64,000 nucleotides of DNA from Alphaproteobacteria bacterium (GTDB lineage Bacteria > Pseudomonadota > Alphaproteobacteria > MPNO01): positions 1,856,001 through 1,920,000 of the forward strand of contig CBDFLJ010000001.1 in NCBI GenBank assembly GCA_965248835.1, given 5' to 3'. The notes beneath the pieces were generated by a model that saw only the letters and a list, made by a program, of their open reading frames with translations, made no database searches and was not told the origin of the DNA. A program made the position numbers and the translations under genes. Positions 1 through 64,000 of this stretch are shown one piece after another. Position 1 is the stretch's first letter. Every line of letters begins with the position of its first letter.

Positions 1-105
1 CTCGGCGTAGATCTGCCGGGTCATCAGGCGGATCAGGAAGGCGCGGTATTCGCCCGTCGCGCCTTCGGGGGTCTCGATTCTGGACTCGGCATTGATCACA
101 TTCAT
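1..105 (-). CDS. N-terminus of a PaaA/PaaC-like (ferritin-like diiron, phenylacetyl-CoA epoxidase family) protein; runs off the window edge
   Basis: Hand translation MNVINAESRIETPEGATGEYRAFLIRLMTRQIYAE with GGAG RBS upstream; resembles the PaaA N-terminal pattern IE....p..YR..LIR....q...E. Confidence 0.45.
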   Translation of the reverse strand, partial: MNVINAESRIETPEGATGEYRAFLIRLMTRQIYAE

Positions 106-177
106 CTTCGGCTCCGAAAACTTGAGTTTCGAACGAAATTAGCCACACCAACCGGGCTGTCAATCGGCATTGCCCGC

Positions 178-1410
178 TTACGCCGCAGCCGAGGACCGCG
201 GACGGCTGATCAGCACGTACCAGGACATCACCAGGACGGCGATGATCAGAATCGGCAGCGCGGACAGGTTCACCCATTCCCAGTTCAGGAAGTGGATCAG
301 TACGCCCGACGACAGCGATCCGAGCGCAACGAAGGCGTAGACGATGAAGTTGCACGCGCCTTGGGTCTTGGCGCGTTCGCCGGCGGTGTGGGCGTCGCCG
401 AGCAGCGAGGAGCCCGCGGTGAAGGCGAAGTTCCACCCCACGCCCAGGAACAGCATCGACAGCCAGAACTCGAACACCGCTTCGCCGCTGAGCGCGATCG
501 GCACGCAGATGATCTGGAGAGCGAAGCCGGCGAAGATGATCCGCACCTCGCCCCAGCGGCGGATCAGCTTGCCGGTGATGAAGCCCGGCGCGAACATGCC
601 CAGACTGTGCCACTGGATGACGAAAGCGGTCTGCGCGAAATGGTGCTCGGCGTGGTGCATCGCGATCGGCGCGGCGGTCATCAGGAGCGCCATCACCGTA
701 TGGCCGATGAGAATCGAGAACGTGGCGGCGATGAACACCGGTTGGGCCATGATGGTCAAAAGCGGACGGCGTTCGGCGGCCGCCTCGGCCTCCGTAAGGG
801 GCGGAATCTGCAGGAAGACCAGCACCAGCGCGGTGAGGATCGTCGTGCCGATGAGCAGCAGGTAGGCACCCAGGAAGCTCGCCGAAGCGAACCAGTCATG
901 CCCCCATTTGGCAAACTCCGCGCCGAGCACGGCCGCCGCCACGCCGCCGGCAATGACCAGTGATATCGCCGTGCTGCGGAACGCCCGGGGCGCCGCATCG
1001 GTCGCGGCGAACCGGTAGAACTGGGCGAAGCCCGAGAAAAAGCCGAACACCAGGTTGCCGAGGGTGAAGATCCAGAAATCGGCCTCGATGATCCCGATCG
1101 AACACAGGATGCCGGACATCAGGCCGATAAACGCACCGGTGAGGAAGCCCGCGCGCCGGCCAACCCGGCGCATGAACATCGATGCCGGCATCGAGGCGAG
1201 CGCGGTGCCGACGACGACAAGGGCTGCGGGCAGGGTCGCCAGGCCCTTGTAGTCGGCGATCGCATAGGCGATCAGCGGCGCGGTCGCGACGTTGAGCGTC
1301 CGGCCCGCGCCATAGAGCGTCTGGCAGACCGCCAGCACGACCACGTTGCGCTGATCGCGGTCGGTGAACGCCGTGCGGACGGCGCGAAGGAAAGCGGCTA
1401 CAGCGTTCAT
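178..1410 (-). CDS. MFS transporter
   Basis: 410 aa, about 12 hydrophobic helices, motif-A-like MRRVGRRAG, AQFYRFAA and GVGWNF motifs. Confidence 0.9.
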   Translation of the reverse strand: MNAVAAFLRAVRTAFTDRDQRNVVVLAVCQTLYGAGRTLNVATAPLIAYAIADYKGLATLPAALVVVGTALASMPASMFMRRVGRRAGFLTGAFIGLMSGILCSIGIIEADFWIFTLGNLVFGFFSGFAQFYRFAATDAAPRAFRSTAISLVIAGGVAAAVLGAEFAKWGHDWFASASFLGAYLLLIGTTILTALVLVFLQIPPLTEAEAAAERRPLLTIMAQPVFIAATFSILIGHTVMALLMTAAPIAMHHAEHHFAQTAFVIQWHSLGMFAPGFITGKLIRRWGEVRIIFAGFALQIICVPIALSGEAVFEFWLSMLFLGVGWNFAFTAGSSLLGDAHTAGERAKTQGACNFIVYAFVALGSLSSGVLIHFLNWEWVNLSALPILIIAVLVMSWYVLISRPRSSAAA

Positions 1411-1492
1411 GCCCGGTCTACGGTTGGAACAAAGGCGTGATTGCGCCCATCATAGCGGCCCGAAGGCGCGGGAATCCAATCAGGGGGAAGCC

Positions 1493-2902
1493 ATGTCCGA
1501 TCCGAGACAGGCAGCCGACAGGCTCATCGTCCATATCGACTGGCTGATCACCGTAGACGGGAGCAGGCGGATCGTCCGCGACGCCGCGATTGCGATCAGG
1601 GACGGCACGATCGCCGCGCTCGGCAAGACCCCAGCCATCGAGGCAGGTTGGCGGGCCGCGGACAGGCTCGATGCGGCCGGCATGGTCGGCACGCCGGGCC
1701 TGGTCGACAACCACCTGCATTCGTCCTTCCAGATGGCGCGCGGCCTGGCCGACGAGGCCAACGCCCAGTCCTTCCTGTTCGATCACATGTACCCCTATGA
1801 GGGCGCCATGACGTGCGAGGACGTCCATGTCAGCGCGTGCCTGACGGCGATGGAGATGCTGCGCCACGGCGTGACCTGCTTCATCGATCCGGGGAACTAC
1901 CACCCCGACGCCACGGTCGAGGCGGTCGGGGCCGCCGGCATGCGCATGGTGGTCTCGCGCTCGTCCTTCGATCGGACCAAGTCGGTGATGGGGATCCTGC
2001 CCGATGCGCTGATCGAGACCACCGAACAGTGCTTGGACCGCGCCGCGGCGCTGTTCGAGGCGCATGACGGCGCCCATGACGGCCGGGTCCGGGTCAGCGC
2101 CTCGTTCCGCGGTCTCAACAACGCCAGCGACGCGCTGATCGAGGGCTTGAAGGACTTGGCAGACCGCCACGACCGCCTGCTTCAGACGCATGCGTGTTTC
2201 AGCTACGCGACCCACGACGGATGCCTGGCCGCGTTCGGCGCCCCCGAGATCGAGCGGCTGGAGGCGCTTGGCGTGCTGGACGAGCGGATGCTGCTGGTCC
2301 ATTCCGGCTGGCTGGAGCCGCACGAGGTCGAGATCATCGCCCGCCGGCGCCCGTCCCTGGTCGCGGCCCCGTCTTCCAGCCTGCACAACGGCTACGGCAA
2401 CTTCGTGATGGGCAAGCTGCCCGAGCTCGCGGCATTGGGTGTCAACGTCGCCATCGGATCGGACCACGCGTGCTCGGGCATCACCGACATGGTCCAGGAG
2501 ATGCTGTTGCTCGCCGGCGGATATAAGGAGGTCCGGCTGAACCCCCGGGTCCTGCCGCCCGAGCAGGTCGTCGAGATGGCGACGATCAACGGGGCCATCG
2601 GCGCCCGGCTCGGCGATCGCATCGGCAGCCTGGAGGTCGGCAAGGAGGCCGACATCGTTCTGTTCGACACTACCTATCCCGAATGGCAGCCGCTCTACAA
2701 CCCGGTCTCCAACCTGGTCTATGCCGCGACGGGGAACTCGGTGGCCCATGTCTTCGTGGCCGGGGAGCAGGTGGTCCGCGACGGACGGCTGACCCGCCTG
2801 GACGAGGCGGAGATCCTGGCCGCGGTCGCCGCCACAGCCGAGCGCATCGCCGGCCGGCTGGACATGGGCCGCATCCTCAAGCTCGCCTGGCCGGTGGAAT
2901 AG
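1493..2902 (+). CDS. Metal-dependent amidohydrolase (AtzA/MTA-SAH deaminase-like fold), atypical active site
   Basis: PGLVDNHLH, GVTCFID, LVHSGW, GSDH, GSLEVGKEADIV; ATG at 1493 after a GGGGGAAG RBS. Confidence 0.88.
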   Translation: MSDPRQAADRLIVHIDWLITVDGSRRIVRDAAIAIRDGTIAALGKTPAIEAGWRAADRLDAAGMVGTPGLVDNHLHSSFQMARGLADEANAQSFLFDHMYPYEGAMTCEDVHVSACLTAMEMLRHGVTCFIDPGNYHPDATVEAVGAAGMRMVVSRSSFDRTKSVMGILPDALIETTEQCLDRAAALFEAHDGAHDGRVRVSASFRGLNNASDALIEGLKDLADRHDRLLQTHACFSYATHDGCLAAFGAPEIERLEALGVLDERMLLVHSGWLEPHEVEIIARRRPSLVAAPSSSLHNGYGNFVMGKLPELAALGVNVAIGSDHACSGITDMVQEMLLLAGGYKEVRLNPRVLPPEQVVEMATINGAIGARLGDRIGSLEVGKEADIVLFDTTYPEWQPLYNPVSNLVYAATGNSVAHVFVAGEQVVRDGRLTRLDEAEILAAVAATAERIAGRLDMGRILKLAWPVE

Positions 2903-2908
2903 CACATT

Positions 2909-3013
2909 GTCGGTTCAACAGGAGCGGGGGTCGGTTCAACAGGAGCGGGGGTCGGTTCAACAGGAGCGGGGGTCGGTTCAACAGGAGCCGGGGTCGGTTC
3001 AACAGGAGCGGGG
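2909..3013. repeat. Tandem repeat, 5 x 21 bp (GTCGGTTCAACAGGAGCGGGG), between convergent genes
   Basis: Copies start at 2909, 2930, 2951, 2972 and 2993; one substitution in copy 4; no spacers. Confidence 0.95.
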
Positions 3014-3024
3014 CGGGCTCAGGT

Positions 3025-3981
3025 TCAGGTCGACGGCGGCACGTCCTGGGCGACGCCGCGCAGCTCGGCATGCAGGACGACATCTTCATTGCGCGGGGTG
3101 ATGCCGAGCAGCCTTGCCGGGTTGCGGATGGCCATGGTGGCGATGGCCTCGAGATCCAGGCCCTTCTCGTGCAGGATTTGTGCGAAGGTGCGGAACATGT
3201 CCGGCGTCTTGGGGCTGAACGGCTGGCCGGAATCGGTGGCGATGATCGAATTGGCCGGTCCCACGGCATCGATCGCCTCTTTCATCTGATCGGAGGTGAC
3301 CGACTGGAACATCGGCATGCAGTTGACCGCGCAGTACTCCATCATGCAGCCTTCCTTCGCCAGCGCGATCTGGACGTCGATCGGCAGGTTCGGGCACTGC
3401 ATCTCCGGATGTGTGACGATGATCCGCTGGTGGCCCTTGCCGATGGCGTAATCGACCAGGGCGTGGATCTCCTCGGCGCTCATGTGGCCGGTCGCCAGCA
3501 CCGCATCGTAACCGGCGATCACGTCGATCACGTCCTTGGCCGCCGCGGTCAGCCGGCCGCCGTCGAGGACGGTGTAGGTCGGTTCCGCCTTCAACGTCGC
3601 GCGGTTGGTGTAGCTGCCCGCCCCGATCGCTCCGAACGCGCCCGGCGCGCCGAACACCCGGACGTGGTTCCGGGCGTCGATGGTCGGCATCCAGACCACC
3701 CTGGCGTCCTGGCGCAGCGCCTGCTCGACCGCGGCCGGGTTGATCCCGCCGACGCCCCGGTTCAGCGCGATCCCGGCATGGACCTCCAGGTCTGGGATCT
3801 CCTTCCTGGCGTGATAGACCTTGGTGACTGTCGCCTCGAAATGGCTCTTGACCACGATCGCGGACATCTTGGCCTCGCGGCACCAGCGCGCGACGTCGAT
3901 GGTATCGCCGATCCGCCGGAACGGCGCCGGCCCGGTGTGGACATGGGTATCGATGAACCCCTCGACCGAGATGATGGTCAT
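3025..3981 (-). CDS. DUF6282-like TIM-barrel metallohydrolase
   Basis: IDTHVHTGP, VKSHF, GGINPAAVE, VVWMPT, LATGH, THPE, ATDSGQ, NPARLLG pattern. Confidence 0.8.
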   Translation of the reverse strand: MTIISVEGFIDTHVHTGPAPFRRIGDTIDVARWCREAKMSAIVVKSHFEATVTKVYHARKEIPDLEVHAGIALNRGVGGINPAAVEQALRQDARVVWMPTIDARNHVRVFGAPGAFGAIGAGSYTNRATLKAEPTYTVLDGGRLTAAAKDVIDVIAGYDAVLATGHMSAEEIHALVDYAIGKGHQRIIVTHPEMQCPNLPIDVQIALAKEGCMMEYCAVNCMPMFQSVTSDQMKEAIDAVGPANSIIATDSGQPFSPKTPDMFRTFAQILHEKGLDLEAIATMAIRNPARLLGITPRNEDVVLHAELRGVAQDVPPST

Positions 3982-4011
3982 CGGTGCCGCCCTCCCCAAT
4001 CCGTGCGCACG

Positions 4012-4725
4012 CTAATGCCTGTTCGGAACATGCCAGGCGCCGAGGCAGTGCTCGGCCAGGACCGGCGCATGGCGCCACGGCTCGGCGCCGGTCGCGATCC
4101 GCGGCACGCCGATGATCTTCGCACCGGGCAGGAAATCGCCCAGCGTGTCCGTGGTCGCTTCCAGACCGGCGCTTTGCGCCGACTCGCTGACGACGACGGC
4201 CGCCAGCCCGATCCCGCGCCCCGCGAGCATCGCGGCCGCGCTCAAGGCGTGGCTCAAGGCGCCCAGATAGCTGCCGACGACGAGCACCGCCGGAATCGCC
4301 AGCGCCTCGATCCAGTCGAGCACCGTCCGGCGGCGGGTCAGCGGCACCATGACGCCGCCGATCCCCTCGATCACCAGCATCTGTTCGGCCGCGCGCGCCT
4401 CGGCGATCGCGCCCCGGCAGAACCGGCATAGCGCCGCGAAGTCGATCCGGCGGCCCTCGGCCTCGGCGGCGAGGTGCGGCGAAACCGGCGCGGCGAACCG
4501 CCAGGGAGAGATCCCGGCGATCGTCGCCTCGGTGATATCGGCGCCTTGCGCGGCCAACAGGACCGCGGCGTCGCATTCCTCGACGGCGCGAAGATCGAAC
4601 CCGCTCATCACCGGCTTCAGCGTCCTCGGCGCGCCCCCTGCCGCGCGGATCTGATCGGCGATAGCCGCGGCAACGAGCGTTTTGCCGACCCCGGTCCCCG
4701 AAGAGGTGATGAACACCGCGCTCAC
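4012..4725 (-). CDS. bioD: Dethiobiotin synthase
   Basis: FITSSGTGVGKT P-loop, LKPVMSG, SPHLAA, IEGIGGVMVPL, GSYLGALSH; GTG start at 4725. Confidence 0.92.
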   Translation of the reverse strand: MSAVFITSSGTGVGKTLVAAAIADQIRAAGGAPRTLKPVMSGFDLRAVEECDAAVLLAAQGADITEATIAGISPWRFAAPVSPHLAAEAEGRRIDFAALCRFCRGAIAEARAAEQMLVIEGIGGVMVPLTRRRTVLDWIEALAIPAVLVVGSYLGALSHALSAAAMLAGRGIGLAAVVVSESAQSAGLEATTDTLGDFLPGAKIIGVPRIATGAEPWRHAPVLAEHCLGAWHVPNRH

Positions 4726-4750
4726 GCCGACCCCCGCGACAATGGGAGCA

Positions 4751-4785
4751 GGCCCGGCCAAGCCAACCCAAGCCAAGCCAAGCCC
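4751..4785. repeat. Degenerate pentamer microsatellite (AGCCA)-like x7
   Basis: ggccc ggcca agcca accca agcca agcca agccc. Confidence 0.6.
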
Positions 4786-4787
4786 GC

Positions 4788-4970
4788 TCAGCCCGCAGCA
4801 AAGACGCTTCGCGCGCCGTTGTCCAGGAGCTTGCGGAAATAGGCGACCGTCTCCTGGAGCCCTTCCCTCGGCGCGACGGTCAGGCGCCGGTCGAACGCGT
4901 TTTGCGCCGCGGTGATGTCCGGACACCCCCGTCGAATGAGCCTCGGCTGGGCCGGCTTGTGCGGGACATG
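4788..4970 (-). pseudogene. C-terminal relic of a nucleotide-sugar SDR (UDP-glucuronate decarboxylase-like)
   Basis: Translates ...HKPAQPRLIRRGCPDITAAQNAFDRRLTVAPREGLQETVAYFRKLL...*; matches the rCPDIt.A...l.w.p.v.l.EGL..T.AYFR tail; no N-terminal part. Confidence 0.6.
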
Positions 4971-5021
4971 CTCCGGGAGTCGAAGCGATTCTGATCGGTG
5001 GTCCGTCGGGACGGCGCCCGC

Positions 5022-8000
5022 TCAAGCCGTCCGTTCGGCCTCCGCATCGGCGATCACCGCGTGGTCGTAGCGCTGCACCATCTCGTTGGGTATGACCTGC
5101 CAGAAACGGGGCGCTTCGCGGTCCCAGTTGATCAGCAGCCGCTCGGCGAAGCGCGACTGGGTCTCACGGACATGCTCCTCGATCAGAGCCTTGAGCACCC
5201 CCTCCCAATGGGCAATCTGGATGCGCTGGTAGAATACGGTATCGTCATTGACCCGCGAGGCGAAGGTCTCCGCGGCGTCGTAGACGAAGGCCATGCCGCC
5301 GGTCATCCCGGCGGCGAAATTATCGCCGACCGCGCCCAGGACCACGGCGGTCCCGTTGGTCATGTACTCGCAGCCGTTTGAGCCGCAGCCCTCCACGACC
5401 GCCGTCGCGCCCGAATTGCGCACCGCGAACCGCTCGCCCGCCTGGCCGGCGGCGAACAGCTTGCCGGCGGTGGCGCCGTAGAGGACGGTGTTGCCGATGA
5501 TCGTGTTCTCGTTGGAGTTCATCGGGCTCGCGGTCGCCAGCCGGACGACGATCGTGCCGCCCGACAGGCCCTTGCCGACATAATCGTTGGCGTCGCCGAA
5601 CACCTCGAGCTTCAGGCCCTGGACGGCGAACGCACCCAGGCTCTGGCCGGCCGAGCCCCTGAGCCGGACGGTGATATGACCGGGCTGGAGGCCGGCCATG
5701 CCATAGCGCCTTGTGATCATGGCGCTGAACTTCGTGCCGATGGCGCGGTGGGTGTTCCGGATGTTGTAGGCGAGCTGCATCTTCTCGCCGAGCTCGAGCG
5801 CCGGTGCCGCATCCTGGATCATCTGCGCATCGAGCGTGTCGGGGACCTCGTTGCGGCCTTCCAGCGTGCAGAAATGGGGATGATCGCCGGGATCGGCCTG
5901 GACCAGCATCGGGTTGAAGTCCAGATCGTCGAGATGGGCGCTGCCGCGGCCGACCTGGCCCAGCAGCTCGGTCCGCCCGATGATCTCGGTCAGCCGGCGC
6001 GCGCCCAGCGAAGCCAAGATCTCGCGGATTTCCTCGGCGACGAAGCTGAACAGGTTGACCACCTTCTCGGGCGTTCCGGAGAACTTCTCGCGCAGCCGCG
6101 GGTCCTGGGTGCACACCCCCACCGGGCAGGTGTTGGAGTGGCACTGCCGCACCATGATGCAGCCCATCGCCACCAGAGAAGCGGTGCCGATGCCGAACTC
6201 CTCGGCGCCCAGCAGTGCGGCGATCGCCACGTCGCGGCCGGTCTTGATGCCGCCGTCGACGCGCAGCACCACGCGGTGGCGGAGCTGGTTCAGCGTCAGC
6301 ACCTGGTTGACTTCCGACAGGCCCATCTCCCAGGGAAGGCCGGCATACTTGATCGAGGATTGCGGGCTCGCGCCGGTGCCGCCGGAATGGCCCGAGACCA
6401 GGATCACGTCGGCCCTGGCCTTGGCGACGCCCGCCGCGATCGTGCCGATGCCGCTTTGGGAGACCAGCTTCACGCAGACCTTGGCATCGGGGTTGATCTG
6501 CTTGAGGTCGTAGATGAGCTGCGCCAGGTCCTCGATCGAATAGATGTCGTGATGGGGCGGCGGCGAGATCAGGGTCACGCCCGGCGTGGCGTGGCGCAGC
6601 CTGGCGATCATCTCGGAGACCTTGATGCCGGGTAGCTGGCCGCCCTCGCCGGGCTTTGCGCCCTGGGCGATCTTGATCTCGATCTCGCGGCAGTTGTTGA
6701 GGTATTCCGCCGTCACGCCGAACCGGCCCGAGGCGACCTGCTTGATTGCCGAACTCGCGTTATCGCCGTTGGGTCGGGGGTGGTAGCGCTCGGGGTCCTC
6801 GCCGCCCTCGCCGGAGTCCGACTTGGCGCCGATCCGGTTCATCGCGATCGACAGGGTCTCGTGCGCTTCGGGGCTCAACGCGCCGAGCGAGATGCCGGGG
6901 GCGACCAGCCGCTTGCGGATCTCGGTGATCGATTCGACCTCCTCGATCGGCACCGGGTCGGCCTTGGGCGAGAACTCCATCAGGTCGCGCAGGTTGATCG
7001 GCGGCGCGCTGCGCACGCCCTCGAGGTACTTGCGGTAGGTCGCAAACGAGTCGGTGGCCACCGCGCTCTGCAGGGTGTGGATCTGCCGGCCCTCGAAGGC
7101 GTGGCTCTCGCCGTTCTGGCGGAAGCGGTACAGCCCGCCGACCGGCAGGGCCGCCACCTCCCGGTCGAAGGCGCGCTCGTGCAGTTCGAGCACCTTGCGG
7201 CGGATCCCGTGCAGTCCGATGCCCGAGATCCTGGAGGTCATGCCCGGAAAATAGCTGGTCACCAGCCAGCGGCTGAGGCCGACCGCCTCGAACTTGTAGG
7301 CGCCGCGATAGGACGACAGGATCGAGATGCCCATCTTGGACATCACCTTGAGAATGCCCTGGTCGATCGCGGTCTTGTAGCGGGCGATGCAGTCCTCCAG
7401 CGTCATGTTGCCGAACAGCCCGCGGCGGTGGCGGTCGGCGATCGTATCCTGGGCGAGATAGGCGTTGACCGTCGTCCCGCCCACGCCGATCAGGACGGCG
7501 AAGTAGTGGACGTCCATGCACTCGGCGGATTCGACGTTGATCGAGGTGAAGGTGCGCAGCGACTGGGCTACGAGGTGGCTGTGGACTCCGCCGACCGCCA
7601 GGATCATCGGGATCGCCGCGCGGTCGGGCCCGATATCGCGGTCGGTGAGGATCAGGTGGACCGCCCCGCCGCGGACCGCGTCCTCGGCCTGGCGCTGGAT
7701 GCGGTGCATCGCGCGGCGCAGCGCCAGTTCGTCATCGTTGTTGCGGAACGTGCAGTTGATCACCGCCGCGGTCTCGCCCAGATACGCGCTGAGCGCAGCG
7801 AACGCGGCGTTGGTGAGCACCGGCGATTCGAGCTGCAGGAGCCGCATCTGGCTCTCGTTCCGCTCCAGGATATTGCCGAGATTGCCCAGTCTGGTCCGCA
7901 GGCTCATGACCCGGTATTCGCGCAAGGAGTCGATCGGCGGGTTGGTGACCTGGCTGAACGACTGGCGGAAGAAGTGGTGCAGGCCGCGATACTGATCCGA

Positions 8001-9590
8001 CAGCACCGCGAGCGGCGTGTCGTCGCCCATCGAGCCCACCGCCTCCTTGGCCTCCACGACCATCGGGTGGAGCAACAGCTCGACCTCTTCCAGCGAATAG
8101 CCGGCGGCGATCTGGCGGCGGCGCAGCGCCTCTGCGGTAAGACCGACGCGGACGGGCTCACTGGTCCCGATCAGGCTGTCGAGCTGGGTGAGGTTGCCGA
8201 ACCACTCGGCAAACGGCTCCTCGGCGGCAAGCTTCTTCTTGACGTCGGCGTCGTGATAGAGCGCGCCCTCGTCGAGGTCGACGGCCAGTATCTCGCCGGG
8301 ACCGAGCCGGCCCTTCTCGACGATCCGGGATTCCGGGCAATGGACCATCCCGGTCTCCGAGCCGACGATCAACAGCCCGTTGTCCAGGATCGAATAGCGC
8401 ATCGGCCGCAGCCCGTTGCGGTCCATCGCCGCGATCACCCAGCGTCCGTCGGTCCCGGTGATCGCGGCCGGTCCGTCCCACGGCTCCATGACGCAGTTGA
8501 GGTAGCTGAACAACGCCTTGATCTCGGGGTCGATGTCGGCCTTCTGCGACCACGCCGCGGGGATCATCATGCAGCTCGCGAACGGCGCGGACCGACCCGC
8601 CCGGCAAAGCAGCTCGAAGACGTTGTCGAGCGCCGAGGAGTCCGAGCCGCCCGGCTCGATTACCGGCTTGAGGTGATCGACATGGCGGCCGAAGACCTCC
8701 GCATCCATCCTGGTCTCGTGGCTCTTCATCCAGTTGACGTTGCCCGACAAGGTGTTGATCTCGCCGTTATGGGCAAGCATCCGGAACGGCTGGGCGAGCC
8801 GCCAGGTGGGGAAGGTGTTGGTCGAATAGCGCTGGTGGTAGATGGCGAAGCGGGAAACGAAGCGCTCGTCCAGCAGGTCGGGATAGAAGGCGGTGAGCTG
8901 CTCGGCCAGGAACATGCCCTTGTAGATCACCGAGCGCGAGGACAGCGAGCACAGATAGAAGCCGTTGATGTTCTCGGCGCGCGCCTGGTTCTCGATCAGC
9001 CGGCGGATGACGTAGAGATCGGCCTCGAACCTGTCGCCGGAAACCTCGGGGGCGCCGGCGATCATGATCTGCTCGATCTCCGGGCGCGTCGCGTTCGCCT
9101 TCTCGCCGATCACGTCGACATCGATCGGCACCTGGCGCCAGCCGTAGATCTGATAGCCGAACTTGAGGATCTCGGATTCGACGATGCAGCGGCAGCGTTC
9201 CTGGCCGGCGAGATCGGTGCGCGGCAGGAACACCATGCCGACGGCGATCGGGCCGTCGCCGGCGCTGTGGCCGGTGCGACGGATATGCTCTTTGAAGAAG
9301 TCCTGCGGGATCTCGACATGGATGCCGGCGCCGTCGCCGGTCTTGCCGTCGGCATCGACTGCGCCGCGGTGCCAGACCGCCTTCAGCGCCTGGATCCCGG
9401 CCTCGACCACTTCGCGGCTGGCAACGCCGTCGATGGCGGCCACCAGGCCGACGCCGCACGCCTCGTGCTCATGGGCCGGATCGTAGAGCCCGTCCGCGGC
9501 CAGCCGCCGCGCCTCGCGCTGCCAGCGCGCGACGAACCTGGCGCCGTCGTCGTGTCGATCCGGGTTCTCTGGGCTCGCCATCGCGCTCAC
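5022..9590 (-). CDS. gltB: Glutamate synthase large subunit
   Basis: 1522 aa; EACGVG, HQRYSTNT, AHNGEINT, QGAKPGEGGQL, 3Fe-4S CIMVRQCHSNTC, GXGXG C-terminal repeats. Confidence 0.99.
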   Translation of the reverse strand: MSAMASPENPDRHDDGARFVARWQREARRLAADGLYDPAHEHEACGVGLVAAIDGVASREVVEAGIQALKAVWHRGAVDADGKTGDGAGIHVEIPQDFFKEHIRRTGHSAGDGPIAVGMVFLPRTDLAGQERCRCIVESEILKFGYQIYGWRQVPIDVDVIGEKANATRPEIEQIMIAGAPEVSGDRFEADLYVIRRLIENQARAENINGFYLCSLSSRSVIYKGMFLAEQLTAFYPDLLDERFVSRFAIYHQRYSTNTFPTWRLAQPFRMLAHNGEINTLSGNVNWMKSHETRMDAEVFGRHVDHLKPVIEPGGSDSSALDNVFELLCRAGRSAPFASCMMIPAAWSQKADIDPEIKALFSYLNCVMEPWDGPAAITGTDGRWVIAAMDRNGLRPMRYSILDNGLLIVGSETGMVHCPESRIVEKGRLGPGEILAVDLDEGALYHDADVKKKLAAEEPFAEWFGNLTQLDSLIGTSEPVRVGLTAEALRRRQIAAGYSLEEVELLLHPMVVEAKEAVGSMGDDTPLAVLSDQYRGLHHFFRQSFSQVTNPPIDSLREYRVMSLRTRLGNLGNILERNESQMRLLQLESPVLTNAAFAALSAYLGETAAVINCTFRNNDDELALRRAMHRIQRQAEDAVRGGAVHLILTDRDIGPDRAAIPMILAVGGVHSHLVAQSLRTFTSINVESAECMDVHYFAVLIGVGGTTVNAYLAQDTIADRHRRGLFGNMTLEDCIARYKTAIDQGILKVMSKMGISILSSYRGAYKFEAVGLSRWLVTSYFPGMTSRISGIGLHGIRRKVLELHERAFDREVAALPVGGLYRFRQNGESHAFEGRQIHTLQSAVATDSFATYRKYLEGVRSAPPINLRDLMEFSPKADPVPIEEVESITEIRKRLVAPGISLGALSPEAHETLSIAMNRIGAKSDSGEGGEDPERYHPRPNGDNASSAIKQVASGRFGVTAEYLNNCREIEIKIAQGAKPGEGGQLPGIKVSEMIARLRHATPGVTLISPPPHHDIYSIEDLAQLIYDLKQINPDAKVCVKLVSQSGIGTIAAGVAKARADVILVSGHSGGTGASPQSSIKYAGLPWEMGLSEVNQVLTLNQLRHRVVLRVDGGIKTGRDVAIAALLGAEEFGIGTASLVAMGCIMVRQCHSNTCPVGVCTQDPRLREKFSGTPEKVVNLFSFVAEEIREILASLGARRLTEIIGRTELLGQVGRGSAHLDDLDFNPMLVQADPGDHPHFCTLEGRNEVPDTLDAQMIQDAAPALELGEKMQLAYNIRNTHRAIGTKFSAMITRRYGMAGLQPGHITVRLRGSAGQSLGAFAVQGLKLEVFGDANDYVGKGLSGGTIVVRLATASPMNSNENTIIGNTVLYGATAGKLFAAGQAGERFAVRNSGATAVVEGCGSNGCEYMTNGTAVVLGAVGDNFAAGMTGGMAFVYDAAETFASRVNDDTVFYQRIQIAHWEGVLKALIEEHVRETQSRFAERLLINWDREAPRFWQVIPNEMVQRYDHAVIADAEAERTA

Positions 9591-11038
9591 TCCGCTGCGG
9601 TGGCGACGGCGCCGTCGAGCGCCTCGCGTCCGCAGACATAGTCGTGGATCGCCTCGGCCGCGTCGCGGCCGTCACGGATGCCCCAGACCACCAGCGATGC
9701 GCCGCGCACGATGTCGCCGGCGGCAAAGACGCCGTCGATCCCGGTCATCATCGTGCGGTAGTCGATGCGCAGCGTGCCCCAGCGGCTGACCGCGAGCTCC
9801 GGCGCATCGAACAGCGTCGGCAGGTCCTCCGGATCGAAGCCGAGAGCCTTGATCACCAGGTCGGCATCGACGGTGAAGCCCGAGCCCTCGATCGGCTCCG
9901 GCGTCTGGCGGCCCGACGCATCGGGTATGCCGAGGTGGATACGCATCGCGCGCACCGCGCGCACCGTCCCCTCGCCGAGGAAGGCTTCGGGCGTCGCCAG
10001 CCAGACGAACCGGACGCCTTCCTCCTCGGCATACTGCACCTCGCGCAGCGAGCCCGGCATGTTCTCCCGGTCGCGGCGGTAGAGGCAGCTCACCGATCGC
10101 GCGCCCTGGCGGACGGCGGTGCGCACGCAGTCCATCGCCGTGTCGCCGCCGCCGATCACCACGACATCCTTGCCCGCGGCATCCAATCGGCCGTCGTCGA
10201 AGGCCGGCACGGCATCGCCCAGCCCCTTGCGGTTGGACGCCGTCAGGTAGTCGAGCGCCGGCACCACGTTGGCCAGCCCCGCGCCCGGGAGCTGGATGTC
10301 GCGCGCCCTGTAGACCCCGGTCGCGATCAGCACCGCGTCATGGCGCGCGCGGATCTCCTCGAGGCTGGCGTCGCGGCCGACCTCGAAATTTCGGTGGAAG
10401 ACGATCCCGGCCTCCTCGAACAGCGCGATGCGCCGGCGCACGACCTCCTTTTCGAGCTTGAAGTTGGGGATGCCGTAAACCATAAGCCCGCCCATCCGGT
10501 CGTGGCGGTCGTAGACGTCGACCGCATAGCCGCGGCGGCGGAGCTGTTCGGCTGCGGCAAGTCCGGCGGGGCCGGCACCGATGATGCCGATGGAGCGGCC
10601 GAGCTCGCGGGCCGGGTGCGGCGGCTTCACCCAGCCGCGCTGCCAGGCGGTTTCGGTGATATGGCGCTCCACCGAGCCGATGGTCACCGTGCCGTGGCCG
10701 GATTGCTCGATGACGCAGTTGCCCTCGCACAGGCGGTCCTGCGGGCAAATGCGGCCGCAGATCTCGGGAAAATTGTTGGTCGCCGAGGAGATCTCGTAGG
10801 CCTCTTCCAGCCGCCCGGCGGCGGTCAGCATCAACCAATCGGGGATGTTGTTGTGCACCGGACAATGCACCTGGCAGAACGGCACACCGCATTGCGAGCA
10901 CCGGCTCGCCTGAGCCGCGGCGCCCTCGGGCGAGAAATCGCGATAGATCTCGACGAAATCCGTACGACGGGTCTCCGCGCCGCGCTTTTCCGGCGTCTGC
11001 CGATCCAGATCGACGAATTTCAACATTCCATTGGACAT
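9587..11038 (-). CDS. gltD: Glutamate synthase small subunit
   Basis: RCSQCGVPFC..HCP, CGRICPQDRLCEGNC, GAGPAG, GGGDTAMD, GASLVVW; overlaps the gltB start. Confidence 0.98.
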   Translation of the reverse strand: MSNGMLKFVDLDRQTPEKRGAETRRTDFVEIYRDFSPEGAAAQASRCSQCGVPFCQVHCPVHNNIPDWLMLTAAGRLEEAYEISSATNNFPEICGRICPQDRLCEGNCVIEQSGHGTVTIGSVERHITETAWQRGWVKPPHPARELGRSIGIIGAGPAGLAAAEQLRRRGYAVDVYDRHDRMGGLMVYGIPNFKLEKEVVRRRIALFEEAGIVFHRNFEVGRDASLEEIRARHDAVLIATGVYRARDIQLPGAGLANVVPALDYLTASNRKGLGDAVPAFDDGRLDAAGKDVVVIGGGDTAMDCVRTAVRQGARSVSCLYRRDRENMPGSLREVQYAEEEGVRFVWLATPEAFLGEGTVRAVRAMRIHLGIPDASGRQTPEPIEGSGFTVDADLVIKALGFDPEDLPTLFDAPELAVSRWGTLRIDYRTMMTGIDGVFAAGDIVRGASLVVWGIRDGRDAAEAIHDYVCGREALDGAVATAAE

Positions 11039-11088
11039 GGGCTCTCCCCGGACCCGCCCCGGCGGCGCGGCTTGAATGCGCGCTCAAG

Positions 11089-11121
11089 AGTATAACTTAA
11101 CAGATGACAGCCAAATGACAA
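11089..11121 (-). promoter_or_regulatory. Pho-box-like direct repeat plus -10 element upstream of gltD
   Basis: Minus strand TTGTCAT-ttgg-CTGTCAT (11121-11104), then 9 nt, then TATACT (11094-11089). Confidence 0.5.
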
Positions 11122-11130
11122 GCCCATTTA

Positions 11131-11145
11131 GTCAGTGTTACTGTC
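11131..11145. promoter_or_regulatory. Imperfect palindrome, candidate operator between gltD and uppP
   Basis: GTCAGT-gtt-ACTGTC (1 mismatch). Confidence 0.4.
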
Positions 11146-11305
11146 CTATAAATGTCGCAATGATTCCAGACGACTTGTCCACAGGCGTGATGCGCGAAAT
11201 GAAATCCCGAAAATAGTACCAAAACGGGACAATAATCCAAGTCCTTGGCGCTTGGGCCCAATCCTGCTCTGATGTATATGGTGGCGGCCATCCGGGGGCA
11301 GGACC

Positions 11306-12106
11306 GTGACACTGCTACAGCTTGCCGTGATCGCGCTCGTTCAGGGCATCACGGAATTTCTGCCGATCAGCTCCTCGGCGCATTTGCGGTTGATCCCCCT
11401 GCTCGGCGATTGGCCGGACCAGGGCCTGCTGATCGATGTCGCGGTGCATGTCGGCACGCTGCTGGCGGTGATCGCCTATCTGCGGCGCGACTGCCTGGCG
11501 ATGGCGGCCGGCCTGACCCGGCTGAAGGCGGGATTGAGCGATCCCGGCCTGAGGATGATCCTCTACCTTGTCATCGCCACCATCCCGGTCGTCATCGCAG
11601 GCTATGTTCTGACGACCTGGTTCGGCGAAGCCTGGCGCAATTCCCTGGCGTTGATCGCCTGGTCGACGCTGCTGTTCGGCATCGCCCTCTACGGCGCGGA
11701 CCGCATCGGGCTGACGATCCACCGCATCGAGCACGTAAACGGCTTCGCGGCGCTTGCAATCGGCATTGCCCAGGTGCTGGCCCTGATCCCCGGCGCCAGC
11801 CGGGCCGGGGTGACGATGACGGCCGCGCGCCTGCTGGGCTACGAACGCCGCGATGCCGCTCGTTTCTCCATGCTGCTGTCGATCCCGACGATCATCGCGG
11901 CGGGAACCCTGGCGAGCTTCGCGTTGATCGAGACCGGTGACGCGGCCCTCCAGGCCGGCGCCGTGGTCGCCGGCCTGATCGCTTTCGTTACCGCCCTCAT
12001 CGCCATCGCTTTGATGATGAGCTGGTTGACGCGCTCAAGCTTCACGCCGTTCGTGGTCTACCGCATCGTCCTGGGCGGCGTCCTGTTGGGGATCGTCTAT
12101 TTGTAG
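11306..12106 (+). CDS. uppP: Undecaprenyl-diphosphate phosphatase
   Basis: QGITEFLPISSSAH and ALIPGASRAGVT motifs of BacA/UppP. Confidence 0.96.
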   Translation: MTLLQLAVIALVQGITEFLPISSSAHLRLIPLLGDWPDQGLLIDVAVHVGTLLAVIAYLRRDCLAMAAGLTRLKAGLSDPGLRMILYLVIATIPVVIAGYVLTTWFGEAWRNSLALIAWSTLLFGIALYGADRIGLTIHRIEHVNGFAALAIGIAQVLALIPGASRAGVTMTAARLLGYERRDAARFSMLLSIPTIIAAGTLASFALIETGDAALQAGAVVAGLIAFVTALIAIALMMSWLTRSSFTPFVVYRIVLGGVLLGIVYL

Positions 12107-12115
12107 GCGGCGCGC

Positions 12116-13060
12116 TCAGACCGCGCGCGCCCACTGCCCGCCGCGGCGGTAGCGGCCGAGATAGCCGGGAACGATCGATTCGACGGCGGTGGCGGTGATG
12201 CCGAGATCGGCGAGGCCAGGCGCCGCGCCGGCCACGGCGTCGGCAGCCAGCAGGCGCACCTGATCGCGCGTCAGCAGCGGCGGAAACGGCGACAGCTCCA
12301 GGAAATATGCCTTGATCGCCGCGATCGCGGAGGGCAAGGGCACCAGCAGCCGTCGCCGACCGGTCTGAGCCAGGATGTAGGACAAGATTTCCTCGAAGCT
12401 GTAGATTCTGGGCCCGGCGAACTCGTAGACCCGGCCCGCGGCGTCGGCGGAGTCCAGCGCCGCCATGATGCCGGCGGCAACATCGGCGACATAGACGGGT
12501 TGGAACCGGGTCTTGCCGCCGCCGATCAACGGCAGCGCGGGCGATAGCCGCGCGAGCCAGGCGAACCGGTTGTAGAAATCATCCTCCATCCCGAAGACGA
12601 CGCTCGGTCGGACGATCGTTGCCGCCGCGAACGCCGCACGAACCGCCTCCTCGCCGGCGGCCTTGGACCGGGCGTAATGCGCCGGCGAGTGCGCATCCGC
12701 GACGATCGCGGAGACGTGCACCAGGCGCGCGGCGCCGGCGTCCGCTGCCGCCCGGGCGATGCGGCCCGCACCGGCTTCATGGACGGCATCGAAACGCTGG
12801 CGGCCCCGTTCGTAGAGCACGCCGACCAGGTTGATCACCGTATCGGCGCCGTCCACCGCGGCGGCGACCGAGGCATCGTCGCGCACATTGGCCTGGACCG
12901 GCGCGATCTGGCCGACATCGCCCATCGGTTTGAGGAACAGCGCGGCCTCGGGGTGACGCACCGCGGCGCGGACCTGCGCGCCTGTCCGCGCCAGCGCACG
13001 CACGACGTAGCGGCCGATAAACCCCGAAGCGCCGAAGACCGTCGCGACCCGCACGGCCAT
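12116..13060 (-). CDS. Complex I NDUFA9-family atypical SDR
   Basis: TVFGASGFIGRYVV, LKPMGDVGQI, INLVG, YARSK, RFQPVYV; ATG at 13060. Confidence 0.9.
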   Translation of the reverse strand: MAVRVATVFGASGFIGRYVVRALARTGAQVRAAVRHPEAALFLKPMGDVGQIAPVQANVRDDASVAAAVDGADTVINLVGVLYERGRQRFDAVHEAGAGRIARAAADAGAARLVHVSAIVADAHSPAHYARSKAAGEEAVRAAFAAATIVRPSVVFGMEDDFYNRFAWLARLSPALPLIGGGKTRFQPVYVADVAAGIMAALDSADAAGRVYEFAGPRIYSFEEILSYILAQTGRRRLLVPLPSAIAAIKAYFLELSPFPPLLTRDQVRLLAADAVAGAAPGLADLGITATAVESIVPGYLGRYRRGGQWARAV

Positions 13061-13202
13061 GACTGTTCCCCCACTGTCCCGGCCTCGCCAAGCCGCCCGC
13101 CGAAGAAACGCCACCGTCTCATATGTACCGAACCGGAACAAGCGGTTGACAAGCCGCCGTGGTCTGGCTACGGACCGGTTCGGCCCGGGCCGGACTTCGG
13201 AT

Positions 13203-13289
13203 GCCCAGGTGGCGGAATTGGTAGACGCGCAGGTTTCAGGTACCTGTGACCGCAAGGTCGTGGAAGTTCGAGTCTTCTCCTGGGCACCA
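13203..13289 (+). tRNA. tRNA-Leu(CAG)
   Basis: GCCCAGG acceptor stem pairs with CCTGGGC-A-CCA; GGTAGAC D-loop; anticodon stem CAGGT/ACCTG with loop TTCAGGT; long variable arm; GTTCGAG T-loop. Confidence 0.97.
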
Positions 13290-13338
13290 CCGCATCCTGC
13301 CGCGCCGCGGGCCGTCTTGCGGGATCTGTGGTAATGCG

Positions 13339-13950
13339 ATGAGCGTCGATCTTCATGAAGGCGACCTGCCCGACGGGCTCGATCTCGGGAACGCCGTCGC
13401 GGTGGATACCGAGACGCTGGGGCTCAAGCCCGAGCGCGACCGGCTCTGCCTGGTGCAGCTCAGCGCCGGCGACGGCAACGCCCACCTCGTGCGGTTCCGC
13501 CGCGAGGTCTGCGAGGCGCCCAACCTGACGCGCCTGCTGGCCGATGCGGCGGTCATCAAGATTTTCCACTTCGCGCGCTTCGACATCGCCATGCTGGAGC
13601 GCTATCTCGGAATTCGCTGCCGGCCGGTCTATTGCACCAAGATCGCCTCGAAGATTGCGCGGACCTACACCGACCGCCATTCCCTGAAGGACCTCGCCCG
13701 CGAGCTCCTGGGCGTGGAGATCTCCAAGGAGCAGCAGTCATCGGATTGGGGGGCCGAGACCCTGAACCCCGAGCAGATCCGATACGCCGCAGCCGATGTC
13801 CTGCACCTGCACGCGATCCGCGCGGTGCTGGATGCGATGCTGGCGCGCGAGGCGCGCAGCGATCTGGCTGCGGCGTGTTTCGGGTTCCTGCCCGATCGCG
13901 CGGCGCTCGATCTCGGTGGTTGGGGCGATATGGATATCTTCGCCCACTAG
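13339..13950 (+). CDS. rnd: Ribonuclease D-like 3'-5' exonuclease (short form)
   Basis: AVDTETLGL, RDRLCLVQL, FHFARFD, SKEQQSSDW, YAAADV (DEDDy). Confidence 0.92.
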   Translation: MSVDLHEGDLPDGLDLGNAVAVDTETLGLKPERDRLCLVQLSAGDGNAHLVRFRREVCEAPNLTRLLADAAVIKIFHFARFDIAMLERYLGIRCRPVYCTKIASKIARTYTDRHSLKDLARELLGVEISKEQQSSDWGAETLNPEQIRYAAADVLHLHAIRAVLDAMLAREARSDLAAACFGFLPDRAALDLGGWGDMDIFAH

Positions 13951-14058
13951 CGTTCGGTACCGCCGCGCCGGGCGCTCCCATCGAAACTGTTTTTTGGGTG
14001 GAAAGTGGCTACAGTGGCACGCGCTGGCAACCTCACGGTCGAGAACCGGAAGCCCACC

Positions 14059-15090
14059 ATGTCCATCGCCAAGGCCGAAACGAGGCGCGATCGGGCCTTC
14101 GCACCGAACGCCTCTGCGCCCGAAGCGGACGCGACCGCGGATCTCGCCGTCGCGCGCCGGGTGCTGGCGTTGGAGCGGGCCGGCCTGGACGCGATGGCCG
14201 GGCTGCTCGACGAAAGCTTCGGTGCCGCGGTCGCGCTGATGGAAAGGGCCCGCGGCAGCGGCCGGGTGGTGGTCACCGGGATGGGCAAGTCGGGCCACGT
14301 CGCGCGCAAGATTGCCGCCACCCTGGCCTCGACCGGCACGCCGGCGCTGTTCGTTCATCCCGCCGAGGCGAGCCACGGCGACCTCGGCATGGTGACCGCG
14401 GCCGACACCGTGCTTGCGATCTCGAACTCGGGAGAGACGGCGGAGCTTGGCGACATCATCGCCTATGCCAAGCGCCGGACGATCCCGGTGGTCGCGATCA
14501 CCCGGCGGCGCGACAGCGCGCTGGCGCGCGCCGCCGAGGTGGTGCTGACAATCCCCGACAGCGAGGAGGCTTGCCCGCTCAAGCTCGCGCCGACGACCTC
14601 GACCACGGTGATGATGGCGCTGGGCGATGCCCTGGCGGTCGCCCTCGTGGAGCGCATCGGGTTCTCGCCGGAGGATTTCAAGCTGCGCCACCCCGGCGGC
14701 AAGCTGGGCGACCGGCTGATCAAGGTCGAGACCATCATGCATGCCGGCGCGGCCCTGCCGCTGGCCCCGGCCGAGGTGCTGATGGCCGATGCGCTGATCG
14801 TCATGACCTCCAAAAGCTTCGGATGCATCGGTCTGGTCGACCGGGACGGCCGTCTGGTCGGGATCATCACCGACGGCGACCTGCGGCGGAACATGGCGGG
14901 CGATCTCCTCGACCGACCGGCCCGCGCCGTGATGACCACCGATCCCGAGACCATTTCGCCGGACATGCTGGCGGTGCAGGCGATCTCGATCATGAACCAG
15001 CGGGCCATCACCAGCCTGTTCGTGGTCCGCGACGGCCGGCCGATCGGCATTGTCCATATCCACGACTGCCTGCGCGCGGGCGTGGACTGA
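14059..15090 (+). CDS. kdsD: KpsF/GutQ arabinose-5-phosphate isomerase
   Basis: GMGKSGH, STGTPA, EASHGDLG, APTTST, HPGGKLG, C-terminal CBS pair; lies upstream of lptCAB. Confidence 0.93.
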   Translation: MSIAKAETRRDRAFAPNASAPEADATADLAVARRVLALERAGLDAMAGLLDESFGAAVALMERARGSGRVVVTGMGKSGHVARKIAATLASTGTPALFVHPAEASHGDLGMVTAADTVLAISNSGETAELGDIIAYAKRRTIPVVAITRRRDSALARAAEVVLTIPDSEEACPLKLAPTTSTTVMMALGDALAVALVERIGFSPEDFKLRHPGGKLGDRLIKVETIMHAGAALPLAPAEVLMADALIVMTSKSFGCIGLVDRDGRLVGIITDGDLRRNMAGDLLDRPARAVMTTDPETISPDMLAVQAISIMNQRAITSLFVVRDGRPIGIVHIHDCLRAGVD

Positions 15091-15099
15091 GCGCGGCCC

Positions 15100-15768
15100 A
15101 TGGCGAGCTTCGGCGATACGGACGAGCTGTCCGCGCCGACCGGGACGCCGCTCTCGCCGACGCCGGTCGGCCGGGGCTATTCGCGTTTCGTCAGGCTGAT
15201 GAAGCTGGCCCTGCCGCTGGTCGCCGTGGCCATGATCGTCGCGCTCCTCACCTGGCCGCAATTCGACGACAATGCGCCGCAGTTACAGAGCGCCGTCACG
15301 GAGTTCATCGGCCAGGGAACCGGCGGCCATCGCCTGACCAACGCGCGGTTCACCGGGACCGACCGCAACCGAAACCCCTACGGGCTGACCGCCGAAGCGG
15401 TGGTCCAGCAGACGCCGGGCGGCGACGAGATCAGCCTGAGCCGGCCCGAGGCGGATTTCACCACCCGCAACGGCGCCTGGGTCGCGGTCTCTTCGCCGCG
15501 CGGCCGCTTTGCCCGCAAGCGGCGGACGATCGTCCTCGAGGGCGGGGTGAGCCTGTTCCACGATTCCGGCTACGCGTTGCGGACCGACGCCGCGACGGTC
15601 GACCTCGCGCAGGCGACGGTGGTCTCCGACACACCGGTGACCGGCCAGGGGCCGGCCGCCCATCTGGAGGCCGCGGGGTTTCGCATTCCGCGTGACGGCA
15701 AGCGAATCGCGTTCACCGGACCGGCGCGCGTGGTGCTGTACGGCGACCCCGAAGCGATTCCGAAATGA
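15100..15768 (+). CDS. lptC: LPS export periplasmic protein LptC
   Basis: YSRFV..MKLALP single TM, beta-rich body, position between kdsD and lptA. Confidence 0.85.
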   Translation: MASFGDTDELSAPTGTPLSPTPVGRGYSRFVRLMKLALPLVAVAMIVALLTWPQFDDNAPQLQSAVTEFIGQGTGGHRLTNARFTGTDRNRNPYGLTAEAVVQQTPGGDEISLSRPEADFTTRNGAWVAVSSPRGRFARKRRTIVLEGGVSLFHDSGYALRTDAATVDLAQATVVSDTPVTGQGPAAHLEAAGFRIPRDGKRIAFTGPARVVLYGDPEAIPK

Positions 15769-16615
15769 TCCCGGTCCGTATCCTTGTTGCCGCCGCTTCG
15801 GCGGTCGCGGCGGTCGCGGCGCTTGCGGCGCTCGCCGGCGGCGCATCGGCACAGACCGGCGGCCTGCCGTTCCGCCAGGGCACCGGGCCGATCACGATCG
15901 AGGCCGACGGCGGGATCGAATGGCATCAGTCCTCGCGCACCTACATCGCCCGCGGCAACGCCCGCGCGCGACAGGGCGATGTGACGGTGCGCGCCGAGGA
16001 GATGACCGCCCATTACCGCGACAGCGCCAAGGGCGGCACCGAAGTGTGGCGCATCGATGCCAGCGGCGGCGTGGAGATCACCGCCCCCGACCGGCGGGCC
16101 ACCGCAAGCCGCGGGGTCTACGATGTCGATCGACGGCTGCTCATCCTGACCGGCGCGCCGAGGCTCGAGACCGCCAGGGACCGGATCACCGCCGAGGACA
16201 GCCTGGAGTTCTGGCAGGACCGCGATCTCGCGGTTGCCCGCGGCAACGCCGCCGCGGCGCGCGACGGCCGGCGCTTGCGGGCCGGCGTCCTCAGCGCCAC
16301 CTTCGAGACCGATGCGTCGGGCGAATCGCGGGTGCGGCGCATCGATGCCTTCGGTGACGTGCTGATCTCGACCGCCGAGGAAATCGTGCGGGCCGACCGC
16401 GGCGCCTATGACTTGAAGACCGGGATCGCCAAGCTCGAAGGATCGGTCAAGATCACCCGCGGCACGGACCAGCTCAGCGGCGAGCGGGCGGAAATCGACC
16501 TCAATACCGGGATGAGCCGGCTGTTCGGCGGACCGGGCGGTGCGCGCGGCATTTTCGTGCCCAAGCCGGCCCGGCGTCCGCAACGCCCGGCGGAGCCTCG
16601 GCCCGGAACCGCGCG

Positions 16616-16619
<4 letters not shown>
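15765..16619 (+). CDS. lptA: LptA/OstA family protein (two OstA-like repeats)
   Basis: Signal peptide, PITIEAD, ARGNA, GVYD/GAYD repeats; upstream of lptB. Confidence 0.85.
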
Positions 16620-17392
<773 letters not shown>

Positions 17393-17695
17393 CAATCTTG
17401 TGCAGGTCATTGCTGCATCGCCGGCAATGGCGTCACGGCGGGGCCTGGGGCCGCGCCCGGCTTCGACCGCCGGGCCGTGCGCGAGTTGACTCGCCGCAAC
17501 CGCCGGGCCATATCTTGCGCCGCATTTTTCAGTCGCGGGACGATACGGGACGCTTGGGCCGGACTTCGGCCCGTAAGGGAGGGCCGTCCGTCCATCGGAC
17601 GCGCATCTTGGTGAGCATCTTGGGTTGGGCGGGCATGCGTGCGCCGCCGGGTCGCGGCGGAAGCACGTGATCCCGCGAGGGGCTGGGAGAACAGG

Positions 17696-18160
17696 ATGGA
17701 AATCGTCGATCTGCTGACCGAGGATCGCGTCGTCGACCGGCTCCACGCGGCGAGCAAGAAACAGGTCATCCAGGAGATCTCCCGGCGCGCCGCGGTGATC
17801 ACCAGGCTCGACGAGCGGGCGGTCTTCAATGTTCTTCTCGAGCGCGAGCGGCTGGGCACCACCGGTGTCGGCAAGGGTGTGGCGATTCCCCACGGCAAGA
17901 CCGCCGACATCGACGGGCTCTACGGCCTGTTCGCCCGGCTCGACCAGGCGATCGACTTCGACGCGATCGACGACCAGCCCGTCGATCTGGTGTTTCTGCT
18001 GCTGGCGCCCGAAGGCGCGGGCGCGGATCATCTCAAGGCGCTGGCCCGGGTCTCGCGGCTGCTGCGCGACCCGGCGGTCTGCGAGGCCCTCCGCGGGGCC
18101 TCCGATGCGCATGCCCTTTATGCGATCCTTACCACCGACGCGCGGCGCAGCGCTGCTTGA
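17696..18160 (+). CDS. ptsN: PTS IIA-like nitrogen regulatory protein
   Basis: RERLGTTGVGKGVAIPH, PVDLVFLLLAP, DHLKALARVSR. Confidence 0.95.
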   Translation: MEIVDLLTEDRVVDRLHAASKKQVIQEISRRAAVITRLDERAVFNVLLERERLGTTGVGKGVAIPHGKTADIDGLYGLFARLDQAIDFDAIDDQPVDLVFLLLAPEGAGADHLKALARVSRLLRDPAVCEALRGASDAHALYAILTTDARRSAA

Positions 18161-18216
18161 GCTCTTTTTGAATCTGCTTGAATCGGCGGCGGATCGGGGA
18201 ACCGAGGACGCGGAGC

Positions 18217-18699
18217 CTACTCGGGGCGACGCGATCCTTTGGCGCCGGTTCCGACGCCGAAAGCCCGCACATTGTCCGTCGCCTCGCCGGCATCGTTGCG
18301 GATGTCGATCACCCGTTCACGGCTTGCCGGCGGCGGGCGAACCAGATCGATGTGCAGCAGGCCGTTGGACATCTCCGCACCGACCACTTCGATGCCCTCG
18401 GCCAGCACGAATGAGCGCTGGAACTGGCGCGCGGCAATGCCACGGTGCAGGTAGACACGGTCTTCGGCCTCGGTCTGCTTGCCGCGCACCGTGAGCTGGG
18501 AGTCATCGACGGTGATCACCAGGTCTTCGCGCGTGAAACCGGCGACGGCCAGCGTTATCCGCATCGAATCCTTGCCGGTCTGCTCGATATTGTAGGGCGG
18601 ATAGCCGTCCGCGGAGGCCTTGGAAACTCTGTCCAGCGTCCGTTCGAGTTGGTCGAATCCGAGCAGGAAGGGGCTGTTGAATACCGACATCCGCGCCAT
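18217..18699 (-). CDS. Hsp20 small heat-shock protein (IbpA-like)
   Basis: LGFD, YPPYNIE, LAVAGF, YLHRGIAARQF, NGLLHIDL; ATG at 18699 after AGAGGAGG. Confidence 0.93.
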   Translation of the reverse strand: MARMSVFNSPFLLGFDQLERTLDRVSKASADGYPPYNIEQTGKDSMRITLAVAGFTREDLVITVDDSQLTVRGKQTEAEDRVYLHRGIAARQFQRSFVLAEGIEVVGAEMSNGLLHIDLVRPPPASRERVIDIRNDAGEATDNVRAFGVGTGAKGSRRPE

Positions 18700-18794
18700 C
18701 GTCGGCCTCCTCTTTGCGAGCGGGGCAACACCGAGCGCCCTGCGGACCCGAACGGCATCGGCAGGGGACGGCCCAAGGGGCACCGTCGGGTTTG

Positions 18795-18823
18795 ATATGG
18801 ACATCAAATCGTGGATTTGCAAG
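18795..18823 (-). promoter_or_regulatory. Putative RpoH (sigma-32) promoter of the Hsp20 gene
   Basis: CTTGCA-N16-TCCATAT on the minus strand, about 95 nt upstream of the ATG. Confidence 0.6.
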
Positions 18824-18828
18824 CCGGC

Positions 18829-19464
18829 TCAAGCCGTAAGGCGGCGCGCGGCCGCGACCACGAACAGCGGATCCGACCGGCCCGGTGCCGGTGAAATGTC
18901 GGCCAGCCGGGGCGCCTCGAACAGCCCGGTTTCCACGAAGTAGTGACCGATCAGCCGCGTGTGGTCGCCCTCGTCCAGCGCCCGCCAGACGGCGACCGCC
19001 TTGGTCGGAAACATGCGGTTGGAGAAGCTCACATGGCAGGCGGCACCGGGCACCAGCACCCGGGCGATCTCGGCGAAAATCTCGATCGGGCGGATCAGAT
19101 ACTGTACCGAGACCGACAGCACGCAGGCATCGAAGGCGTGGTCGCGGAACGGCAGGCGGGGCAGCGCGTTGACGTCCTGGACGAGCGCGGCGTCGAGCTG
19201 CGGATTGGCCGCAAGCTCGGCCGCGTTGAGCCCGAGGCCTACGACCGTAGCGTACCCGGCCTCGGCCGGCAGGTGGGACACGCAGCTCGACATCATGTCG
19301 AAGATCCTGCCGCCCGCCGGCAGGTTGGCGGCGAAATAGGCGGCCAGCGCGGCGCGCGCGGGATCGTCGATGTGAGCGACCATCCGCGGCATGGTGTAGA
19401 AGTCGGTGTCCGGGCTCTCGTCGATCCGGGCAAAATGGGCCGGGCCAAGCCGTTCATCTTCCAT
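18829..19464 (-). CDS. Class I SAM-dependent methyltransferase
   Basis: FY..PR.VAHIDD, DMMSSCVSHLP, ELAANPQL, SVQYL, FSNRMFPTKA. Confidence 0.88.
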   Translation of the reverse strand: MEDERLGPAHFARIDESPDTDFYTMPRMVAHIDDPARAALAAYFAANLPAGGRIFDMMSSCVSHLPAEAGYATVVGLGLNAAELAANPQLDAALVQDVNALPRLPFRDHAFDACVLSVSVQYLIRPIEIFAEIARVLVPGAACHVSFSNRMFPTKAVAVWRALDEGDHTRLIGHYFVETGLFEAPRLADISPAPGRSDPLFVVAAARRLTA

Positions 19465-20881
19465 CGCCGCCTCGCTTGAGCCTGAGCACCGCGCGAAGCC
19501 CCGGATGATTGTCTTCCAGCACCAGCGCGCCGTCGTGGCGCATCGCGATCGCCGCGGCCAGGCTCAATCCGAGCCCCGAGCCGGGCCGGTTGCGCGCCGT
19601 CTCGATGCGATAGAAGCGCTCGAACACGCGGGGTTTCAGCGTCTCCGGGATGCCGGGGCCGCGGTCGGCGACGACGATTTCGACCATGTCGTCCTCGGCG
19701 GCGAAGCCGGCCGAGACGGCGATCTCCCCGCCCTCGGGCGAGAACTTGATGGCGTTGTCGATGAGGTTGGCAACGCACTGGAACAGCAGGTGTCGGTCGC
19801 CCCGGACGGTGAGCCCGCCGGCGGTCCGCAGACCGAGCGTGATCTTCCCGGCATCGGCGACCGGCGCGTAGAGCTCCGAGACATCGGCCAGCAGCGCATC
19901 CAGCGCGAAGGGCTCCATCGGGGTCTCTTCCGCGCCGGCCTCCAGACGTGCGATGCTGAGCAGCGAATTGAAGGTCTTGAGCAGGTCATCGGCCTCGGCG
20001 ATGGTGCGCTCGATCGCCTCGCGGTAGGCCGCGTTGTCGGTCGGCCCGTCGAGCGCCAGTTCCAGCCGGCCGCGCAGCCGGGCGAGCGGGCCGCGCAAAT
20101 CGTGGGCGATGTTGTCGGAGACCTCGCGCACGCCGTCCAGCAGCCGGGCGATGCGGTCGAGCATCGCGTTGAGGTTTTCCGCCAGTCGGTCGAACTCATC
20201 GCCGGTGCCGCGCAGCGGGATGCGGCGGTCGAGCTCGCCGGCCATGATCTCGGTGCTGGCGGCGTTGATCGCATCGATCCGTCGGAGCATCGGCCGGCTG
20301 ACCAGGAGCCCGCCGGCAAGGCTGAGCGCGACGGCCAGCGCCAGCCCCCAGCCGAACGAGCCGCGCACCAGCTGGGCGATCTCCAGGCGCTCGCGGATGT
20401 CCCGGCCGACCAGCAGGTGCAGCCCGCCGCCGAGCGCGAACGTGCGTGCCCGGCCGAGATCGACCGCGCCCCGCGCATCGGCGTACTCCAGCCGAAAGGT
20501 GAGCCAGCCCCGCGCATCGGCTTTCTCCTGCGGCCAGCTCGACAGATTGCCGGCGAGCGGCTGGTAGGCGGCGTCGACCAGCAGGTAAAGCCCCCGGCTC
20601 GCCCGCGCCCGGGCGGTACGCCGGTCGAGCGCCCGCACCAGGCCGATGGTGCCGAACTGGGCGTATTGCTCGGACAGGCCGCGGATCTCGGCCAGGATCG
20701 CTTCATCGGTCTGGCGCGACATGAACCCGGCGGTCGACCAGTAGAGGAAGCCGAACACGACCACGATCGAGACGCTGAACAGGCCGAGATAGACCAGCGC
20801 GACCCGGAAGGTCGAGGTCCGGACCAGCCGTCCGATCGTGCCCGCCAACCGCGGCGGCCTAGCCGGGATCGCGGATGACAT
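19454..20881 (-). CDS. HAMP-domain sensor histidine kinase
   Basis: Two TMs, HAMP, IAHDLRGPL H-box, NLIDNAIKF, DRGPGI, GSGLGL. Confidence 0.95.
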   Translation of the reverse strand: MSSAIPARPPRLAGTIGRLVRTSTFRVALVYLGLFSVSIVVVFGFLYWSTAGFMSRQTDEAILAEIRGLSEQYAQFGTIGLVRALDRRTARARASRGLYLLVDAAYQPLAGNLSSWPQEKADARGWLTFRLEYADARGAVDLGRARTFALGGGLHLLVGRDIRERLEIAQLVRGSFGWGLALAVALSLAGGLLVSRPMLRRIDAINAASTEIMAGELDRRIPLRGTGDEFDRLAENLNAMLDRIARLLDGVREVSDNIAHDLRGPLARLRGRLELALDGPTDNAAYREAIERTIAEADDLLKTFNSLLSIARLEAGAEETPMEPFALDALLADVSELYAPVADAGKITLGLRTAGGLTVRGDRHLLFQCVANLIDNAIKFSPEGGEIAVSAGFAAEDDMVEIVVADRGPGIPETLKPRVFERFYRIETARNRPGSGLGLSLAAAIAMRHDGALVLEDNHPGLRAVLRLKRGGDGR

Positions 20882-21539
20882 AGCCCGCCCCGCGCGCGGT
20901 CTGGATGAGCGACGTCTCGAAGCCCTGGTCGAGCTTGCGGCGCAGGCGCGAGACGTGCACGTCGATGACGTTGGTCTGGGGGTCGAAATGATAGTCCCAG
21001 ACCTGTTCCAGCAGCATCGTGCGGGTCACCACGCGGCCCGCGTTGCGCAGCAGCACTTCGAGCAGCTTGAACTCGCGCGGCTGCAGGTCGATCGCCCGCC
21101 CGGCGCGGCTGACCCGGCGGGCGAGCAGGTCCATCTCCAGGTCGGCTACCTTGAGCACCGTGACCTCGGCCGCCTGTCCGACGCGGCGACGCAACAGGGC
21201 ATCCACGCGGGCGCGCAGCTCGGAGAAGGCGAACGGCTTGACCAGGTAGTCGTCGGCGCCCGCTTCGAGCCCCGCGACCCGGTCGGCGACCTCGCCCTTG
21301 GCGCTCAGGAACAGCACCGGAGTCGCCCGGCCCGCCCGCCGCATTGCCTCGACGATCGCCAGCCCGTCGACCTCGGGCAGCATGCGGTCGATTACCGCGA
21401 CGTCGTAATCGGCGGCCACCGCCTGGACCAGCCCGTCCCGCCCGCCGGTCGCGACATCGACGACGAATCCGCCCTCGGACAGGCCCTTGGCGAGGAACCC
21501 GGCCGTTTCCACGTCGTCTTCGATGATCAATGCGCGCAT
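20859..21539 (-). CDS. OmpR-family response regulator (CusR/CopR-like)
   Basis: IIEDD, IDRMLP, GADDYLVKPF, VWDYHFDPQTNVIDVHVSRLRRK. Confidence 0.95.
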   Translation of the reverse strand: MRALIIEDDVETAGFLAKGLSEGGFVVDVATGGRDGLVQAVAADYDVAVIDRMLPEVDGLAIVEAMRRAGRATPVLFLSAKGEVADRVAGLEAGADDYLVKPFAFSELRARVDALLRRRVGQAAEVTVLKVADLEMDLLARRVSRAGRAIDLQPREFKLLEVLLRNAGRVVTRTMLLEQVWDYHFDPQTNVIDVHVSRLRRKLDQGFETSLIQTARGAGYVIRDPG

Positions 21540-21594
21540 GGTGCCGTCCGCCCCGGCCAGTATGTCGGCGGCCCCGCCCGCCGGGTCAAGTCAG

Positions 21595-21632
21595 CAAAAT
21601 GGAACCGGGGGCCGCGTCGCCGCGGCCCCCGG
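21595..21632 (-). terminator. Probable intrinsic terminator downstream of the DegP-like gene
   Basis: 12-bp perfect stem CCGGGGGCCGCG/CGCGGCCCCCGG with a 4-nt loop, followed by TTCCATTTT on the minus strand. Confidence 0.7.
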
Positions 21633-21654
21633 CCCTCGCAGCCGATCCGGAGGG

Positions 21655-22830
21655 TCACCGCTCGGCGGCCATCTTCTGCGGGCTCGGCATTCTGCCGGTC
21701 TCGATCTCGAACGAGCGGGCCTTGCCGGCGCGGATGACCTCGACCGTCACCGACTTGCCGATGCGGGTGCCGGCGACCAGCCGGGGCAGGTCGCGCAGCC
21801 GCTCCACGGCCGTGCCATCCCAACTTGTGATCACGTCGCCCTGGGCGATGCCGGCTTTGCCGGCCGGGCCGTCGGCGACGACCGAAGCGACCACGGCGCC
21901 GGCGGTGGCCTTCAGCCCCAGGTGCAAGGCCAGGTCCTGCGTGACCGGCTGGATCTGGACGCCGAGCCAGCCGCGCTCGACCTTGCCGTCGACGCGCAGG
22001 TCGGCGATGACCTGCTTGGCCGTATTCGACGGGATCGCGAAGCCGATCCCGACATTGCCGCCGTTGGGTGAGAAGATCGCGGTGTTAACGCCGATCACAT
22101 TACCCTCGGCATCGAAGGCCGGGCCGCCGGAACTGCCCCGGTTGATCGGCGCGTCGATCTGCAGGAAGTCGACCAACGAGCCGCCGGGAAGATCGCGGCC
22201 GCGCGCAGACACGATGCCCGCCGTCACGGTGCCGCCGAGCCCGAAGGGGTTGCCGATGGTCATCACCCAGTCGCCGGCCCGGATGAGGTCGGAATCCCCG
22301 AACTTCACGAAGGGCAGCGTCCGCCCGGCATCGATTTTCAGCAGCGCCAGGTCGGTCCGGGCATCGCCGCCGACCAGCTTGGCGTCGAACGACCCGCCGT
22401 CGTGCAGTCGGACGCGGATCTTGCCGCTTCCGGCGACGACGTGGTTGTTGGTCACCACGTAGCCTGCGGGATCGATGATGAAGCCCGAGCCCGCTTCACG
22501 CCCGTGGCCGCGCGGCGGCATCGGTATCGACGGGTCGAACTCGGGCATCGCGCGGCCGAAGAACCGCTCCATGAAATCGCGGAACGGGGCCTCGGCGAAC
22601 GGAGCGTTCGGCGCGCCGGGCATCGGCATGGAACGCGCGGAGCCGCTGCCGCCTTCGGCGGTGATGTTGACGACCGCCGGGCCGACCTTGGCTGCGATGT
22701 CGGCGAAGGTCGACGGGCTCGGGCGCGCCTGGGCGAGAGAGGCGACGGCGAGCGTCGTGAATACGGCCAGGGCGCCGGGCATCAGGACCCGGTGGACCGC
22801 CCTGCGGTCGATGAGGCTTGCTGTGGACAT
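21655..22830 (-). CDS. Do/HtrA-family serine protease with one PDZ domain
   Basis: Signal peptide, GSGFII, TNNHVV, TDLALLK, GNPFGLGGTVTAGIVSA, INRGSSGG, RGWLGV. Confidence 0.92.
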   Translation of the reverse strand: MSTASLIDRRAVHRVLMPGALAVFTTLAVASLAQARPSPSTFADIAAKVGPAVVNITAEGGSGSARSMPMPGAPNAPFAEAPFRDFMERFFGRAMPEFDPSIPMPPRGHGREAGSGFIIDPAGYVVTNNHVVAGSGKIRVRLHDGGSFDAKLVGGDARTDLALLKIDAGRTLPFVKFGDSDLIRAGDWVMTIGNPFGLGGTVTAGIVSARGRDLPGGSLVDFLQIDAPINRGSSGGPAFDAEGNVIGVNTAIFSPNGGNVGIGFAIPSNTAKQVIADLRVDGKVERGWLGVQIQPVTQDLALHLGLKATAGAVVASVVADGPAGKAGIAQGDVITSWDGTAVERLRDLPRLVAGTRIGKSVTVEVIRAGKARSFEIETGRMPSPQKMAAER

Positions 22831-22984
22831 GACAGAATCTCCTGGTTGATGTCGCATCATGAAATGGTGCGCACACCTGGAGGACGCCTTACCGGCAGAT
22901 GAAGGATCGGTAATGTGGCGCCGGCGCCGGCGCCGGCCCGGCTTGCTCGGACCACGCTCCGGACGGCGCGAGGTCCCCGCGGCG

Positions 22985-24523
22985 TCAATTCACGGTGCCG
23001 CGCCAGCCGATATAGCGGTCCATCCCTATATCGGTTTGCCAGGTGCGGCGCCACGCCTCGACGAGGAAAGGCCGCAGCGTCTCATAGCGGCGTGCGACCG
23101 CGCGCTGGTCCGCGCGCAGGGTGGGCATGACCGCGTCGACCGAAGCGGCCAGCTCCCCGGCATCGATGCTCACAAGCCTGCCGTCCTGGACGACGATCCG
23201 GCCGTCGACCAGCACCGTATCGAGCGCACCGCCGGTCTCGGAATAGACCATCTGGCGGGCCGCGCTGTTGAGCGGGACCAGCGTCGGCCTGTCGAGGTCG
23301 TAGAGGCAGAGATCGGCCCGCATGCCCGGCCTTATCGCACCGACCTCGCCGGCCAGGCCCACCGCGGCAGCGCTGCCCAGCGTCGCCGCACGCAACGCCT
23401 CGGGGGCGGTCGGGGTGTCCAGACCGGGATCGGAGACCGCCGCCAGGCCGCAGAACAGCTTCATCGCCTGGAACATGTTCTGCACGTCGCTGCACGCGCA
23501 GTTGTCGCAGCCGAGCCCGATTTCGACCCCCGCCCGGCGATAGTCCTGGATCGGCGCCACGCCGGACTTCGACTTCATGTTGCCGGCCGGGTTGAGGACG
23601 ACCCGCGCGCCGGCCTCGGCGATGGCCTCGATCTCGGCCGGGCTCATCCAGATGCTGTGGGCCAGCGCGAGCCGCGGGCCGAGCAGGTCCATCGCGCGCA
23701 TATACGCGATCTGCGAGCCGCCGTAGCCGGCCAGGTGGGTTCGCGAGGAGACCACCTCCGGCCGCGATTCGTACATATGGCTCAGCACCGGCAAGCCATG
23801 GGTCCGCGACAGCTCCGCAACGCCCTCCAGCAGCGCCGGCGAGGACATGATCGCGCTGGTCGGGCCGAGCGCCCAGCTAAACCGCTCGCGGTCGTGGCCA
23901 ATGCGGTCGATCTGGCCGGCCACCATGGGGATCGGCGCCGGGCCGTCGGCCAATCCCACCGCCGAGCCGAGATGGCGGTGCAGGTCTTCCGGCACCAGCT
24001 CACGCCAGTGCGGGACGCGGTCGATCGCCGCTCTGTCGCCGATCTGCAGGGAGAAGACCGTCCGGATGCCGATCTCCTCGTAGGCGTCCAGCACCACGTC
24101 GAGCAGTGCCTCGTCGAACGGATACAGCGTCAGCATGTCCTGGACGGTGGTGATCCCCGCCAACAGGCATTCCGCGGCCCCGAGGAGCGTCCTGGCGCGG
24201 ACCTCCTCGGCGCTGCGCCTGGGGTATTGCGGCGGCAGCGCGTTGACGAACCAGATCTGCAACGGCAGCGGCTCGAAGACGCCCTTCAGCAAGGTGTCGT
24301 GGGAGTGGTAGTGGGCGTTGACGAAGCCGGGCACGATCAGGCGCCGGCGGGCATCGATCACCTGATCCGGCGGGGCCTGTCGGGCAAGCGTCGCGGCAAG
24401 GCCCGGCGCGATCCGTGCGATCCTGTCGCCCGCGATCAGGATGTCCCGGGCCGCCGGACGATCGGTATCGCCGTCATGGTCGTAGACCAGCCCGCCTTCG
24501 ATGAGGAGTGTCCGATCGGCCAT
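22985..24523 (-). CDS. Metal-dependent amidohydrolase (deaminase-like)
   Basis: PGFVNAHYH, GITTVQD, SHMYE, LAHSIW, GCD, GMRADL; ATG at 24523. Confidence 0.88.
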   Translation of the reverse strand: MADRTLLIEGGLVYDHDGDTDRPAARDILIAGDRIARIAPGLAATLARQAPPDQVIDARRRLIVPGFVNAHYHSHDTLLKGVFEPLPLQIWFVNALPPQYPRRSAEEVRARTLLGAAECLLAGITTVQDMLTLYPFDEALLDVVLDAYEEIGIRTVFSLQIGDRAAIDRVPHWRELVPEDLHRHLGSAVGLADGPAPIPMVAGQIDRIGHDRERFSWALGPTSAIMSSPALLEGVAELSRTHGLPVLSHMYESRPEVVSSRTHLAGYGGSQIAYMRAMDLLGPRLALAHSIWMSPAEIEAIAEAGARVVLNPAGNMKSKSGVAPIQDYRRAGVEIGLGCDNCACSDVQNMFQAMKLFCGLAAVSDPGLDTPTAPEALRAATLGSAAAVGLAGEVGAIRPGMRADLCLYDLDRPTLVPLNSAARQMVYSETGGALDTVLVDGRIVVQDGRLVSIDAGELAASVDAVMPTLRADQRAVARRYETLRPFLVEAWRRTWQTDIGMDRYIGWRGTVN

Positions 24524-24579
24524 CGCCCGCCCCGGGTTTCCGTTCAGCACCTGTTCCGAACAAGCCGTGCCGGGTCCGC

Positions 24580-25011
24580 TCAGCCGCGGACGATGTATTC
24601 CCGCAGCGCATCGGCCTCGGCGACGATGCCGTCGATGCGGCTCTTGACCACATCGCCGATGCTGACGATCCCGACCAGCGCGCCGTCTTCGATCACCGGC
24701 AGGTGGCGGAACCGGCGGTCGGTCATCAGGGCCATGATCTCGCGGTCGGAGTCGCCGGGCGCACAGGTCACCACCGGGCTTGCCATGCATTCCGACAGCG
24801 TGCAGGCAAGGAACGCGGCCCCCCGTTCGGCGAAGCCGCGCACCACGTCGCGCTCCGACACGATGCCGAGCAGGTTGCGCCCGTCATCGGAGACCACCAG
24901 GGCGCCGATCTGGCGCTCGCTGAGCAGCGCGACCGCCTCGGCCATGGTCATGCCGGGTTTTGCCGTCGTGACCGCGCCGCCCTTGGCGCGGAGAATGCCC
25001 GCGACATCCAT
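24580..25011 (-). CDS. CBS-domain protein
   Basis: IGALVV, GIVSERD, RFRHLPV, GIVSIGDVVK. Confidence 0.92.
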   Translation of the reverse strand: MDVAGILRAKGGAVTTAKPGMTMAEAVALLSERQIGALVVSDDGRNLLGIVSERDVVRGFAERGAAFLACTLSECMASPVVTCAPGDSDREIMALMTDRRFRHLPVIEDGALVGIVSIGDVVKSRIDGIVAEADALREYIVRG

Positions 25012-25020
25012 TCCGGTCTC

Positions 25021-25209
25021 CTAGTCGCCCGAGCCGTCGGCGATCAAGTCCGCATCGTCCCGGGTCCAGCTATGGGTTGCCCCGCAGGATGGACAGACGA
25101 AGGAATGTTCTTCGTCCTGGCCCAGGGCCTCGAGCGCCGACCAGTCGAGGTTGAGACCGGTATAGACCTGCCGTCTGGAGTCGGGGCATGTCACCATCAC
25201 CCGCGCCAT
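25021..25209 (-). CDS. Small Cys/His protein (possible zinc ribbon), 62 aa
   Basis: MARVMVTCPDS...VYTG...CPSCGATHSW; GGAG upstream; abuts the CBS gene. Confidence 0.6.
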   Translation of the reverse strand: MARVMVTCPDSRRQVYTGLNLDWSALEALGQDEEHSFVCPSCGATHSWTRDDADLIADGSGD

Positions 25210-25375
25210 ACCCGAATCTCCACAAGAATCCGTTGTCCTGCCCGCCTCGATTCTGGCCGGATCGAATCCGGCGGTCAAGCATCGGTGCCGACCAGCCCGT
25301 GACACGGCGGGGCGCATGGCGTTCAATGGGCCCGGAGGCCGGTGCGTGTTCCGGACTCGATCGAAAGGCGTGAGG

Positions 25376-26044
25376 ATGGCGGAGCGGATCACCCTTGCGG
25401 CATCGGACGGTCATGAGCTGGAGGCTTGGCATGCCGATGCCGGAGGCGATGCGATCGCCGGGATCGCGGTCCTACAGGCGATCTACGGGCTGACCGCGCA
25501 TCTGGGCGATGTCTGCGATCTCTATGCCCGAAGCGGGATCTCGGCGGTCGCACCGGCGCTCTACGACCGCGCAGGGCGGAACATCGTCTTCGGCTACGAC
25601 GAGGCCGGACGGGCGGCCGGGATGGCCCAGCGCGAGACGCTTTGCCGCCAGACCGTGCTGGCCGATGTCTCCGCGGCGCTCGAGCGGCTGCGGCCGGCGG
25701 GTCCCGTTGCGGTCCAGGGGTTCTGCACCGGCGGGAGCTGGGCCTGGGTGGCGGCGGCCAACCTCGCGCTCGACGCGGCGGTGATCTATTACGGCTCGGA
25801 CGTCTACCAGAGCCGCGCGTTGGTACCGCGCTGCCCGACGATCCTGCATTACGGCGACCGCGATACGATCGTGCCGATCGACCAGGTCGAGGCGATCGCG
25901 GACGGCCATCCCGAGCATCCGCTCCATATCTATCCGGGCGCGGGCCACGCCTTTTTCAACCCGGACCAAGCGAGCTACGACAAGGACGCGGCCGATCTCG
26001 CCCATTCCCGCACGCTCGCCTTCCTGCAAGCCCGGTTCGGCTGA
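25376..26044 (+). CDS. Dienelactone hydrolase family protein
   Basis: APALY, GFCTGG nucleophile, HYGDRD, YPGAGHAF. Confidence 0.9.
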   Translation: MAERITLAASDGHELEAWHADAGGDAIAGIAVLQAIYGLTAHLGDVCDLYARSGISAVAPALYDRAGRNIVFGYDEAGRAAGMAQRETLCRQTVLADVSAALERLRPAGPVAVQGFCTGGSWAWVAAANLALDAAVIYYGSDVYQSRALVPRCPTILHYGDRDTIVPIDQVEAIADGHPEHPLHIYPGAGHAFFNPDQASYDKDAADLAHSRTLAFLQARFG

Positions 26045-26047
26045 GCC

Positions 26048-27028
26048 ATGGAGACGTTCAGGGCACTGCGCATCCACGCTTTCGGCGGGCCGGAGGAGAT
26101 CGTGCTCGAGGACCTGCCCCTGGGCTCTCCGGGCGCGGGCGAGGTGCGGATCGCCCAGAAGGCGATCGCGGTCCATTTCGCCGACACGCTGATGCGGGCC
26201 GGGGCCTATTACGTCAAGCCGGCGCTGCCGGCAACGCTTGGGCTCGAGGCCGCGGGCGTCGTCGAGACGGTCGGGCCCGGGGTGGCGGGCTTCGTTCCCG
26301 GGGACCGCATCGCCTATCCGTTCCTTCCCGGTGCCGCGGTCAGCGCGCGCAACGTCCCGGCGAGCGCGCTGGTGAAGCTTCCCGATTCGGTCGACGAGAA
26401 GACCGCAGCCGCAGGCTTGCTCCGTGGCATGACGGTGCAGTACCTGCTGCGCCGCAGCTACATTGTGGGGCCGGACGATGTGGTGCTGGTGCACGCCGCG
26501 GCCGGCGGGGTGGGCACGCTTTTGTGCCAATGGGCGCGCCACCTGGGAGCAACGGTGATCGGCACGGTTGGCCGGCCCGCCAAGGCGGCGGTTGCCCGCG
26601 CGGCCGGCTGCGCGCACGTGATCGACTACACGGGCGAGGACTTCGCGGCGCGGTGCCTGGAGATCACCGCGGGCGAGGGGGTGAGCGTGGTCTATGACAG
26701 CGTCGGCCAGGCGACCTATGAAGGCAATCTCGCCGCGCTCGCGCCCACCGGCTATTTCATCAACTACGGCCACAGTTCGGGCCGCCTGCCGCCGATCGAT
26801 GCGATGGCGCTCAACGCCAAGTCGATCTTCTTCGCCAAGGTGTCCTATCGCGACTACGCCCGCACGCCCGCGGCGGTGGCGGCGATGGCGGACGAGACCC
26901 TGGACCTGATCGGCTCGGGCGTCATTAAGGTCGGGATCACCGCCACCTACCCCTTCAACCAGGCCGCACAGGCCCACCGCGACATTGCCGCGCGCAAGAC
27001 GACCGGCTGCGTCGTTCTGGTCGTCTGA
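26048..27028 (+). CDS. NADPH:quinone oxidoreductase (zeta-crystallin/MDR family)
   Basis: GGPE, LGLEAAG, HAAAGGVG, VYDSVG, RKTTG. Confidence 0.9.
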   Translation: METFRALRIHAFGGPEEIVLEDLPLGSPGAGEVRIAQKAIAVHFADTLMRAGAYYVKPALPATLGLEAAGVVETVGPGVAGFVPGDRIAYPFLPGAAVSARNVPASALVKLPDSVDEKTAAAGLLRGMTVQYLLRRSYIVGPDDVVLVHAAAGGVGTLLCQWARHLGATVIGTVGRPAKAAVARAAGCAHVIDYTGEDFAARCLEITAGEGVSVVYDSVGQATYEGNLAALAPTGYFINYGHSSGRLPPIDAMALNAKSIFFAKVSYRDYARTPAAVAAMADETLDLIGSGVIKVGITATYPFNQAAQAHRDIAARKTTGCVVLVV

Positions 27029-27032
27029 GCCC

Positions 27033-28457
27033 TTGACCGGGACCGCCGCCGGGGACGGGGACGAGACCGGCTGGCTCGACTTGCTGCGGTCCGGCCGTGC
27101 GGTGTTCACCGGGCTGCTCAACCTCGCGGTCATCCTGCACGGCGTCCATTCGTTCGTCCTGGCGACCGTGATGCCGTCGGTGATCGCCGACATCGGCGGG
27201 GCGGCTTATTACGCCTGGCCGGCGATGGTCTATATGATCGGGACGATCATCGGCGCGGCCGGCGGCTCGCCGGTGCGCGCCGCTTTCGGCCGCCGCCGCG
27301 GATATGTCCTCTCGGGGCTGATCTTCATTGCCGGCAGCGCGATGGGCGCGGTCGCGCCGACCATCGCGGTGCTGCTCGCCGGCCAGATGATCCAGGGCCT
27401 GGGCGGCGGGTTGCTGCTGTCGCAATCGATGGCGCTGGTCCGCGAGCTTTACGAGGGGCCGCTGCGGACCCGGATCCTGGCGCTGATCAACACCGCCTGG
27501 GTGGCCGCGGCCCTGATCGGGCCGGCCGGCGCCGGGTTTTTCGCCGGGATCGACTGGTGGCGCGGCGCGTTCTGGGCGGTGATCCCGTTCGCGCTGCTGG
27601 TCTGCGGGCTGGCCTGGCGCTACGTGCCGGCCTCCGAGACCCCGGCGGCCCGCCCCGGCATTCCGGTGCGCAGGCTGGCGCTTCTCGCCGCCGGCGTGTT
27701 CTGCGTCGGCGGCGCCGGCCAGATCGACGCCATCGCGCCGGGGGTGGCTCTGGTCCTTGCCGCGGGCGTTCTGATTTGGGCCACCCTGCGGCTCGATGCC
27801 GCCGCCGATGCCGACAACGCTCTGTTCCCGACGCGGCCTCTGTCCATGTCGACTCCGGTCGGCGCGACCTATTGGATCTTCATCTCCATCGCGCTGACCC
27901 AGATCGCGCCCAGCATTTTCCTGCCGCTGCTGCTCGGCGGGCTGCACGACGTGGCGATGCTCTGGGTCGGCTACTACAACATGCTGATGTCCTGCGCCTG
28001 GTCGGTCGGCTCGATCGCGGTGGCCCATATCACCAGCCGGTCGGGGACGCGGCTTGCGATGGTCGTGGGATCCCTGCTGTCGCTGGTGGGCCTTGCCGGG
28101 ATTGCTGTCGGCATCGGCCAGGCGGGCCTGGTCTGGCATGGCGCGATGACCGTTCTGGTCGGGCTCGGGATCGGCATCGTCAACGTGCTGGCGATCACCT
28201 GGATCATGGCGATCCCGGCAAGCGGGGAGGAGACGCTGACCGCCTCTGCGATCCCGGCGCTGCGCTCGCTCGGGCTCGCCTTCGGCGCCGCCGCGGTGGG
28301 GTTGATCGCCAACGCCGGCGGGCTCGGCGATGCGAGCGATCCGGAGGCGATCGCGGGAGCGCTGAGATGGGTTTTCGGGCTGTGCGCGCTGGCGCCTGCG
28401 GCGGGGCTGGTGATGGTCTACCGGACCTTCGCGCTGGCTGGCCGGTCCGCGGCGTGA
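27033..28457 (+). CDS. MFS transporter (14-TM type)
   Basis: Many TMs, ATVMPSVIADIGG, FGRRRG, QGLGGG; start (TTG 27033) uncertain. Confidence 0.85.
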   Translation: MTGTAAGDGDETGWLDLLRSGRAVFTGLLNLAVILHGVHSFVLATVMPSVIADIGGAAYYAWPAMVYMIGTIIGAAGGSPVRAAFGRRRGYVLSGLIFIAGSAMGAVAPTIAVLLAGQMIQGLGGGLLLSQSMALVRELYEGPLRTRILALINTAWVAAALIGPAGAGFFAGIDWWRGAFWAVIPFALLVCGLAWRYVPASETPAARPGIPVRRLALLAAGVFCVGGAGQIDAIAPGVALVLAAGVLIWATLRLDAAADADNALFPTRPLSMSTPVGATYWIFISIALTQIAPSIFLPLLLGGLHDVAMLWVGYYNMLMSCAWSVGSIAVAHITSRSGTRLAMVVGSLLSLVGLAGIAVGIGQAGLVWHGAMTVLVGLGIGIVNVLAITWIMAIPASGEETLTASAIPALRSLGLAFGAAAVGLIANAGGLGDASDPEAIAGALRWVFGLCALAPAAGLVMVYRTFALAGRSAA

Positions 28458-28464
28458 GGCCGGA

Positions 28465-29343
28465 TCAGCGGATCACCTTTCCGCCCCGGCGCTCCTCGCG
28501 CCAGGTGTTGTAATAGGCCGCACCGAAGATCACCGCCGCGCCGGCGAGCGTGGACGTCCGCACCGGCTCGGCGAACAGCATGATGCCGGCGGCGACCGAC
28601 ATCGGCAGGCGCAGGAAATCGAACGGCACGACGAAGCTCGCATCGGCCGAGGCCATCGAGCGCGTCACGCAGTAATGGGTGGTATAGCCGGTGATCCCCA
28701 GCCCGATGATCAGCGGCAGGTCGCCCCACTGCGGGGTCTGCCAGACGAACAGCGCCGGGACCGCCGAGAAGACCAGGATGAAGACGCTCATGTAGAACAC
28801 CACCGCGTTGGCCGATTCGGTGGTCGCCAGCCGCTTGGTGGTCACGAACGAGGCCGAGTAGAGGAATGCCGCGAGCAGCACGACGAACGGCCCGAACCCG
28901 GACGTGATCTGATCGGGCCGCAGGATGATCACCGTACCGGCGAACCCGGCGACAACGACCAGGGCGCGGCCGGCATCGACCTTTTCGCGCAGGATGATCA
29001 CGGCCATCGCCACGGTGAAGATCGGCATCGTGAACTGGAGCGCGGACAACTCGGCCAGGGTGACCATGGTCACCGCATAGAACCAGGCCAGGTTGCCGCC
29101 GTATTGCAGTGCGTTCCTGAGCCCGTGCAGGCCGAGGCGCCCGGTCCTGACGCCGGCCAAGCCGGTCCGCGCGATCCACGGCACCATCAGGCACAGATTG
29201 ACCACGTTGCGCAGAAAGATCAGTTCGAGCACGTTGTAGGTCGGTGTCAGGAACCGGATGAGCAGCGCCATCGCGACCAGCGACGCCGCCGCGCCGATCA
29301 TCCACAGCGCGCCCTGGACCGGTTTCGAGATCCCCGCGGGCAA
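28465..29343 (-). CDS. DMT/EamA family transporter
   Basis: 10 TMs, FLRN, FTMPIF, LREKV, GFAGTVIILRP, PFDFLRL. Confidence 0.9.
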   Translation of the reverse strand: MPAGISKPVQGALWMIGAAASLVAMALLIRFLTPTYNVLELIFLRNVVNLCLMVPWIARTGLAGVRTGRLGLHGLRNALQYGGNLAWFYAVTMVTLAELSALQFTMPIFTVAMAVIILREKVDAGRALVVVAGFAGTVIILRPDQITSGFGPFVVLLAAFLYSASFVTTKRLATTESANAVVFYMSVFILVFSAVPALFVWQTPQWGDLPLIIGLGITGYTTHYCVTRSMASADASFVVPFDFLRLPMSVAAGIMLFAEPVRTSTLAGAAVIFGAAYYNTWREERRGGKVIR

Positions 29344-29349
29344 GTCGGC

Positions 29350-29889
29350 TCAGCCGGGCTGCGGTTCCAGCACCTTGACGCGGTTCTTCGCAGGCGCGTA
29401 GCGATAGCGCAGCGTCTTGTCCAGATCGCAGCCTGTCACCCGGACCAGGCGGGTCTCCAGCGGCCGGTCGAGCGAATGGATCACGCCTTCGTTGTAGACG
29501 TGGGCCTCGCCGCAGTGGAGCACGTATCTGCGCGCCGGCTCGAGCGCCGCGTGGCCTTCCCGCGTGCCGTCGTCAAGCCGGTTCCACTCGGTCATCTCGA
29601 CATGGTTCATGGCCATGCCGTAGACCACCCAGGACGGCCCGTGGCAGTGCGGCGAATTGTTCGAAGGCCCGCGGTTGGTGTGGGCCATGACGTGGAATCC
29701 GTGCTCGGGATCGACGTACAGGGTCTCCGCGCCGGATTGCTTGTCGGGGCCGAGATGGGCGGCCACGAAGCCGGGCTCGACCAACAGGGATTCCAGGCAC
29801 CGGGCCAGCGCCTCGCGTCCGGCAGGACCCGGATCCCGTGTCAGCGCGGCGGCCGCATCGGTGCAGAACTGTTCCAGCGAATATCCCAT
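29350..29889 (-). CDS. Cupin, cysteine-dioxygenase-like metalloprotein
   Basis: PHCHGPSWVVYG ... GVIHS His triad pattern. Confidence 0.65.
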   Translation of the reverse strand: MGYSLEQFCTDAAAALTRDPGPAGREALARCLESLLVEPGFVAAHLGPDKQSGAETLYVDPEHGFHVMAHTNRGPSNNSPHCHGPSWVVYGMAMNHVEMTEWNRLDDGTREGHAALEPARRYVLHCGEAHVYNEGVIHSLDRPLETRLVRVTGCDLDKTLRYRYAPAKNRVKVLEPQPG

Positions 29890-29983
29890 CGATCGAATCT
29901 CCCGCCTGGGGCACCGATCATATCCGCGCGGCCGGCTCGCCGTCCACGGCCGGAGCCCGGGCCGGCCGCCGAGCGATTTGCAA

Positions 29984-30217
29984 TCAGTGATGCTGGACCG
30001 GGCCGGCCGGCGGCAGGTCCTCCTCGAGGATCGAGATCATCAGAGCGTAGGAGACCTCGCCCTCGTCCTCGTCGCGGTGGACGACTCCCAGGAACTCGCC
30101 ATTGACCTCGACCTCGACGCCGCCGCGGAGATCCTTCGACTGAAAGACCGAGATCCCGCCGTTATCGAAGGTTTTTCGCAGGTATTGCTGAATGCGCCAA
30201 GTTTCGGTGGGCGTCAT
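29984..30217 (-). CDS. DUF3126-family protein
   Basis: YLRKTF..., EVEVNGEFLGVVHRDEDEGEVSY..ISILEEDL. Confidence 0.85.
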   Translation of the reverse strand: MTPTETWRIQQYLRKTFDNGGISVFQSKDLRGGVEVEVNGEFLGVVHRDEDEGEVSYALMISILEEDLPPAGPVQHH

Positions 30218-30352
30218 CGTCGGCTCCGGTTTATCGCGGTTTCGTCGGTTTGCATATGCGGCAACGGGATCCGGTCGGGCAAGCATCTCGATGCCGCATC
30301 GTCGGGATGGGACATGCGCCGGACGCGCCGGAACGCGTTGCGCGGCGACCGG

Positions 30353-31411
30353 TCAGGCGTTGCCGCGGACCTCTCGGAACCAGCCGAGCTGGTCGTGGAC
30401 CGGCTTGTCGGAGAAGCTGAAGAGGAAGGCGTCGCCGTCGGCCTCGTGGTGGTGGCGGTACCATGCCGGCACGACGAAGGAATCGCGCGGGCCCCATTCG
30501 AAGCTCTCGTCGCCGATCACCGTCCGGCCGGTGCCCTCGACTACCGAGTAGACCCAGGCCGCCGTCGAGCGGTAGGTCTCGGTCGCGAACCCGTCGGGGA
30601 GGAGCTGTATGTAGGTTCCCAGCGTCGGCATCGTCGGCCCGCCGTTGGCCGGGTTGACGTATTGCATCTTGACCCCGTGATAGGGATCGATGTCCTGGGC
30701 CTTGGCGCAGGTCTCCAGCGCCTCGCGGACCTTGGCATAAGGGTAGTGGAAGACCGGCGAGTTCTTCTCGTCCTTCAACGTCGCGCCGAAGGGCAGCATG
30801 TTGGCGCCGTAGCGGTGCTGGTTGTCGCCGGCCGGGTTGCCCGCGGCATTGTAGTCGTCGGGATGCGGCTCGGCGAAGACCGGGCCCATGAAGCGGACCA
30901 TCGGGATGTCGAGCCCGTCGAGCCAGACCACCGGCTCGGTTCCCTCGTGCCCGTGGTCGTGCCAGACCCAGGACGGGGTGAGGATCAGATCGCCGGGTTC
31001 CATATAGGCCTTCTCGCCGTTGATCGCGGTGAACGCGCGGCTGCCCTCGACGATGAAGCGCAGCGCGGCGGGGCTGTGGCGGTGGGTGGCGGCGACCTCG
31101 CCCGGCATGATGAGCTGCAGCCCGGCAAAGAGCGCCTCGGTGATGCAGGCCTTGCCGCGCATCGAGGGGTTCTCGAGGATAAGCACGCGCCGCTCGGCCT
31201 CCTCGGTCGAGATCACCTGGGCCGATTCCATCAGCGCAGGTCGCAGGGCGTCATAGTTCCACAGATACGGCGTCGCCTGGGTCACCGGCTCCTTGGCCAG
31301 GAGCTTGTGCAGCACCTCCCACAACGGCGCGATGTTGTAGGTATCGATGCGGCCGTAATAGTCGGCCCGCGCGTTGGTCATCTCCGGCTTGGACTCCAGC
31401 GCCCTGCTCAT
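30353..31411 (-). CDS. gtdA: Gentisate 1,2-dioxygenase (bicupin)
   Basis: PLW, AERRVLILENP, GLQLIMPGE, HRHSPAALRF, WHDHGHE, WLDGLDIP, NPANGGP. Confidence 0.88.
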   Translation of the reverse strand: MSRALESKPEMTNARADYYGRIDTYNIAPLWEVLHKLLAKEPVTQATPYLWNYDALRPALMESAQVISTEEAERRVLILENPSMRGKACITEALFAGLQLIMPGEVAATHRHSPAALRFIVEGSRAFTAINGEKAYMEPGDLILTPSWVWHDHGHEGTEPVVWLDGLDIPMVRFMGPVFAEPHPDDYNAAGNPAGDNQHRYGANMLPFGATLKDEKNSPVFHYPYAKVREALETCAKAQDIDPYHGVKMQYVNPANGGPTMPTLGTYIQLLPDGFATETYRSTAAWVYSVVEGTGRTVIGDESFEWGPRDSFVVPAWYRHHHEADGDAFLFSFSDKPVHDQLGWFREVRGNA

Positions 31412-31682
31412 CTGCGGTCTCCTGTGGCGCGCCATTCGGCGAAATTGAAGGGTTTGAACCGATCATAGTCCCGTGCCCGACCGGCGTACAGAGCCCGGCC
31501 GTTCAAGGCTTCCCGGGCCGCACGAACGCGATCGGCCCGGGTCATGCCGGCGCTCCGACAAGTTTGCCAAACCCTGTTGGATGTACACAATCAGGGCATG
31601 AAACATTGCCACGGTATCGCGGCCGCTGCGGACGGCCGGGCAGCTTGGTGCGTGCGGACCGCAATGGCCGGGAAGGCCCGCG

Positions 31683-33128
31683 ATGACCGGCCCTGAGAGC
31701 CTGCTGGTGCGCAACGCCCTGGTGGTCACGCTCGATGACCGGAACACGGTGCACGAGGCCGCCGACGTCCTGATCGAGGACGGCGCGATTGCTGCCGTCG
31801 GAGATGTCGAAGCGCCGGCCGGCTGCCGGCTGCTCGATGCGACCGGCAAGCTGCTGGTGCCGGGGTTCGTCAACGCCCACACCCATTCGCCGACGACTCC
31901 GATGCACGGCACCGGGGACCGCCTCAGCCACCCGGCCTATATGTGGCTCAGCCAGGCCCTTACCGCGGGCAAGACGCCGCGCGAGATCTATGTCAGCGCG
32001 ATGCTGGGCTGCATCCAGATGCTGCTGAGCGGAACCACCGCTGCAATCGACCACTTTCCCGGCCAGGCCTGCACGTCCGATGATGTCGCCGCGGCGCTTT
32101 CGGCCTATCGCGATTCCGGCATGCGGGTCGTGCTTGGTCTGAGATTCTATGACGCGGAATTCGGCGACATCGTCCCGCGCGCAGACGCCATCCCGGCCGA
32201 CATCGCGGCGGAGATCGAACGGCTCGACCCGCTTGCGCCGATGAAGCTTGCCGACGTTCGCGCGGTCATGGAGGACGCGATAGCGCGCTGGCACGGCATG
32301 GACGGCCGGCTCGGCGTCTTCCCGGCACCGTCCAATCCAGAACGCTGCTCCGATGAAGCGCTGGTGATGTGCGCACAGATCGCCGACCGCCACGACCTCG
32401 GCATCCACACCCACCTGCTGGAATCCCGCATCCAGGCGGAGAACGCCCGCAGGGCCTATGGCTGCACGATGGTCGAGCACCTCGACCGGCTCGGCCTGCT
32501 CGGCCCGCGCCTGTCGGCCGCCCATGCGATCTGGCTGGAGCCGGCCGATATCGAGCGGCTGGCGGCAAGCGGCGCCGTCGTGGTGCATAATCCGGAGAGC
32601 AACATGAAGATCGGCGCCGGTATCGCGCCGATCCCGGAGTTGGTCGCCCATGGCGCGCGGATCGCGCTGGGGACCGACGGGGCCGGCACCAACGACAACC
32701 TGATCATGCACGAGGCGCTGCGGCTCGCCGCCACGCTCCATCGGCCGAGACAGCACGCGCGCACCGACTGGCTCGGGGCCGAGGACGTGCTTCGGATGGC
32801 GACCCGGGGCGGCGCGGCGGCGCTGATGCAAGCCGACCGCCTTGGGGCGATCGAGGTCGGCAGACGCGCCGATCTGGTGCTCTACCGCCTGGACGCGCCG
32901 TGGTGGGTTCCGCTCAACGAGCCGATTTCCCAGCTCGTGTTCGCCGAGAATGGCAGCTCGGTCGACACGGTGATCGTCGACGGCCGCATCCTGGTCGAAG
33001 ACGGCCGCATCACCGCCTTCGATGCCGGGGCGATCCTGGCCGAGGCGAGGCCGATGATGGCGCAGATCCGCGCGCGCAACGCTGATCTGCACGCGCTGGC
33101 CGGACGCATGGCGGCGCTGTTCCCGTGA
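31683..33128 (+). CDS. Metal-dependent amidohydrolase (deaminase-like)
   Basis: PGFVNAHTH, GTTAAIDH, HTHLLE, AAHAIW, HNPESNMKIGAG, LGTDG. Confidence 0.9.
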   Translation: MTGPESLLVRNALVVTLDDRNTVHEAADVLIEDGAIAAVGDVEAPAGCRLLDATGKLLVPGFVNAHTHSPTTPMHGTGDRLSHPAYMWLSQALTAGKTPREIYVSAMLGCIQMLLSGTTAAIDHFPGQACTSDDVAAALSAYRDSGMRVVLGLRFYDAEFGDIVPRADAIPADIAAEIERLDPLAPMKLADVRAVMEDAIARWHGMDGRLGVFPAPSNPERCSDEALVMCAQIADRHDLGIHTHLLESRIQAENARRAYGCTMVEHLDRLGLLGPRLSAAHAIWLEPADIERLAASGAVVVHNPESNMKIGAGIAPIPELVAHGARIALGTDGAGTNDNLIMHEALRLAATLHRPRQHARTDWLGAEDVLRMATRGGAAALMQADRLGAIEVGRRADLVLYRLDAPWWVPLNEPISQLVFAENGSSVDTVIVDGRILVEDGRITAFDAGAILAEARPMMAQIRARNADLHALAGRMAALFP

Positions 33129-33153
33129 CCGGTCGCCGGACCGTTGCGGGTGT

Positions 33154-34146
33154 TCAGGCGGCTTGTGCGCCCAGGCCGTGATAGGTTTTGAACCACGCGA
33201 CGAATTTCGGCACCCCGACATCGATCGGCGTGGTCGGCTTGTAGCCCAGATCGCGGGCGATGGCCGAGATGTCGGCGTAGGTCTCCTTCACATCGCCGGG
33301 CTGCATCGGCTGGAAGTTGATCTCCGCCTTGCGGCCGAGGCAGGCCTCCAGCACCTCGATCAGCCGCATCAGCGGCTCGCAGCGGTGGTTGCCGATGTTG
33401 TAGAGCTTATGCGGCGGCGCGTCGCCGGCCGGCGGCGGGTTGTCGAGCGCGGCGACCACCCCGGAGACGATGTCGTCGATGAAGGTGAAATCACGCTTCA
33501 TGTCGCCGTTGTTGAAGACCTCGATCGGCCGTCCCTCGGTGATCGCCTTGGTGAAGATGTAAAGCGCCATGTCCGGCCGGCCCCACGGGCCGTAGACGGT
33601 GAAAAAGCGCAGGCCCGTCTGCGGAATGCCGTATAGATGGCTGTAGCAATGGCTCATATGCTCGTTGGCCTTCTTGGTCGCGGCATACAGCGAGATCGGC
33701 GAGTCGGTCCGGTCCTCGACCGAGAAGGGAAGGCTGGTATTGCCGCCATAGACCGAGCTGGAGCTGGCATAGACGAGGTGCGTGAAGTCCGGCAGGTGCC
33801 GGCAAAGCTCCAGGACCACCATATGGCCGGTCAGGTTCGCATCGACATAAGCGAAGGGGTGGTCGAGCGAATGGCGCACCCCGGCCTGGGCCGCGAGATG
33901 GACCACCCGATCAAGCGCGCCGATGCCTTCCATTGCGGCCGTCACCGCCTCGCGGTCGGCCAGGTCGAGCCTGTGGAAGCTGAATCCGGGCAAGCCCTTG
34001 AGCACGTCCAGGCGCGCCTGCTTGAGCCTGACGTCATAATAGTCGCTGATCGCATCGAGACCGACGACGGTCTCGCCGCGCGCCAGCAGGCGCCGGCTGA
34101 CATGGTATCCGATGAAACCGGCCGCGCCGGTAACAAGAACCGTCAT
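33154..34146 (-). CDS. UDP-glucuronate 4-epimerase-like SDR
   Basis: VTGAAGFIG, HLAAQAGVR, ASSSSVYG, YAATKK, RFFTVYGPWGRPDMA, MQPGDV. Confidence 0.92.
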   Translation of the reverse strand: MTVLVTGAAGFIGYHVSRRLLARGETVVGLDAISDYYDVRLKQARLDVLKGLPGFSFHRLDLADREAVTAAMEGIGALDRVVHLAAQAGVRHSLDHPFAYVDANLTGHMVVLELCRHLPDFTHLVYASSSSVYGGNTSLPFSVEDRTDSPISLYAATKKANEHMSHCYSHLYGIPQTGLRFFTVYGPWGRPDMALYIFTKAITEGRPIEVFNNGDMKRDFTFIDDIVSGVVAALDNPPPAGDAPPHKLYNIGNHRCEPLMRLIEVLEACLGRKAEINFQPMQPGDVKETYADISAIARDLGYKPTTPIDVGVPKFVAWFKTYHGLGAQAA

Positions 34147-34267
34147 CGCCTTCGTCCCGTCCTTTAACGGCGCCGCCGGACGGCGCGGCCGCACGCAGGC
34201 TAGCGCATCCTCCGGGAAAATAGAATCGGCGGTGCGCTCAATTCTCTTCGGCCGAGCGGGCGGCCGC

Positions 34268-36661
34268 TCAACGCGCGGCCTCGATCGCCTGAAGGATGCG
34301 CTCGGGCGTGAACGGCTGCACCGAGGCGGTGGCGCCCAGCGGCGCAAGGGCGTCGTTGACGGCAAGCCAGGCGGCCGCGTTGGCCCCGATGGTCCCGGCC
34401 TCGCCGACGCCCTTGGCGCCAAGCACGGTGGACTCTTCCAGCCCCTCGAGATGGGCGGTGACGATGTCGGGCATCTCCGAGGCCATCGGGACGAGATAAT
34501 CGGCCATGGTCGCGTTCAGGAGCTGGCCGTCTTCGTCATACACGCATTCCTCGAAGAACGCCGCGCCCAGACCCTGGACAACACCGCCCCGCAGCTGCTC
34601 ATCGACCAGAAGCGGGTTGATCACCCGGCCGCACTCGTCGACCACCCAGTGGCCGAGCAGCGTGATCTGCCCGGTCTCGGGGTCGAGCTCGAGGTGACAG
34701 CCCTGGGCGCCGTGGGCGACGTAATAGGGGGTCTGGTTGGGCACGTGATGGCGGGTCGCGGCGAGCTCCGGCTGCAGCGCGCCGGGCAGGGTGTCCTGGC
34801 GGAAATGGCCGATCCGCGCGACCTCGGCCAGCGGAATGCGCTCGGTCTCGTCGGCCCGGTCGACCACCGCGCGCCCGACAAGCGCGAGCTTGGCGGGTTC
34901 GGTCTGCAGGATCGGCCCGGCGATGGCCAGGATGTTTTCACGCAACGCCATCGCGGCGGCAAGCGCCGCCTCGCCGCCCATCGCCGTGCCGCGCGACGCC
35001 CAGGCACCGCCGCCGAACGGCGTGACCGCGCTGTCGCCGGAGATGACCTCGACGTCCTCCACCGTGAGGCCGAGCTGATCGGCGACGATCTGGGCGACCG
35101 CGGTCAGCGTCCCCTGGCCTTGATCGGTCAGGCTGGTGATGCAGCGCACCTTGCCCGAGGGCTCGAGCTTCACCGTCGCGCCCTCCTGGGTCGAGACCGG
35201 CGCCTCGGAGGGGCCGTAATAGGCGGGACCGTAGGCGGTCGGCTCGATGAAGGTGGCGACCCCGATGCCGCGGCAGATGCCCCGCGAGGCGGCCTCTTCC
35301 TGCCCGGCGCGCAGGCGCTCGTAGCCCATCACCTCGACCAGCCGGTCGAGCGCGGCGTTGAACGAGATCACCGGCAGGCTCGCGCCGCCGTGGGTCCTGC
35401 GCGGCAGCTCCGATGGCGTGAGGAAATTGCGCCGGCGGAAGGCCACCGGGTCGATGCCGAGCGCGCGCGCCGCCTTGTCGATGAGCTGCTCGGTCACCAC
35501 GCAGGCGATCGGCATGCCCACGCCGCGATACATGCCGACGATCGATTTGTTCACATAGGCCGCACGCATTCGGCCGCGGTAGTGATCGAACCGGTAGGGC
35601 GCGCCGGTGTTGACGATCGCCATCATTCCCTCGGCGATGCCGAAGCGGATATGGGCGGTGAACGGCCCGATCGCCGACAGGTCGTCGATCTCCATCGCGG
35701 CGATGTCGCCCTCGGCGGTGACGGCGATCCGCCCCGTGGCGCTGTGATCGCGGGTGTGAATGTCGTTGCCGAAGGACTCCAGCCGGTCGGCGACGTACTT
35801 GACCGGCCGTGCCAGCAGCTTGGCGATCGCGACCGCTGCTACCTCCTCGCCGTGGACATTGATCTTGAGCCCGAACCCGCCGCCCACGTCGGGACAGATC
35901 ACGCGGATCTTATGGTCGTCAATCCCCAGGAGGCGGGCGTAGACCTCCTGCATCTGGAACGGCGATTGGTGGGATTGATAGACCGTCAGCGATCCATCCG
36001 AGGCCTGGAAGTCGGCGATCAGGTTGCGCGGCTCCAGCGTGACCGCGGTGTGGCGTCCGAAGGTGAAGTCTTGGCTCACCACGGTGTGCGCGCCATCGAA
36101 GGCGGCGTCGGGCGTGCCGGCCTCGATGGTATGGGCGTAAGCGAGGTTGTCGCCGAGCACGGGATGGATGACCGGGCTGCCGGGCGCGAGCGCGGCCTCG
36201 GCATCGTGGACGACCGGCCGCTCCCGCCAGTCGACCATGACCAGCCCGGCCGCGTCCTCGGCGCCGACCCGGGTCTCGGCGACGACCGCGGCCACCGGCT
36301 CGCCCTGCCAATAGGCCGCCTCGATCGCCATCACCGGTTGCGGCGCCGACTTGTGGCCGGGCCGCGCGCCGTGGATCGAGACCATCGGTGCGCAGATCCC
36401 CGCCAGGTCCGTCCCGGTGATCACCCGGACGACCCCCGGCCGCGCGGCCGCCTCCGCCGCGTCGATGCCGACGATTTCCGCATGGGCGTAAGGGCTGCGG
36501 ACGAAGGCGAGGTGCAGCATGCGCGCCAGCACGATGTCGTCGGTATATTGCCCTCTTCCGTGCGCCAACCGCCGCGCGCGGCGGCGCGGCACCGGCTTGC
36601 CGATCTCGCCGCCGGCCAGGACCGGCCCGCCCGCGCCCGCCGTTTCGTTCGCTTGGGTCAT
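34268..36661 (-). CDS. Xanthine dehydrogenase/CoxL-family molybdopterin-binding large subunit (orphan)
   Basis: RSPYAHA, DVGGGFG.K, active-site loop GMYRGVG, GQGT, WASRG, AKGVGE. Confidence 0.9.
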   Translation of the reverse strand: MTQANETAGAGGPVLAGGEIGKPVPRRRARRLAHGRGQYTDDIVLARMLHLAFVRSPYAHAEIVGIDAAEAAARPGVVRVITGTDLAGICAPMVSIHGARPGHKSAPQPVMAIEAAYWQGEPVAAVVAETRVGAEDAAGLVMVDWRERPVVHDAEAALAPGSPVIHPVLGDNLAYAHTIEAGTPDAAFDGAHTVVSQDFTFGRHTAVTLEPRNLIADFQASDGSLTVYQSHQSPFQMQEVYARLLGIDDHKIRVICPDVGGGFGLKINVHGEEVAAVAIAKLLARPVKYVADRLESFGNDIHTRDHSATGRIAVTAEGDIAAMEIDDLSAIGPFTAHIRFGIAEGMMAIVNTGAPYRFDHYRGRMRAAYVNKSIVGMYRGVGMPIACVVTEQLIDKAARALGIDPVAFRRRNFLTPSELPRRTHGGASLPVISFNAALDRLVEVMGYERLRAGQEEAASRGICRGIGVATFIEPTAYGPAYYGPSEAPVSTQEGATVKLEPSGKVRCITSLTDQGQGTLTAVAQIVADQLGLTVEDVEVISGDSAVTPFGGGAWASRGTAMGGEAALAAAMALRENILAIAGPILQTEPAKLALVGRAVVDRADETERIPLAEVARIGHFRQDTLPGALQPELAATRHHVPNQTPYYVAHGAQGCHLELDPETGQITLLGHWVVDECGRVINPLLVDEQLRGGVVQGLGAAFFEECVYDEDGQLLNATMADYLVPMASEMPDIVTAHLEGLEESTVLGAKGVGEAGTIGANAAAWLAVNDALAPLGATASVQPFTPERILQAIEAAR

Positions 36662-36813
36662 GCGGCGCGCATCAAGCCATGGAACGCCGCTGCGCTCAAC
36701 CCGGCCGGGCGCGGGTCCATGCAGCGAATGCGCTTGACGTCTGCGGGTGGATTCATGATGCGGTGTCGTGTTGGATTTGGCAAAGTCCGGGCATGGACTT
36801 CACCGGAGGTGTG

Positions 36814-37641
36814 ATGATGGGCTCGTTGGAGAGCCGTTATGTGACGGCCGCGGGCGTTCGGGTTCACTGCCAGGAGACAGGCTCCGGCGATCCGGTGATC
36901 TGCATCCATGGGGCGGGGCCGGGCGCGAACAGCGCGAGCAATTTCCGCGGCAATATCGATGCACTGGCCGCGCGCTTCCGCGTGGTGCTCTACGACATGC
37001 CGCAGTTCGGCAAGTCGGAGAAGGTCGCGATCACCGGCGGTCGGCTGGCGTTCAATGCGAACGTTCTCGATCAATTCATGGCCGAGACCGGCATCGAGCG
37101 GGCGCATTTCATCGGCAACTCGATGGGCGGGCAGGTCGCGCTCAAGCTGGCGCTCGACCGGCCGGAACGGGTCGACCGGCTGGTGGTTCTGGGCTCTGGC
37201 GCGATCAACAAGGCGGTGTTCACGCCGCTGCCGATCGAGGGCGTGAAGATGATCGGGGCCTATTACAAGGGCGAGGGGCCGACGCGCGAGAAGCTGCGGG
37301 CCCTGTTGGAGACGATCGTCTACGATGCCTCGTTCCTGACCGATGAGGTGCTGGAGGAGCGCTTTGCCGCGAGCACCGAGCCCGAGACGCTGGACCTGTT
37401 CACCAACCGGCAGGGACCCTACCAGAAGGAGGACCTCGGTCCGGACCTCGGGCGGATCGAGGCCGAGACGCTTGTCGTGTGGGGGCTGGACGACCGGTTC
37501 GGGGCGCTCGATGTCGGGCTTCAGATGACCCGTCTGATGCCGCGCTCGCAGATGCATATCTTCTCGCGCTGCGGCCATTGGGCACAGGTCGAGCACGCCC
37601 AGGCGTTCAACCGTCTGGTGATCGGGTTTTTGACCGGCTAA
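36814..37641 (+). CDS. Meta-cleavage-product C-C hydrolase (CarC/BphD/MhpC-like alpha/beta hydrolase)
   Basis: IHGAGPGA, GNSMGG nucleophile, VWGLDDR, CGHWAQVEH. Confidence 0.9.
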   Translation: MMGSLESRYVTAAGVRVHCQETGSGDPVICIHGAGPGANSASNFRGNIDALAARFRVVLYDMPQFGKSEKVAITGGRLAFNANVLDQFMAETGIERAHFIGNSMGGQVALKLALDRPERVDRLVVLGSGAINKAVFTPLPIEGVKMIGAYYKGEGPTREKLRALLETIVYDASFLTDEVLEERFAASTEPETLDLFTNRQGPYQKEDLGPDLGRIEAETLVVWGLDDRFGALDVGLQMTRLMPRSQMHIFSRCGHWAQVEHAQAFNRLVIGFLTG

Positions 37642-37653
37642 GGGGAACGCGGC

Positions 37654-38838
37654 ATGGCGGACGGCGAAGCGGGCCTGAACGAGGGGCTGGACAGCGATCT
37701 CTCGAAGCGGCCGTGGCAGCCCTATCTGGAGGCCGCGCTGGGCTTCCGCAACCACTGGTATCCGGCCTGCTTCTCGCCCGAAGTGGAGGATGGCGGGTTC
37801 CTGGCCGTCGAACTCCTGGGCGAGCGGGTGCTGCTCAAGCGCATCGCCGGCCGGGTGCACGCGATCGAGGACCGCTGCGCACACCGCGGGGTGGCGTTTT
37901 CGGCCCGGCCGGAATGCTTCTCGCTCAACACGGTGAGTTGCTGGTATCACGGCTTCACCTACGACATGCGCGACGGCAGGCTGGTGGCGATCATCACCGA
38001 TCCGGACAGCCCGCTGATCGGCAAGGTGGCGCTCAAGACCTACCCGGTCGAAGAGCGCCAGAACGTGGTCTTCGTCTATGTCGGGGACGACCCGCCCCCG
38101 CCGCTGGTAGAGGACGTCCAGCCGGGATTCCTCGACGAGGACCTCTACGTCGCGCCCAACGGCGAGCGCGGCGTGGTCCGCAGCAACTGGCGCTTGGCGG
38201 CGGAGAACGGGGTCGATGCCTCCCACATCTACATCCACCGCAACTCCCGGCTGTTGAATGCCGGCCGCCGGGCGGTGCCCCTGGCGAGCTATTTCGTCAC
38301 CCGCCAGGACATGGTGGTCGAGACCGAAGGCGGTCCCAAGGGCGTGGTCAAGGGTGCCGGGCGCAAGGTCTCGGTGTGGCAGACCGAGGTCGAGGGAAAT
38401 CCGGTCACGACGCAGTACCTCCCGGAAGACAACCCGGAGGAGACCCTGATCACCGACACCTCGCTGTGGCTGCCCTGCGGGCTGAAGGTCGATCCGTTCC
38501 CGGCCAAGGGGATCGTCCATTTCGAATGGTACGTGCCGATCGACGAGCACTCGCACTATTACATCGTCACTTGGGCCAAGCGGGTCTCCGCACAGGCGGA
38601 GCGCGAGCAGTTCGCGCGCGAGGTGGAGACCTATTGGCGCGATCTCGTGGTCGACCGGTTCAACGACGAGGACGTCTTCGCGCGCGAGGCGATGGAGCGG
38701 TTCTACGCCGAGGAGGACGGCTGGAACCGCGAGCGGCTGTTCCGCCCCGACGTGGTGGTCACCGAGTGGCGCAAGCTCGCCAGCCGGTGCAACCGCGGCA
38801 TCCAGCGCCGCGCGCACCCGCGGCCGCAAGACCGGTGA
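37654..38838 (+). CDS. Homotrimeric Rieske oxygenase, carbazole 1,9a-dioxygenase (CarAa)/2-oxoquinoline 8-monooxygenase (OxoO) type
   Basis: LGFRNHWYP, DRCAHRG..SCWYHG Rieske site, ENGVDASHIYIH, WLP..LKVDPFP, FEWYVPID, FNDEDVFAREAM. Confidence 0.9.
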   Translation: MADGEAGLNEGLDSDLSKRPWQPYLEAALGFRNHWYPACFSPEVEDGGFLAVELLGERVLLKRIAGRVHAIEDRCAHRGVAFSARPECFSLNTVSCWYHGFTYDMRDGRLVAIITDPDSPLIGKVALKTYPVEERQNVVFVYVGDDPPPPLVEDVQPGFLDEDLYVAPNGERGVVRSNWRLAAENGVDASHIYIHRNSRLLNAGRRAVPLASYFVTRQDMVVETEGGPKGVVKGAGRKVSVWQTEVEGNPVTTQYLPEDNPEETLITDTSLWLPCGLKVDPFPAKGIVHFEWYVPIDEHSHYYIVTWAKRVSAQAEREQFAREVETYWRDLVVDRFNDEDVFAREAMERFYAEEDGWNRERLFRPDVVVTEWRKLASRCNRGIQRRAHPRPQDR

Positions 38839-39116
38839 TGGCGCAGCCCCGCCCCGCATCGGCGCGCTATTGGCTCAACCGGGCCCTGTTCGACCTCGGC
38901 CAAGCGGAGCACCGCGCGACCTTCCACGCCGACAAGGAGGGCTATCTGTCCGGCTACCCGCTGGAACCGGGCGCGCGCGCCGCGCTCCTGGGCCCGGACT
39001 GGTCGGCTCTGGTCGCCGCCGGCGCGCTGCCGAATCTGATCTTCAAGTACTATATGCTCCACGGCCACGCGCCGGAGACCTTCCCACAGGCCCTGGAGGC
39101 CGACCGCCATGGCTGA
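38838..39116 (+). CDS. Extradiol dioxygenase small subunit (LigA/CarBa-like)
   Basis: 92 aa: Y.LNRALFDL...F.AD...YL..Y.L....RAALL..DW..L...GA.P; translationally coupled to both neighbours. Confidence 0.8.
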   Translation: MAQPRPASARYWLNRALFDLGQAEHRATFHADKEGYLSGYPLEPGARAALLGPDWSALVAAGALPNLIFKYYMLHGHAPETFPQALEADRHG

Positions 39117-39948
39117 GCTCTGCCTGGGGCTGGCGACGTCCCATCTGGCCCATATCGTCAACGCGCGCGCCCAGGGCGATGCCGACCAGGTGGCGGGCTT
39201 CGATGCCGGCTACGCGCGGCTGGCCGAGGCGTTGCGCGAGGCAGCGCCGGACGTATGCGTGCTGGTGACCGCCGAGCACGTCAACAAGTTCTTTCTCGAC
39301 AACATGCCGGCCTTCTGCATCGGCCTGTTCGACGCCTTCGCAGGCCCCGTCGAGTCCAAGACCCGCGATGTGGGCTATCCCTGGCGGACGGTGCCGAGCG
39401 ATGCCGGTTTCTCCCGCTACCTGATCGAGCGCGGCCTCGACGGCGGGCCGGGCGGCGGCGTCGACTGGACGGTCTCGGAGTTCTGGGAGGCCGATCACGG
39501 GATCATGGTTCCGCTGCACAAGATCGACCCGGAGGGGGCGGTGCCGGTGGTGCCGGTGTTCGTCAACTGCGGGTCCTCCCCGATGCCTTCGGCCCGGCGC
39601 TGCCACGCGGTGGGGCGTTGGCTCGCCGATGCGGTCGCGGATTGGGACGCCGGGAAGCGGGTCGCGATCATGGCCACCGGCGGCCTGTCGCACTCGGTCG
39701 GCTCGCCCACCCAGGGATTTATCGATGCCGCGTTCGACGAATGGTTCCTCGACCAGCTCGCCTGCGGCCGCGACGAGACGCTGGCGGGGTTGACCGATCC
39801 GCAAATGGACGCGGCAGGCAGCTCCACCGGCGAGGTGCGCGCCTGGATCGTGCTGGCGGGCGCCTTCGCCGGCCGCTCCGCCCAACGCGTCTTCTACGCC
39901 CCCATCAAGGGCTTCGACACCGGATGCGCCCAGGCCCTCTACGCGTGA
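39109..39948 (+). CDS. Class III extradiol dioxygenase catalytic subunit (LigB/CarBb-like)
   Basis: ATSH, EHVNKFFLDNMPAFCIG, DHGIMVPL, TGGLSH, FDEWFL, EVRAW. Confidence 0.9.
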   Translation: MAELCLGLATSHLAHIVNARAQGDADQVAGFDAGYARLAEALREAAPDVCVLVTAEHVNKFFLDNMPAFCIGLFDAFAGPVESKTRDVGYPWRTVPSDAGFSRYLIERGLDGGPGGGVDWTVSEFWEADHGIMVPLHKIDPEGAVPVVPVFVNCGSSPMPSARRCHAVGRWLADAVADWDAGKRVAIMATGGLSHSVGSPTQGFIDAAFDEWFLDQLACGRDETLAGLTDPQMDAAGSSTGEVRAWIVLAGAFAGRSAQRVFYAPIKGFDTGCAQALYA

Positions 39949-39961
39949 GGCCGACGACGGC

Positions 39962-40750
39962 ATGCTGATCCTCTATGAGCATTCGTCCTCGGTTTGCGTC
40001 ATCAAGGTGCGGCTGACCCTGCTGGAGAAGTCCATCGACTACGAAGGCCGCTTCGTCGACCTGCGCGGCGGCGGGCAGTTCGATCCGGACTATCTGAAAA
40101 TCCACCCGGGCGCGGTCGTGCCCGCGCTGGTCCATGACGGCAATGCGATCCTCGAATCCTCGGTGATCCAGTATTACCTCGAAGACGTCTTCCCCGACCC
40201 GGCGATGATGCCCGCCGACCCGCTCGCGCGCTACCGGGTGCGCTGGCTGATGAAGCTCATCGACGATCCGATCCACCCGGCCGTCGGCGTCCTTACCCAT
40301 GCCATTTCCTTCAGGAAGGACTACCGGACGCCCCAGGCGATCGAGGATCGAATGGCCAAGATCCCCGATCCCCGCCGCCGGGACCGCCAGCGCTCGGTCT
40401 ACACCGAGGGTCTGGAGAGCCCCTATGTGATCGATGCGCTGCGGGATTTCCAACGGATGGTCGCGGAAATGGACAAGACCCTGGCCGACGGCCCGTGGCT
40501 CGGCGGCCGGCTCTATTCGCTGGCCGATGCCGCAGCGACGCCCTATGCCAACCGCCTCGACATGCTGGGAATTCTGGACGCGTTTCTCGTCGGTCGTCCG
40601 CGGGTCCGGAACTGGTTCGACCGCATCCGCGCCCGCGAAAGCTTCGATCGGGCGGTCACGCGCTGGTACTCGGCCGATGACGCCGACCGCTTCGCCCCCT
40701 TCGCGGCGGACAGCGCCGAGCGGGTCACCAGGATCCTGGCATCGATCTGA
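39962..40750 (+). CDS. Glutathione S-transferase family protein
   Basis: SVCVIKVRL, Q..PDYLKIHP..VVPAL, ESSVI..YL, YSLAD. Confidence 0.9.
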   Translation: MLILYEHSSSVCVIKVRLTLLEKSIDYEGRFVDLRGGGQFDPDYLKIHPGAVVPALVHDGNAILESSVIQYYLEDVFPDPAMMPADPLARYRVRWLMKLIDDPIHPAVGVLTHAISFRKDYRTPQAIEDRMAKIPDPRRRDRQRSVYTEGLESPYVIDALRDFQRMVAEMDKTLADGPWLGGRLYSLADAAATPYANRLDMLGILDAFLVGRPRVRNWFDRIRARESFDRAVTRWYSADDADRFAPFAADSAERVTRILASI

Positions 40751-40957
40751 AGCGCCGGTCAGGCGCGGTCGTCGGCCAAGCACAGCCCGCAGATGCCGCC
40801 GATGAGGTCGGCCACGGCCTTATCGAAATCGGCACGATAGCCGTGAACCTCGTCCAACCACGCCGGACTTTGCATGGACCTGCGCCCGGCTCTTGCGCGG
40901 TCCTTATGAGCGGCCGGCCTCGGTTGCGCGGGTGTGGTGCCGCAACCTGTCGGCGAG

Positions 40958-42124
40958 TCAGGTGCGGGCGAAGAACCGGGCGGCGTTCTGGTGGAGGATT
41001 TTCCGTTTCTGATCCGCCGTGACGTCGGTCCGCCCGATGATCTCGATCGCCGCCTCGTCGCGGCCCTCGCCGTGGGGGAAATCCGAGGAATAGAGGATCT
41101 GGTCCTCGCCGAGCAGCGCCAGCTCCATGGGCAGCATCGCATCGCTCGATTCGGTGGCGAGGTAAAGACGCCCGGATGCGATCGTCTCCTCGACCGCGGT
41201 CCTCGGCAGCATCGACGGATCGGCCATGCGCCTTCGGTTGACCTCCAGGTAATGCCGCATCCGCCCGATCGCGTAGAAAATCCATTCGCCGCCGAATTCC
41301 AGGAACGCGACCCGCAGGTCCGGGTAGCGCTCGAGCATGCCGTGTCCGACGACGGCGACGAAGGCAAGCTGTGCCGGCAGCGCCTTGCCGATCATGTTGG
41401 CGTCCTGGATCGAATGGCAAAGGTCCCCCAGCGGCGGGTAACTCATCCCCATGTGGATGCAAAGCGGCAGGCCAGCCCCGGCAACGGCGTCCCAGACCGG
41501 AGCGAAGGCCCGGTCGGACAGCATCTGCTCGCCGGCGGTGCCGAAGACCACGGCCGCCGAAGCGCCGAGCGTTGTCATCTCCGCGACGGCTTCGATCCCC
41601 TGCCGCGCCTCGCGCAGCGGCAGCAGTCCCGCCCATCTGAGCCGCTCGGAGACCGATCGGCATTGCCCGCCGACATAGCGGTTGTAGGCGCGGAACAGCG
41701 CGGCTTCGAGCCCCGGATCGGACGATATCGCGGCATAGGACGTGCTGGGGAAAAGGACCTGGACGTCGATCCCCATGTTGTCGAGCGCCGCCACCCGCGC
41801 AGCAGGGTCGGACAGATCGACCACGCCGATCGGCTGAGGAATGCCGGAGAAGTCGCCGGCGCGGTCCGGTGTCGCGCCGAATTCCTCCATGGTCATGCCC
41901 GGCGTGTTCGAGGCATGAGTGCCGGGACCGAACGGATGGGGGTCGAGCCGGCCGTCGAGCAGCCAGGCGCTCTGCCAGCCGCCGAGATCGGCGGCATCGC
42001 CGAACCGGACCGGACGCGGCCGCCGGAACCGGTATTCCTCGGGCAGATCGGCCCACATGCGCGGGCTCATCATCACATGGGCATCGGCGTCGTAGACGCG
42101 GTGGCCTTCAAGCATTGTCAGCAC
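40958..42124 (-). CDS. Amidohydrolase_2 family protein
   Basis: YDADAHV, DVQVLFPS, AYNR, LCIH, FLEFG, YSSDFPH, NAARFF. Confidence 0.88.
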   Translation of the reverse strand: MLTMLEGHRVYDADAHVMMSPRMWADLPEEYRFRRPRPVRFGDAADLGGWQSAWLLDGRLDPHPFGPGTHASNTPGMTMEEFGATPDRAGDFSGIPQPIGVVDLSDPAARVAALDNMGIDVQVLFPSTSYAAISSDPGLEAALFRAYNRYVGGQCRSVSERLRWAGLLPLREARQGIEAVAEMTTLGASAAVVFGTAGEQMLSDRAFAPVWDAVAGAGLPLCIHMGMSYPPLGDLCHSIQDANMIGKALPAQLAFVAVVGHGMLERYPDLRVAFLEFGGEWIFYAIGRMRHYLEVNRRRMADPSMLPRTAVEETIASGRLYLATESSDAMLPMELALLGEDQILYSSDFPHGEGRDEAAIEIIGRTDVTADQKRKILHQNAARFFART

Positions 42125-42278
42125 TCTCCGTCGCAGGTTTCATCGCGCTCTCCGGCGTGTCGGGGCTTGTTCCGGTCGAAAAGCCCAAGCCGCCGGATCC
42201 GCAGCCGCAAGGGCTGACCGGGGTCGGAAATTTGATGCTACCATCCCGGGCCTGTCTGATCGCAAGGGTCCGCCGGCC

Positions 42279-43366
42279 ATGAAGTTCGCACATTGCTCGC
42301 ATGTCTGGGGCAAGGCGGGCATGACGCCGGCTGACCGCTACCGGCAGCTCTGGCGCGAGATCGAGCTCTGCGACGAGCTCGGCTACGACTACGGCTTCGC
42401 GGTCGAGCATCATTTCCGGCCCGACGAGAGCTGGATGACGGCGCCCAATTTCTATGCCGTCGCCGCCGGCGCGCGGACCCGCCGGATCCGGCTGGGCGCG
42501 ATGGGCCATATCGTGCCGCTGCACGATCCGGTCAGGCTGGTCGAGGAGATCGCACTGACCGACCAGATGCTGGACGGGCGAATCGAGGTCGGCCTCGTGC
42601 CGGGGATCGTGCCGTCTTATTTCGAGCCTTCAAGGTCGACTACGAGTCCCGCCGCGCCAAGACGATCGAATTCGTGGGTTTTCTCAAGGCGGCGTTCGCC
42701 GATGCCGAACCGTTCGACTTCGCAGGCGAATTCAACAGCTATGAGAACCTGCTGCTCGCCGTGAACCCGGTGCAGAAGCCCCATCCGCCGCTTTGGATGG
42801 AAACCCGCGACCCGGCGACGCTGGCGTTCTGCGCCCGCGAGGGCGTGAACACCGGCTATTTCCTGCTGTTCCCGCGCGCCGACGCGGCGCCGCGCTACAA
42901 GACCTTCCTCGCCGACTGGCGGGCGGCGGGCTGGCAGGAACCGCCGCTGATCGCCTATTCGACGGTGGTCTATGTCGACGAGACCGACGAGAAGGCGCTT
43001 CAGACCGCGCTGAGCGAGGCCGGGCGGGCCTATCGCGGGTTCTTCCCGCCCGAGGTCGGCGGCGGCGACATGGCCAGGGCCCAGCTCGTGACCGCCGAAC
43101 TGTTCGAGCAGCGCGGCGAGCCCGGCGCGGCCGAGGTGATCCGCAACCTGCTCGATCCCGATTATCTCCTGGAGCACGACCTGATCCTTATCGGCTCGCC
43201 CGAGACGGTTGCGCGCAGGCTGCGAGACTACGCCAGCGATGGGATGTTCAACACCTTCTTCGGCGAGTTCAACTTCGGCGATCTCGCCGAGGAGGACCTG
43301 ATGCGCTCGATCCGCCTGTTCGGCACCGAGGTGATGCCGGCCCTGCGCGATTTCGAGCCCTTCTGA
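42279..43366 (+). pseudogene. LLM-class (luciferase-like) flavin monooxygenase split by a 1-bp deletion near 42628
   Basis: VEHHF, P.RLVEEIA..DQM.DGRIEVG in the first frame; P.QKPHPPLW, IGSPETV, LFGTEVMP in the second; adding one base at GAG CC^TTC AAG restores a single ORF. Confidence 0.8.
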
Positions 43367-43867
43367 GAACGAAGCTTTGAGGCCTGCGCGGCGGCGGGAG
43401 CTGGTCGACGATCTCCGGCGGACCTGGCAGGTGAGCATCCGGCGTGCCTGTGCGGTGCTGAAGGTGGGCCGGTCGATGTGCCACTACACGCCCCGTCGCC
43501 CGTCGCAGGCCGTCTTGCGCAGGCGTATCCAGGAGATCGCGGAGACCCGTGTCCGCTACGGGTATCGCCGGATCCATGTGTTCTGCAGCGCGCGGGCTGG
43601 CGGGCGAACGCCAAGCGGGTCTACCGCCTGTACACCGAGGAAGGCCTTCAGCTGCGCAACAAGACACCGAAACGGAAGGTCTTGGCGAAGCTTCGTGAAG
43701 ACCGGTGTCCGGCCGCGGCGCCGAACGAGGTGTGGGCGATGGACTTCATGTCGGACCAGCTGTTCGACGGCCGGCGCGTCCGCATCCTGACCATTGTCGA
43801 TGCCTTCTGCCGGCTGTCGCCGGTGATCGACGTCCGCCAGCGCATGCTGACGTCCTCACCCGCCTGA
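43367..43867 (+). mobile_element. IS3-family remnant (end of orfA plus truncated, frameshifted orfB)
   Basis: RPARRRELV, SIRRAC, RYGYRRIH, GWRANAKRVYRLY.EEGL, NEVWAMDFMSDQL, RILTIVD; DDE incomplete, no IRs seen. Confidence 0.85.
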
Positions 43868-43940
43868 ATTTTCCCGATTCGGCGTCCTGACCGCATTCGC
43901 ACGGGGCTGAGGCGGTTCAAAGCCGCTTACTATCGTAAAT

Positions 43941-43956
43941 ACGTATCTAGATACGT
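43941..43956. promoter_or_regulatory. Perfect 16-bp palindrome, candidate operator
   Basis: ACGTATCTAGATACGT, about 120 bp upstream of the 44077 ATG. Confidence 0.6.
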
Positions 43957-44076
43957 GTAGCGGTCACTCGCCTAAAAGCGACGGGCGGCGTCAAGATAAA
44001 GTTGTAATTCCCTTTCGTTTGATGTGCCCAGGCATACGGCCGAGAATTTCAGCCGATCCGGCTGGAGAGGAAGACC

Positions 44077-45006
44077 ATGGCGCTCCTGATAAGCAACCTC
44101 ATGATGGGAACGGACGCGGACTGGCGAGCGGCTATCAATGCCGAATTGCCAGACTTGGAGGTACGATTCTGGCCCGACGTCGGCGACCCTGCCGACATTG
44201 AATATATAGCCTTCACCCGCCCCAGCCTGGACGACTGGCCGGAACTCCCGAATCTCAAGGCGATGCTGACCCGCCAGGCAGGGGTCGACGGCTTCATCAA
44301 GCATCCCAAGCTGCCGGACGTTCCACTCTCCAAATTGGAACCGGAAGACGGCGATCCGATGATGACAGAATATGTCGTCATGCATGTGCTCCGGCTGCAT
44401 CGCAATATGCCGACCTACCGGGAGTGCCAGGCGCGCAAGGAATGGCGGCAGGTGCAGCAGAAGCGGCCGGGGGGCCGCACCGTCGGTTTTCTCGGCTACG
44501 GGGTAATGGTGCGGAAACCGGCCCGTATTTTACGCGACATGGAGTTCGACGTCGTCGCCTGGACTCGGACTCCGAAGCCCGATGCCGAGGTCCCCATTTA
44601 TGCCGGCGCCGACCAGTTCGACACGATCCTCGAACGCTCGGACATTATTGTCTGCCTGCTTCCCTTGACCGGCGAGACCCGCGGCATCTTGAATGCGGAG
44701 GCGTTTGCGAAGATGCCTGAAGGCGGCATCGTCATCAATATTGGCCGCGGCGAGCATGTGGTGATCGATGACCTGATCGCGGCATTGGATTCGGGCCACC
44801 TCTACCACGCCGCGCTCGATGCGCACTCCCCCGAACCGCTGCCGCCGGAAAGCCCGCTCTGGGATCATCCCAAGGTGACCGTCATGCCGCATGTCGCCAG
44901 ACGCCCCAACATCGCGCAATTGGCGCCGCAAATCGTCGCAAACATCAAGCGCTGCGAGGCCGGCCAGCCGCTTCTCCAGGAAGTCGACCGCGGCGCCGGC
45001 TATTAG
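44077..45006 (+). CDS. Glyoxylate/hydroxypyruvate reductase A-like 2-hydroxyacid dehydrogenase
   Basis: AGVD, MTEYV, GFLGYG, LLPLT.ETRGILN, INIGRG, EPLP, MPHVA. Confidence 0.88.
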   Translation: MALLISNLMMGTDADWRAAINAELPDLEVRFWPDVGDPADIEYIAFTRPSLDDWPELPNLKAMLTRQAGVDGFIKHPKLPDVPLSKLEPEDGDPMMTEYVVMHVLRLHRNMPTYRECQARKEWRQVQQKRPGGRTVGFLGYGVMVRKPARILRDMEFDVVAWTRTPKPDAEVPIYAGADQFDTILERSDIIVCLLPLTGETRGILNAEAFAKMPEGGIVINIGRGEHVVIDDLIAALDSGHLYHAALDAHSPEPLPPESPLWDHPKVTVMPHVARRPNIAQLAPQIVANIKRCEAGQPLLQEVDRGAGY

Positions 45007-45049
45007 CGGCACGGCCAGTGCCAGGAACGTTCAGCGTCTCAGCGCTGCC

Positions 45050-45190
45050 CAACGGCCATTCCTCACATCGGGGAAGGGAGGGGCGGTGCATGGCGATGAG
45101 GTCGCGGATCTGGGCGATGCGTATGTGAGTGGGGTTGGTGTCGGGGCCGGCCGGCGGAATTGCCCAGAGTGCGTTTAGGCGGGCAAGCAC
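45050..45190 (-). mobile_element. Possible right-end remnant of an IS (IS1380-like)
   Basis: Short frame ARLNALWAIPP followed by GTGAGGAATGG, reminiscent of IS1380-type ends; weak. Confidence 0.25.
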
Positions 45191-45433
45191 GCTTTTGGGG
45201 ACGCATTCGAGATTGCGGAGCTCGTAGTTGGCAGGGTTCCCGACGACCCCGTCGCTGCAATAGCTTGGTAACGCCTCCGCTCACACACCCGCTCCAACTC
45301 ACCCGTCAATTCGACCGTACCCACAACTCCTACGCCACCCATCCTGCGCACCGCCAACAAGTTGATGGACGGCGTGGTCTTTGCGGGCTAACACGGGCGC
45401 GTCCGCTGCACTCCGCCTCAAGGGACGCCTCCC

Positions 45434-46321
45434 ATGACCCGGATCGACATCCAGTTCTCCATGTTCTCGGCCTTCTATTCGCCGCTCATTGCGACCATGG
45501 CCGGCGGGTTCCTGGCCGAGGAGGGGCTGGAGGCGGACTGGTCGGTTTCGCCGCCCGGCGTTTCCGCCATCGCGGCCCTGAAAGACGGCACGGCCCACGT
45601 CGTGCAGTCGGCTCTCGGCCAGGCGTTCGGGCCCCTGTCGAAGGGCGAGGATCCCGGCGTCGTCCATTTCGCTCAGATCAACGAGATGGACGGGTTTTTC
45701 CTGACCGGGCGCGAACCGGACCCGGATTTCACCTGGGACAGGCTGGAAGGCGCGGAGGTCGTGTTGTTCGGCGGCGGCCAGCCGCTCGCGATGTTCAAAT
45801 ATGCCTGCCACAAGGCCGGCATCGACTACACTCGGCTGAAGGCCATCCATCCCGGGAACGCCGCCGAGATCGACCAGGCCTTCCGCGCGGGGACCGGCCG
45901 CTATGTCCAGCAGCAGGGGCCGTTCCCTCAGCAACTGGAGGCGGACAGCGTCGGCCATGTCGTCGCCCAGGTCGGCGTGCAGATCGGCCGCTGCGGCTTT
46001 TCCAGCCTGTGCGCCCGGCCGGACTGGCTGGAGACCGATATGGCGAAGGCCTTCACTCGCGCCTACCGCGGGGCGCGCCTCTGGCTGAACGAAACGCCGG
46101 CGGCTGAGGTCGCCCGCGCCGAAGAGACCTTTTTCCCGGAGATCGACCTGCCGGTGCTGGAACGCTGCATCGCGACCTACCAGAAGCTCGGCTGTTGGAC
46201 GCCCCATATCGAGATCGCGCCGGAGGCTTTCGAGGCGACGCTGGACATCTACGCCTATAATGGCCTGATCGGCGAGCGCTTCGCCTACGACAGGGTCTGT
46301 GCGCCACCGCCGGAGGTCTAG
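45434..46321 (+). CDS. NitT/TauT (SsuA/THI5-like) ABC substrate-binding protein, orphan
   Basis: SAFYSP, GFLAEEGLE, DGFFL.GR, FTW..LEG; no permease adjacent; the stop TAG overlaps the IS5 end. Confidence 0.8.
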   Translation: MTRIDIQFSMFSAFYSPLIATMAGGFLAEEGLEADWSVSPPGVSAIAALKDGTAHVVQSALGQAFGPLSKGEDPGVVHFAQINEMDGFFLTGREPDPDFTWDRLEGAEVVLFGGGQPLAMFKYACHKAGIDYTRLKAIHPGNAAEIDQAFRAGTGRYVQQQGPFPQQLEADSVGHVVAQVGVQIGRCGFSSLCARPDWLETDMAKAFTRAYRGARLWLNETPAAEVARAEETFFPEIDLPVLERCIATYQKLGCWTPHIEIAPEAFEATLDIYAYNGLIGERFAYDRVCAPPPEV

Positions 46322-47115
46322 GCTCTGGACCCATAAAAGCGCTTTATGATTCTGTTTGGATCTGATTCAAGCTTCCAAACCGTGGGAGCTTGAGGATGTC
46401 GGAGAGCTTTTGGCTGAGCGATGAGCAGTTTGGACGTCTGGCGCCGTTGTTGCCGACGGACACGCGCGGCGTGCCGCGGGTTGACGACCGGCGGGTGATA
46501 TCTGGGATCATCCATGTTCTTCAATCGGGCTGCCGGTGGAAGGATGCGCCGGCGGAATACGGCCCTCACAAGATGCTGTACAACCGCTTTGTCCGCTGGG
46601 CGCGCAAGGGTGTATGGCAGGGCGTCTTCGTGCGGTTGGCGGATTCTGGCGGACCGCCGTCGGCGGTGATGCTGGATTCGACCCATGTCAAGGCGCACCG
46701 TTCGGCGGCGGGCGGAAAAGGGGGGCCGCGCTCCAGGCGATCGGCCGTTCGCGGGGCGGGCGCACGACCAAGATCCATGCCGCCGTCGACGAGCACGGCC
46801 GGGCGCGACGGCTGATCGTCGGGGCGGGCCATCGCGGCGACGCACCGATGGCGGCGCGCCTGATCGGTGCCATGGCCGCCCGGCTTGTGTATCGCCGATG
46901 CCGCCTACGACAGCGACGCGCTCCGCGACCTGCTTCTCGACCGGGGCACCATCCCGGTTATCCCCAACAATCCGACCCGCAAACGGCATCACCCGTTCGA
47001 TCGTCAGGCCTACCGCCTGCGCAACGTCATCGAACGTGCCTTCGCCCGGCTCAAGGACTGGCGCCGGATCGCCACCCGATACGACAAACTCGCCCTGACC
47101 TACACCGCCGCCGTC
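46321..47115 (+). mobile_element. IS5-family (IS427-type, two-ORF) element, right end lost
   Basis: TA|GGCTCTGGACCCATAAA left end; orfA FWLSDEQF..GVPRVDDRRV..W.DAP; AAAAGGGGGG slippery site near 46717; orfB SRGG.TTKIH, AD.AYDSD, RNVIER.F..LK.WRRIATRYDK; extra frameshift near 46875. Confidence 0.88.
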
Positions 47116-47177
47116 AAACGCTTCTGCCTCCGCGTCGATCAAAACTTATGCCACCAACTTTAGATTCGGGTGACTAG
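47106..47177 (+). repeat. 72-bp exact copy of the IS630 3' end and right IR (same as 48291-48362)
   Basis: CGCCGCCGTCAAACGC...TTTAGATTCGGGTGACTAG occurs at both positions. Confidence 0.95.
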
Positions 47178-48359
47178 TCACCTGGAACTGAAGTAAATTG
47201 CACTATATGATGGCCATCGTCGTTGGGCTTTGGAGGTGTTTGCGATGGTGCGTGGCGTTGGCCGGCCGGTTGCGGCTTTGGTTCTGAGCGATGAAGAACG
47301 GTCGTATCTCGAGCGTCAGCTCCGCCGTCGCCAGATCGCGCGCGCGGTGTCGGACCGCTGCCGCATGATCCTGCGTTGCGCGGCTGGTCTGACCAACAAG
47401 GCGGTCGCTGCCGAGCTCGGCGTGCACGAGCACACGGTCGGCAAGTGGCGCCGCCGCTTCCTGAAGGACCGCATCGACGGACTGTCGGATGAGCCTCGGC
47501 CGGGGCGGCCGCGGACCATCGAGGATGATCAAGTGGCACAGGTCATTGAACGGACGCTCAACGCGACGCCGGCGGATGCGACCCATTGGTCGCTCCGCTC
47601 GATGGCCCGGGAGACCGGGCTGTCGCACACGACGATCCGGCGCATCTGGACGGCCTTCGGGTTGCAGCCGCACCGCTCGCAGACCTTCAAACTGTCGAGC
47701 GATCCGCTGTTCGTCGACAAGGTCCGCGACATCGTCGGGCTCTATCTGTCGCCGCCGGACCGCGCGCTGGTGCTCTGTGTCGATGAAAAGAGCCAGATCC
47801 AGGCCCTCGACCGCGAACAGCCGGTGTTGCCGATGATGCCGGGCATGGCCGAGCGGCGGACGTACAATTACGTCCGGCACGGGACGACCTCGCTGTTCGC
47901 CGCCCTCGATGTCGCCACGGGCTTCGTCATCGGCAAGTGCTACAGGCGCCACCGGGCCAGGGAGTTCCTCGACTTTCTGAAGCAGATCGACGCCCGCGTC
48001 CCCGAGGATCTCGACATCCACATCGTCATGGACAACTACGCCACCCACAAGACCGCCGCGATCAGAGCCTGGCTGGCGCGGCGGCCGCACTATCATGTCC
48101 ACTTCACGCCGACCTCGGCCTCCTGGATCAACCAGGTCGAGCGCTGGTTCGCCGAATTGACGCGCAAGCAACTGCGACGTGGCGTTCATACCTCGACGAA
48201 GCAGCTCGAAGCCGACATCCGCGCCTTCATCGAAAAACACAACGAAGACCCCAAGCCCTTCAAATGGACCAAATCAGCCGACGACATCCTCGCCGCCGTC
48301 AAACGCTTCTGCCTCCGCGTCGATCAAAACTTATGCCACCAACTTTAGATTCGGGTGAC
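47177..48359 (+). mobile_element. IS630-family element, apparently complete
   Basis: Imperfect IRs GTCACCTGGAACTGAAG / CTTTAGATTCGGGTGAC, TA on both sides (47175-76, 48360-61). Confidence 0.93.
47245..48348 (+). CDS. IS630 transposase
   Basis: KWRRRF, RPGRPR, THWS.R, VDEKSQIQAL, YVRHGT, MDNYATHK, SWINQVERWF; intact ORF. Confidence 0.96.
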   Translation: MVRGVGRPVAALVLSDEERSYLERQLRRRQIARAVSDRCRMILRCAAGLTNKAVAAELGVHEHTVGKWRRRFLKDRIDGLSDEPRPGRPRTIEDDQVAQVIERTLNATPADATHWSLRSMARETGLSHTTIRRIWTAFGLQPHRSQTFKLSSDPLFVDKVRDIVGLYLSPPDRALVLCVDEKSQIQALDREQPVLPMMPGMAERRTYNYVRHGTTSLFAALDVATGFVIGKCYRRHRAREFLDFLKQIDARVPEDLDIHIVMDNYATHKTAAIRAWLARRPHYHVHFTPTSASWINQVERWFAELTRKQLRRGVHTSTKQLEADIRAFIEKHNEDPKPFKWTKSADDILAAVKRFCLRVDQNLCHQL

Positions 48360-48361
48360 TA

Positions 48362-48706
48362 GAGCTTCGCGCCCTTGAGGCTGATCGGCAGACCGCGCCG
48401 GGCATCGATCGCCTTCTTCTGATCCGCCGAGAGGCTCGCATAGGTTTTCTTGTTCATCACCATCATCTGCGGCGAATAGCCCATCGGCAGGTCGATGACA
48501 TAGTTCTTGACGACCTCGGCGAGCTTGAGCTGTTGACCACCGAGATGCCGACCAGCGCGCCGTCGACGACGCCCTTCTCGATCGCACCGTAAGTCCGCGG
48601 CATCGGCATCGCCACCGGGACCGCGCCCAGCCCCTTGATGATCGCCGCCTGGTCGCGCGACGGCGTCCTGAGCTTGAGACCCTTGAGGTCATCGGGATGG
48701 CGGACG
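48362..48706 (-). pseudogene. Internal fragment of a TRAP DctP solute-binding protein
   Basis: DDLKGLKLRTP, LGAVPVAMP..TYGAIEKGVVDG, (frameshift) KLAEV, MNKKTYASL; cut by IS630 at one end and by a deletion at the other. Confidence 0.8.
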
Positions 48707-49414
48707 CCCAAGGTCTGCATCCCGTCTCCCTCGATGCTGCATTTCCGCGGCGGACGCAAGGCGATCAGCGAAGAGGCCTATCCAGACATGGATGGGATCT
48801 ACGGCGATCTCGCTCGTGTCTACAACGAGGAAGTCATTTCGCTGGCCGCCCTCGGTCTGCGTTATCTGCAACTCGACGACACCAACTTCGCCTATCTGTG
48901 CGACGACCAGATCCGGGAAGCGACCCGCGCTCTCGGCGAGGATCCGAACGAACTTCCGCACACCTACTGCAGCTTGCTCAACGAGGCGCTCGCGGGCCGG
49001 ACGGACGACATGGCAGTCACGCTCCATATGTGCCGCGGCAACCACCGCAGCGCCTGGGCCGCGCAAGGAGGCTACGAGCCGGTGGCCGAGGTCATTTCCA
49101 ATGAGTTCGACGTGGACGGGTTCTTCATGGAATACGACGACGAACGGTCGGGCGACTTCGCGCCGCTCCGGTTCCTGCCGAAGGGCAAGACCGTGGTGCT
49201 CGGGATCGCGACGTCGAAACGCCCGGCGCTCGAATCGGCGGACGATCTCAAGCGCCGGATCGACGAAGCCGCCAGGTTCGCACCCCTCGAACAGCTCGCG
49301 GTCAGCGCCCAGTGCGGATTTTCATCGACCGTGGACGGCAACGATCTGACCGTCGACGACCAGCGGGCCAAGCTGCAACGGCTGGTCGAAGTCGCGGAAG
49401 ACGTCTGGGGGTAG
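48701..49414 (+). pseudogene. 5'-truncated cobalamin-independent methionine synthase (MetE C-terminal/YxjH-like)
   Basis: PKVCIPSPSMLHFRGG, YLQLDD, HMCRGN, FMEYDDERSGDF, SAQCGFSS; N-terminal part and start missing. Confidence 0.85.
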
Positions 49415-49665
49415 CGCGCGCCTCGCCGGCGAAGACCGGGGTCGGCTTCAGCCCGTTCCCCGATGATTTCGGTCGAGGAAATCCAGCGTTCGTTCCCGTG
49501 ACTTCAGCGCGGCCGTCTCGACATGCACCATCGGTGGAGGGTGCTTCGCGGCAAGTCAGGATCGATTGCTCCTTCGTATCGGGCATCACGGAGCTCGGCG
49601 GCGCGCTGGGTCATGCGCGGTCTCGGCTGGATCGACACGATAGAAAGCGCAGGGGATCCCGGCGC

Positions 49666-50907
49666 CTACGCCTTTTCTGCACGGGCGGAGGAGGAGGCTG
49701 GGGCGGCGGCGGCGGCCGGTCCGGGCGGTCTGGCTGTTGCGCCTCCGCCGACGGCCAGCGCGCCGGCCATGATCAGCGCCAGACCGACAAAGGCCTCGAC
49801 CGGCAGTCGTTCGCCGAGCACCGCCGCACCCAGGGCGACGGCGACCACCGGAAAGAACAGCGGCACGATGGAGCTGCGGGTGGCGCCGACGCGTCGGACG
49901 ACCACGAAATAGAGGCTCATGGCGATCGCCGTGCAGAAGACGCCGGTGACCAGTATGGCGCCGATCGCCCCCGTGCTCGGGTTCAGGCTGAGCGGCGCCT
50001 CCGCCTCCGCCGCGAACGCCAGCGGCACCAGGATCACCGCGCCGACGGCTACGAAGAACACCCGCGCCGTACTGCCCAGCCCTTCGAGCACGCTTTCTTT
50101 CAGAACCTGGTAGGTCATGCGGCGTTGGAGGACGGCGATGACGAGTGCCACGAACGCGCCGGCCTCGGTCGGCGTCACGATGCCGAGATAGAGCCCGCCG
50201 ATGACGCAGAAGACCAGGACCCCGATCGGCCATACCTCGGCCAACGCACGCCACCGCTCACCCCAGGTGACGGTGTCCTCGAACGGCGGTGCCAGCTCCG
50301 GACGCAGCTTGCAGCGCACGATGATCATCGCCGCGTAGACCAGCGCGGTCATCAGCCCGGGCAAGACGCCGGCGATGAACAGCTTGGAAATCGAAACCTC
50401 GGCGAAGATGCCATAGAGCACGAAGCCGATTGACGGCGGGATCATCGCCCCCAACGTTCCGGCGCTGGCGACGACGCCGGTCGCCAGCCCCTTGTCGTAG
50501 CCGTAGCGCGCCATCTCGGGGATGGTGATGCGGCCCATAGCCGCGGCGGTGGCGATCGACGAACCGGAGGCGGCGGAGAATCCCGCGCAGGCGAAGTTGG
50601 CGGCGACCGAGAGCCCGCCCGGCAATCCGCCGAGCCACACACGCCCGGCGCGGAACAGCGCCGCGCTGATGCCCGAATGGTGGGCCACCGCGCCCATCAG
50701 CAGGAACATCGGGATCGCGGAAAACGACCAATGGGCGGCGAAGTCGAACGGCTCGGTCTGCAACATGCCCGCGGCCACGCTCCAGCCCTTGAGCTCGCCG
50801 ATGCCGACCATGGAGACCAGCAGCAGAGCCAGCCCGATCGGAAACTGGAGCGCGATCAGCACCAGCAGCGCGGCGAGCGCCCCGAAACCGAGCTCGAGCG
50901 GCGTCAC
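49666..50907 (-). CDS. In-frame chimera: TRAP DctM N-terminal part fused to the C-terminal half of an EamA/DMT transporter
   Basis: AIPMFLLMG, SGSSIATAA, GTLGAMIPPS, GIVTPTEAGA (DctM), then from about 50040 GVFCTAIA..LYF..VRRVGATRSS, LGE (EamA). Confidence 0.8.
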   Translation of the reverse strand: MTPLELGFGALAALLVLIALQFPIGLALLLVSMVGIGELKGWSVAAGMLQTEPFDFAAHWSFSAIPMFLLMGAVAHHSGISAALFRAGRVWLGGLPGGLSVAANFACAGFSAASGSSIATAAAMGRITIPEMARYGYDKGLATGVVASAGTLGAMIPPSIGFVLYGIFAEVSISKLFIAGVLPGLMTALVYAAMIIVRCKLRPELAPPFEDTVTWGERWRALAEVWPIGVLVFCVIGGLYLGIVTPTEAGAFVALVIAVLQRRMTYQVLKESVLEGLGSTARVFFVAVGAVILVPLAFAAEAEAPLSLNPSTGAIGAILVTGVFCTAIAMSLYFVVVRRVGATRSSIVPLFFPVVAVALGAAVLGERLPVEAFVGLALIMAGALAVGGGATARPPGPAAAAAPASSSARAEKA

Positions 50908-51390
50908 GAAGCCCGTCCGCGCACAGCGCGAAGCGAGTCGGCGATGCGATAGACCAGATAGACCGCCATCAGCGCCAGCTCGACCGGGATGAACCAGCGG
51001 CTGGGCCAGATCGTCACCAGGTCGTCGGCGGTCTCCCACTGTTCTTTCTCGAGCAGGCTCTGATAGGCCGCGGCAACGGTCTCCCAGGTGAACCAAGCCA
51101 GGAAACAGAACGAGATCACGCCGATCGCAACTTCCAGCCCGGCCAGCCGGCGCGGCGGCAGGCCGCGGGTGAACAGCTCGACCGTGATATGGCCTTCATG
51201 GTGGGTGACATAGGCCAACGGGAAGAAGGTCACCGCGACCATGTAGTAGCCCGAGACGATCCCCGTGGTGCCGTCGAACGGGCTGTTAAACAGGACGCGC
51301 GCACCGACATCGGCCACGATGTGCGCCATCATCAGCAGCATCAAAACACCGCCGAGGAAAGTCAGCGCATTGATCGGCCTCTGGATCGTC
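50904..51390 (-). CDS. TRAP small permease DctQ (5' end possibly damaged)
   Basis: ADVGAR..FNSP, FFPLAYV...GHITVELF, IWPSRWFIP; in-frame TAG just upstream of the first helix. Confidence 0.75.
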
Positions 51391-51689
51391 TAGTGATCCG
51401 GTCGCAAGCCCCAGCCCCCTATAACCTTGGCCGGTGCGTCTGACCTTTGGCTATCTGCTCCATTATGCCGTCACTATAGGAGAGAACCACCAGCTTCGCC
51501 ATGCGGGCGATATCCCGAGGCATGTCCGCGGCAAGCTTTTTGCCGCGGCCGCCCCGTCGCACCGGTGAGGCCCTGGGCGAGGCGCACGGTCCGGCGATAA
51601 AGACGACGGTCGCGGGCCAGGATTGAACGTAACATGAACTTGAGGCGGGCGGGCCAGAACGCCCCGCCGGCCCGTGGCCGCCCGGTGTT

Positions 51690-52200
51690 GATGAGGGCGC
51701 TGCCGGGTCGTGGCGGCGGGGCCATCGTCGCCAGCGACAAACCGATGCGGGCGTGTCTCTTTGCGTGGCCGCGAATGGAGTGTTTCTCGAAGTTGAAGCC
51801 GTGATCGAGGCGACTCTTGATGCGCTCAAGGGCACTGCAGTGGTTGCAGCCGCGCCGCCACGAGGCAGAGCCGTAGGGCGTTGGTGAGAAGATGCGGCGG
51901 TCGTGTTTGGCCAGATCGACGCGCACGATGCGCCCGTAATCGCCGGCCTTCGAGCCGCCATCCCGCCTCACCGCATTCCGCGGCGCCCCTGGTCGCCGCA
52001 AGGGCTCGAAGCCGCACAGACTCAGCAAGGCCGGGTTGCGGCGCAACGCCGGCAACAGGGACTCGATCGAGAGCTGTTGAAACACCGCCCCGGCAACGCC
52101 TGCACGCCACAGCGCCGCGACCGTATAATCGTTGCGTCCGCTGCCCCCGCGCCGCCTCAAGCGCGGCGATCATGTGCCAGCGACAGATCCGGAACGCGCG
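51690..52200 (-). mobile_element. DDE transposase relic with a large internal deletion (family not assigned)
   Basis: N-terminal GRNDY.V.ALW...AG.VFQ..SIESL...L.RNP.L..LCGF joined to C-terminal YGRIVR...DRRIF.P.P.GS..W....SALERI.SRLD.GF.FE.H.IRG. Confidence 0.7.
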
Positions 52201-52236
52201 GTTGATTTGGTATGAGTCGTCCAGCAGAATGTGATA

Positions 52237-52350
52237 ATCTGGGATCTGTCGTTCCTGAACACGCGCCAGAGGCGCAGCAGTCCGGGCGAGAATGCGGCCT
52301 GGCTGTTCAAGCGCGACAACGTCTACGCGGGACGCCAGAGGGCCGAACAG
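52237..52350 (+). repeat. Decayed direct copy of the last 114 bp of the downstream amidohydrolase gene (53521-53634)
   Basis: Gap-free hand alignment, 18 mismatches in 114 nt. Confidence 0.88.
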
Positions 52351-52407
52351 GCTGCTCGGCCAACGCGATAGCATTTGCAGCAGTAATTGATCTGGAGGCC
52401 AGACACG

Positions 52408-53634
52408 ATGAACACGCCCGTCGATTCCAGCCGGTCGCTCCCGGAGATCACCGTCAGAACCGATACCCGCGACATCCTCGCCCATGCCTCGCACGCGGCG
52501 ACGAAGAAGGGTTTCAACGACATGCTGGTCGTCGATGTGGACGCCCATATCACCGAGACCGCGTTCTGGCCGGAGATCGTCGATCGCATCGACAGCGACG
52601 TCATCCAGCAGATGGCCAGATCCTTCCAGGACCGGGCCGGCTCGCCGCCCGGGCTGCTGAATTCCGTGCCGGGCATGGCCTTCCAGGACGTCTATGGCCG
52701 CATCCCGCATCAGCAGGGCCAGTATGAGCCGGTCGAGGCGACCGACGTCCATAAGCAGGTCACTTTGACCCGCCGGGCGATGGACTCGATGGGCATCGAT
52801 TACATGGTGGTCTTCCCGACGCCGATGCTGCTGCTCGGCACCCACCCGCAGGCCGAGGTCGAGGTCGAGCTTGCCTGGGCGTTCAACCGCTGGCTGACCG
52901 AAGAAGTGCTGCCCCAGGAACCGCGGATGAGGGGGCTGATGTACCTGCCCTTCAACACGCCGGAAGTTTGCCCCAAATTCGTCGAGGAGTTCAGCGACAA
53001 GCCGGGCGTGATGGGCTTCACCGTCACCAGCACGCGCTTCAAGGCGGTCCACCACAACTCTTACATGCCGCTCTACTCCGCGCTCGAGGAGCGCAGTTTA
53101 CCGCTTGCCTTCCACGCCGGGTTCAATTGGAACGACGGCTCGATGTCCCAGCTCAACCGGTTCCTGTCGATGCACGCGCTGTCCTTCGTGCATTGCAGCC
53201 TGATCCACATGACCAACTGGATCATCAACGGCCTGCCCGAGCGCTTCCCCAACCTGGACGTGATGTGGATTGAAAGCGGTCTCGCCTGGATCCCCTATTT
53301 GATGCAACGGCTGGATTCGGAATACATGATGCGCTCGTCGGAGGCGCCGCTGCTCAAGCGCAAGCCGAGCGAGTACATGAAGGAGATGTATTTCTCCAGC
53401 CAGCCGATGGAGGCCCAATCGCCCAAGCTGCTCGAGGGGACCTTTGAGGCGATCAATGCCGAAACCCAGCTCCTGTGGTGTTCGGACTGGCCGCACTGGG
53501 ACTTCGATTCACCGTCGGTGATCTGGGACCTGCCGTTCCTGAACGAGCGCCAGAAGCGCAACATTTTGGGCGAGAACGCGGCCCGGCTGTTCAAGCTCGA
53601 CAACCCCTACGCGGCACGCCAGGCGGCCGAATAG
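52408..53634 (+). CDS. Amidohydrolase_2 family protein
   Basis: VDVDAHITE, VFPT, AFNRWL, AFHAG, IESG, SDWPHWD, NAARLF; ATG 52408 after GGAGG. Confidence 0.9.
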   Translation: MNTPVDSSRSLPEITVRTDTRDILAHASHAATKKGFNDMLVVDVDAHITETAFWPEIVDRIDSDVIQQMARSFQDRAGSPPGLLNSVPGMAFQDVYGRIPHQQGQYEPVEATDVHKQVTLTRRAMDSMGIDYMVVFPTPMLLLGTHPQAEVEVELAWAFNRWLTEEVLPQEPRMRGLMYLPFNTPEVCPKFVEEFSDKPGVMGFTVTSTRFKAVHHNSYMPLYSALEERSLPLAFHAGFNWNDGSMSQLNRFLSMHALSFVHCSLIHMTNWIINGLPERFPNLDVMWIESGLAWIPYLMQRLDSEYMMRSSEAPLLKRKPSEYMKEMYFSSQPMEAQSPKLLEGTFEAINAETQLLWCSDWPHWDFDSPSVIWDLPFLNERQKRNILGENAARLFKLDNPYAARQAAE

Positions 53635-53787
53635 GTTTTTAGGCGGTCCGCTTCAGCAAGCGATCGATGAGATGGCCTCGGTATGTCGGACAGCCTGGCG
53701 GGCCAGCCAAATCAGCCGCTTATAGTGTCCGTCCCGAGGGGTCCCCGACACGGTGAGTGAATATCGCGCGCCGATCGGCATTGATGG

Positions 53788-55176
53788 TCAATCGGGCGTG
53801 TCAATCCCGCGCACCGCGTGCACCAGCCAATGCGCGTTCGCCACGATCCGATGGTCCCCACGAAAATAGCCGATCAGTTGGATACCCAGCGGCATGCCTT
53901 CGACGGAGAGAAGTGGCAGGTTGAGCGCCGGGCAGCCCAGGACCGATGACGGCTCTCCGTAGACCATGTCGCCCACCGGCATGCCGATCGGGGCCGGATC
54001 GATCTGGTTGAGGGTGATGAACCCGTCTACCCGGTGGATGAACGCCTGGTGCCGTGCGCGGAAGGCGATGCACCACTCCAGCGCCTTCGCGTAGTCCTCC
54101 GGTGTCAGCTCCCGACCGGCGACCACGCGTTCCTGCACGCGGGTGCTCAACAGGTCCCAATGGCGGTCGGCGTACATGGCGAGTGGCCAGCGCCCTTCGT
54201 AGGTCAGCATCAGGGCGATGACGTCGCGCAGAGCGATGAGGTCCTGCTCGTACGCTTCGATCTCTGGATCGTCCGTGCGGCAGACAATCTCGACCCCCGT
54301 GGCTGCAAGCCTATCGAGATAGTCTTCGAACGCGGCCCTGGTCGCCTCCGTGGTCGCGGCCCAGCCGGCCGTGTCGAGACGGATCACGCGGGTGGGTTTC
54401 TCGGGCCGCGGCAGCGTCGGCGGTCCGGCGAGGCTGGGATGGCCCGGATCGCCGCCGGCAATGCGCGAGACGCAATGCGATGTGATCCACATATCGGCCA
54501 GCGTCCCGGTGATGAAGCCGACATGGATCAGACTGGGTGCGGACGGGAAACCGCCCAGAGAGTTGATCGCGCCGAACGAGGCCTTCAGCGTGTAGGCGCC
54601 GCAATAGGCCGCGGGTCGCAGGATGGAGCCACGCACCTGCGAGCCGGTTGCAGCCGGCACCATGCGGGCGCCCACCGCTGCGCCGCTGCCGCTGGACGAG
54701 CCGCCGGGGGTGCGGCTGGTATCCCAGGGGTTGCGTGTCGGGCCCGGCCTGGCGAAGGCGAACTCGGTTGTGACGGTCTTGCCGATGATCGCGGCACCCG
54801 CTTTGCGCAGCGCATAGACGCAGGCGCCGTCCCAGCCCGACGACCGGTCCTCGAAGATGGGGCTGCCCACCTGCATGGGCATGTCCTCGGTCTCGTGGAC
54901 GTCCTTGATGGCGACCGGCAGGCCGTCGAGCTCGGTGAGCGGCCGGCCGTCCCGGTAGCGAGCCGTCGAGGCGTCGGCGGCCTTGCGCGCGCCGTCGAGG
55001 TTGAGCGTGACGAACGCCTTTACCGCGGGTTCACGCGCCTCGATGGTCTCGATGCAGCGTTCCAGGTAGGCGCGCGGCGTGTCGTTCCCGTCCGTGAACG
55101 CGGGGACGGCGTCGCTGAACGAAAGCAGCGTGACGGTCTCGGGATCGTACGATTCGGTCTCCATGTCGTCGTTCAT
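53788..55176 (-). CDS. Amidase (amidase-signature family)
   Basis: GLPVAIKD, GKTVTTEFA, TPGGSSSGS, GSQVRGSILRPAAYCG, PLGIQL. Confidence 0.93.
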   Translation of the reverse strand: MNDDMETESYDPETVTLLSFSDAVPAFTDGNDTPRAYLERCIETIEAREPAVKAFVTLNLDGARKAADASTARYRDGRPLTELDGLPVAIKDVHETEDMPMQVGSPIFEDRSSGWDGACVYALRKAGAAIIGKTVTTEFAFARPGPTRNPWDTSRTPGGSSSGSGAAVGARMVPAATGSQVRGSILRPAAYCGAYTLKASFGAINSLGGFPSAPSLIHVGFITGTLADMWITSHCVSRIAGGDPGHPSLAGPPTLPRPEKPTRVIRLDTAGWAATTEATRAAFEDYLDRLAATGVEIVCRTDDPEIEAYEQDLIALRDVIALMLTYEGRWPLAMYADRHWDLLSTRVQERVVAGRELTPEDYAKALEWCIAFRARHQAFIHRVDGFITLNQIDPAPIGMPVGDMVYGEPSSVLGCPALNLPLLSVEGMPLGIQLIGYFRGDHRIVANAHWLVHAVRGIDTPD

Positions 55177-55242
55177 CGACGCCTCCCCCCTATTGGCTCG
55201 GAACAGCCCGGGGCCCGGCGCCCCGGACCCGGAATATGCTGC

Positions 55243-56217
55243 CTAATTCTTGGGCGGCCAGAGGCCCATTTCCTTGTAGAATTTGATCGCCCCCGGGTGA
55301 TATGGGTTGGAGTGCTTGGCCGCCATCTCGTTCGGCACCATGCGGTTGAACGGTCCGAACGCCAGGGCGAGAGCCTTCTTGTTATTGTAGAGCGTCTTGG
55401 TGGTCAGGTAGACAATCTCCTCGGGCACATGCGCGCCGGTGACTATGTAGAACTGCACCCGCATCATGGCCGTCGGCTCGACCACGCCGGTGTTGGTCTT
55501 CTTTGGCGGCACTATGTTGGGCTCGGCATAGGGTAGCACTTGGTGCATGCGCTGCGCGCCCTCCGGCGTCAGGTCGAAGGAAATGTAGCGCCAACCGTTC
55601 TTCATGGTGGCCATCGCCTTCTTGCCGGCGCCCGAGTTCAAGGGGATATACGCCGTATCCACCTTGCCTTGTGCCAGCGCATCGATGCCCCGGATGAAGG
55701 TCGGCACCGGAAAACGCCTAATGTCGTCGTAGCTCATCCGCTGGGTGGCCAGGATTCCGCCTGTGATGTAGTGGAAGATGCGTCCGCTGGTGTAGTCCGA
55801 TGGCACGCGCTTGCCCTTGAGATCGCTGATCTTGCGGATGGGCGAATCCTTGGGCACGGCGAACGTGCCGTTGATGCGGTACATCACCCCGACGTTGCGC
55901 AGCCCCGTGTTCGGCCGGCCCTTAAAGATCGCCGTTCCGTCATAGGCGAAGGCGGTCTCGCCTTGATTCGCGAAGCCGAAGTCGAGCTTCTTGGCGTGAA
56001 TCAGCGGCAAATAGGTCGAGGAGCCCCCGTAGGGCGCGACCCGGAACTGCAGCTTGCCTATCTGCGCCATCACCTTAGCCACGGCGGTGCCAGAAGCGAA
56101 AGCGAGCGAGCCTTGCGGATTGGTGCCGACGCTGTAGGTCTGCCCATGAGCCGTGACGCCGGACATGGCGACAGCGAAGCCGGCCATGGTTGCTAACGTG
56201 AACTTGCGCATAGTCAT
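55243..56217 (-). CDS. TAXI-family TRAP solute-binding protein
   Basis: Signal peptide, SVGTNPQGS, SPIRKISDLKGKRV, VYLTTK, PYHPGAIKFYKE; start may be 56211. Confidence 0.9.
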   Translation of the reverse strand: MTMRKFTLATMAGFAVAMSGVTAHGQTYSVGTNPQGSLAFASGTAVAKVMAQIGKLQFRVAPYGGSSTYLPLIHAKKLDFGFANQGETAFAYDGTAIFKGRPNTGLRNVGVMYRINGTFAVPKDSPIRKISDLKGKRVPSDYTSGRIFHYITGGILATQRMSYDDIRRFPVPTFIRGIDALAQGKVDTAYIPLNSGAGKKAMATMKNGWRYISFDLTPEGAQRMHQVLPYAEPNIVPPKKTNTGVVEPTAMMRVQFYIVTGAHVPEEIVYLTTKTLYNNKKALALAFGPFNRMVPNEMAAKHSNPYHPGAIKFYKEMGLWPPKN

Positions 56218-56254
56218 CCTCCCTCTGCGGTTCTATCAGTGACGCGGAACAATC

Positions 56255-58165
56255 TCATTCGCCCGTGCTCGGTGTCGGCGAAGGTCTGAGTCGGGCCCGA
56301 CGGGATACGATATACTCGCGTCCCAGAATCACCAGCCCGACTGCGGTGCCGGTGAAGGCGACGATGCCGCCGAGCCCGAACGCGGTGTCCGGCACCATGG
56401 CGACCAGGCCGACGACGGCGAGCACGAGCCGGCGCGCGATGTCCAGGGGACGGGTGAAGTAGCCCTCGACGGCGACCGCGACCAAGTAGACGCCAACCGT
56501 GGCGGTCGTCACGTTGACCGCTATTTGCCCAGCCTCGCCGTGCATGATCAGGGTGGGTGAAAGCACGAACAAGAACGGCACGACATAGGCGACCCAGCCG
56601 AGTTTCATCGCCATAAACCCGGTGCGCGTCGGATCCTCCCGAGACAGCGTTGCCGCGGCGAAGGCGGCAAGCGCGATCGGCGGGGTGATCATCGACATCA
56701 TGCCGAAGTAAAGGATGAAAACGTGCGCCGCCAGCGGCAGCACGCCGGCCTCGACCAGCGACGGTGCGACCAACGCGGCGAGCAGCACGTAGACACCCGA
56801 GGTCGGCATGCCCATACCCAACAGGATGCATATGCCCGCGGCGATCAGCAGCAGCACCGCAAGCTGGTCGCCGCCGAGCTCGATCAGGAACAGCGTCAGA
56901 GCGAACCCGCCGCCGCTGAGATTGAGGATACCGATCACGAAGCCCGCGGCCGCGACGATGACGTTGAGCTCGACCATCGCGATGCCGGTATCCCAGAATG
57001 TCGCGAAGAACTCGCGGAGTCGCAGCCGCTTGCCTTTGTAGGAACGAAGCGCACCGCCGACGGCGATGGTGGCGGCGGCGTATAGCGCAGCGATCTCCGG
57101 CTGGGTGTTGAGCTCGAACAGCGCGAAGATCAGCACCATGAAGGGGATGATGAAATGCCAACCTTCCTTGAGGACGGTTCGCGCGCTCGGCAGCGTGTCG
57201 GCAGCGGCGGTGATGTTGTCGCGCGCCGCGACCAAGTCGACCTGTACGAAGACGGCGAAGTAGTAAAGGAGCGCCGGGATCAGCCCGGCGATGATCACAT
57301 CGGTGTAGGGCAGCTCCAGGAACTCCGCCATCAGGAAAGCCGCCGCACCCATGATCGGCGGCATGAACTGACCGCCGGTCGATGCGATCGCCTCGATCGC
57401 TCCTGCCTGGACGCCGGAATAGCCGGAGCGCCGCATCAGCGGGATTGTGATGACCCCTGTCGTAGCGACGTTGGAAACCGCGCTGCCCGAGATCGAACCG
57501 AACAGCGCCGACGCCACCACCGAGATCTTCGCCGCGCCGCCACGTCGGCGGCCCATAGTCGCCATCGCAAGGTCTGTGAAGAACTCGCCGCCGCCGGTCT
57601 TGAACAAGAGCTGGCCCAAGAATATGAACAAGATCACGATGGTGACCGAAACGCTGAGCGCCGCGCCCAGAAGCGCGCTCGGGTCGAAGCCCAGATAGAT
57701 CGGCAGCTCGGCGACCGAGATTGAGCGGCCGGTCAGCGGCGCGGGCACCAGATGTCCGACCATTGCGTAGCCGATGAACCCGAGCACGATGAAGAACAGG
57801 AACAGCCCTGCGGTGCGCCTCAATGCCTCCATGACCAGCACCACGATGACGCAGCCCATCACCAGCATCTCCGGCGGGCCGAATGGCTGCTCGCGCAGGA
57901 AATAGGCGTACCAAATCGCAATCGAAAACAGGACCACCGGCGCGATCAGGGCCACAACCCAGTCGTACCAAGGCACGCGCCTGGCATTGCTGCGATCAGC
58001 GCGGGTCAGCAGATACACCGTCGTAAGCGTCAACCCGGCGGCCACTGCCAGGAACTGCTCCTTGTACAGCGCGATGCCCAAATAGGACGGTATCTGCAGG
58101 GCGAGCAGCAGCGAGAAAAGGGTCATCAACCCGGCGCAGGCTCGCGCGCTGTAGAGCCCTAGCAA
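56255..58165 (-). CDS. TRAP fused 4TM/12TM permease (TAXI type)
   Basis: EALRR, GGAAKISVVAS.LFGSISGSAVSNV, ASTGGQFMPPIMGA, GMGMPT, ITPPIALAAF; start uncertain. Confidence 0.92.
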   Translation of the reverse strand: MLGLYSARACAGLMTLFSLLLALQIPSYLGIALYKEQFLAVAAGLTLTTVYLLTRADRSNARRVPWYDWVVALIAPVVLFSIAIWYAYFLREQPFGPPEMLVMGCVIVVLVMEALRRTAGLFLFFIVLGFIGYAMVGHLVPAPLTGRSISVAELPIYLGFDPSALLGAALSVSVTIVILFIFLGQLLFKTGGGEFFTDLAMATMGRRRGGAAKISVVASALFGSISGSAVSNVATTGVITIPLMRRSGYSGVQAGAIEAIASTGGQFMPPIMGAAAFLMAEFLELPYTDVIIAGLIPALLYYFAVFVQVDLVAARDNITAAADTLPSARTVLKEGWHFIIPFMVLIFALFELNTQPEIAALYAAATIAVGGALRSYKGKRLRLREFFATFWDTGIAMVELNVIVAAAGFVIGILNLSGGGFALTLFLIELGGDQLAVLLLIAAGICILLGMGMPTSGVYVLLAALVAPSLVEAGVLPLAAHVFILYFGMMSMITPPIALAAFAAATLSREDPTRTGFMAMKLGWVAYVVPFLFVLSPTLIMHGEAGQIAVNVTTATVGVYLVAVAVEGYFTRPLDIARRLVLAVVGLVAMVPDTAFGLGGIVAFTGTAVGLVILGREYIVSRRARLRPSPTPSTGE

Positions 58166-58267
58166 GCCACTCCCCTTTGCGCCTGCCCGAAGAGAGCCGC
58201 AATTAGGCCGCCTTGTCTGGATCCAGCCGATCCGAAGAGACCGAGGAACGCCATTGCTCGCCGCCCT

Positions 58268-59857
58268 TCAGTCCCATTCCTCGAGGGCCGCCACTCCGGC
58301 GCCGGCGATACGACCGGAGACGAAGCATTCGGCGATGTTGCCGCCAGACATGTAAAGATGGCCGAATGCGCTGCCGAGCTCGCCCGCGGCATAGAGCCTA
58401 GGAATCGGTGCGCCGAACACGTTGACGACTCGCTGACGACCGTCGTGCACCGGACCGCCCTGGGTATTCGACACCACCGGCCACACGGGAGCGCCGTAGA
58501 ACGGCGGCGTGTCGATCGGCATCATGGTGCCGGGTGGACGGCCGAAGTCGTCGTCGCACTCCCCCGTGCACAGCGCGTTCCAGCGCTTAACGCTCTTTTC
58601 CACGGTAGCGGAATCGAGGCGCAGCCCGATGGCGAGTTCGGCGAGCGTGTCCGCGCGAGTCAGGATGCCCGCCTCGACTTCCGCCAGGTTGTCGGTGCTC
58701 CAGTCCAGCCGGACGCCCTCGTCGTTTGATGTCGGCCGGCCCAGCGGATAAAGCTTGCGGCCATTCTCGTCGCAGATCAGGTAGCTCGGGATGCGTGGGT
58801 AGTCCTGCCGCACCGTATCGAACAGCTGCATCTGGCGGTGCCCGGTGTCATGAGTATAGGGCGGATACTCGTTCATGTAGCGTCGGCCATCTCGGTCAAG
58901 CAGGATCCAGGTCATCTTCACCTGGGCGTCACTGATCTCACCGGATTCGTCACGCCGTGCCATGAAGCCGTTGCCACCGGGGCGCCAGTCGGGGAGCCGC
59001 TTGACCCGGATGGCGTAAGGGTAGTCTGGATTGGCACTCTTGAAACCGTAGGCGCCGTGGAAGTGCCACATGTGCCAGAGTTGCGCGCCCATGTCTTGGG
59101 CCATGGTGATCCCGTCGCCTGTGTTGTGCCGCGCCGCGGCGGGGAGGATCGGCCGACCCTCCCAAAACTGGTCCTGCCGCTCGGGACTGCCCTCGAATCC
59201 GCCGGAGGCAAGGATGACGCCGTGCCGCGACTCGATCCGGCTAACGCCATTCGGTCCCTCGACGGTAATGCCTCGGACTTCGGACCCGTCCTCCGACGTG
59301 AGCAACCGCAGTCCGCGCGTGTTCAGCCGGATCTCGACGTCTTCGTTCCTGAGGTTGTCATCGATAATCTTGAACAGCATCGGTCCGCCTGGCGCGCCAT
59401 TGGCCCAGGGATAGACCGCACGGGCGTCGAAGTTCGGCACCGAGACGACGACCGTTTGATAGAATGCGTCGAACCCGGGCAGCGGGTAGTTGGCCCCGGT
59501 CTTGCCGGTCTCGATGGTAGTGATGATCTCCGCGTCGTTCACGGTGGCAAGGTCGCGCACATAAGGCTCGAGCTTCGACATCTCATCGGCAAGTGCGCGG
59601 ATGACGTCATCCGACGTCCGCCCGGCGTTGGTGGCGGTCAGGTAACGGTGGGCTTGCTCGGCATCCGTGGCACAGCGGACCGCACCGTAGGAGCAAATCG
59701 AGATACCGCCCGGCACACCAGTCTTTTCGATCAGCAGTACCCGTGCGCCGGCGCGCGACGCTTCCAGCGCCGAGATGGATCCGGCGAAACCGTAGCCGAC
59801 GACGACGACGTCGAACGTCTCGTCGTACGCGCTCACCGCGCGGGGGATGCCCTCCAT
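58268..59857 (-). CDS. FAD-dependent oxidoreductase (SDH/fumarate reductase/KstD flavoprotein family)
   Basis: DVVVVGYGFAG, ILASGGF, NTGDGI.MA..MGA, GRRYMNE, NTQGG, IPRLYAAGE. Confidence 0.88.
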   Translation of the reverse strand: MEGIPRAVSAYDETFDVVVVGYGFAGSISALEASRAGARVLLIEKTGVPGGISICSYGAVRCATDAEQAHRYLTATNAGRTSDDVIRALADEMSKLEPYVRDLATVNDAEIITTIETGKTGANYPLPGFDAFYQTVVVSVPNFDARAVYPWANGAPGGPMLFKIIDDNLRNEDVEIRLNTRGLRLLTSEDGSEVRGITVEGPNGVSRIESRHGVILASGGFEGSPERQDQFWEGRPILPAAARHNTGDGITMAQDMGAQLWHMWHFHGAYGFKSANPDYPYAIRVKRLPDWRPGGNGFMARRDESGEISDAQVKMTWILLDRDGRRYMNEYPPYTHDTGHRQMQLFDTVRQDYPRIPSYLICDENGRKLYPLGRPTSNDEGVRLDWSTDNLAEVEAGILTRADTLAELAIGLRLDSATVEKSVKRWNALCTGECDDDFGRPPGTMMPIDTPPFYGAPVWPVVSNTQGGPVHDGRQRVVNVFGAPIPRLYAAGELGSAFGHLYMSGGNIAECFVSGRIAGAGVAALEEWD

Positions 59858-59934
59858 GTTCGCTCCTTATCGGGAAGGGGCCTCATCACTCTGCCCACGG
59901 CCGGAAGCGCTCAATCTTCTCGGTCACCGTTTTG

Positions 59935-60202
59935 GCAGCGTGTCGACAAACTTGAACCAGCGTGGACACTTGTAGTGGACGAGCGCGGCCCGGCAATGGG
60001 CCTTCCAGAACCTCCTTGAGCGCGGCACCAGCGGCGCGCCGGTAGCCCTCGCTCCACTCGACACAATGCGCCTGCATCCCTTCCATCATCCGAAACGCGC
60101 GCGGCAGACACTCGATCGTCGTCGATCGCGGCATGGGATGGTTCTCCCAGAGAATCTCGACCACCCATGGAGTGCTTTGCTCTCAACCCTTGACACGAAC
60201 TC
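59935..60202 (-). mobile_element. IS256-like remnant (left end and transposase N-terminus only)
   Basis: GAGTTCGTGTCAAG end, GGGAG RBS, MPR...I..LP.AF.M...MQA...EW.EGYR......L.E..EG, then homology is lost. Confidence 0.5.
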
Positions 60203-60381
60203 TCATACCTCACCGTCGCCCATTCGCCGTCGCTCAGATCGCTCGGGTCGCGGAGACCGCGGCGTTCTTGCGCACGGCGATGTTCTGCTGTCCACATCGG
60301 GCACCCCATAGCTGCGATTCGGGTGCCACATAAGGCATCACAAACGATCCCACCGATTCAACAACTTTCCGGAACGGCTCA
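60203..60381 (-). mobile_element. IS5-family (IS1031-type) left-end remnant
   Basis: GAGCCGTTCCGGAAAG end; MWTAEHRRAQERRGLRDPSDLSDGEWATV from 60297 resembles MWT..nR....R.gLRYPSDLtD.EW. Confidence 0.7.
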
Positions 60382-60561
60382 TAGTGCATCGGCGGTTTCT
60401 CCGCCACGTCGGGCGGCCAGCTTGTCGTGATGATCGCCACGGACGCGAACCCGGCCGCCAAAGCGCCCCGGCTGGCCGCCCGTATTGCGCGGCTAAGGTC
60501 ATGGAAGGCTTGGACAAGGCCAGGTTCGAGAACGCCCGATCGGCCCTGCCGCGGGGCTGCC

Positions 60562-60954
60562 TCAATCGGCGATAAACGCCACCGCCTCGATCTCCACCAG
60601 CCATTCCGGGTCCACCAGGGCGGCCACGGCGACCTGGGTGCTGGCGGGATAGGGCTCGTCGAAGGTCTCCGTGCGGACCTGGTTGATGACATCGCGGTAG
60701 CGTATATCGGCGGCAAAGACGGTGATCTTGATCACGTCATCCAGCGTGCCTCCGGCCTCGGCGACCACGGCCTCGATGTTCTTGAACACTTGGCGCGTCT
60801 GCCCGGCGACATCGCCCTTGCACACTGTGTTGCCGTCGGCATCCCACGGGATCTGTCCGGCAACAAAGACCATCCGCCCGCCCGAGACTTCCCAGCCCGG
60901 GTTGTAGCTCCCCTTGGCCCGGACGGTCGCCGGTTTCAGTGCGCGCTTCCCCAT
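60562..60954 (-). CDS. RidA/YjgF family protein
   Basis: VFVAGQ, QTRQVFKNI, DVIKITV, PAST, LVEIEAVA. Confidence 0.92.
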   Translation of the reverse strand: MGKRALKPATVRAKGSYNPGWEVSGGRMVFVAGQIPWDADGNTVCKGDVAGQTRQVFKNIEAVVAEAGGTLDDVIKITVFAADIRYRDVINQVRTETFDEPYPASTQVAVAALVDPEWLVEIEAVAFIAD

Positions 60955-60999
60955 GGTTCTGCTCCCTCCCTGTCGGTTCAGCCCCGCACGAGCTTGCGC

Positions 61000-61445
61000 T
61001 TTTTCGGCGATGGCGACAATGGCAGGTATCGTGCAACACGCACTTCTTCTGGAATGCAGTGCCCCAAGCTCAGAACATGAACCAGGGGCCGTGGCGTCAT
61101 CTCGAGGAATATCGAGATCGTTGCCGGGGAGGTGGATGATGGGAAAGTCGCTGCGCTCGCATTCCCGTTTCCCAAAGATTACGAGGAGGCGCCGGACGGT
61201 CAGCCACGGCCAACGGAAAATGGGCGAACTGCAACAAAGCCAAACGCCAGGACCATATCCACGATCATAGGTCCCGCCTGACGTCCGTCGCGGAGATAGA
61301 GACCCTTACCGGGCTGGAGTTCTTTTCGGATGCAGTCAATCGAGAGCATGCGCGCAACGAAGTGCCGACAGCACGTTGGCCGGTTGCCAAGAAGTGTCGG
61401 GATTCCAGAGGATGTGCTGGGCAGAACGAGTTCCGTAGAGGGTCG
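61000..61445 (+). pseudogene. Relic of a DNA/RNA non-specific endonuclease (NucA/EndoG family)
   Basis: CNTHFFWNAVPQAQNMNQGPWRHLEEY, then KVAALAFPFP, then RLTSVAEIETLTGLEFFSD, in changing frames. Confidence 0.72.
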
Positions 61446-61709
61446 GTCGGTGCGTCTCGGCGACAATGTCTCTTTGCACTCCGGATTGCGCTGTGGATGA
61501 AGGCGAGATCGACAGCCCGAGCATATGTGCGGTCAGGCGGACAGAATTGCGAAACAGCTCATCGTCGGGACTGGAGGCCGTTCGACGGGACACGACCGCG
61601 TGGCACAGTCCGGGTTGCACCGTCCTGCCGTTTGGTGCGAAATGTTTCGCTGCGTCACTTATCGTCTCGGCTATCCGGGGACTGCGCCTGGATGCGCTTG
61701 GCCATGAAT

Positions 61710-61722
61710 TAACGTATTGATA
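61710..61722 (-). promoter_or_regulatory. IHF-consensus site
   Basis: TATCAATACGTTA fits WATCAANNNNTTR. Confidence 0.45.
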
Positions 61723-61859
61723 ATGAAAAGACTTCACGCCGCTGTTTTCCCGGTCCAGTTCTCGGTCTTTACCGCGTTGTTTTCCGCGAAAGTGATTCGA
61801 TCAGGGGCATTGTTTCCTTGAAAAAAGTTCGCCCCATGACTCCTTTCTAGGAGGTCCGA

Positions 61860-63068
61860 GTGAGCACAAACGCACCGCCCAAGACCAACGTCCATGCCAT
61901 AACGGGGTTGCCGGAGCTGGGCTTTCGCAATTACTGGTACCCCGCCCTCGCGGCGTGGCGGCTGCGACGGCGGCCAAGGACAGTCAAGCTGCTTGGCGAG
62001 GACGTGGTGCTGTTTCGCGACAAGGGGGTGGTTTACGCGCTGAAGGACCAGTGTGCGCACCGCGGCGCGCGACTGTCGCAAGGAAAATGCCTTTATCCGG
62101 GCACTGGTACGCTCACCTGTCCCTACCACGGCTGGACCTACGCGGGAGAAACGGGGCAGTGCATCGCCAAGCTCATGGAAGGACCCGACGCCACCATCTC
62201 CAGCGAGGCGAAAGTAAAAACCTATCCGGTCCGCGAACATCGCGGGGTGATCTGGCTGTTCGTTGGCGATATGGACGCGGTGCCACTTGAAGAAGACTTG
62301 CCGGAATGCTTGACCAAGACCGATGAATGGCACACGATTTCCACTTGGCGGACATATCACTGCAATTGGCGTGTCCTGAATGACAATTTGTGCTACGACT
62401 TGCACGCGCCCTTCCTGCATAGAAACTCACCCGAACTGGTTTTCCAGCCGATCTTCCCTTTCGCCAGCCAAATCACGACGGCGCCGCTGGAGGATTCCAA
62501 GGGGCTCGGCTACACGGCGCGCAACGGCGTAACGGAAGCCTACTTTCCCCGCCTGGGGCGTTTCCCGCCGCCCCAAGAGGCATTTTGGCGCAAGCTGAAA
62601 CCTCGCGGGCGCGGTAAGGAAATGGATCCAGAGACATCGCAGGCAGCAAAACGGCACGGCATCAAATACCGGCACATGTCACGCCTGCCGGCGGTGACCT
62701 TGGTGGGCCGGCCGGCCGGAGATTATTTCATGTGCCGCTGGGTAACGCCGATCGACGCGGAGACGACGTTGTTTTACTCATTGAACGCGTTCCGCCGGCG
62801 CCATGCCTTGGCTACCTTGTTCGATCGTATAGGCTGGGCGCTATGGCAATCCTGGGCCCATGACTGGGTGTTCTCGGACCAGGACAGGAAAGTCGTCGAG
62901 GGCGTGCGTGCGGATGCCGAACAGCTGTCGCGCAGCGATATCGGCGTTGTCGCTTGGCGAAAATTCATGATGGAAAACGCGCGCCGTCCCCCTGCTGCCG
63001 ATGATGCAGGTGATAGCGAAACAACCGCGATCGTGAAAAGCGCGCGGCTGGGAACTGCCGCGGAATAG
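61860..63068 (+). CDS. Rieske oxygenase alpha subunit, divergent CarAa/OxoO-like
   Basis: LGFRNYWYP, DQCAHRG..TCPYHGW, NW....DN...DLHAPFLH, RWVTPID, FSDQD; GTG start after AGGAGG. Confidence 0.9.
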   Translation: MSTNAPPKTNVHAITGLPELGFRNYWYPALAAWRLRRRPRTVKLLGEDVVLFRDKGVVYALKDQCAHRGARLSQGKCLYPGTGTLTCPYHGWTYAGETGQCIAKLMEGPDATISSEAKVKTYPVREHRGVIWLFVGDMDAVPLEEDLPECLTKTDEWHTISTWRTYHCNWRVLNDNLCYDLHAPFLHRNSPELVFQPIFPFASQITTAPLEDSKGLGYTARNGVTEAYFPRLGRFPPPQEAFWRKLKPRGRGKEMDPETSQAAKRHGIKYRHMSRLPAVTLVGRPAGDYFMCRWVTPIDAETTLFYSLNAFRRRHALATLFDRIGWALWQSWAHDWVFSDQDRKVVEGVRADAEQLSRSDIGVVAWRKFMMENARRPPAADDAGDSETTAIVKSARLGTAAE

Positions 63069-63146
63069 ATCGACCTCCGCTCTCTACCCCACATTATTCA
63101 CGGCAGTGTGGGTCGGAGCGCGATGTTGACCCCTATGCTTACGTAA

Positions 63147-63159
63147 AATCAACCACTTA
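63147..63159 (+). promoter_or_regulatory. IHF-consensus site
   Basis: AATCAACCACTTA fits WATCAANNNNTTR. Confidence 0.4.
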
Positions 63160-63192
63160 ACGTGCCGATCAGCGCCGAACCGATGCGCCGAC

Positions 63193-63360
63193 TCACACGA
63201 GAGGCCATGTCGGGACAAACACCGACATCAGTAGCAGGAAGGCGAGCGGGACGACACTGAACAGGATCCATTCGGGGAAGATCAGAGTCCCTTGGATCAA
63301 CGTCTCGTTAGACCACGACAGCAGCGTCAGCCGGATGAACAGGTAGAGGAGGACCAGGCA
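63193..63360 (-). pseudogene. C-terminal fragment of a TRAP DctQ small permease
   Basis: CLVLLYL....TLLSW.......TLIFPEWILFSVVPLAFLLL; no N-terminal half. Confidence 0.55.
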
Positions 63361-63440
63361 GCGCCGCGCGCGGCCGATGGACAACGTTTCGCGCACGCCC
63401 ATAATCTTCCGGCGCGGATCGGCAAAGAGGGGAAGCGGCC

Positions 63441-64000
63441 ATGACGGAGCCGTACGACTACGCGAGGACCGGGCCCGGCACGCTCGCCGGACGCTACCTC
63501 CGGATGTTCTGGCAGCCGGTCGCCCGGCTCGAGGATATCGCGCCTGGCACAACCAGGCCGATCCGCATCATGGGAGAGGCCTTTACGCTCTACCGCGGCG
63601 AGAGCGGCGCGGTTTATCTCGTCGACTTTCGCTGCGCCCACCGTGGCGCGCAGCTCTCGATCGGCTGGGTCGAGGGGGAGACCATCCGCTGCCGCTACCA
63701 TGGCTGGCGCTACGACGGGACGGGACAATGCGTCGAGCAGCCGGGCGAGGGCGAGGAAGGGTTCTGCGGGCGCGTGCGTATCGACGCGCGGCCGACGCAG
63801 CTCTACAAGGGCCTTGTCTTCGCCTGGCTCGGCCACGACGCTCCCCCGGCGTTCCCCGAATACCCCTCGCTCGACGGCGACGGCGTGATCGAGGCGATCG
63901 TTTACATGCGCCGGTGCAATTACTTCAACAACATCGACAACCAGCTCGACGAGGTGCACGTCAGCTTTGTCCATCGGGACGCCTTCCACCGGGTGCTCGA
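63441..64000 (+). CDS. Rieske oxygenase alpha subunit (phthalate 4,5-dioxygenase/CbaA-like); runs off the window edge
   Basis: Hand translation MTEPYDYARTGPGTLAGRYLRMFWQPV..RCAHRG..IRCRYHGW..CNYFNNIDNQLDEVHVSFVH; GAGGGG RBS; not in the supplied ORF track. Confidence 0.9.
   Translation, partial: MTEPYDYARTGPGTLAGRYLRMFWQPVARLEDIAPGTTRPIRIMGEAFTLYRGESGAVYLVDFRCAHRGAQLSIGWVEGETIRCRYHGWRYDGTGQCVEQPGEGEEGFCGRVRIDARPTQLYKGLVFAWLGHDAPPAFPEYPSLDGDGVIEAIVYMRRCNYFNNIDNQLDEVHVSFVHRDAFHRVL

Follow-up and report, generated by a model that had tools for sequence, protein, structure and literature searches.

Gene content and layout of the locus

The window, by which we mean the whole 64,000-nucleotide stretch of alphaproteobacterial DNA that was analyzed, contains a five-gene operon encoding a C-C hydrolase, a Rieske oxygenase, the two subunits of an extradiol dioxygenase and a glutathione S-transferase (GST), and this operon is divergent from a gene for the large subunit of a Mo-hydroxylase (Table 1). 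Pfam searches bore out the description of these genes in an earlier note as a tightly coupled operon, since all of them are present at the positions listed. The intergenic gaps from the hydrolase gene through the CarAa, LigA, LigB and GST genes are 12, -1, -8 and 13 bp. The true start of LigA is the ATG at 38838, which overlaps the CarAa stop codon as TGATG, and the LigB start likewise overlaps the LigA stop. The open reading frame of the hydrolase spans 36679 to 37641; translation probably begins at the ATG at 36814, which follows GGAGG and is kept in two congeners.

Table 1. Features of the operon, its divergent neighbor and the adjoining genes (positions in the window)
Feature	Position	Strand	Size	Basis and remarks
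Gentisate 1,2-dioxygenase	30353-31435	-		NCBIfam TIGR02272, 485.7 bits, above the cut-off of 442.1
NAD-dependent epimerase/dehydratase-type SDR	33154-34146	-		Pfam Epimerase; downstream of the Mo gene
Mo-hydroxylase large subunit (xanthine oxidase/CoxL family)	34268-36661	-	797 aa	Pfam Ald_Xan_dh_C, MoCoBD_1, MoCoBD_2
Divergent spacer, Mo gene/hydrolase	36662-36813	.	152 bp
C-C (meta-cleavage-product) hydrolase	36814-37641	+	275 aa	Alpha/beta fold; Pfam Abhydrolase_1; operon gene 1
CarAa/OxoO-family homotrimer-type Rieske non-haem iron oxygenase	37654-38838	+	394 aa	Pfam Aromatic_hydrox (227.6 bits), Rieske
LigA-like small subunit, extradiol dioxygenase (CarBa-like)	38838-39116	+	92 aa	Pfam LigA, in frame
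LigB-family catalytic subunit, class III extradiol dioxygenase (CarBb-like)	39109-39948	+	279 aa	Pfam LigB (111 bits)
Glutathione S-transferase (GST)	39962-40750	+	262 aa	Pfam GST_N, GST_C_2; last gene of the operon

The divergent promoter region that the note had put at roughly 150 bp was close to the measured length of the spacer that separates the Mo and hydrolase genes. This spacer is conserved in genomes G001 and G002. Its sequence contains a single, weak sigma-70-like match, on the - strand, along with two inverted repeats that are imperfect, and no regulator gene adjoins it. Pfam scans of open reading frames of at least 130 aa revealed no genes for a ferredoxin, a reductase or a two-subunit anthranilate dioxygenase in the window, and a dihydrodiol dehydrogenase gene is absent from the operon.

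Relation of the operon to car- and bph-type systems

Among proteins of solved structure (PDB), the oxygenases of carbazole 1,9a-dioxygenase are the top relatives of the CarAa-like oxygenase (362 to 380 bits, versus 263 bits for OxoO). The protein is 44.6% identical to the CarAa of pCAR1 and 48.6% identical to that of pCAR3, and these two share 61% identity with each other. The Rieske Cys/His residues and the His-His-Asp iron ligands are all conserved (C69, H71, C90, H93, H183, H187 and D333; pCAR1 numbering minus 6). The window oxygenase also keeps G178, L202, L270, V272, F275, E284, F329 and N330 and differs at five positions (F204S, A205Y, A259I, I262T and Q282H), with I262T present in 18 of 18 close relatives; these positions line the carbazole pocket in CarAa structures. 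In a quick maximum-likelihood tree of 81 rows, built without the actinobacterial CarAa that was the top hit (PDB 3gcf), the window oxygenase fell into a 16-row clade composed only of metagenome-assembled genome (MAG) sequences (support, 100), while the CarAa proteins of pCAR1 and pCAR3 fell into a different clade of 22 rows. In that tree the MAG-only clade has no characterized member; sequences of this branch are numerous among MAGs and metagenome contigs of Alphaproteobacteria and Chloroflexota. Judged by sequence, the operon belongs to a distinct, uncharacterized branch of the carbazole-dioxygenase family.

The other products of the operon are further from their car counterparts. BphD and MhpC are the best solved relatives of the hydrolase (about 219 bits, versus 105 bits for CarC, 1j1i), which is 30 to 32% identical to the CarC proteins of pCAR1 and pCAR3 and conserves the GNSMG nucleophile elbow as well as the Asp and His columns. 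LigA is 32 to 35% identical to CarBa. LigB is 31% identical to CarBb and conserves the His/His/Glu columns common to CarBb; its best solved relative is the beta chain of protocatechuate 4,5-dioxygenase (82 bits), and all of its matches to the NCBIfam class III extradiol families were below cut-off. The best solved relative of the GST is the beta-etherase LigF of Sphingobium SYK-6 (4xt0), a weak match of 77.8 bits over the full length, and no NCBIfam GST model reached its cut-off.

The car operons of Pseudomonas resinovorans (pCAR1, carAaBaBbC) and Novosphingobium sp. KA1 (pCAR3) encode the same three enzyme types as the window's operon, and a dihydrodiol dehydrogenase gene is present in neither system. 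In contrast to the car operons, the window's operon starts with the hydrolase gene, has no ferredoxin gene and ends with an appended GST gene. Numerous related loci in MAGs of Alphaproteobacteria and in metagenomes share the core order of hydrolase, CarAa, LigA and LigB. Among these loci, a GST gene comes after LigB in the window and in locus L001 (80%) but not in the others; the conserved linkage of the GST for which the note had suggested a search did not extend beyond this genus. Certain bph-type meta-cleavage operons also carry a GST (BphK). There too the GST gene closes a ring-cleavage operon, and the window's hydrolase is most like BphD and MhpC, although the window's oxygenase does not belong to the alpha/beta type known for biphenyl.

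We considered the possibility that the locus is simply a carbazole upper-pathway operon with rearranged genes, converting carbazole to anthranilate and 2-hydroxypenta-2,4-dienoate. The closest solved relatives of the oxygenase, its complete set of metal ligands and the presence of the same three enzymatic steps are consistent with this reading, and carbazole dioxygenase has been described as promiscuous (bioRxiv 10.1101/2020.03.30.015693). Nevertheless, we regard it as highly improbable. An identity of 45 to 49% to two characterized CarAa proteins that are themselves more alike, a separate and well-supported clade, altered residues at the presumed pocket, a hydrolase nearer to BphD and MhpC than to CarC, a distant LigB, and the lack in the window of the electron-transfer and anthranilate dioxygenase genes that were sought all argue against it. 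The car-like enzyme set in a reordered arrangement stood as the note had it. Its proposal of a substrate other than carbazole is plausible because the oxygenase lies outside the clade of the pCAR1 and pCAR3 enzymes. A biaryl or heteroaryl compound is the probable natural substrate, and carbazole itself probably is not.

The operon (36814 to 40750, + strand) is translationally coupled and probably acts like an upper carbazole or biphenyl pathway. Its alpha3-type, CarAa-family oxygenase would make a catecholic intermediate directly, in keeping with an operon without a dihydrodiol dehydrogenase gene; the two-subunit LigA/LigB-type extradiol dioxygenase would open the catecholic ring, and the BphD/MhpC-like serine hydrolase would then cleave a C-C bond of the ring-fission product. 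The LigF-like GST would be an addition to the operon in this genus. We infer that electrons for the oxygenase are supplied in trans, by carriers encoded outside this locus. The leading reductase candidate is of the BenC/AntC type and is encoded at C1:1511393, adjoining a CarAa paralogue about 380 kb away; it is 66% identical to a reductase near the L002 operon. A precedent for electron carriers encoded elsewhere is the car operon of pCAR3, which lacks carAd and resembles the window's operon in not including all of its electron-transfer genes (bioRxiv 10.1101/2020.03.30.015693).

Linkage of the Mo gene to the operon

The best solved relatives of the Mo protein are QorL (430 bits) and a CoxL (418 bits), and no NCBIfam model reached its cut-off. 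The protein has the hammerhead and two MoCo-binding domains, and the GAKGVGE column, which contains the catalytic Glu, is conserved. The window encodes neither an Fe-S (Fer2_2) nor an FAD (FAD_binding_5) subunit that could partner the Mo protein, and the nearest Fer2_2 match is 53,992 bp from the Mo gene. Across the 4.89-Mb genome there are 73 Mo large subunits, or one per 67 kb, versus 24 Fer2_2 and 23 FAD_binding_5 matches; 48 of the 73, including the copy in the window, have no Fer2_2 within 5 kb. With 73 such genes, some must adjoin catabolic operons, and therefore adjacency alone weighs little.

Orthologues of the Mo protein are present at 72 to 87% identity in 14 genomes of the same family. 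Four of these genomes (G002, G005, G010 and G015) hold no CarAa match at E <= 1e-60. Sixteen loci with Mo orthologues at 58 to 87% identity were fetched from relatives; none had a hydrolase or CarAa gene beside the Mo gene, and the SDR gene was co-located with it in 10. In G005, the Mo, SDR and gentisate dioxygenase genes (the last 85% identical) follow one another on one strand. Conversely, of the related hydrolase-CarAa loci for which 1 kb or more of upstream sequence was available, 33 in all, none had a divergent Mo gene within 3 kb. The juxtaposition of the Mo gene and the operon was seen only in the window's own genome (G000) and in G001, which belong to one genus. In G002, a 100% complete genome of that genus, the similarity runs from the SDR gene through the Mo gene and the spacer and ends about 125 bp into the hydrolase gene; window positions 33133 to 36942 were the only stretch that matched (matches of at least 300 bp, in the 60 kb around the Mo orthologue). 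This genome kept the Mo gene and a 5' hydrolase stub after losing the operon. Where a complete relative has both units, they are separated by distances between 43 kb and over 1 Mb or occur on separate contigs.

These results bear directly on the central claim of the note, that the Mo-hydroxylase and the operon form a hybrid pathway. In such a pathway, the orphan Mo subunit would combine with Fe-S and FAD subunits from elsewhere and hydroxylate an N-heteroaromatic compound beside the nitrogen, and the CarAa-like oxygenase, LigAB, the hydrolase and the GST would then take the product, much as Qor and OxoO act on quinoline. The divergent arrangement with its spacer (shared with G001), QorL as the best solved relative, the Glu column and the membership of OxoO in the same oxygenase family are all in its favor. 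The Mo protein's score for QorL is barely above that for a CoxL, however, partner subunits are absent within 54 kb, neither set of loci showed linkage, four relatives with the Mo gene yielded no CarAa match, and the gene that stays with the Mo gene in relatives is the SDR. Homologous operons that never carry the Mo subunit, which the note had set beforehand as a refutation, were what the 33 loci revealed, and linkage was absent outside one genus. The claim was therefore not upheld, and we consider a hybrid pathway improbable; it would constitute a new way to degrade N-heterocycles, and the comparative evidence argues against it.

A further comparison is with the quinoline pathway of Pseudomonas putida 86, in which QorMSL is paired with OxoO/OxoR. 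The likeness is that a Mo large subunit adjoins an oxygenase of the OxoO/CarAa family and that QorL and OxoO are among the solved relatives. Unlike that pathway, the window has a large subunit with no QorS or QorM equivalents nearby, its oxygenase is closer to CarAa than to OxoO, its Mo protein matches QorL no better than CoxL-like proteins, and the Mo/oxygenase linkage is not conserved.

The explanation that we favor, and hold to be likely, is that the car-like operon and the Mo-SDR unit are two independent units that lie back to back, with an adjacency that is most likely accidental. The second unit would comprise the Mo large subunit and the downstream SDR, joined in the relative G005 by the gentisate dioxygenase, and the Mo gene probably came to lie beside the operon by rearrangement in this genus, with no shared pathway indicated. 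What remains is a distinct branch of the carbazole-dioxygenase family, present in Alphaproteobacteria and Chloroflexota.

Some observations run against the two-unit explanation. Another genome of the genus (L001/G001) has the same adjacency and 152-bp spacer, with 84.6% nucleotide identity over window positions 36247 to 40726; the arrangement is therefore not recent, and shared regulation of the divergent genes is conceivable. For one given operon, we estimate the chance of an immediately neighboring Mo gene at only about 3%, on the basis of the 73 copies and an assumed gene total of about 4,600. In two phyla, moreover, orthologous operons are linked to another Mo enzyme, and Mo enzymes are therefore not foreign to this type of pathway. 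At the end of contig L017, too, a Mo fragment is 49% identical to the C terminus of the Mo protein encoded in the window.

Other Mo enzymes near related operons

The window's own genome also contains, at C1:1643069-1651168, a seven-gene operon encoding CoxS, a CoxL-type Mo subunit (MoL-T), a solute-binding protein, a split TPP decarboxylase and an ABC transporter. In a further reading, the car-like operon would cooperate with this distant operon, for example by decarboxylation of an alpha-keto acid to an aldehyde that the Mo enzyme oxidizes, the pathway being split over two loci in this genome. Related loci point this way. In genus g6 (including L112), the seven-gene operon is convergent with, and directly downstream of, hydrolase-CarAa-LigA-LigB, and it is present whole in the window's genome at 73 to 84% identity. 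Chloroflexota contigs (L159, L161 and L162) interleave genes for the hydrolase, a Mo subunit 36% identical to MoL-T, TPP_N, TPP_C, CarAa and LigB with short or overlapping gaps. Of 17 related metagenome loci that span at least 10 kb, 7 have split-TPP genes no more than 10 kb away. On the other hand, the seven-gene operon is about 242 kb away in the window's own genome, the long loci L005, L007, L117 and L141 show neither TPP nor Mo genes, some proximity is expected in lineages rich in Mo paralogues, loci of one genus are not independent, and we infer the chemistry. We view such cooperation as possible yet doubtful.

Mo enzymes may nonetheless take part in this type of pathway elsewhere, as CoxS/CoxL genes are linked to such operons in one alphaproteobacterial genus and in Chloroflexota. 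Somewhat more speculatively, the hydrolase-CarAa-LigA-LigB set of the MAG clade, the CoxS/CoxL Mo enzyme and the split, sulfopyruvate decarboxylase-like TPP enzyme might together make up an undescribed route of aromatic degradation, widespread in uncultured Alphaproteobacteria and Chloroflexota, in which a keto acid would be decarboxylated and the aldehyde oxidized by the Mo enzyme in place of the hydratase-aldolase steps; we think this rather unlikely. The orphan Mo subunit could then be a new recruit in this genus. That one genome should encode 73 large subunits of Mo-hydroxylases but only about 24 sets of partners is puzzling in itself.

Car-like character of the operon

Every gene that the earlier note had named in this region was present, as judged by Pfam matches. 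The description of a tightly coupled operon (Hyd-CarAa-LigA-LigB-GST, Hyd being a C-C hydrolase and CarAa a Rieske oxygenase) with a divergent region of about 150 bp was also correct, in that adjacent genes overlapped or were separated by short gaps, of 12 bp between the hydrolase and CarAa and of 13 bp between LigB and the GST. The ATG taken as the hydrolase start is preceded by GGAGG and aligned with the start in two congeners; the spacer between this gene and the divergent Mo-hydroxylase large-subunit gene (Mo gene) is therefore 152 bp. The G+C content of the window is about 68%, and scans of positions 33000-42300 were uninformative both for promoter-like sigma-70 sites (2 seen versus 0.7 expected) and for terminator-like sites (4 seen versus 3.2 expected). 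A sigma-54-like motif noted by eye in the spacer was dropped, as it was not kept in either congener, G001 or G002. The sequencing runs listed (four holders, one study) included none of RNA.

Features of the window and of related loci (window positions unless a locus is named; C1, coordinates of the window's own genome)
Feature	Position	Strand	Remarks
Gentisate 1,2-dioxygenase	30353-31435	-	Above NCBIfam equivalog cut-off
Amidohydrolase	31683-33128	opposite	Separates SDR from gentisate dioxygenase
SDR (epimerase type)	33154-34146	-	
Mo-hydroxylase large subunit	34268-36661	-	797 aa; Pfam Ald_Xan_dh_C, MoCoBD_1, MoCoBD_2
Alpha/beta hydrolase	Longest ORF from 36679; start taken 36814	+	Pfam; GGAGG before ATG
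CarAa-type protein		+	Pfam Rieske and Aromatic_hydrox
LigA	Start 38838	+	Pfam; overlaps CarAa stop as TGATG
LigB	Start 39109	+	Pfam; overlaps LigA stop
GST	13 bp after LigB	+	Pfam
Luciferase-like monooxygenase	42279-43366		Overlapping frames 42279-42764 and 42674-43366
IS remnant	43478-43867		rve fragment
IS remnant	46390-46815		DUF4096
IS remnant	47230-48348		DDE_3 transposase
Second Rieske oxygenase	61860-63068	+	402 aa; weak Aromatic_hydrox match, Ring_hydroxyl_A match
CarAa paralogue and reductase	C1:1510206-1512410 (L191:7206-9410)		Reductase at C1:1511393-1512409
Seven-gene operon	L002:12300-20348	-	CoxS, MoL-T, solute-binding protein, TPP_N, TPP_C, ABC permease, ATPase
Seven-gene operon, own genome	C1:1643069-1651168 (L190:7069-15168)		73-84% identity
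Mo, SDR, gentisate dioxygenase	L095:8832-13372		Apparent operon in G005
Hydrolase 5' stub	L094:11199-11519		About 125 bp homologous; beside Mo gene in G002

The best solved relatives of the oxygenase were three carbazole 1,9a-dioxygenase terminal oxygenases (380, 376, and 362 bits); its score against OxoO was 263 bits. Pairwise protein identities were computed against the car loci of pCAR1 and pCAR3. Against BphD and MhpC, the hydrolase scored about 219 bits, compared with 105 bits against solved CarC. The ligands of the Rieske centre and of the iron (His-His-Asp) are kept in the oxygenase, the hydrolase retains GNSMG plus the Asp and His columns, and LigB retains the His/His/Glu columns common to CarBb. 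The GST reached the cut-off of no NCBIfam GST model, and its best solved relative was the beta-etherase LigF (77.8 bits); assignment as a zeta-class maleylpyruvate isomerase was rejected because the maiA match covered the N-terminal half only, with 70 bits where the cut-off is 171. The claim of a car-like operon was supported, and the operon is a variant of this known type.

Amino acid identity of operon proteins to their car counterparts
Comparison	pCAR1	pCAR3	pCAR1 versus pCAR3
Oxygenase vs CarAa	44.6%	48.6%	60.8%
LigB vs CarBb	31%	31%	43%
LigA vs CarBa	32%	35%	39%
Hydrolase vs CarC	30%	32%	60%

To place the oxygenase, one genome per species was scanned, which gave 79 loci, and a quick maximum-likelihood tree of 81 rows was built. 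The window's oxygenase paired with that of L001, the operon locus of G001 (89% identical), within a clade of 16 rows (support of 100) made up only of alphaproteobacterial MAG sequences labeled Defluviicoccus, Rhodospirillaceae, or Stellaceae, with two Chloroflexota sequences as sister; the CarAa proteins of pCAR1 and pCAR3 fell in a separate 22-row clade. Among the 81 rows, from which actinobacterial CarAa (PDB 3gcf) and OxoO were absent, no characterised enzyme belonged to the window's clade. Five positions differed from carbazole dioxygenase (F204S, A205Y, A259I, I262T, and Q282H), all of which line the carbazole pocket, and I262T was found in 18 of 18 close relatives. A substrate other than carbazole, as proposed previously, is thus plausible from the position of the oxygenase outside the pCAR1/pCAR3 clade and from the differences at these pocket positions. 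Full-text literature searches turned up no paper that, judged by its title or abstract opening, deals with this oxygenase clade, with CarAa-Mo linkage, or with the expansion of Mo paralogues.

No ferredoxin or reductase gene was found among the scanned window ORFs of at least 130 aa. At L002, a related operon locus, the sequence 2.3 kb upstream of the operon encodes a BenC/AntC-type reductase (Fer2-FAD-NAD), and the 66% orthologue of this reductase in the window's own genome directly follows a CarAa paralogue (about 40% identical), a pair that resembles the two-component OxoO/OxoR arrangement. This reductase is a candidate source of electrons for the window's oxygenase. Car operons without a reductase gene are on record (bioRxiv 10.1101/2020.03.30.015693). 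The second Rieske gene of the window is surrounded by TRAP transporter, amidase, and Amidohydro_2 genes.

The Mo gene and its linkage to the operon

Among solved proteins, the Mo protein scored highest against QorL (430 bits), followed by a CoxL (418 bits), and no NCBIfam model reached its cut-off. Neither the form I nor the form II CoxL motif was present, the loop reading GMYRGVGMPI. In the window's genome (G000), 75 MoCoBD_1 matches merged into 73 large-subunit genes, one per 67 kb, alongside 24 Fer2_2 and 23 FAD_binding_5 matches. The Fer2_2 match nearest to the window's Mo gene was 53,992 bp away, and 48 of the 73 large subunits had none within 5 kb; the window's gene is thus an orphan large subunit among many. 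First-look large-subunit candidates numbered 23 to 96 per genome in all 61 genomes (G000 and 60 relatives).

Within the same family, 14 genomes had orthologues of the Mo protein at 72-87% identity; G006 and two other families had them at 58-62%. When about 20 kb around 16 of these orthologues was searched with the window's proteins, no locus (0/16) had a hydrolase or CarAa match; one of them, the G002 locus, had a weak LigB-family match (37%) beyond the SDR gene. The SDR/epimerase gene followed the Mo orthologue on the same strand in 10 of the 16 loci, and the order in G005 was Mo, SDR, gentisate dioxygenase. In another alphaproteobacterial genus, g6, an EamA transporter gene, not a hydrolase gene, was divergent from the Mo gene.

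For the operon, a search for orthologues of CarAa (E <= 1e-60) was positive in 14 of the 61 genomes, G000 included (11/19 in its family, 2/2 in a second family, and 0/39 in the rest); G002, G005, G010, and G015 had a Mo orthologue and no CarAa match at this threshold. Related loci from genomes and metagenomes were counted when the hydrolase gene lay directly upstream of CarAa and the sequence extended 1 kb or more upstream, giving 33 loci, or about 30 distinct ones, as three pairs looked like the same contig. In none of the 33 did the 3 kb upstream hold a Mo gene in divergent orientation. At one, a co-directional Mo paralogue (32% identical) ended 1.6 kb upstream. Hence, the earlier proposal of a hybrid pathway joining Mo hydroxylation to Rieske oxygenation of an N-heteroaromatic compound was not supported, since none of the 16 Mo loci had the hydrolase or CarAa, none of the 33 operon loci had the divergent Mo gene, and the conserved partner of the orphan Mo gene was SDR.

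History of the juxtaposition within one genus

The locus L001 aligned to window positions 36247-40726 with 84.6% nucleotide identity, and its contig starts inside the Mo gene, indicating that L001 shares both the juxtaposition and the GST. Among related loci, a GST gene followed LigB only in the window and in L001. The G002 genome (100% complete), which had no CarAa match (E <= 1e-60), aligned only over 33133-34179 and 34259-36942 (SDR, Mo gene, spacer, and a hydrolase stretch of about 125 bp) and then diverged. The resulting hydrolase stub has the appearance of a scar left when the operon was lost. From the G001 and G002 patterns, it follows that the genus ancestor had the juxtaposition and, from the latter, that the Mo-SDR block outlasted the operon in one descendant. 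Adjacency of the Mo gene to the operon is confined to this genus. Downstream of the operon, the split luciferase-like gene is possibly a frameshifted pseudogene and, with the IS remnants, fits a rearrangement-prone region.

A separate Mo enzyme beside related operons

In g6, a seven-gene operon encoding CoxS, a Mo large subunit (MoL-T), and split TPP subunits lies convergent to and just downstream of Hyd-CarAa-LigA-LigB (L112 among these loci). MoL-T was 34% identical to the window's Mo protein. On Chloroflexota contigs (L159, L161, and L162 included), genes for a hydrolase, a Mo subunit, TPP_N, CarAa, LigB, and TPP_C were interleaved with short or overlapping gaps; this Mo subunit shared 36% identity with MoL-T and 28-29% with the window's Mo protein. 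The TPP subunits resembled sulfopyruvate or phosphonopyruvate decarboxylase, below cut-off, and of 17 related metagenome loci spanning at least 10 kb, 7 contained split-TPP genes. Recurrence of the association in two phyla points to a Mo enzyme and a keto-acid decarboxylase as possible members of the Hyd-CarAa-LigAB pathway type. Loci from one genus do not count as independent observations, and Mo paralogues are abundant in these lineages. The MoL-T linkage does not involve the window's own Mo gene. The window's genome holds the whole seven-gene operon about 242 kb away, and the CoxS/MoL-T/TPP operon was also recorded for loci L017 and L018.
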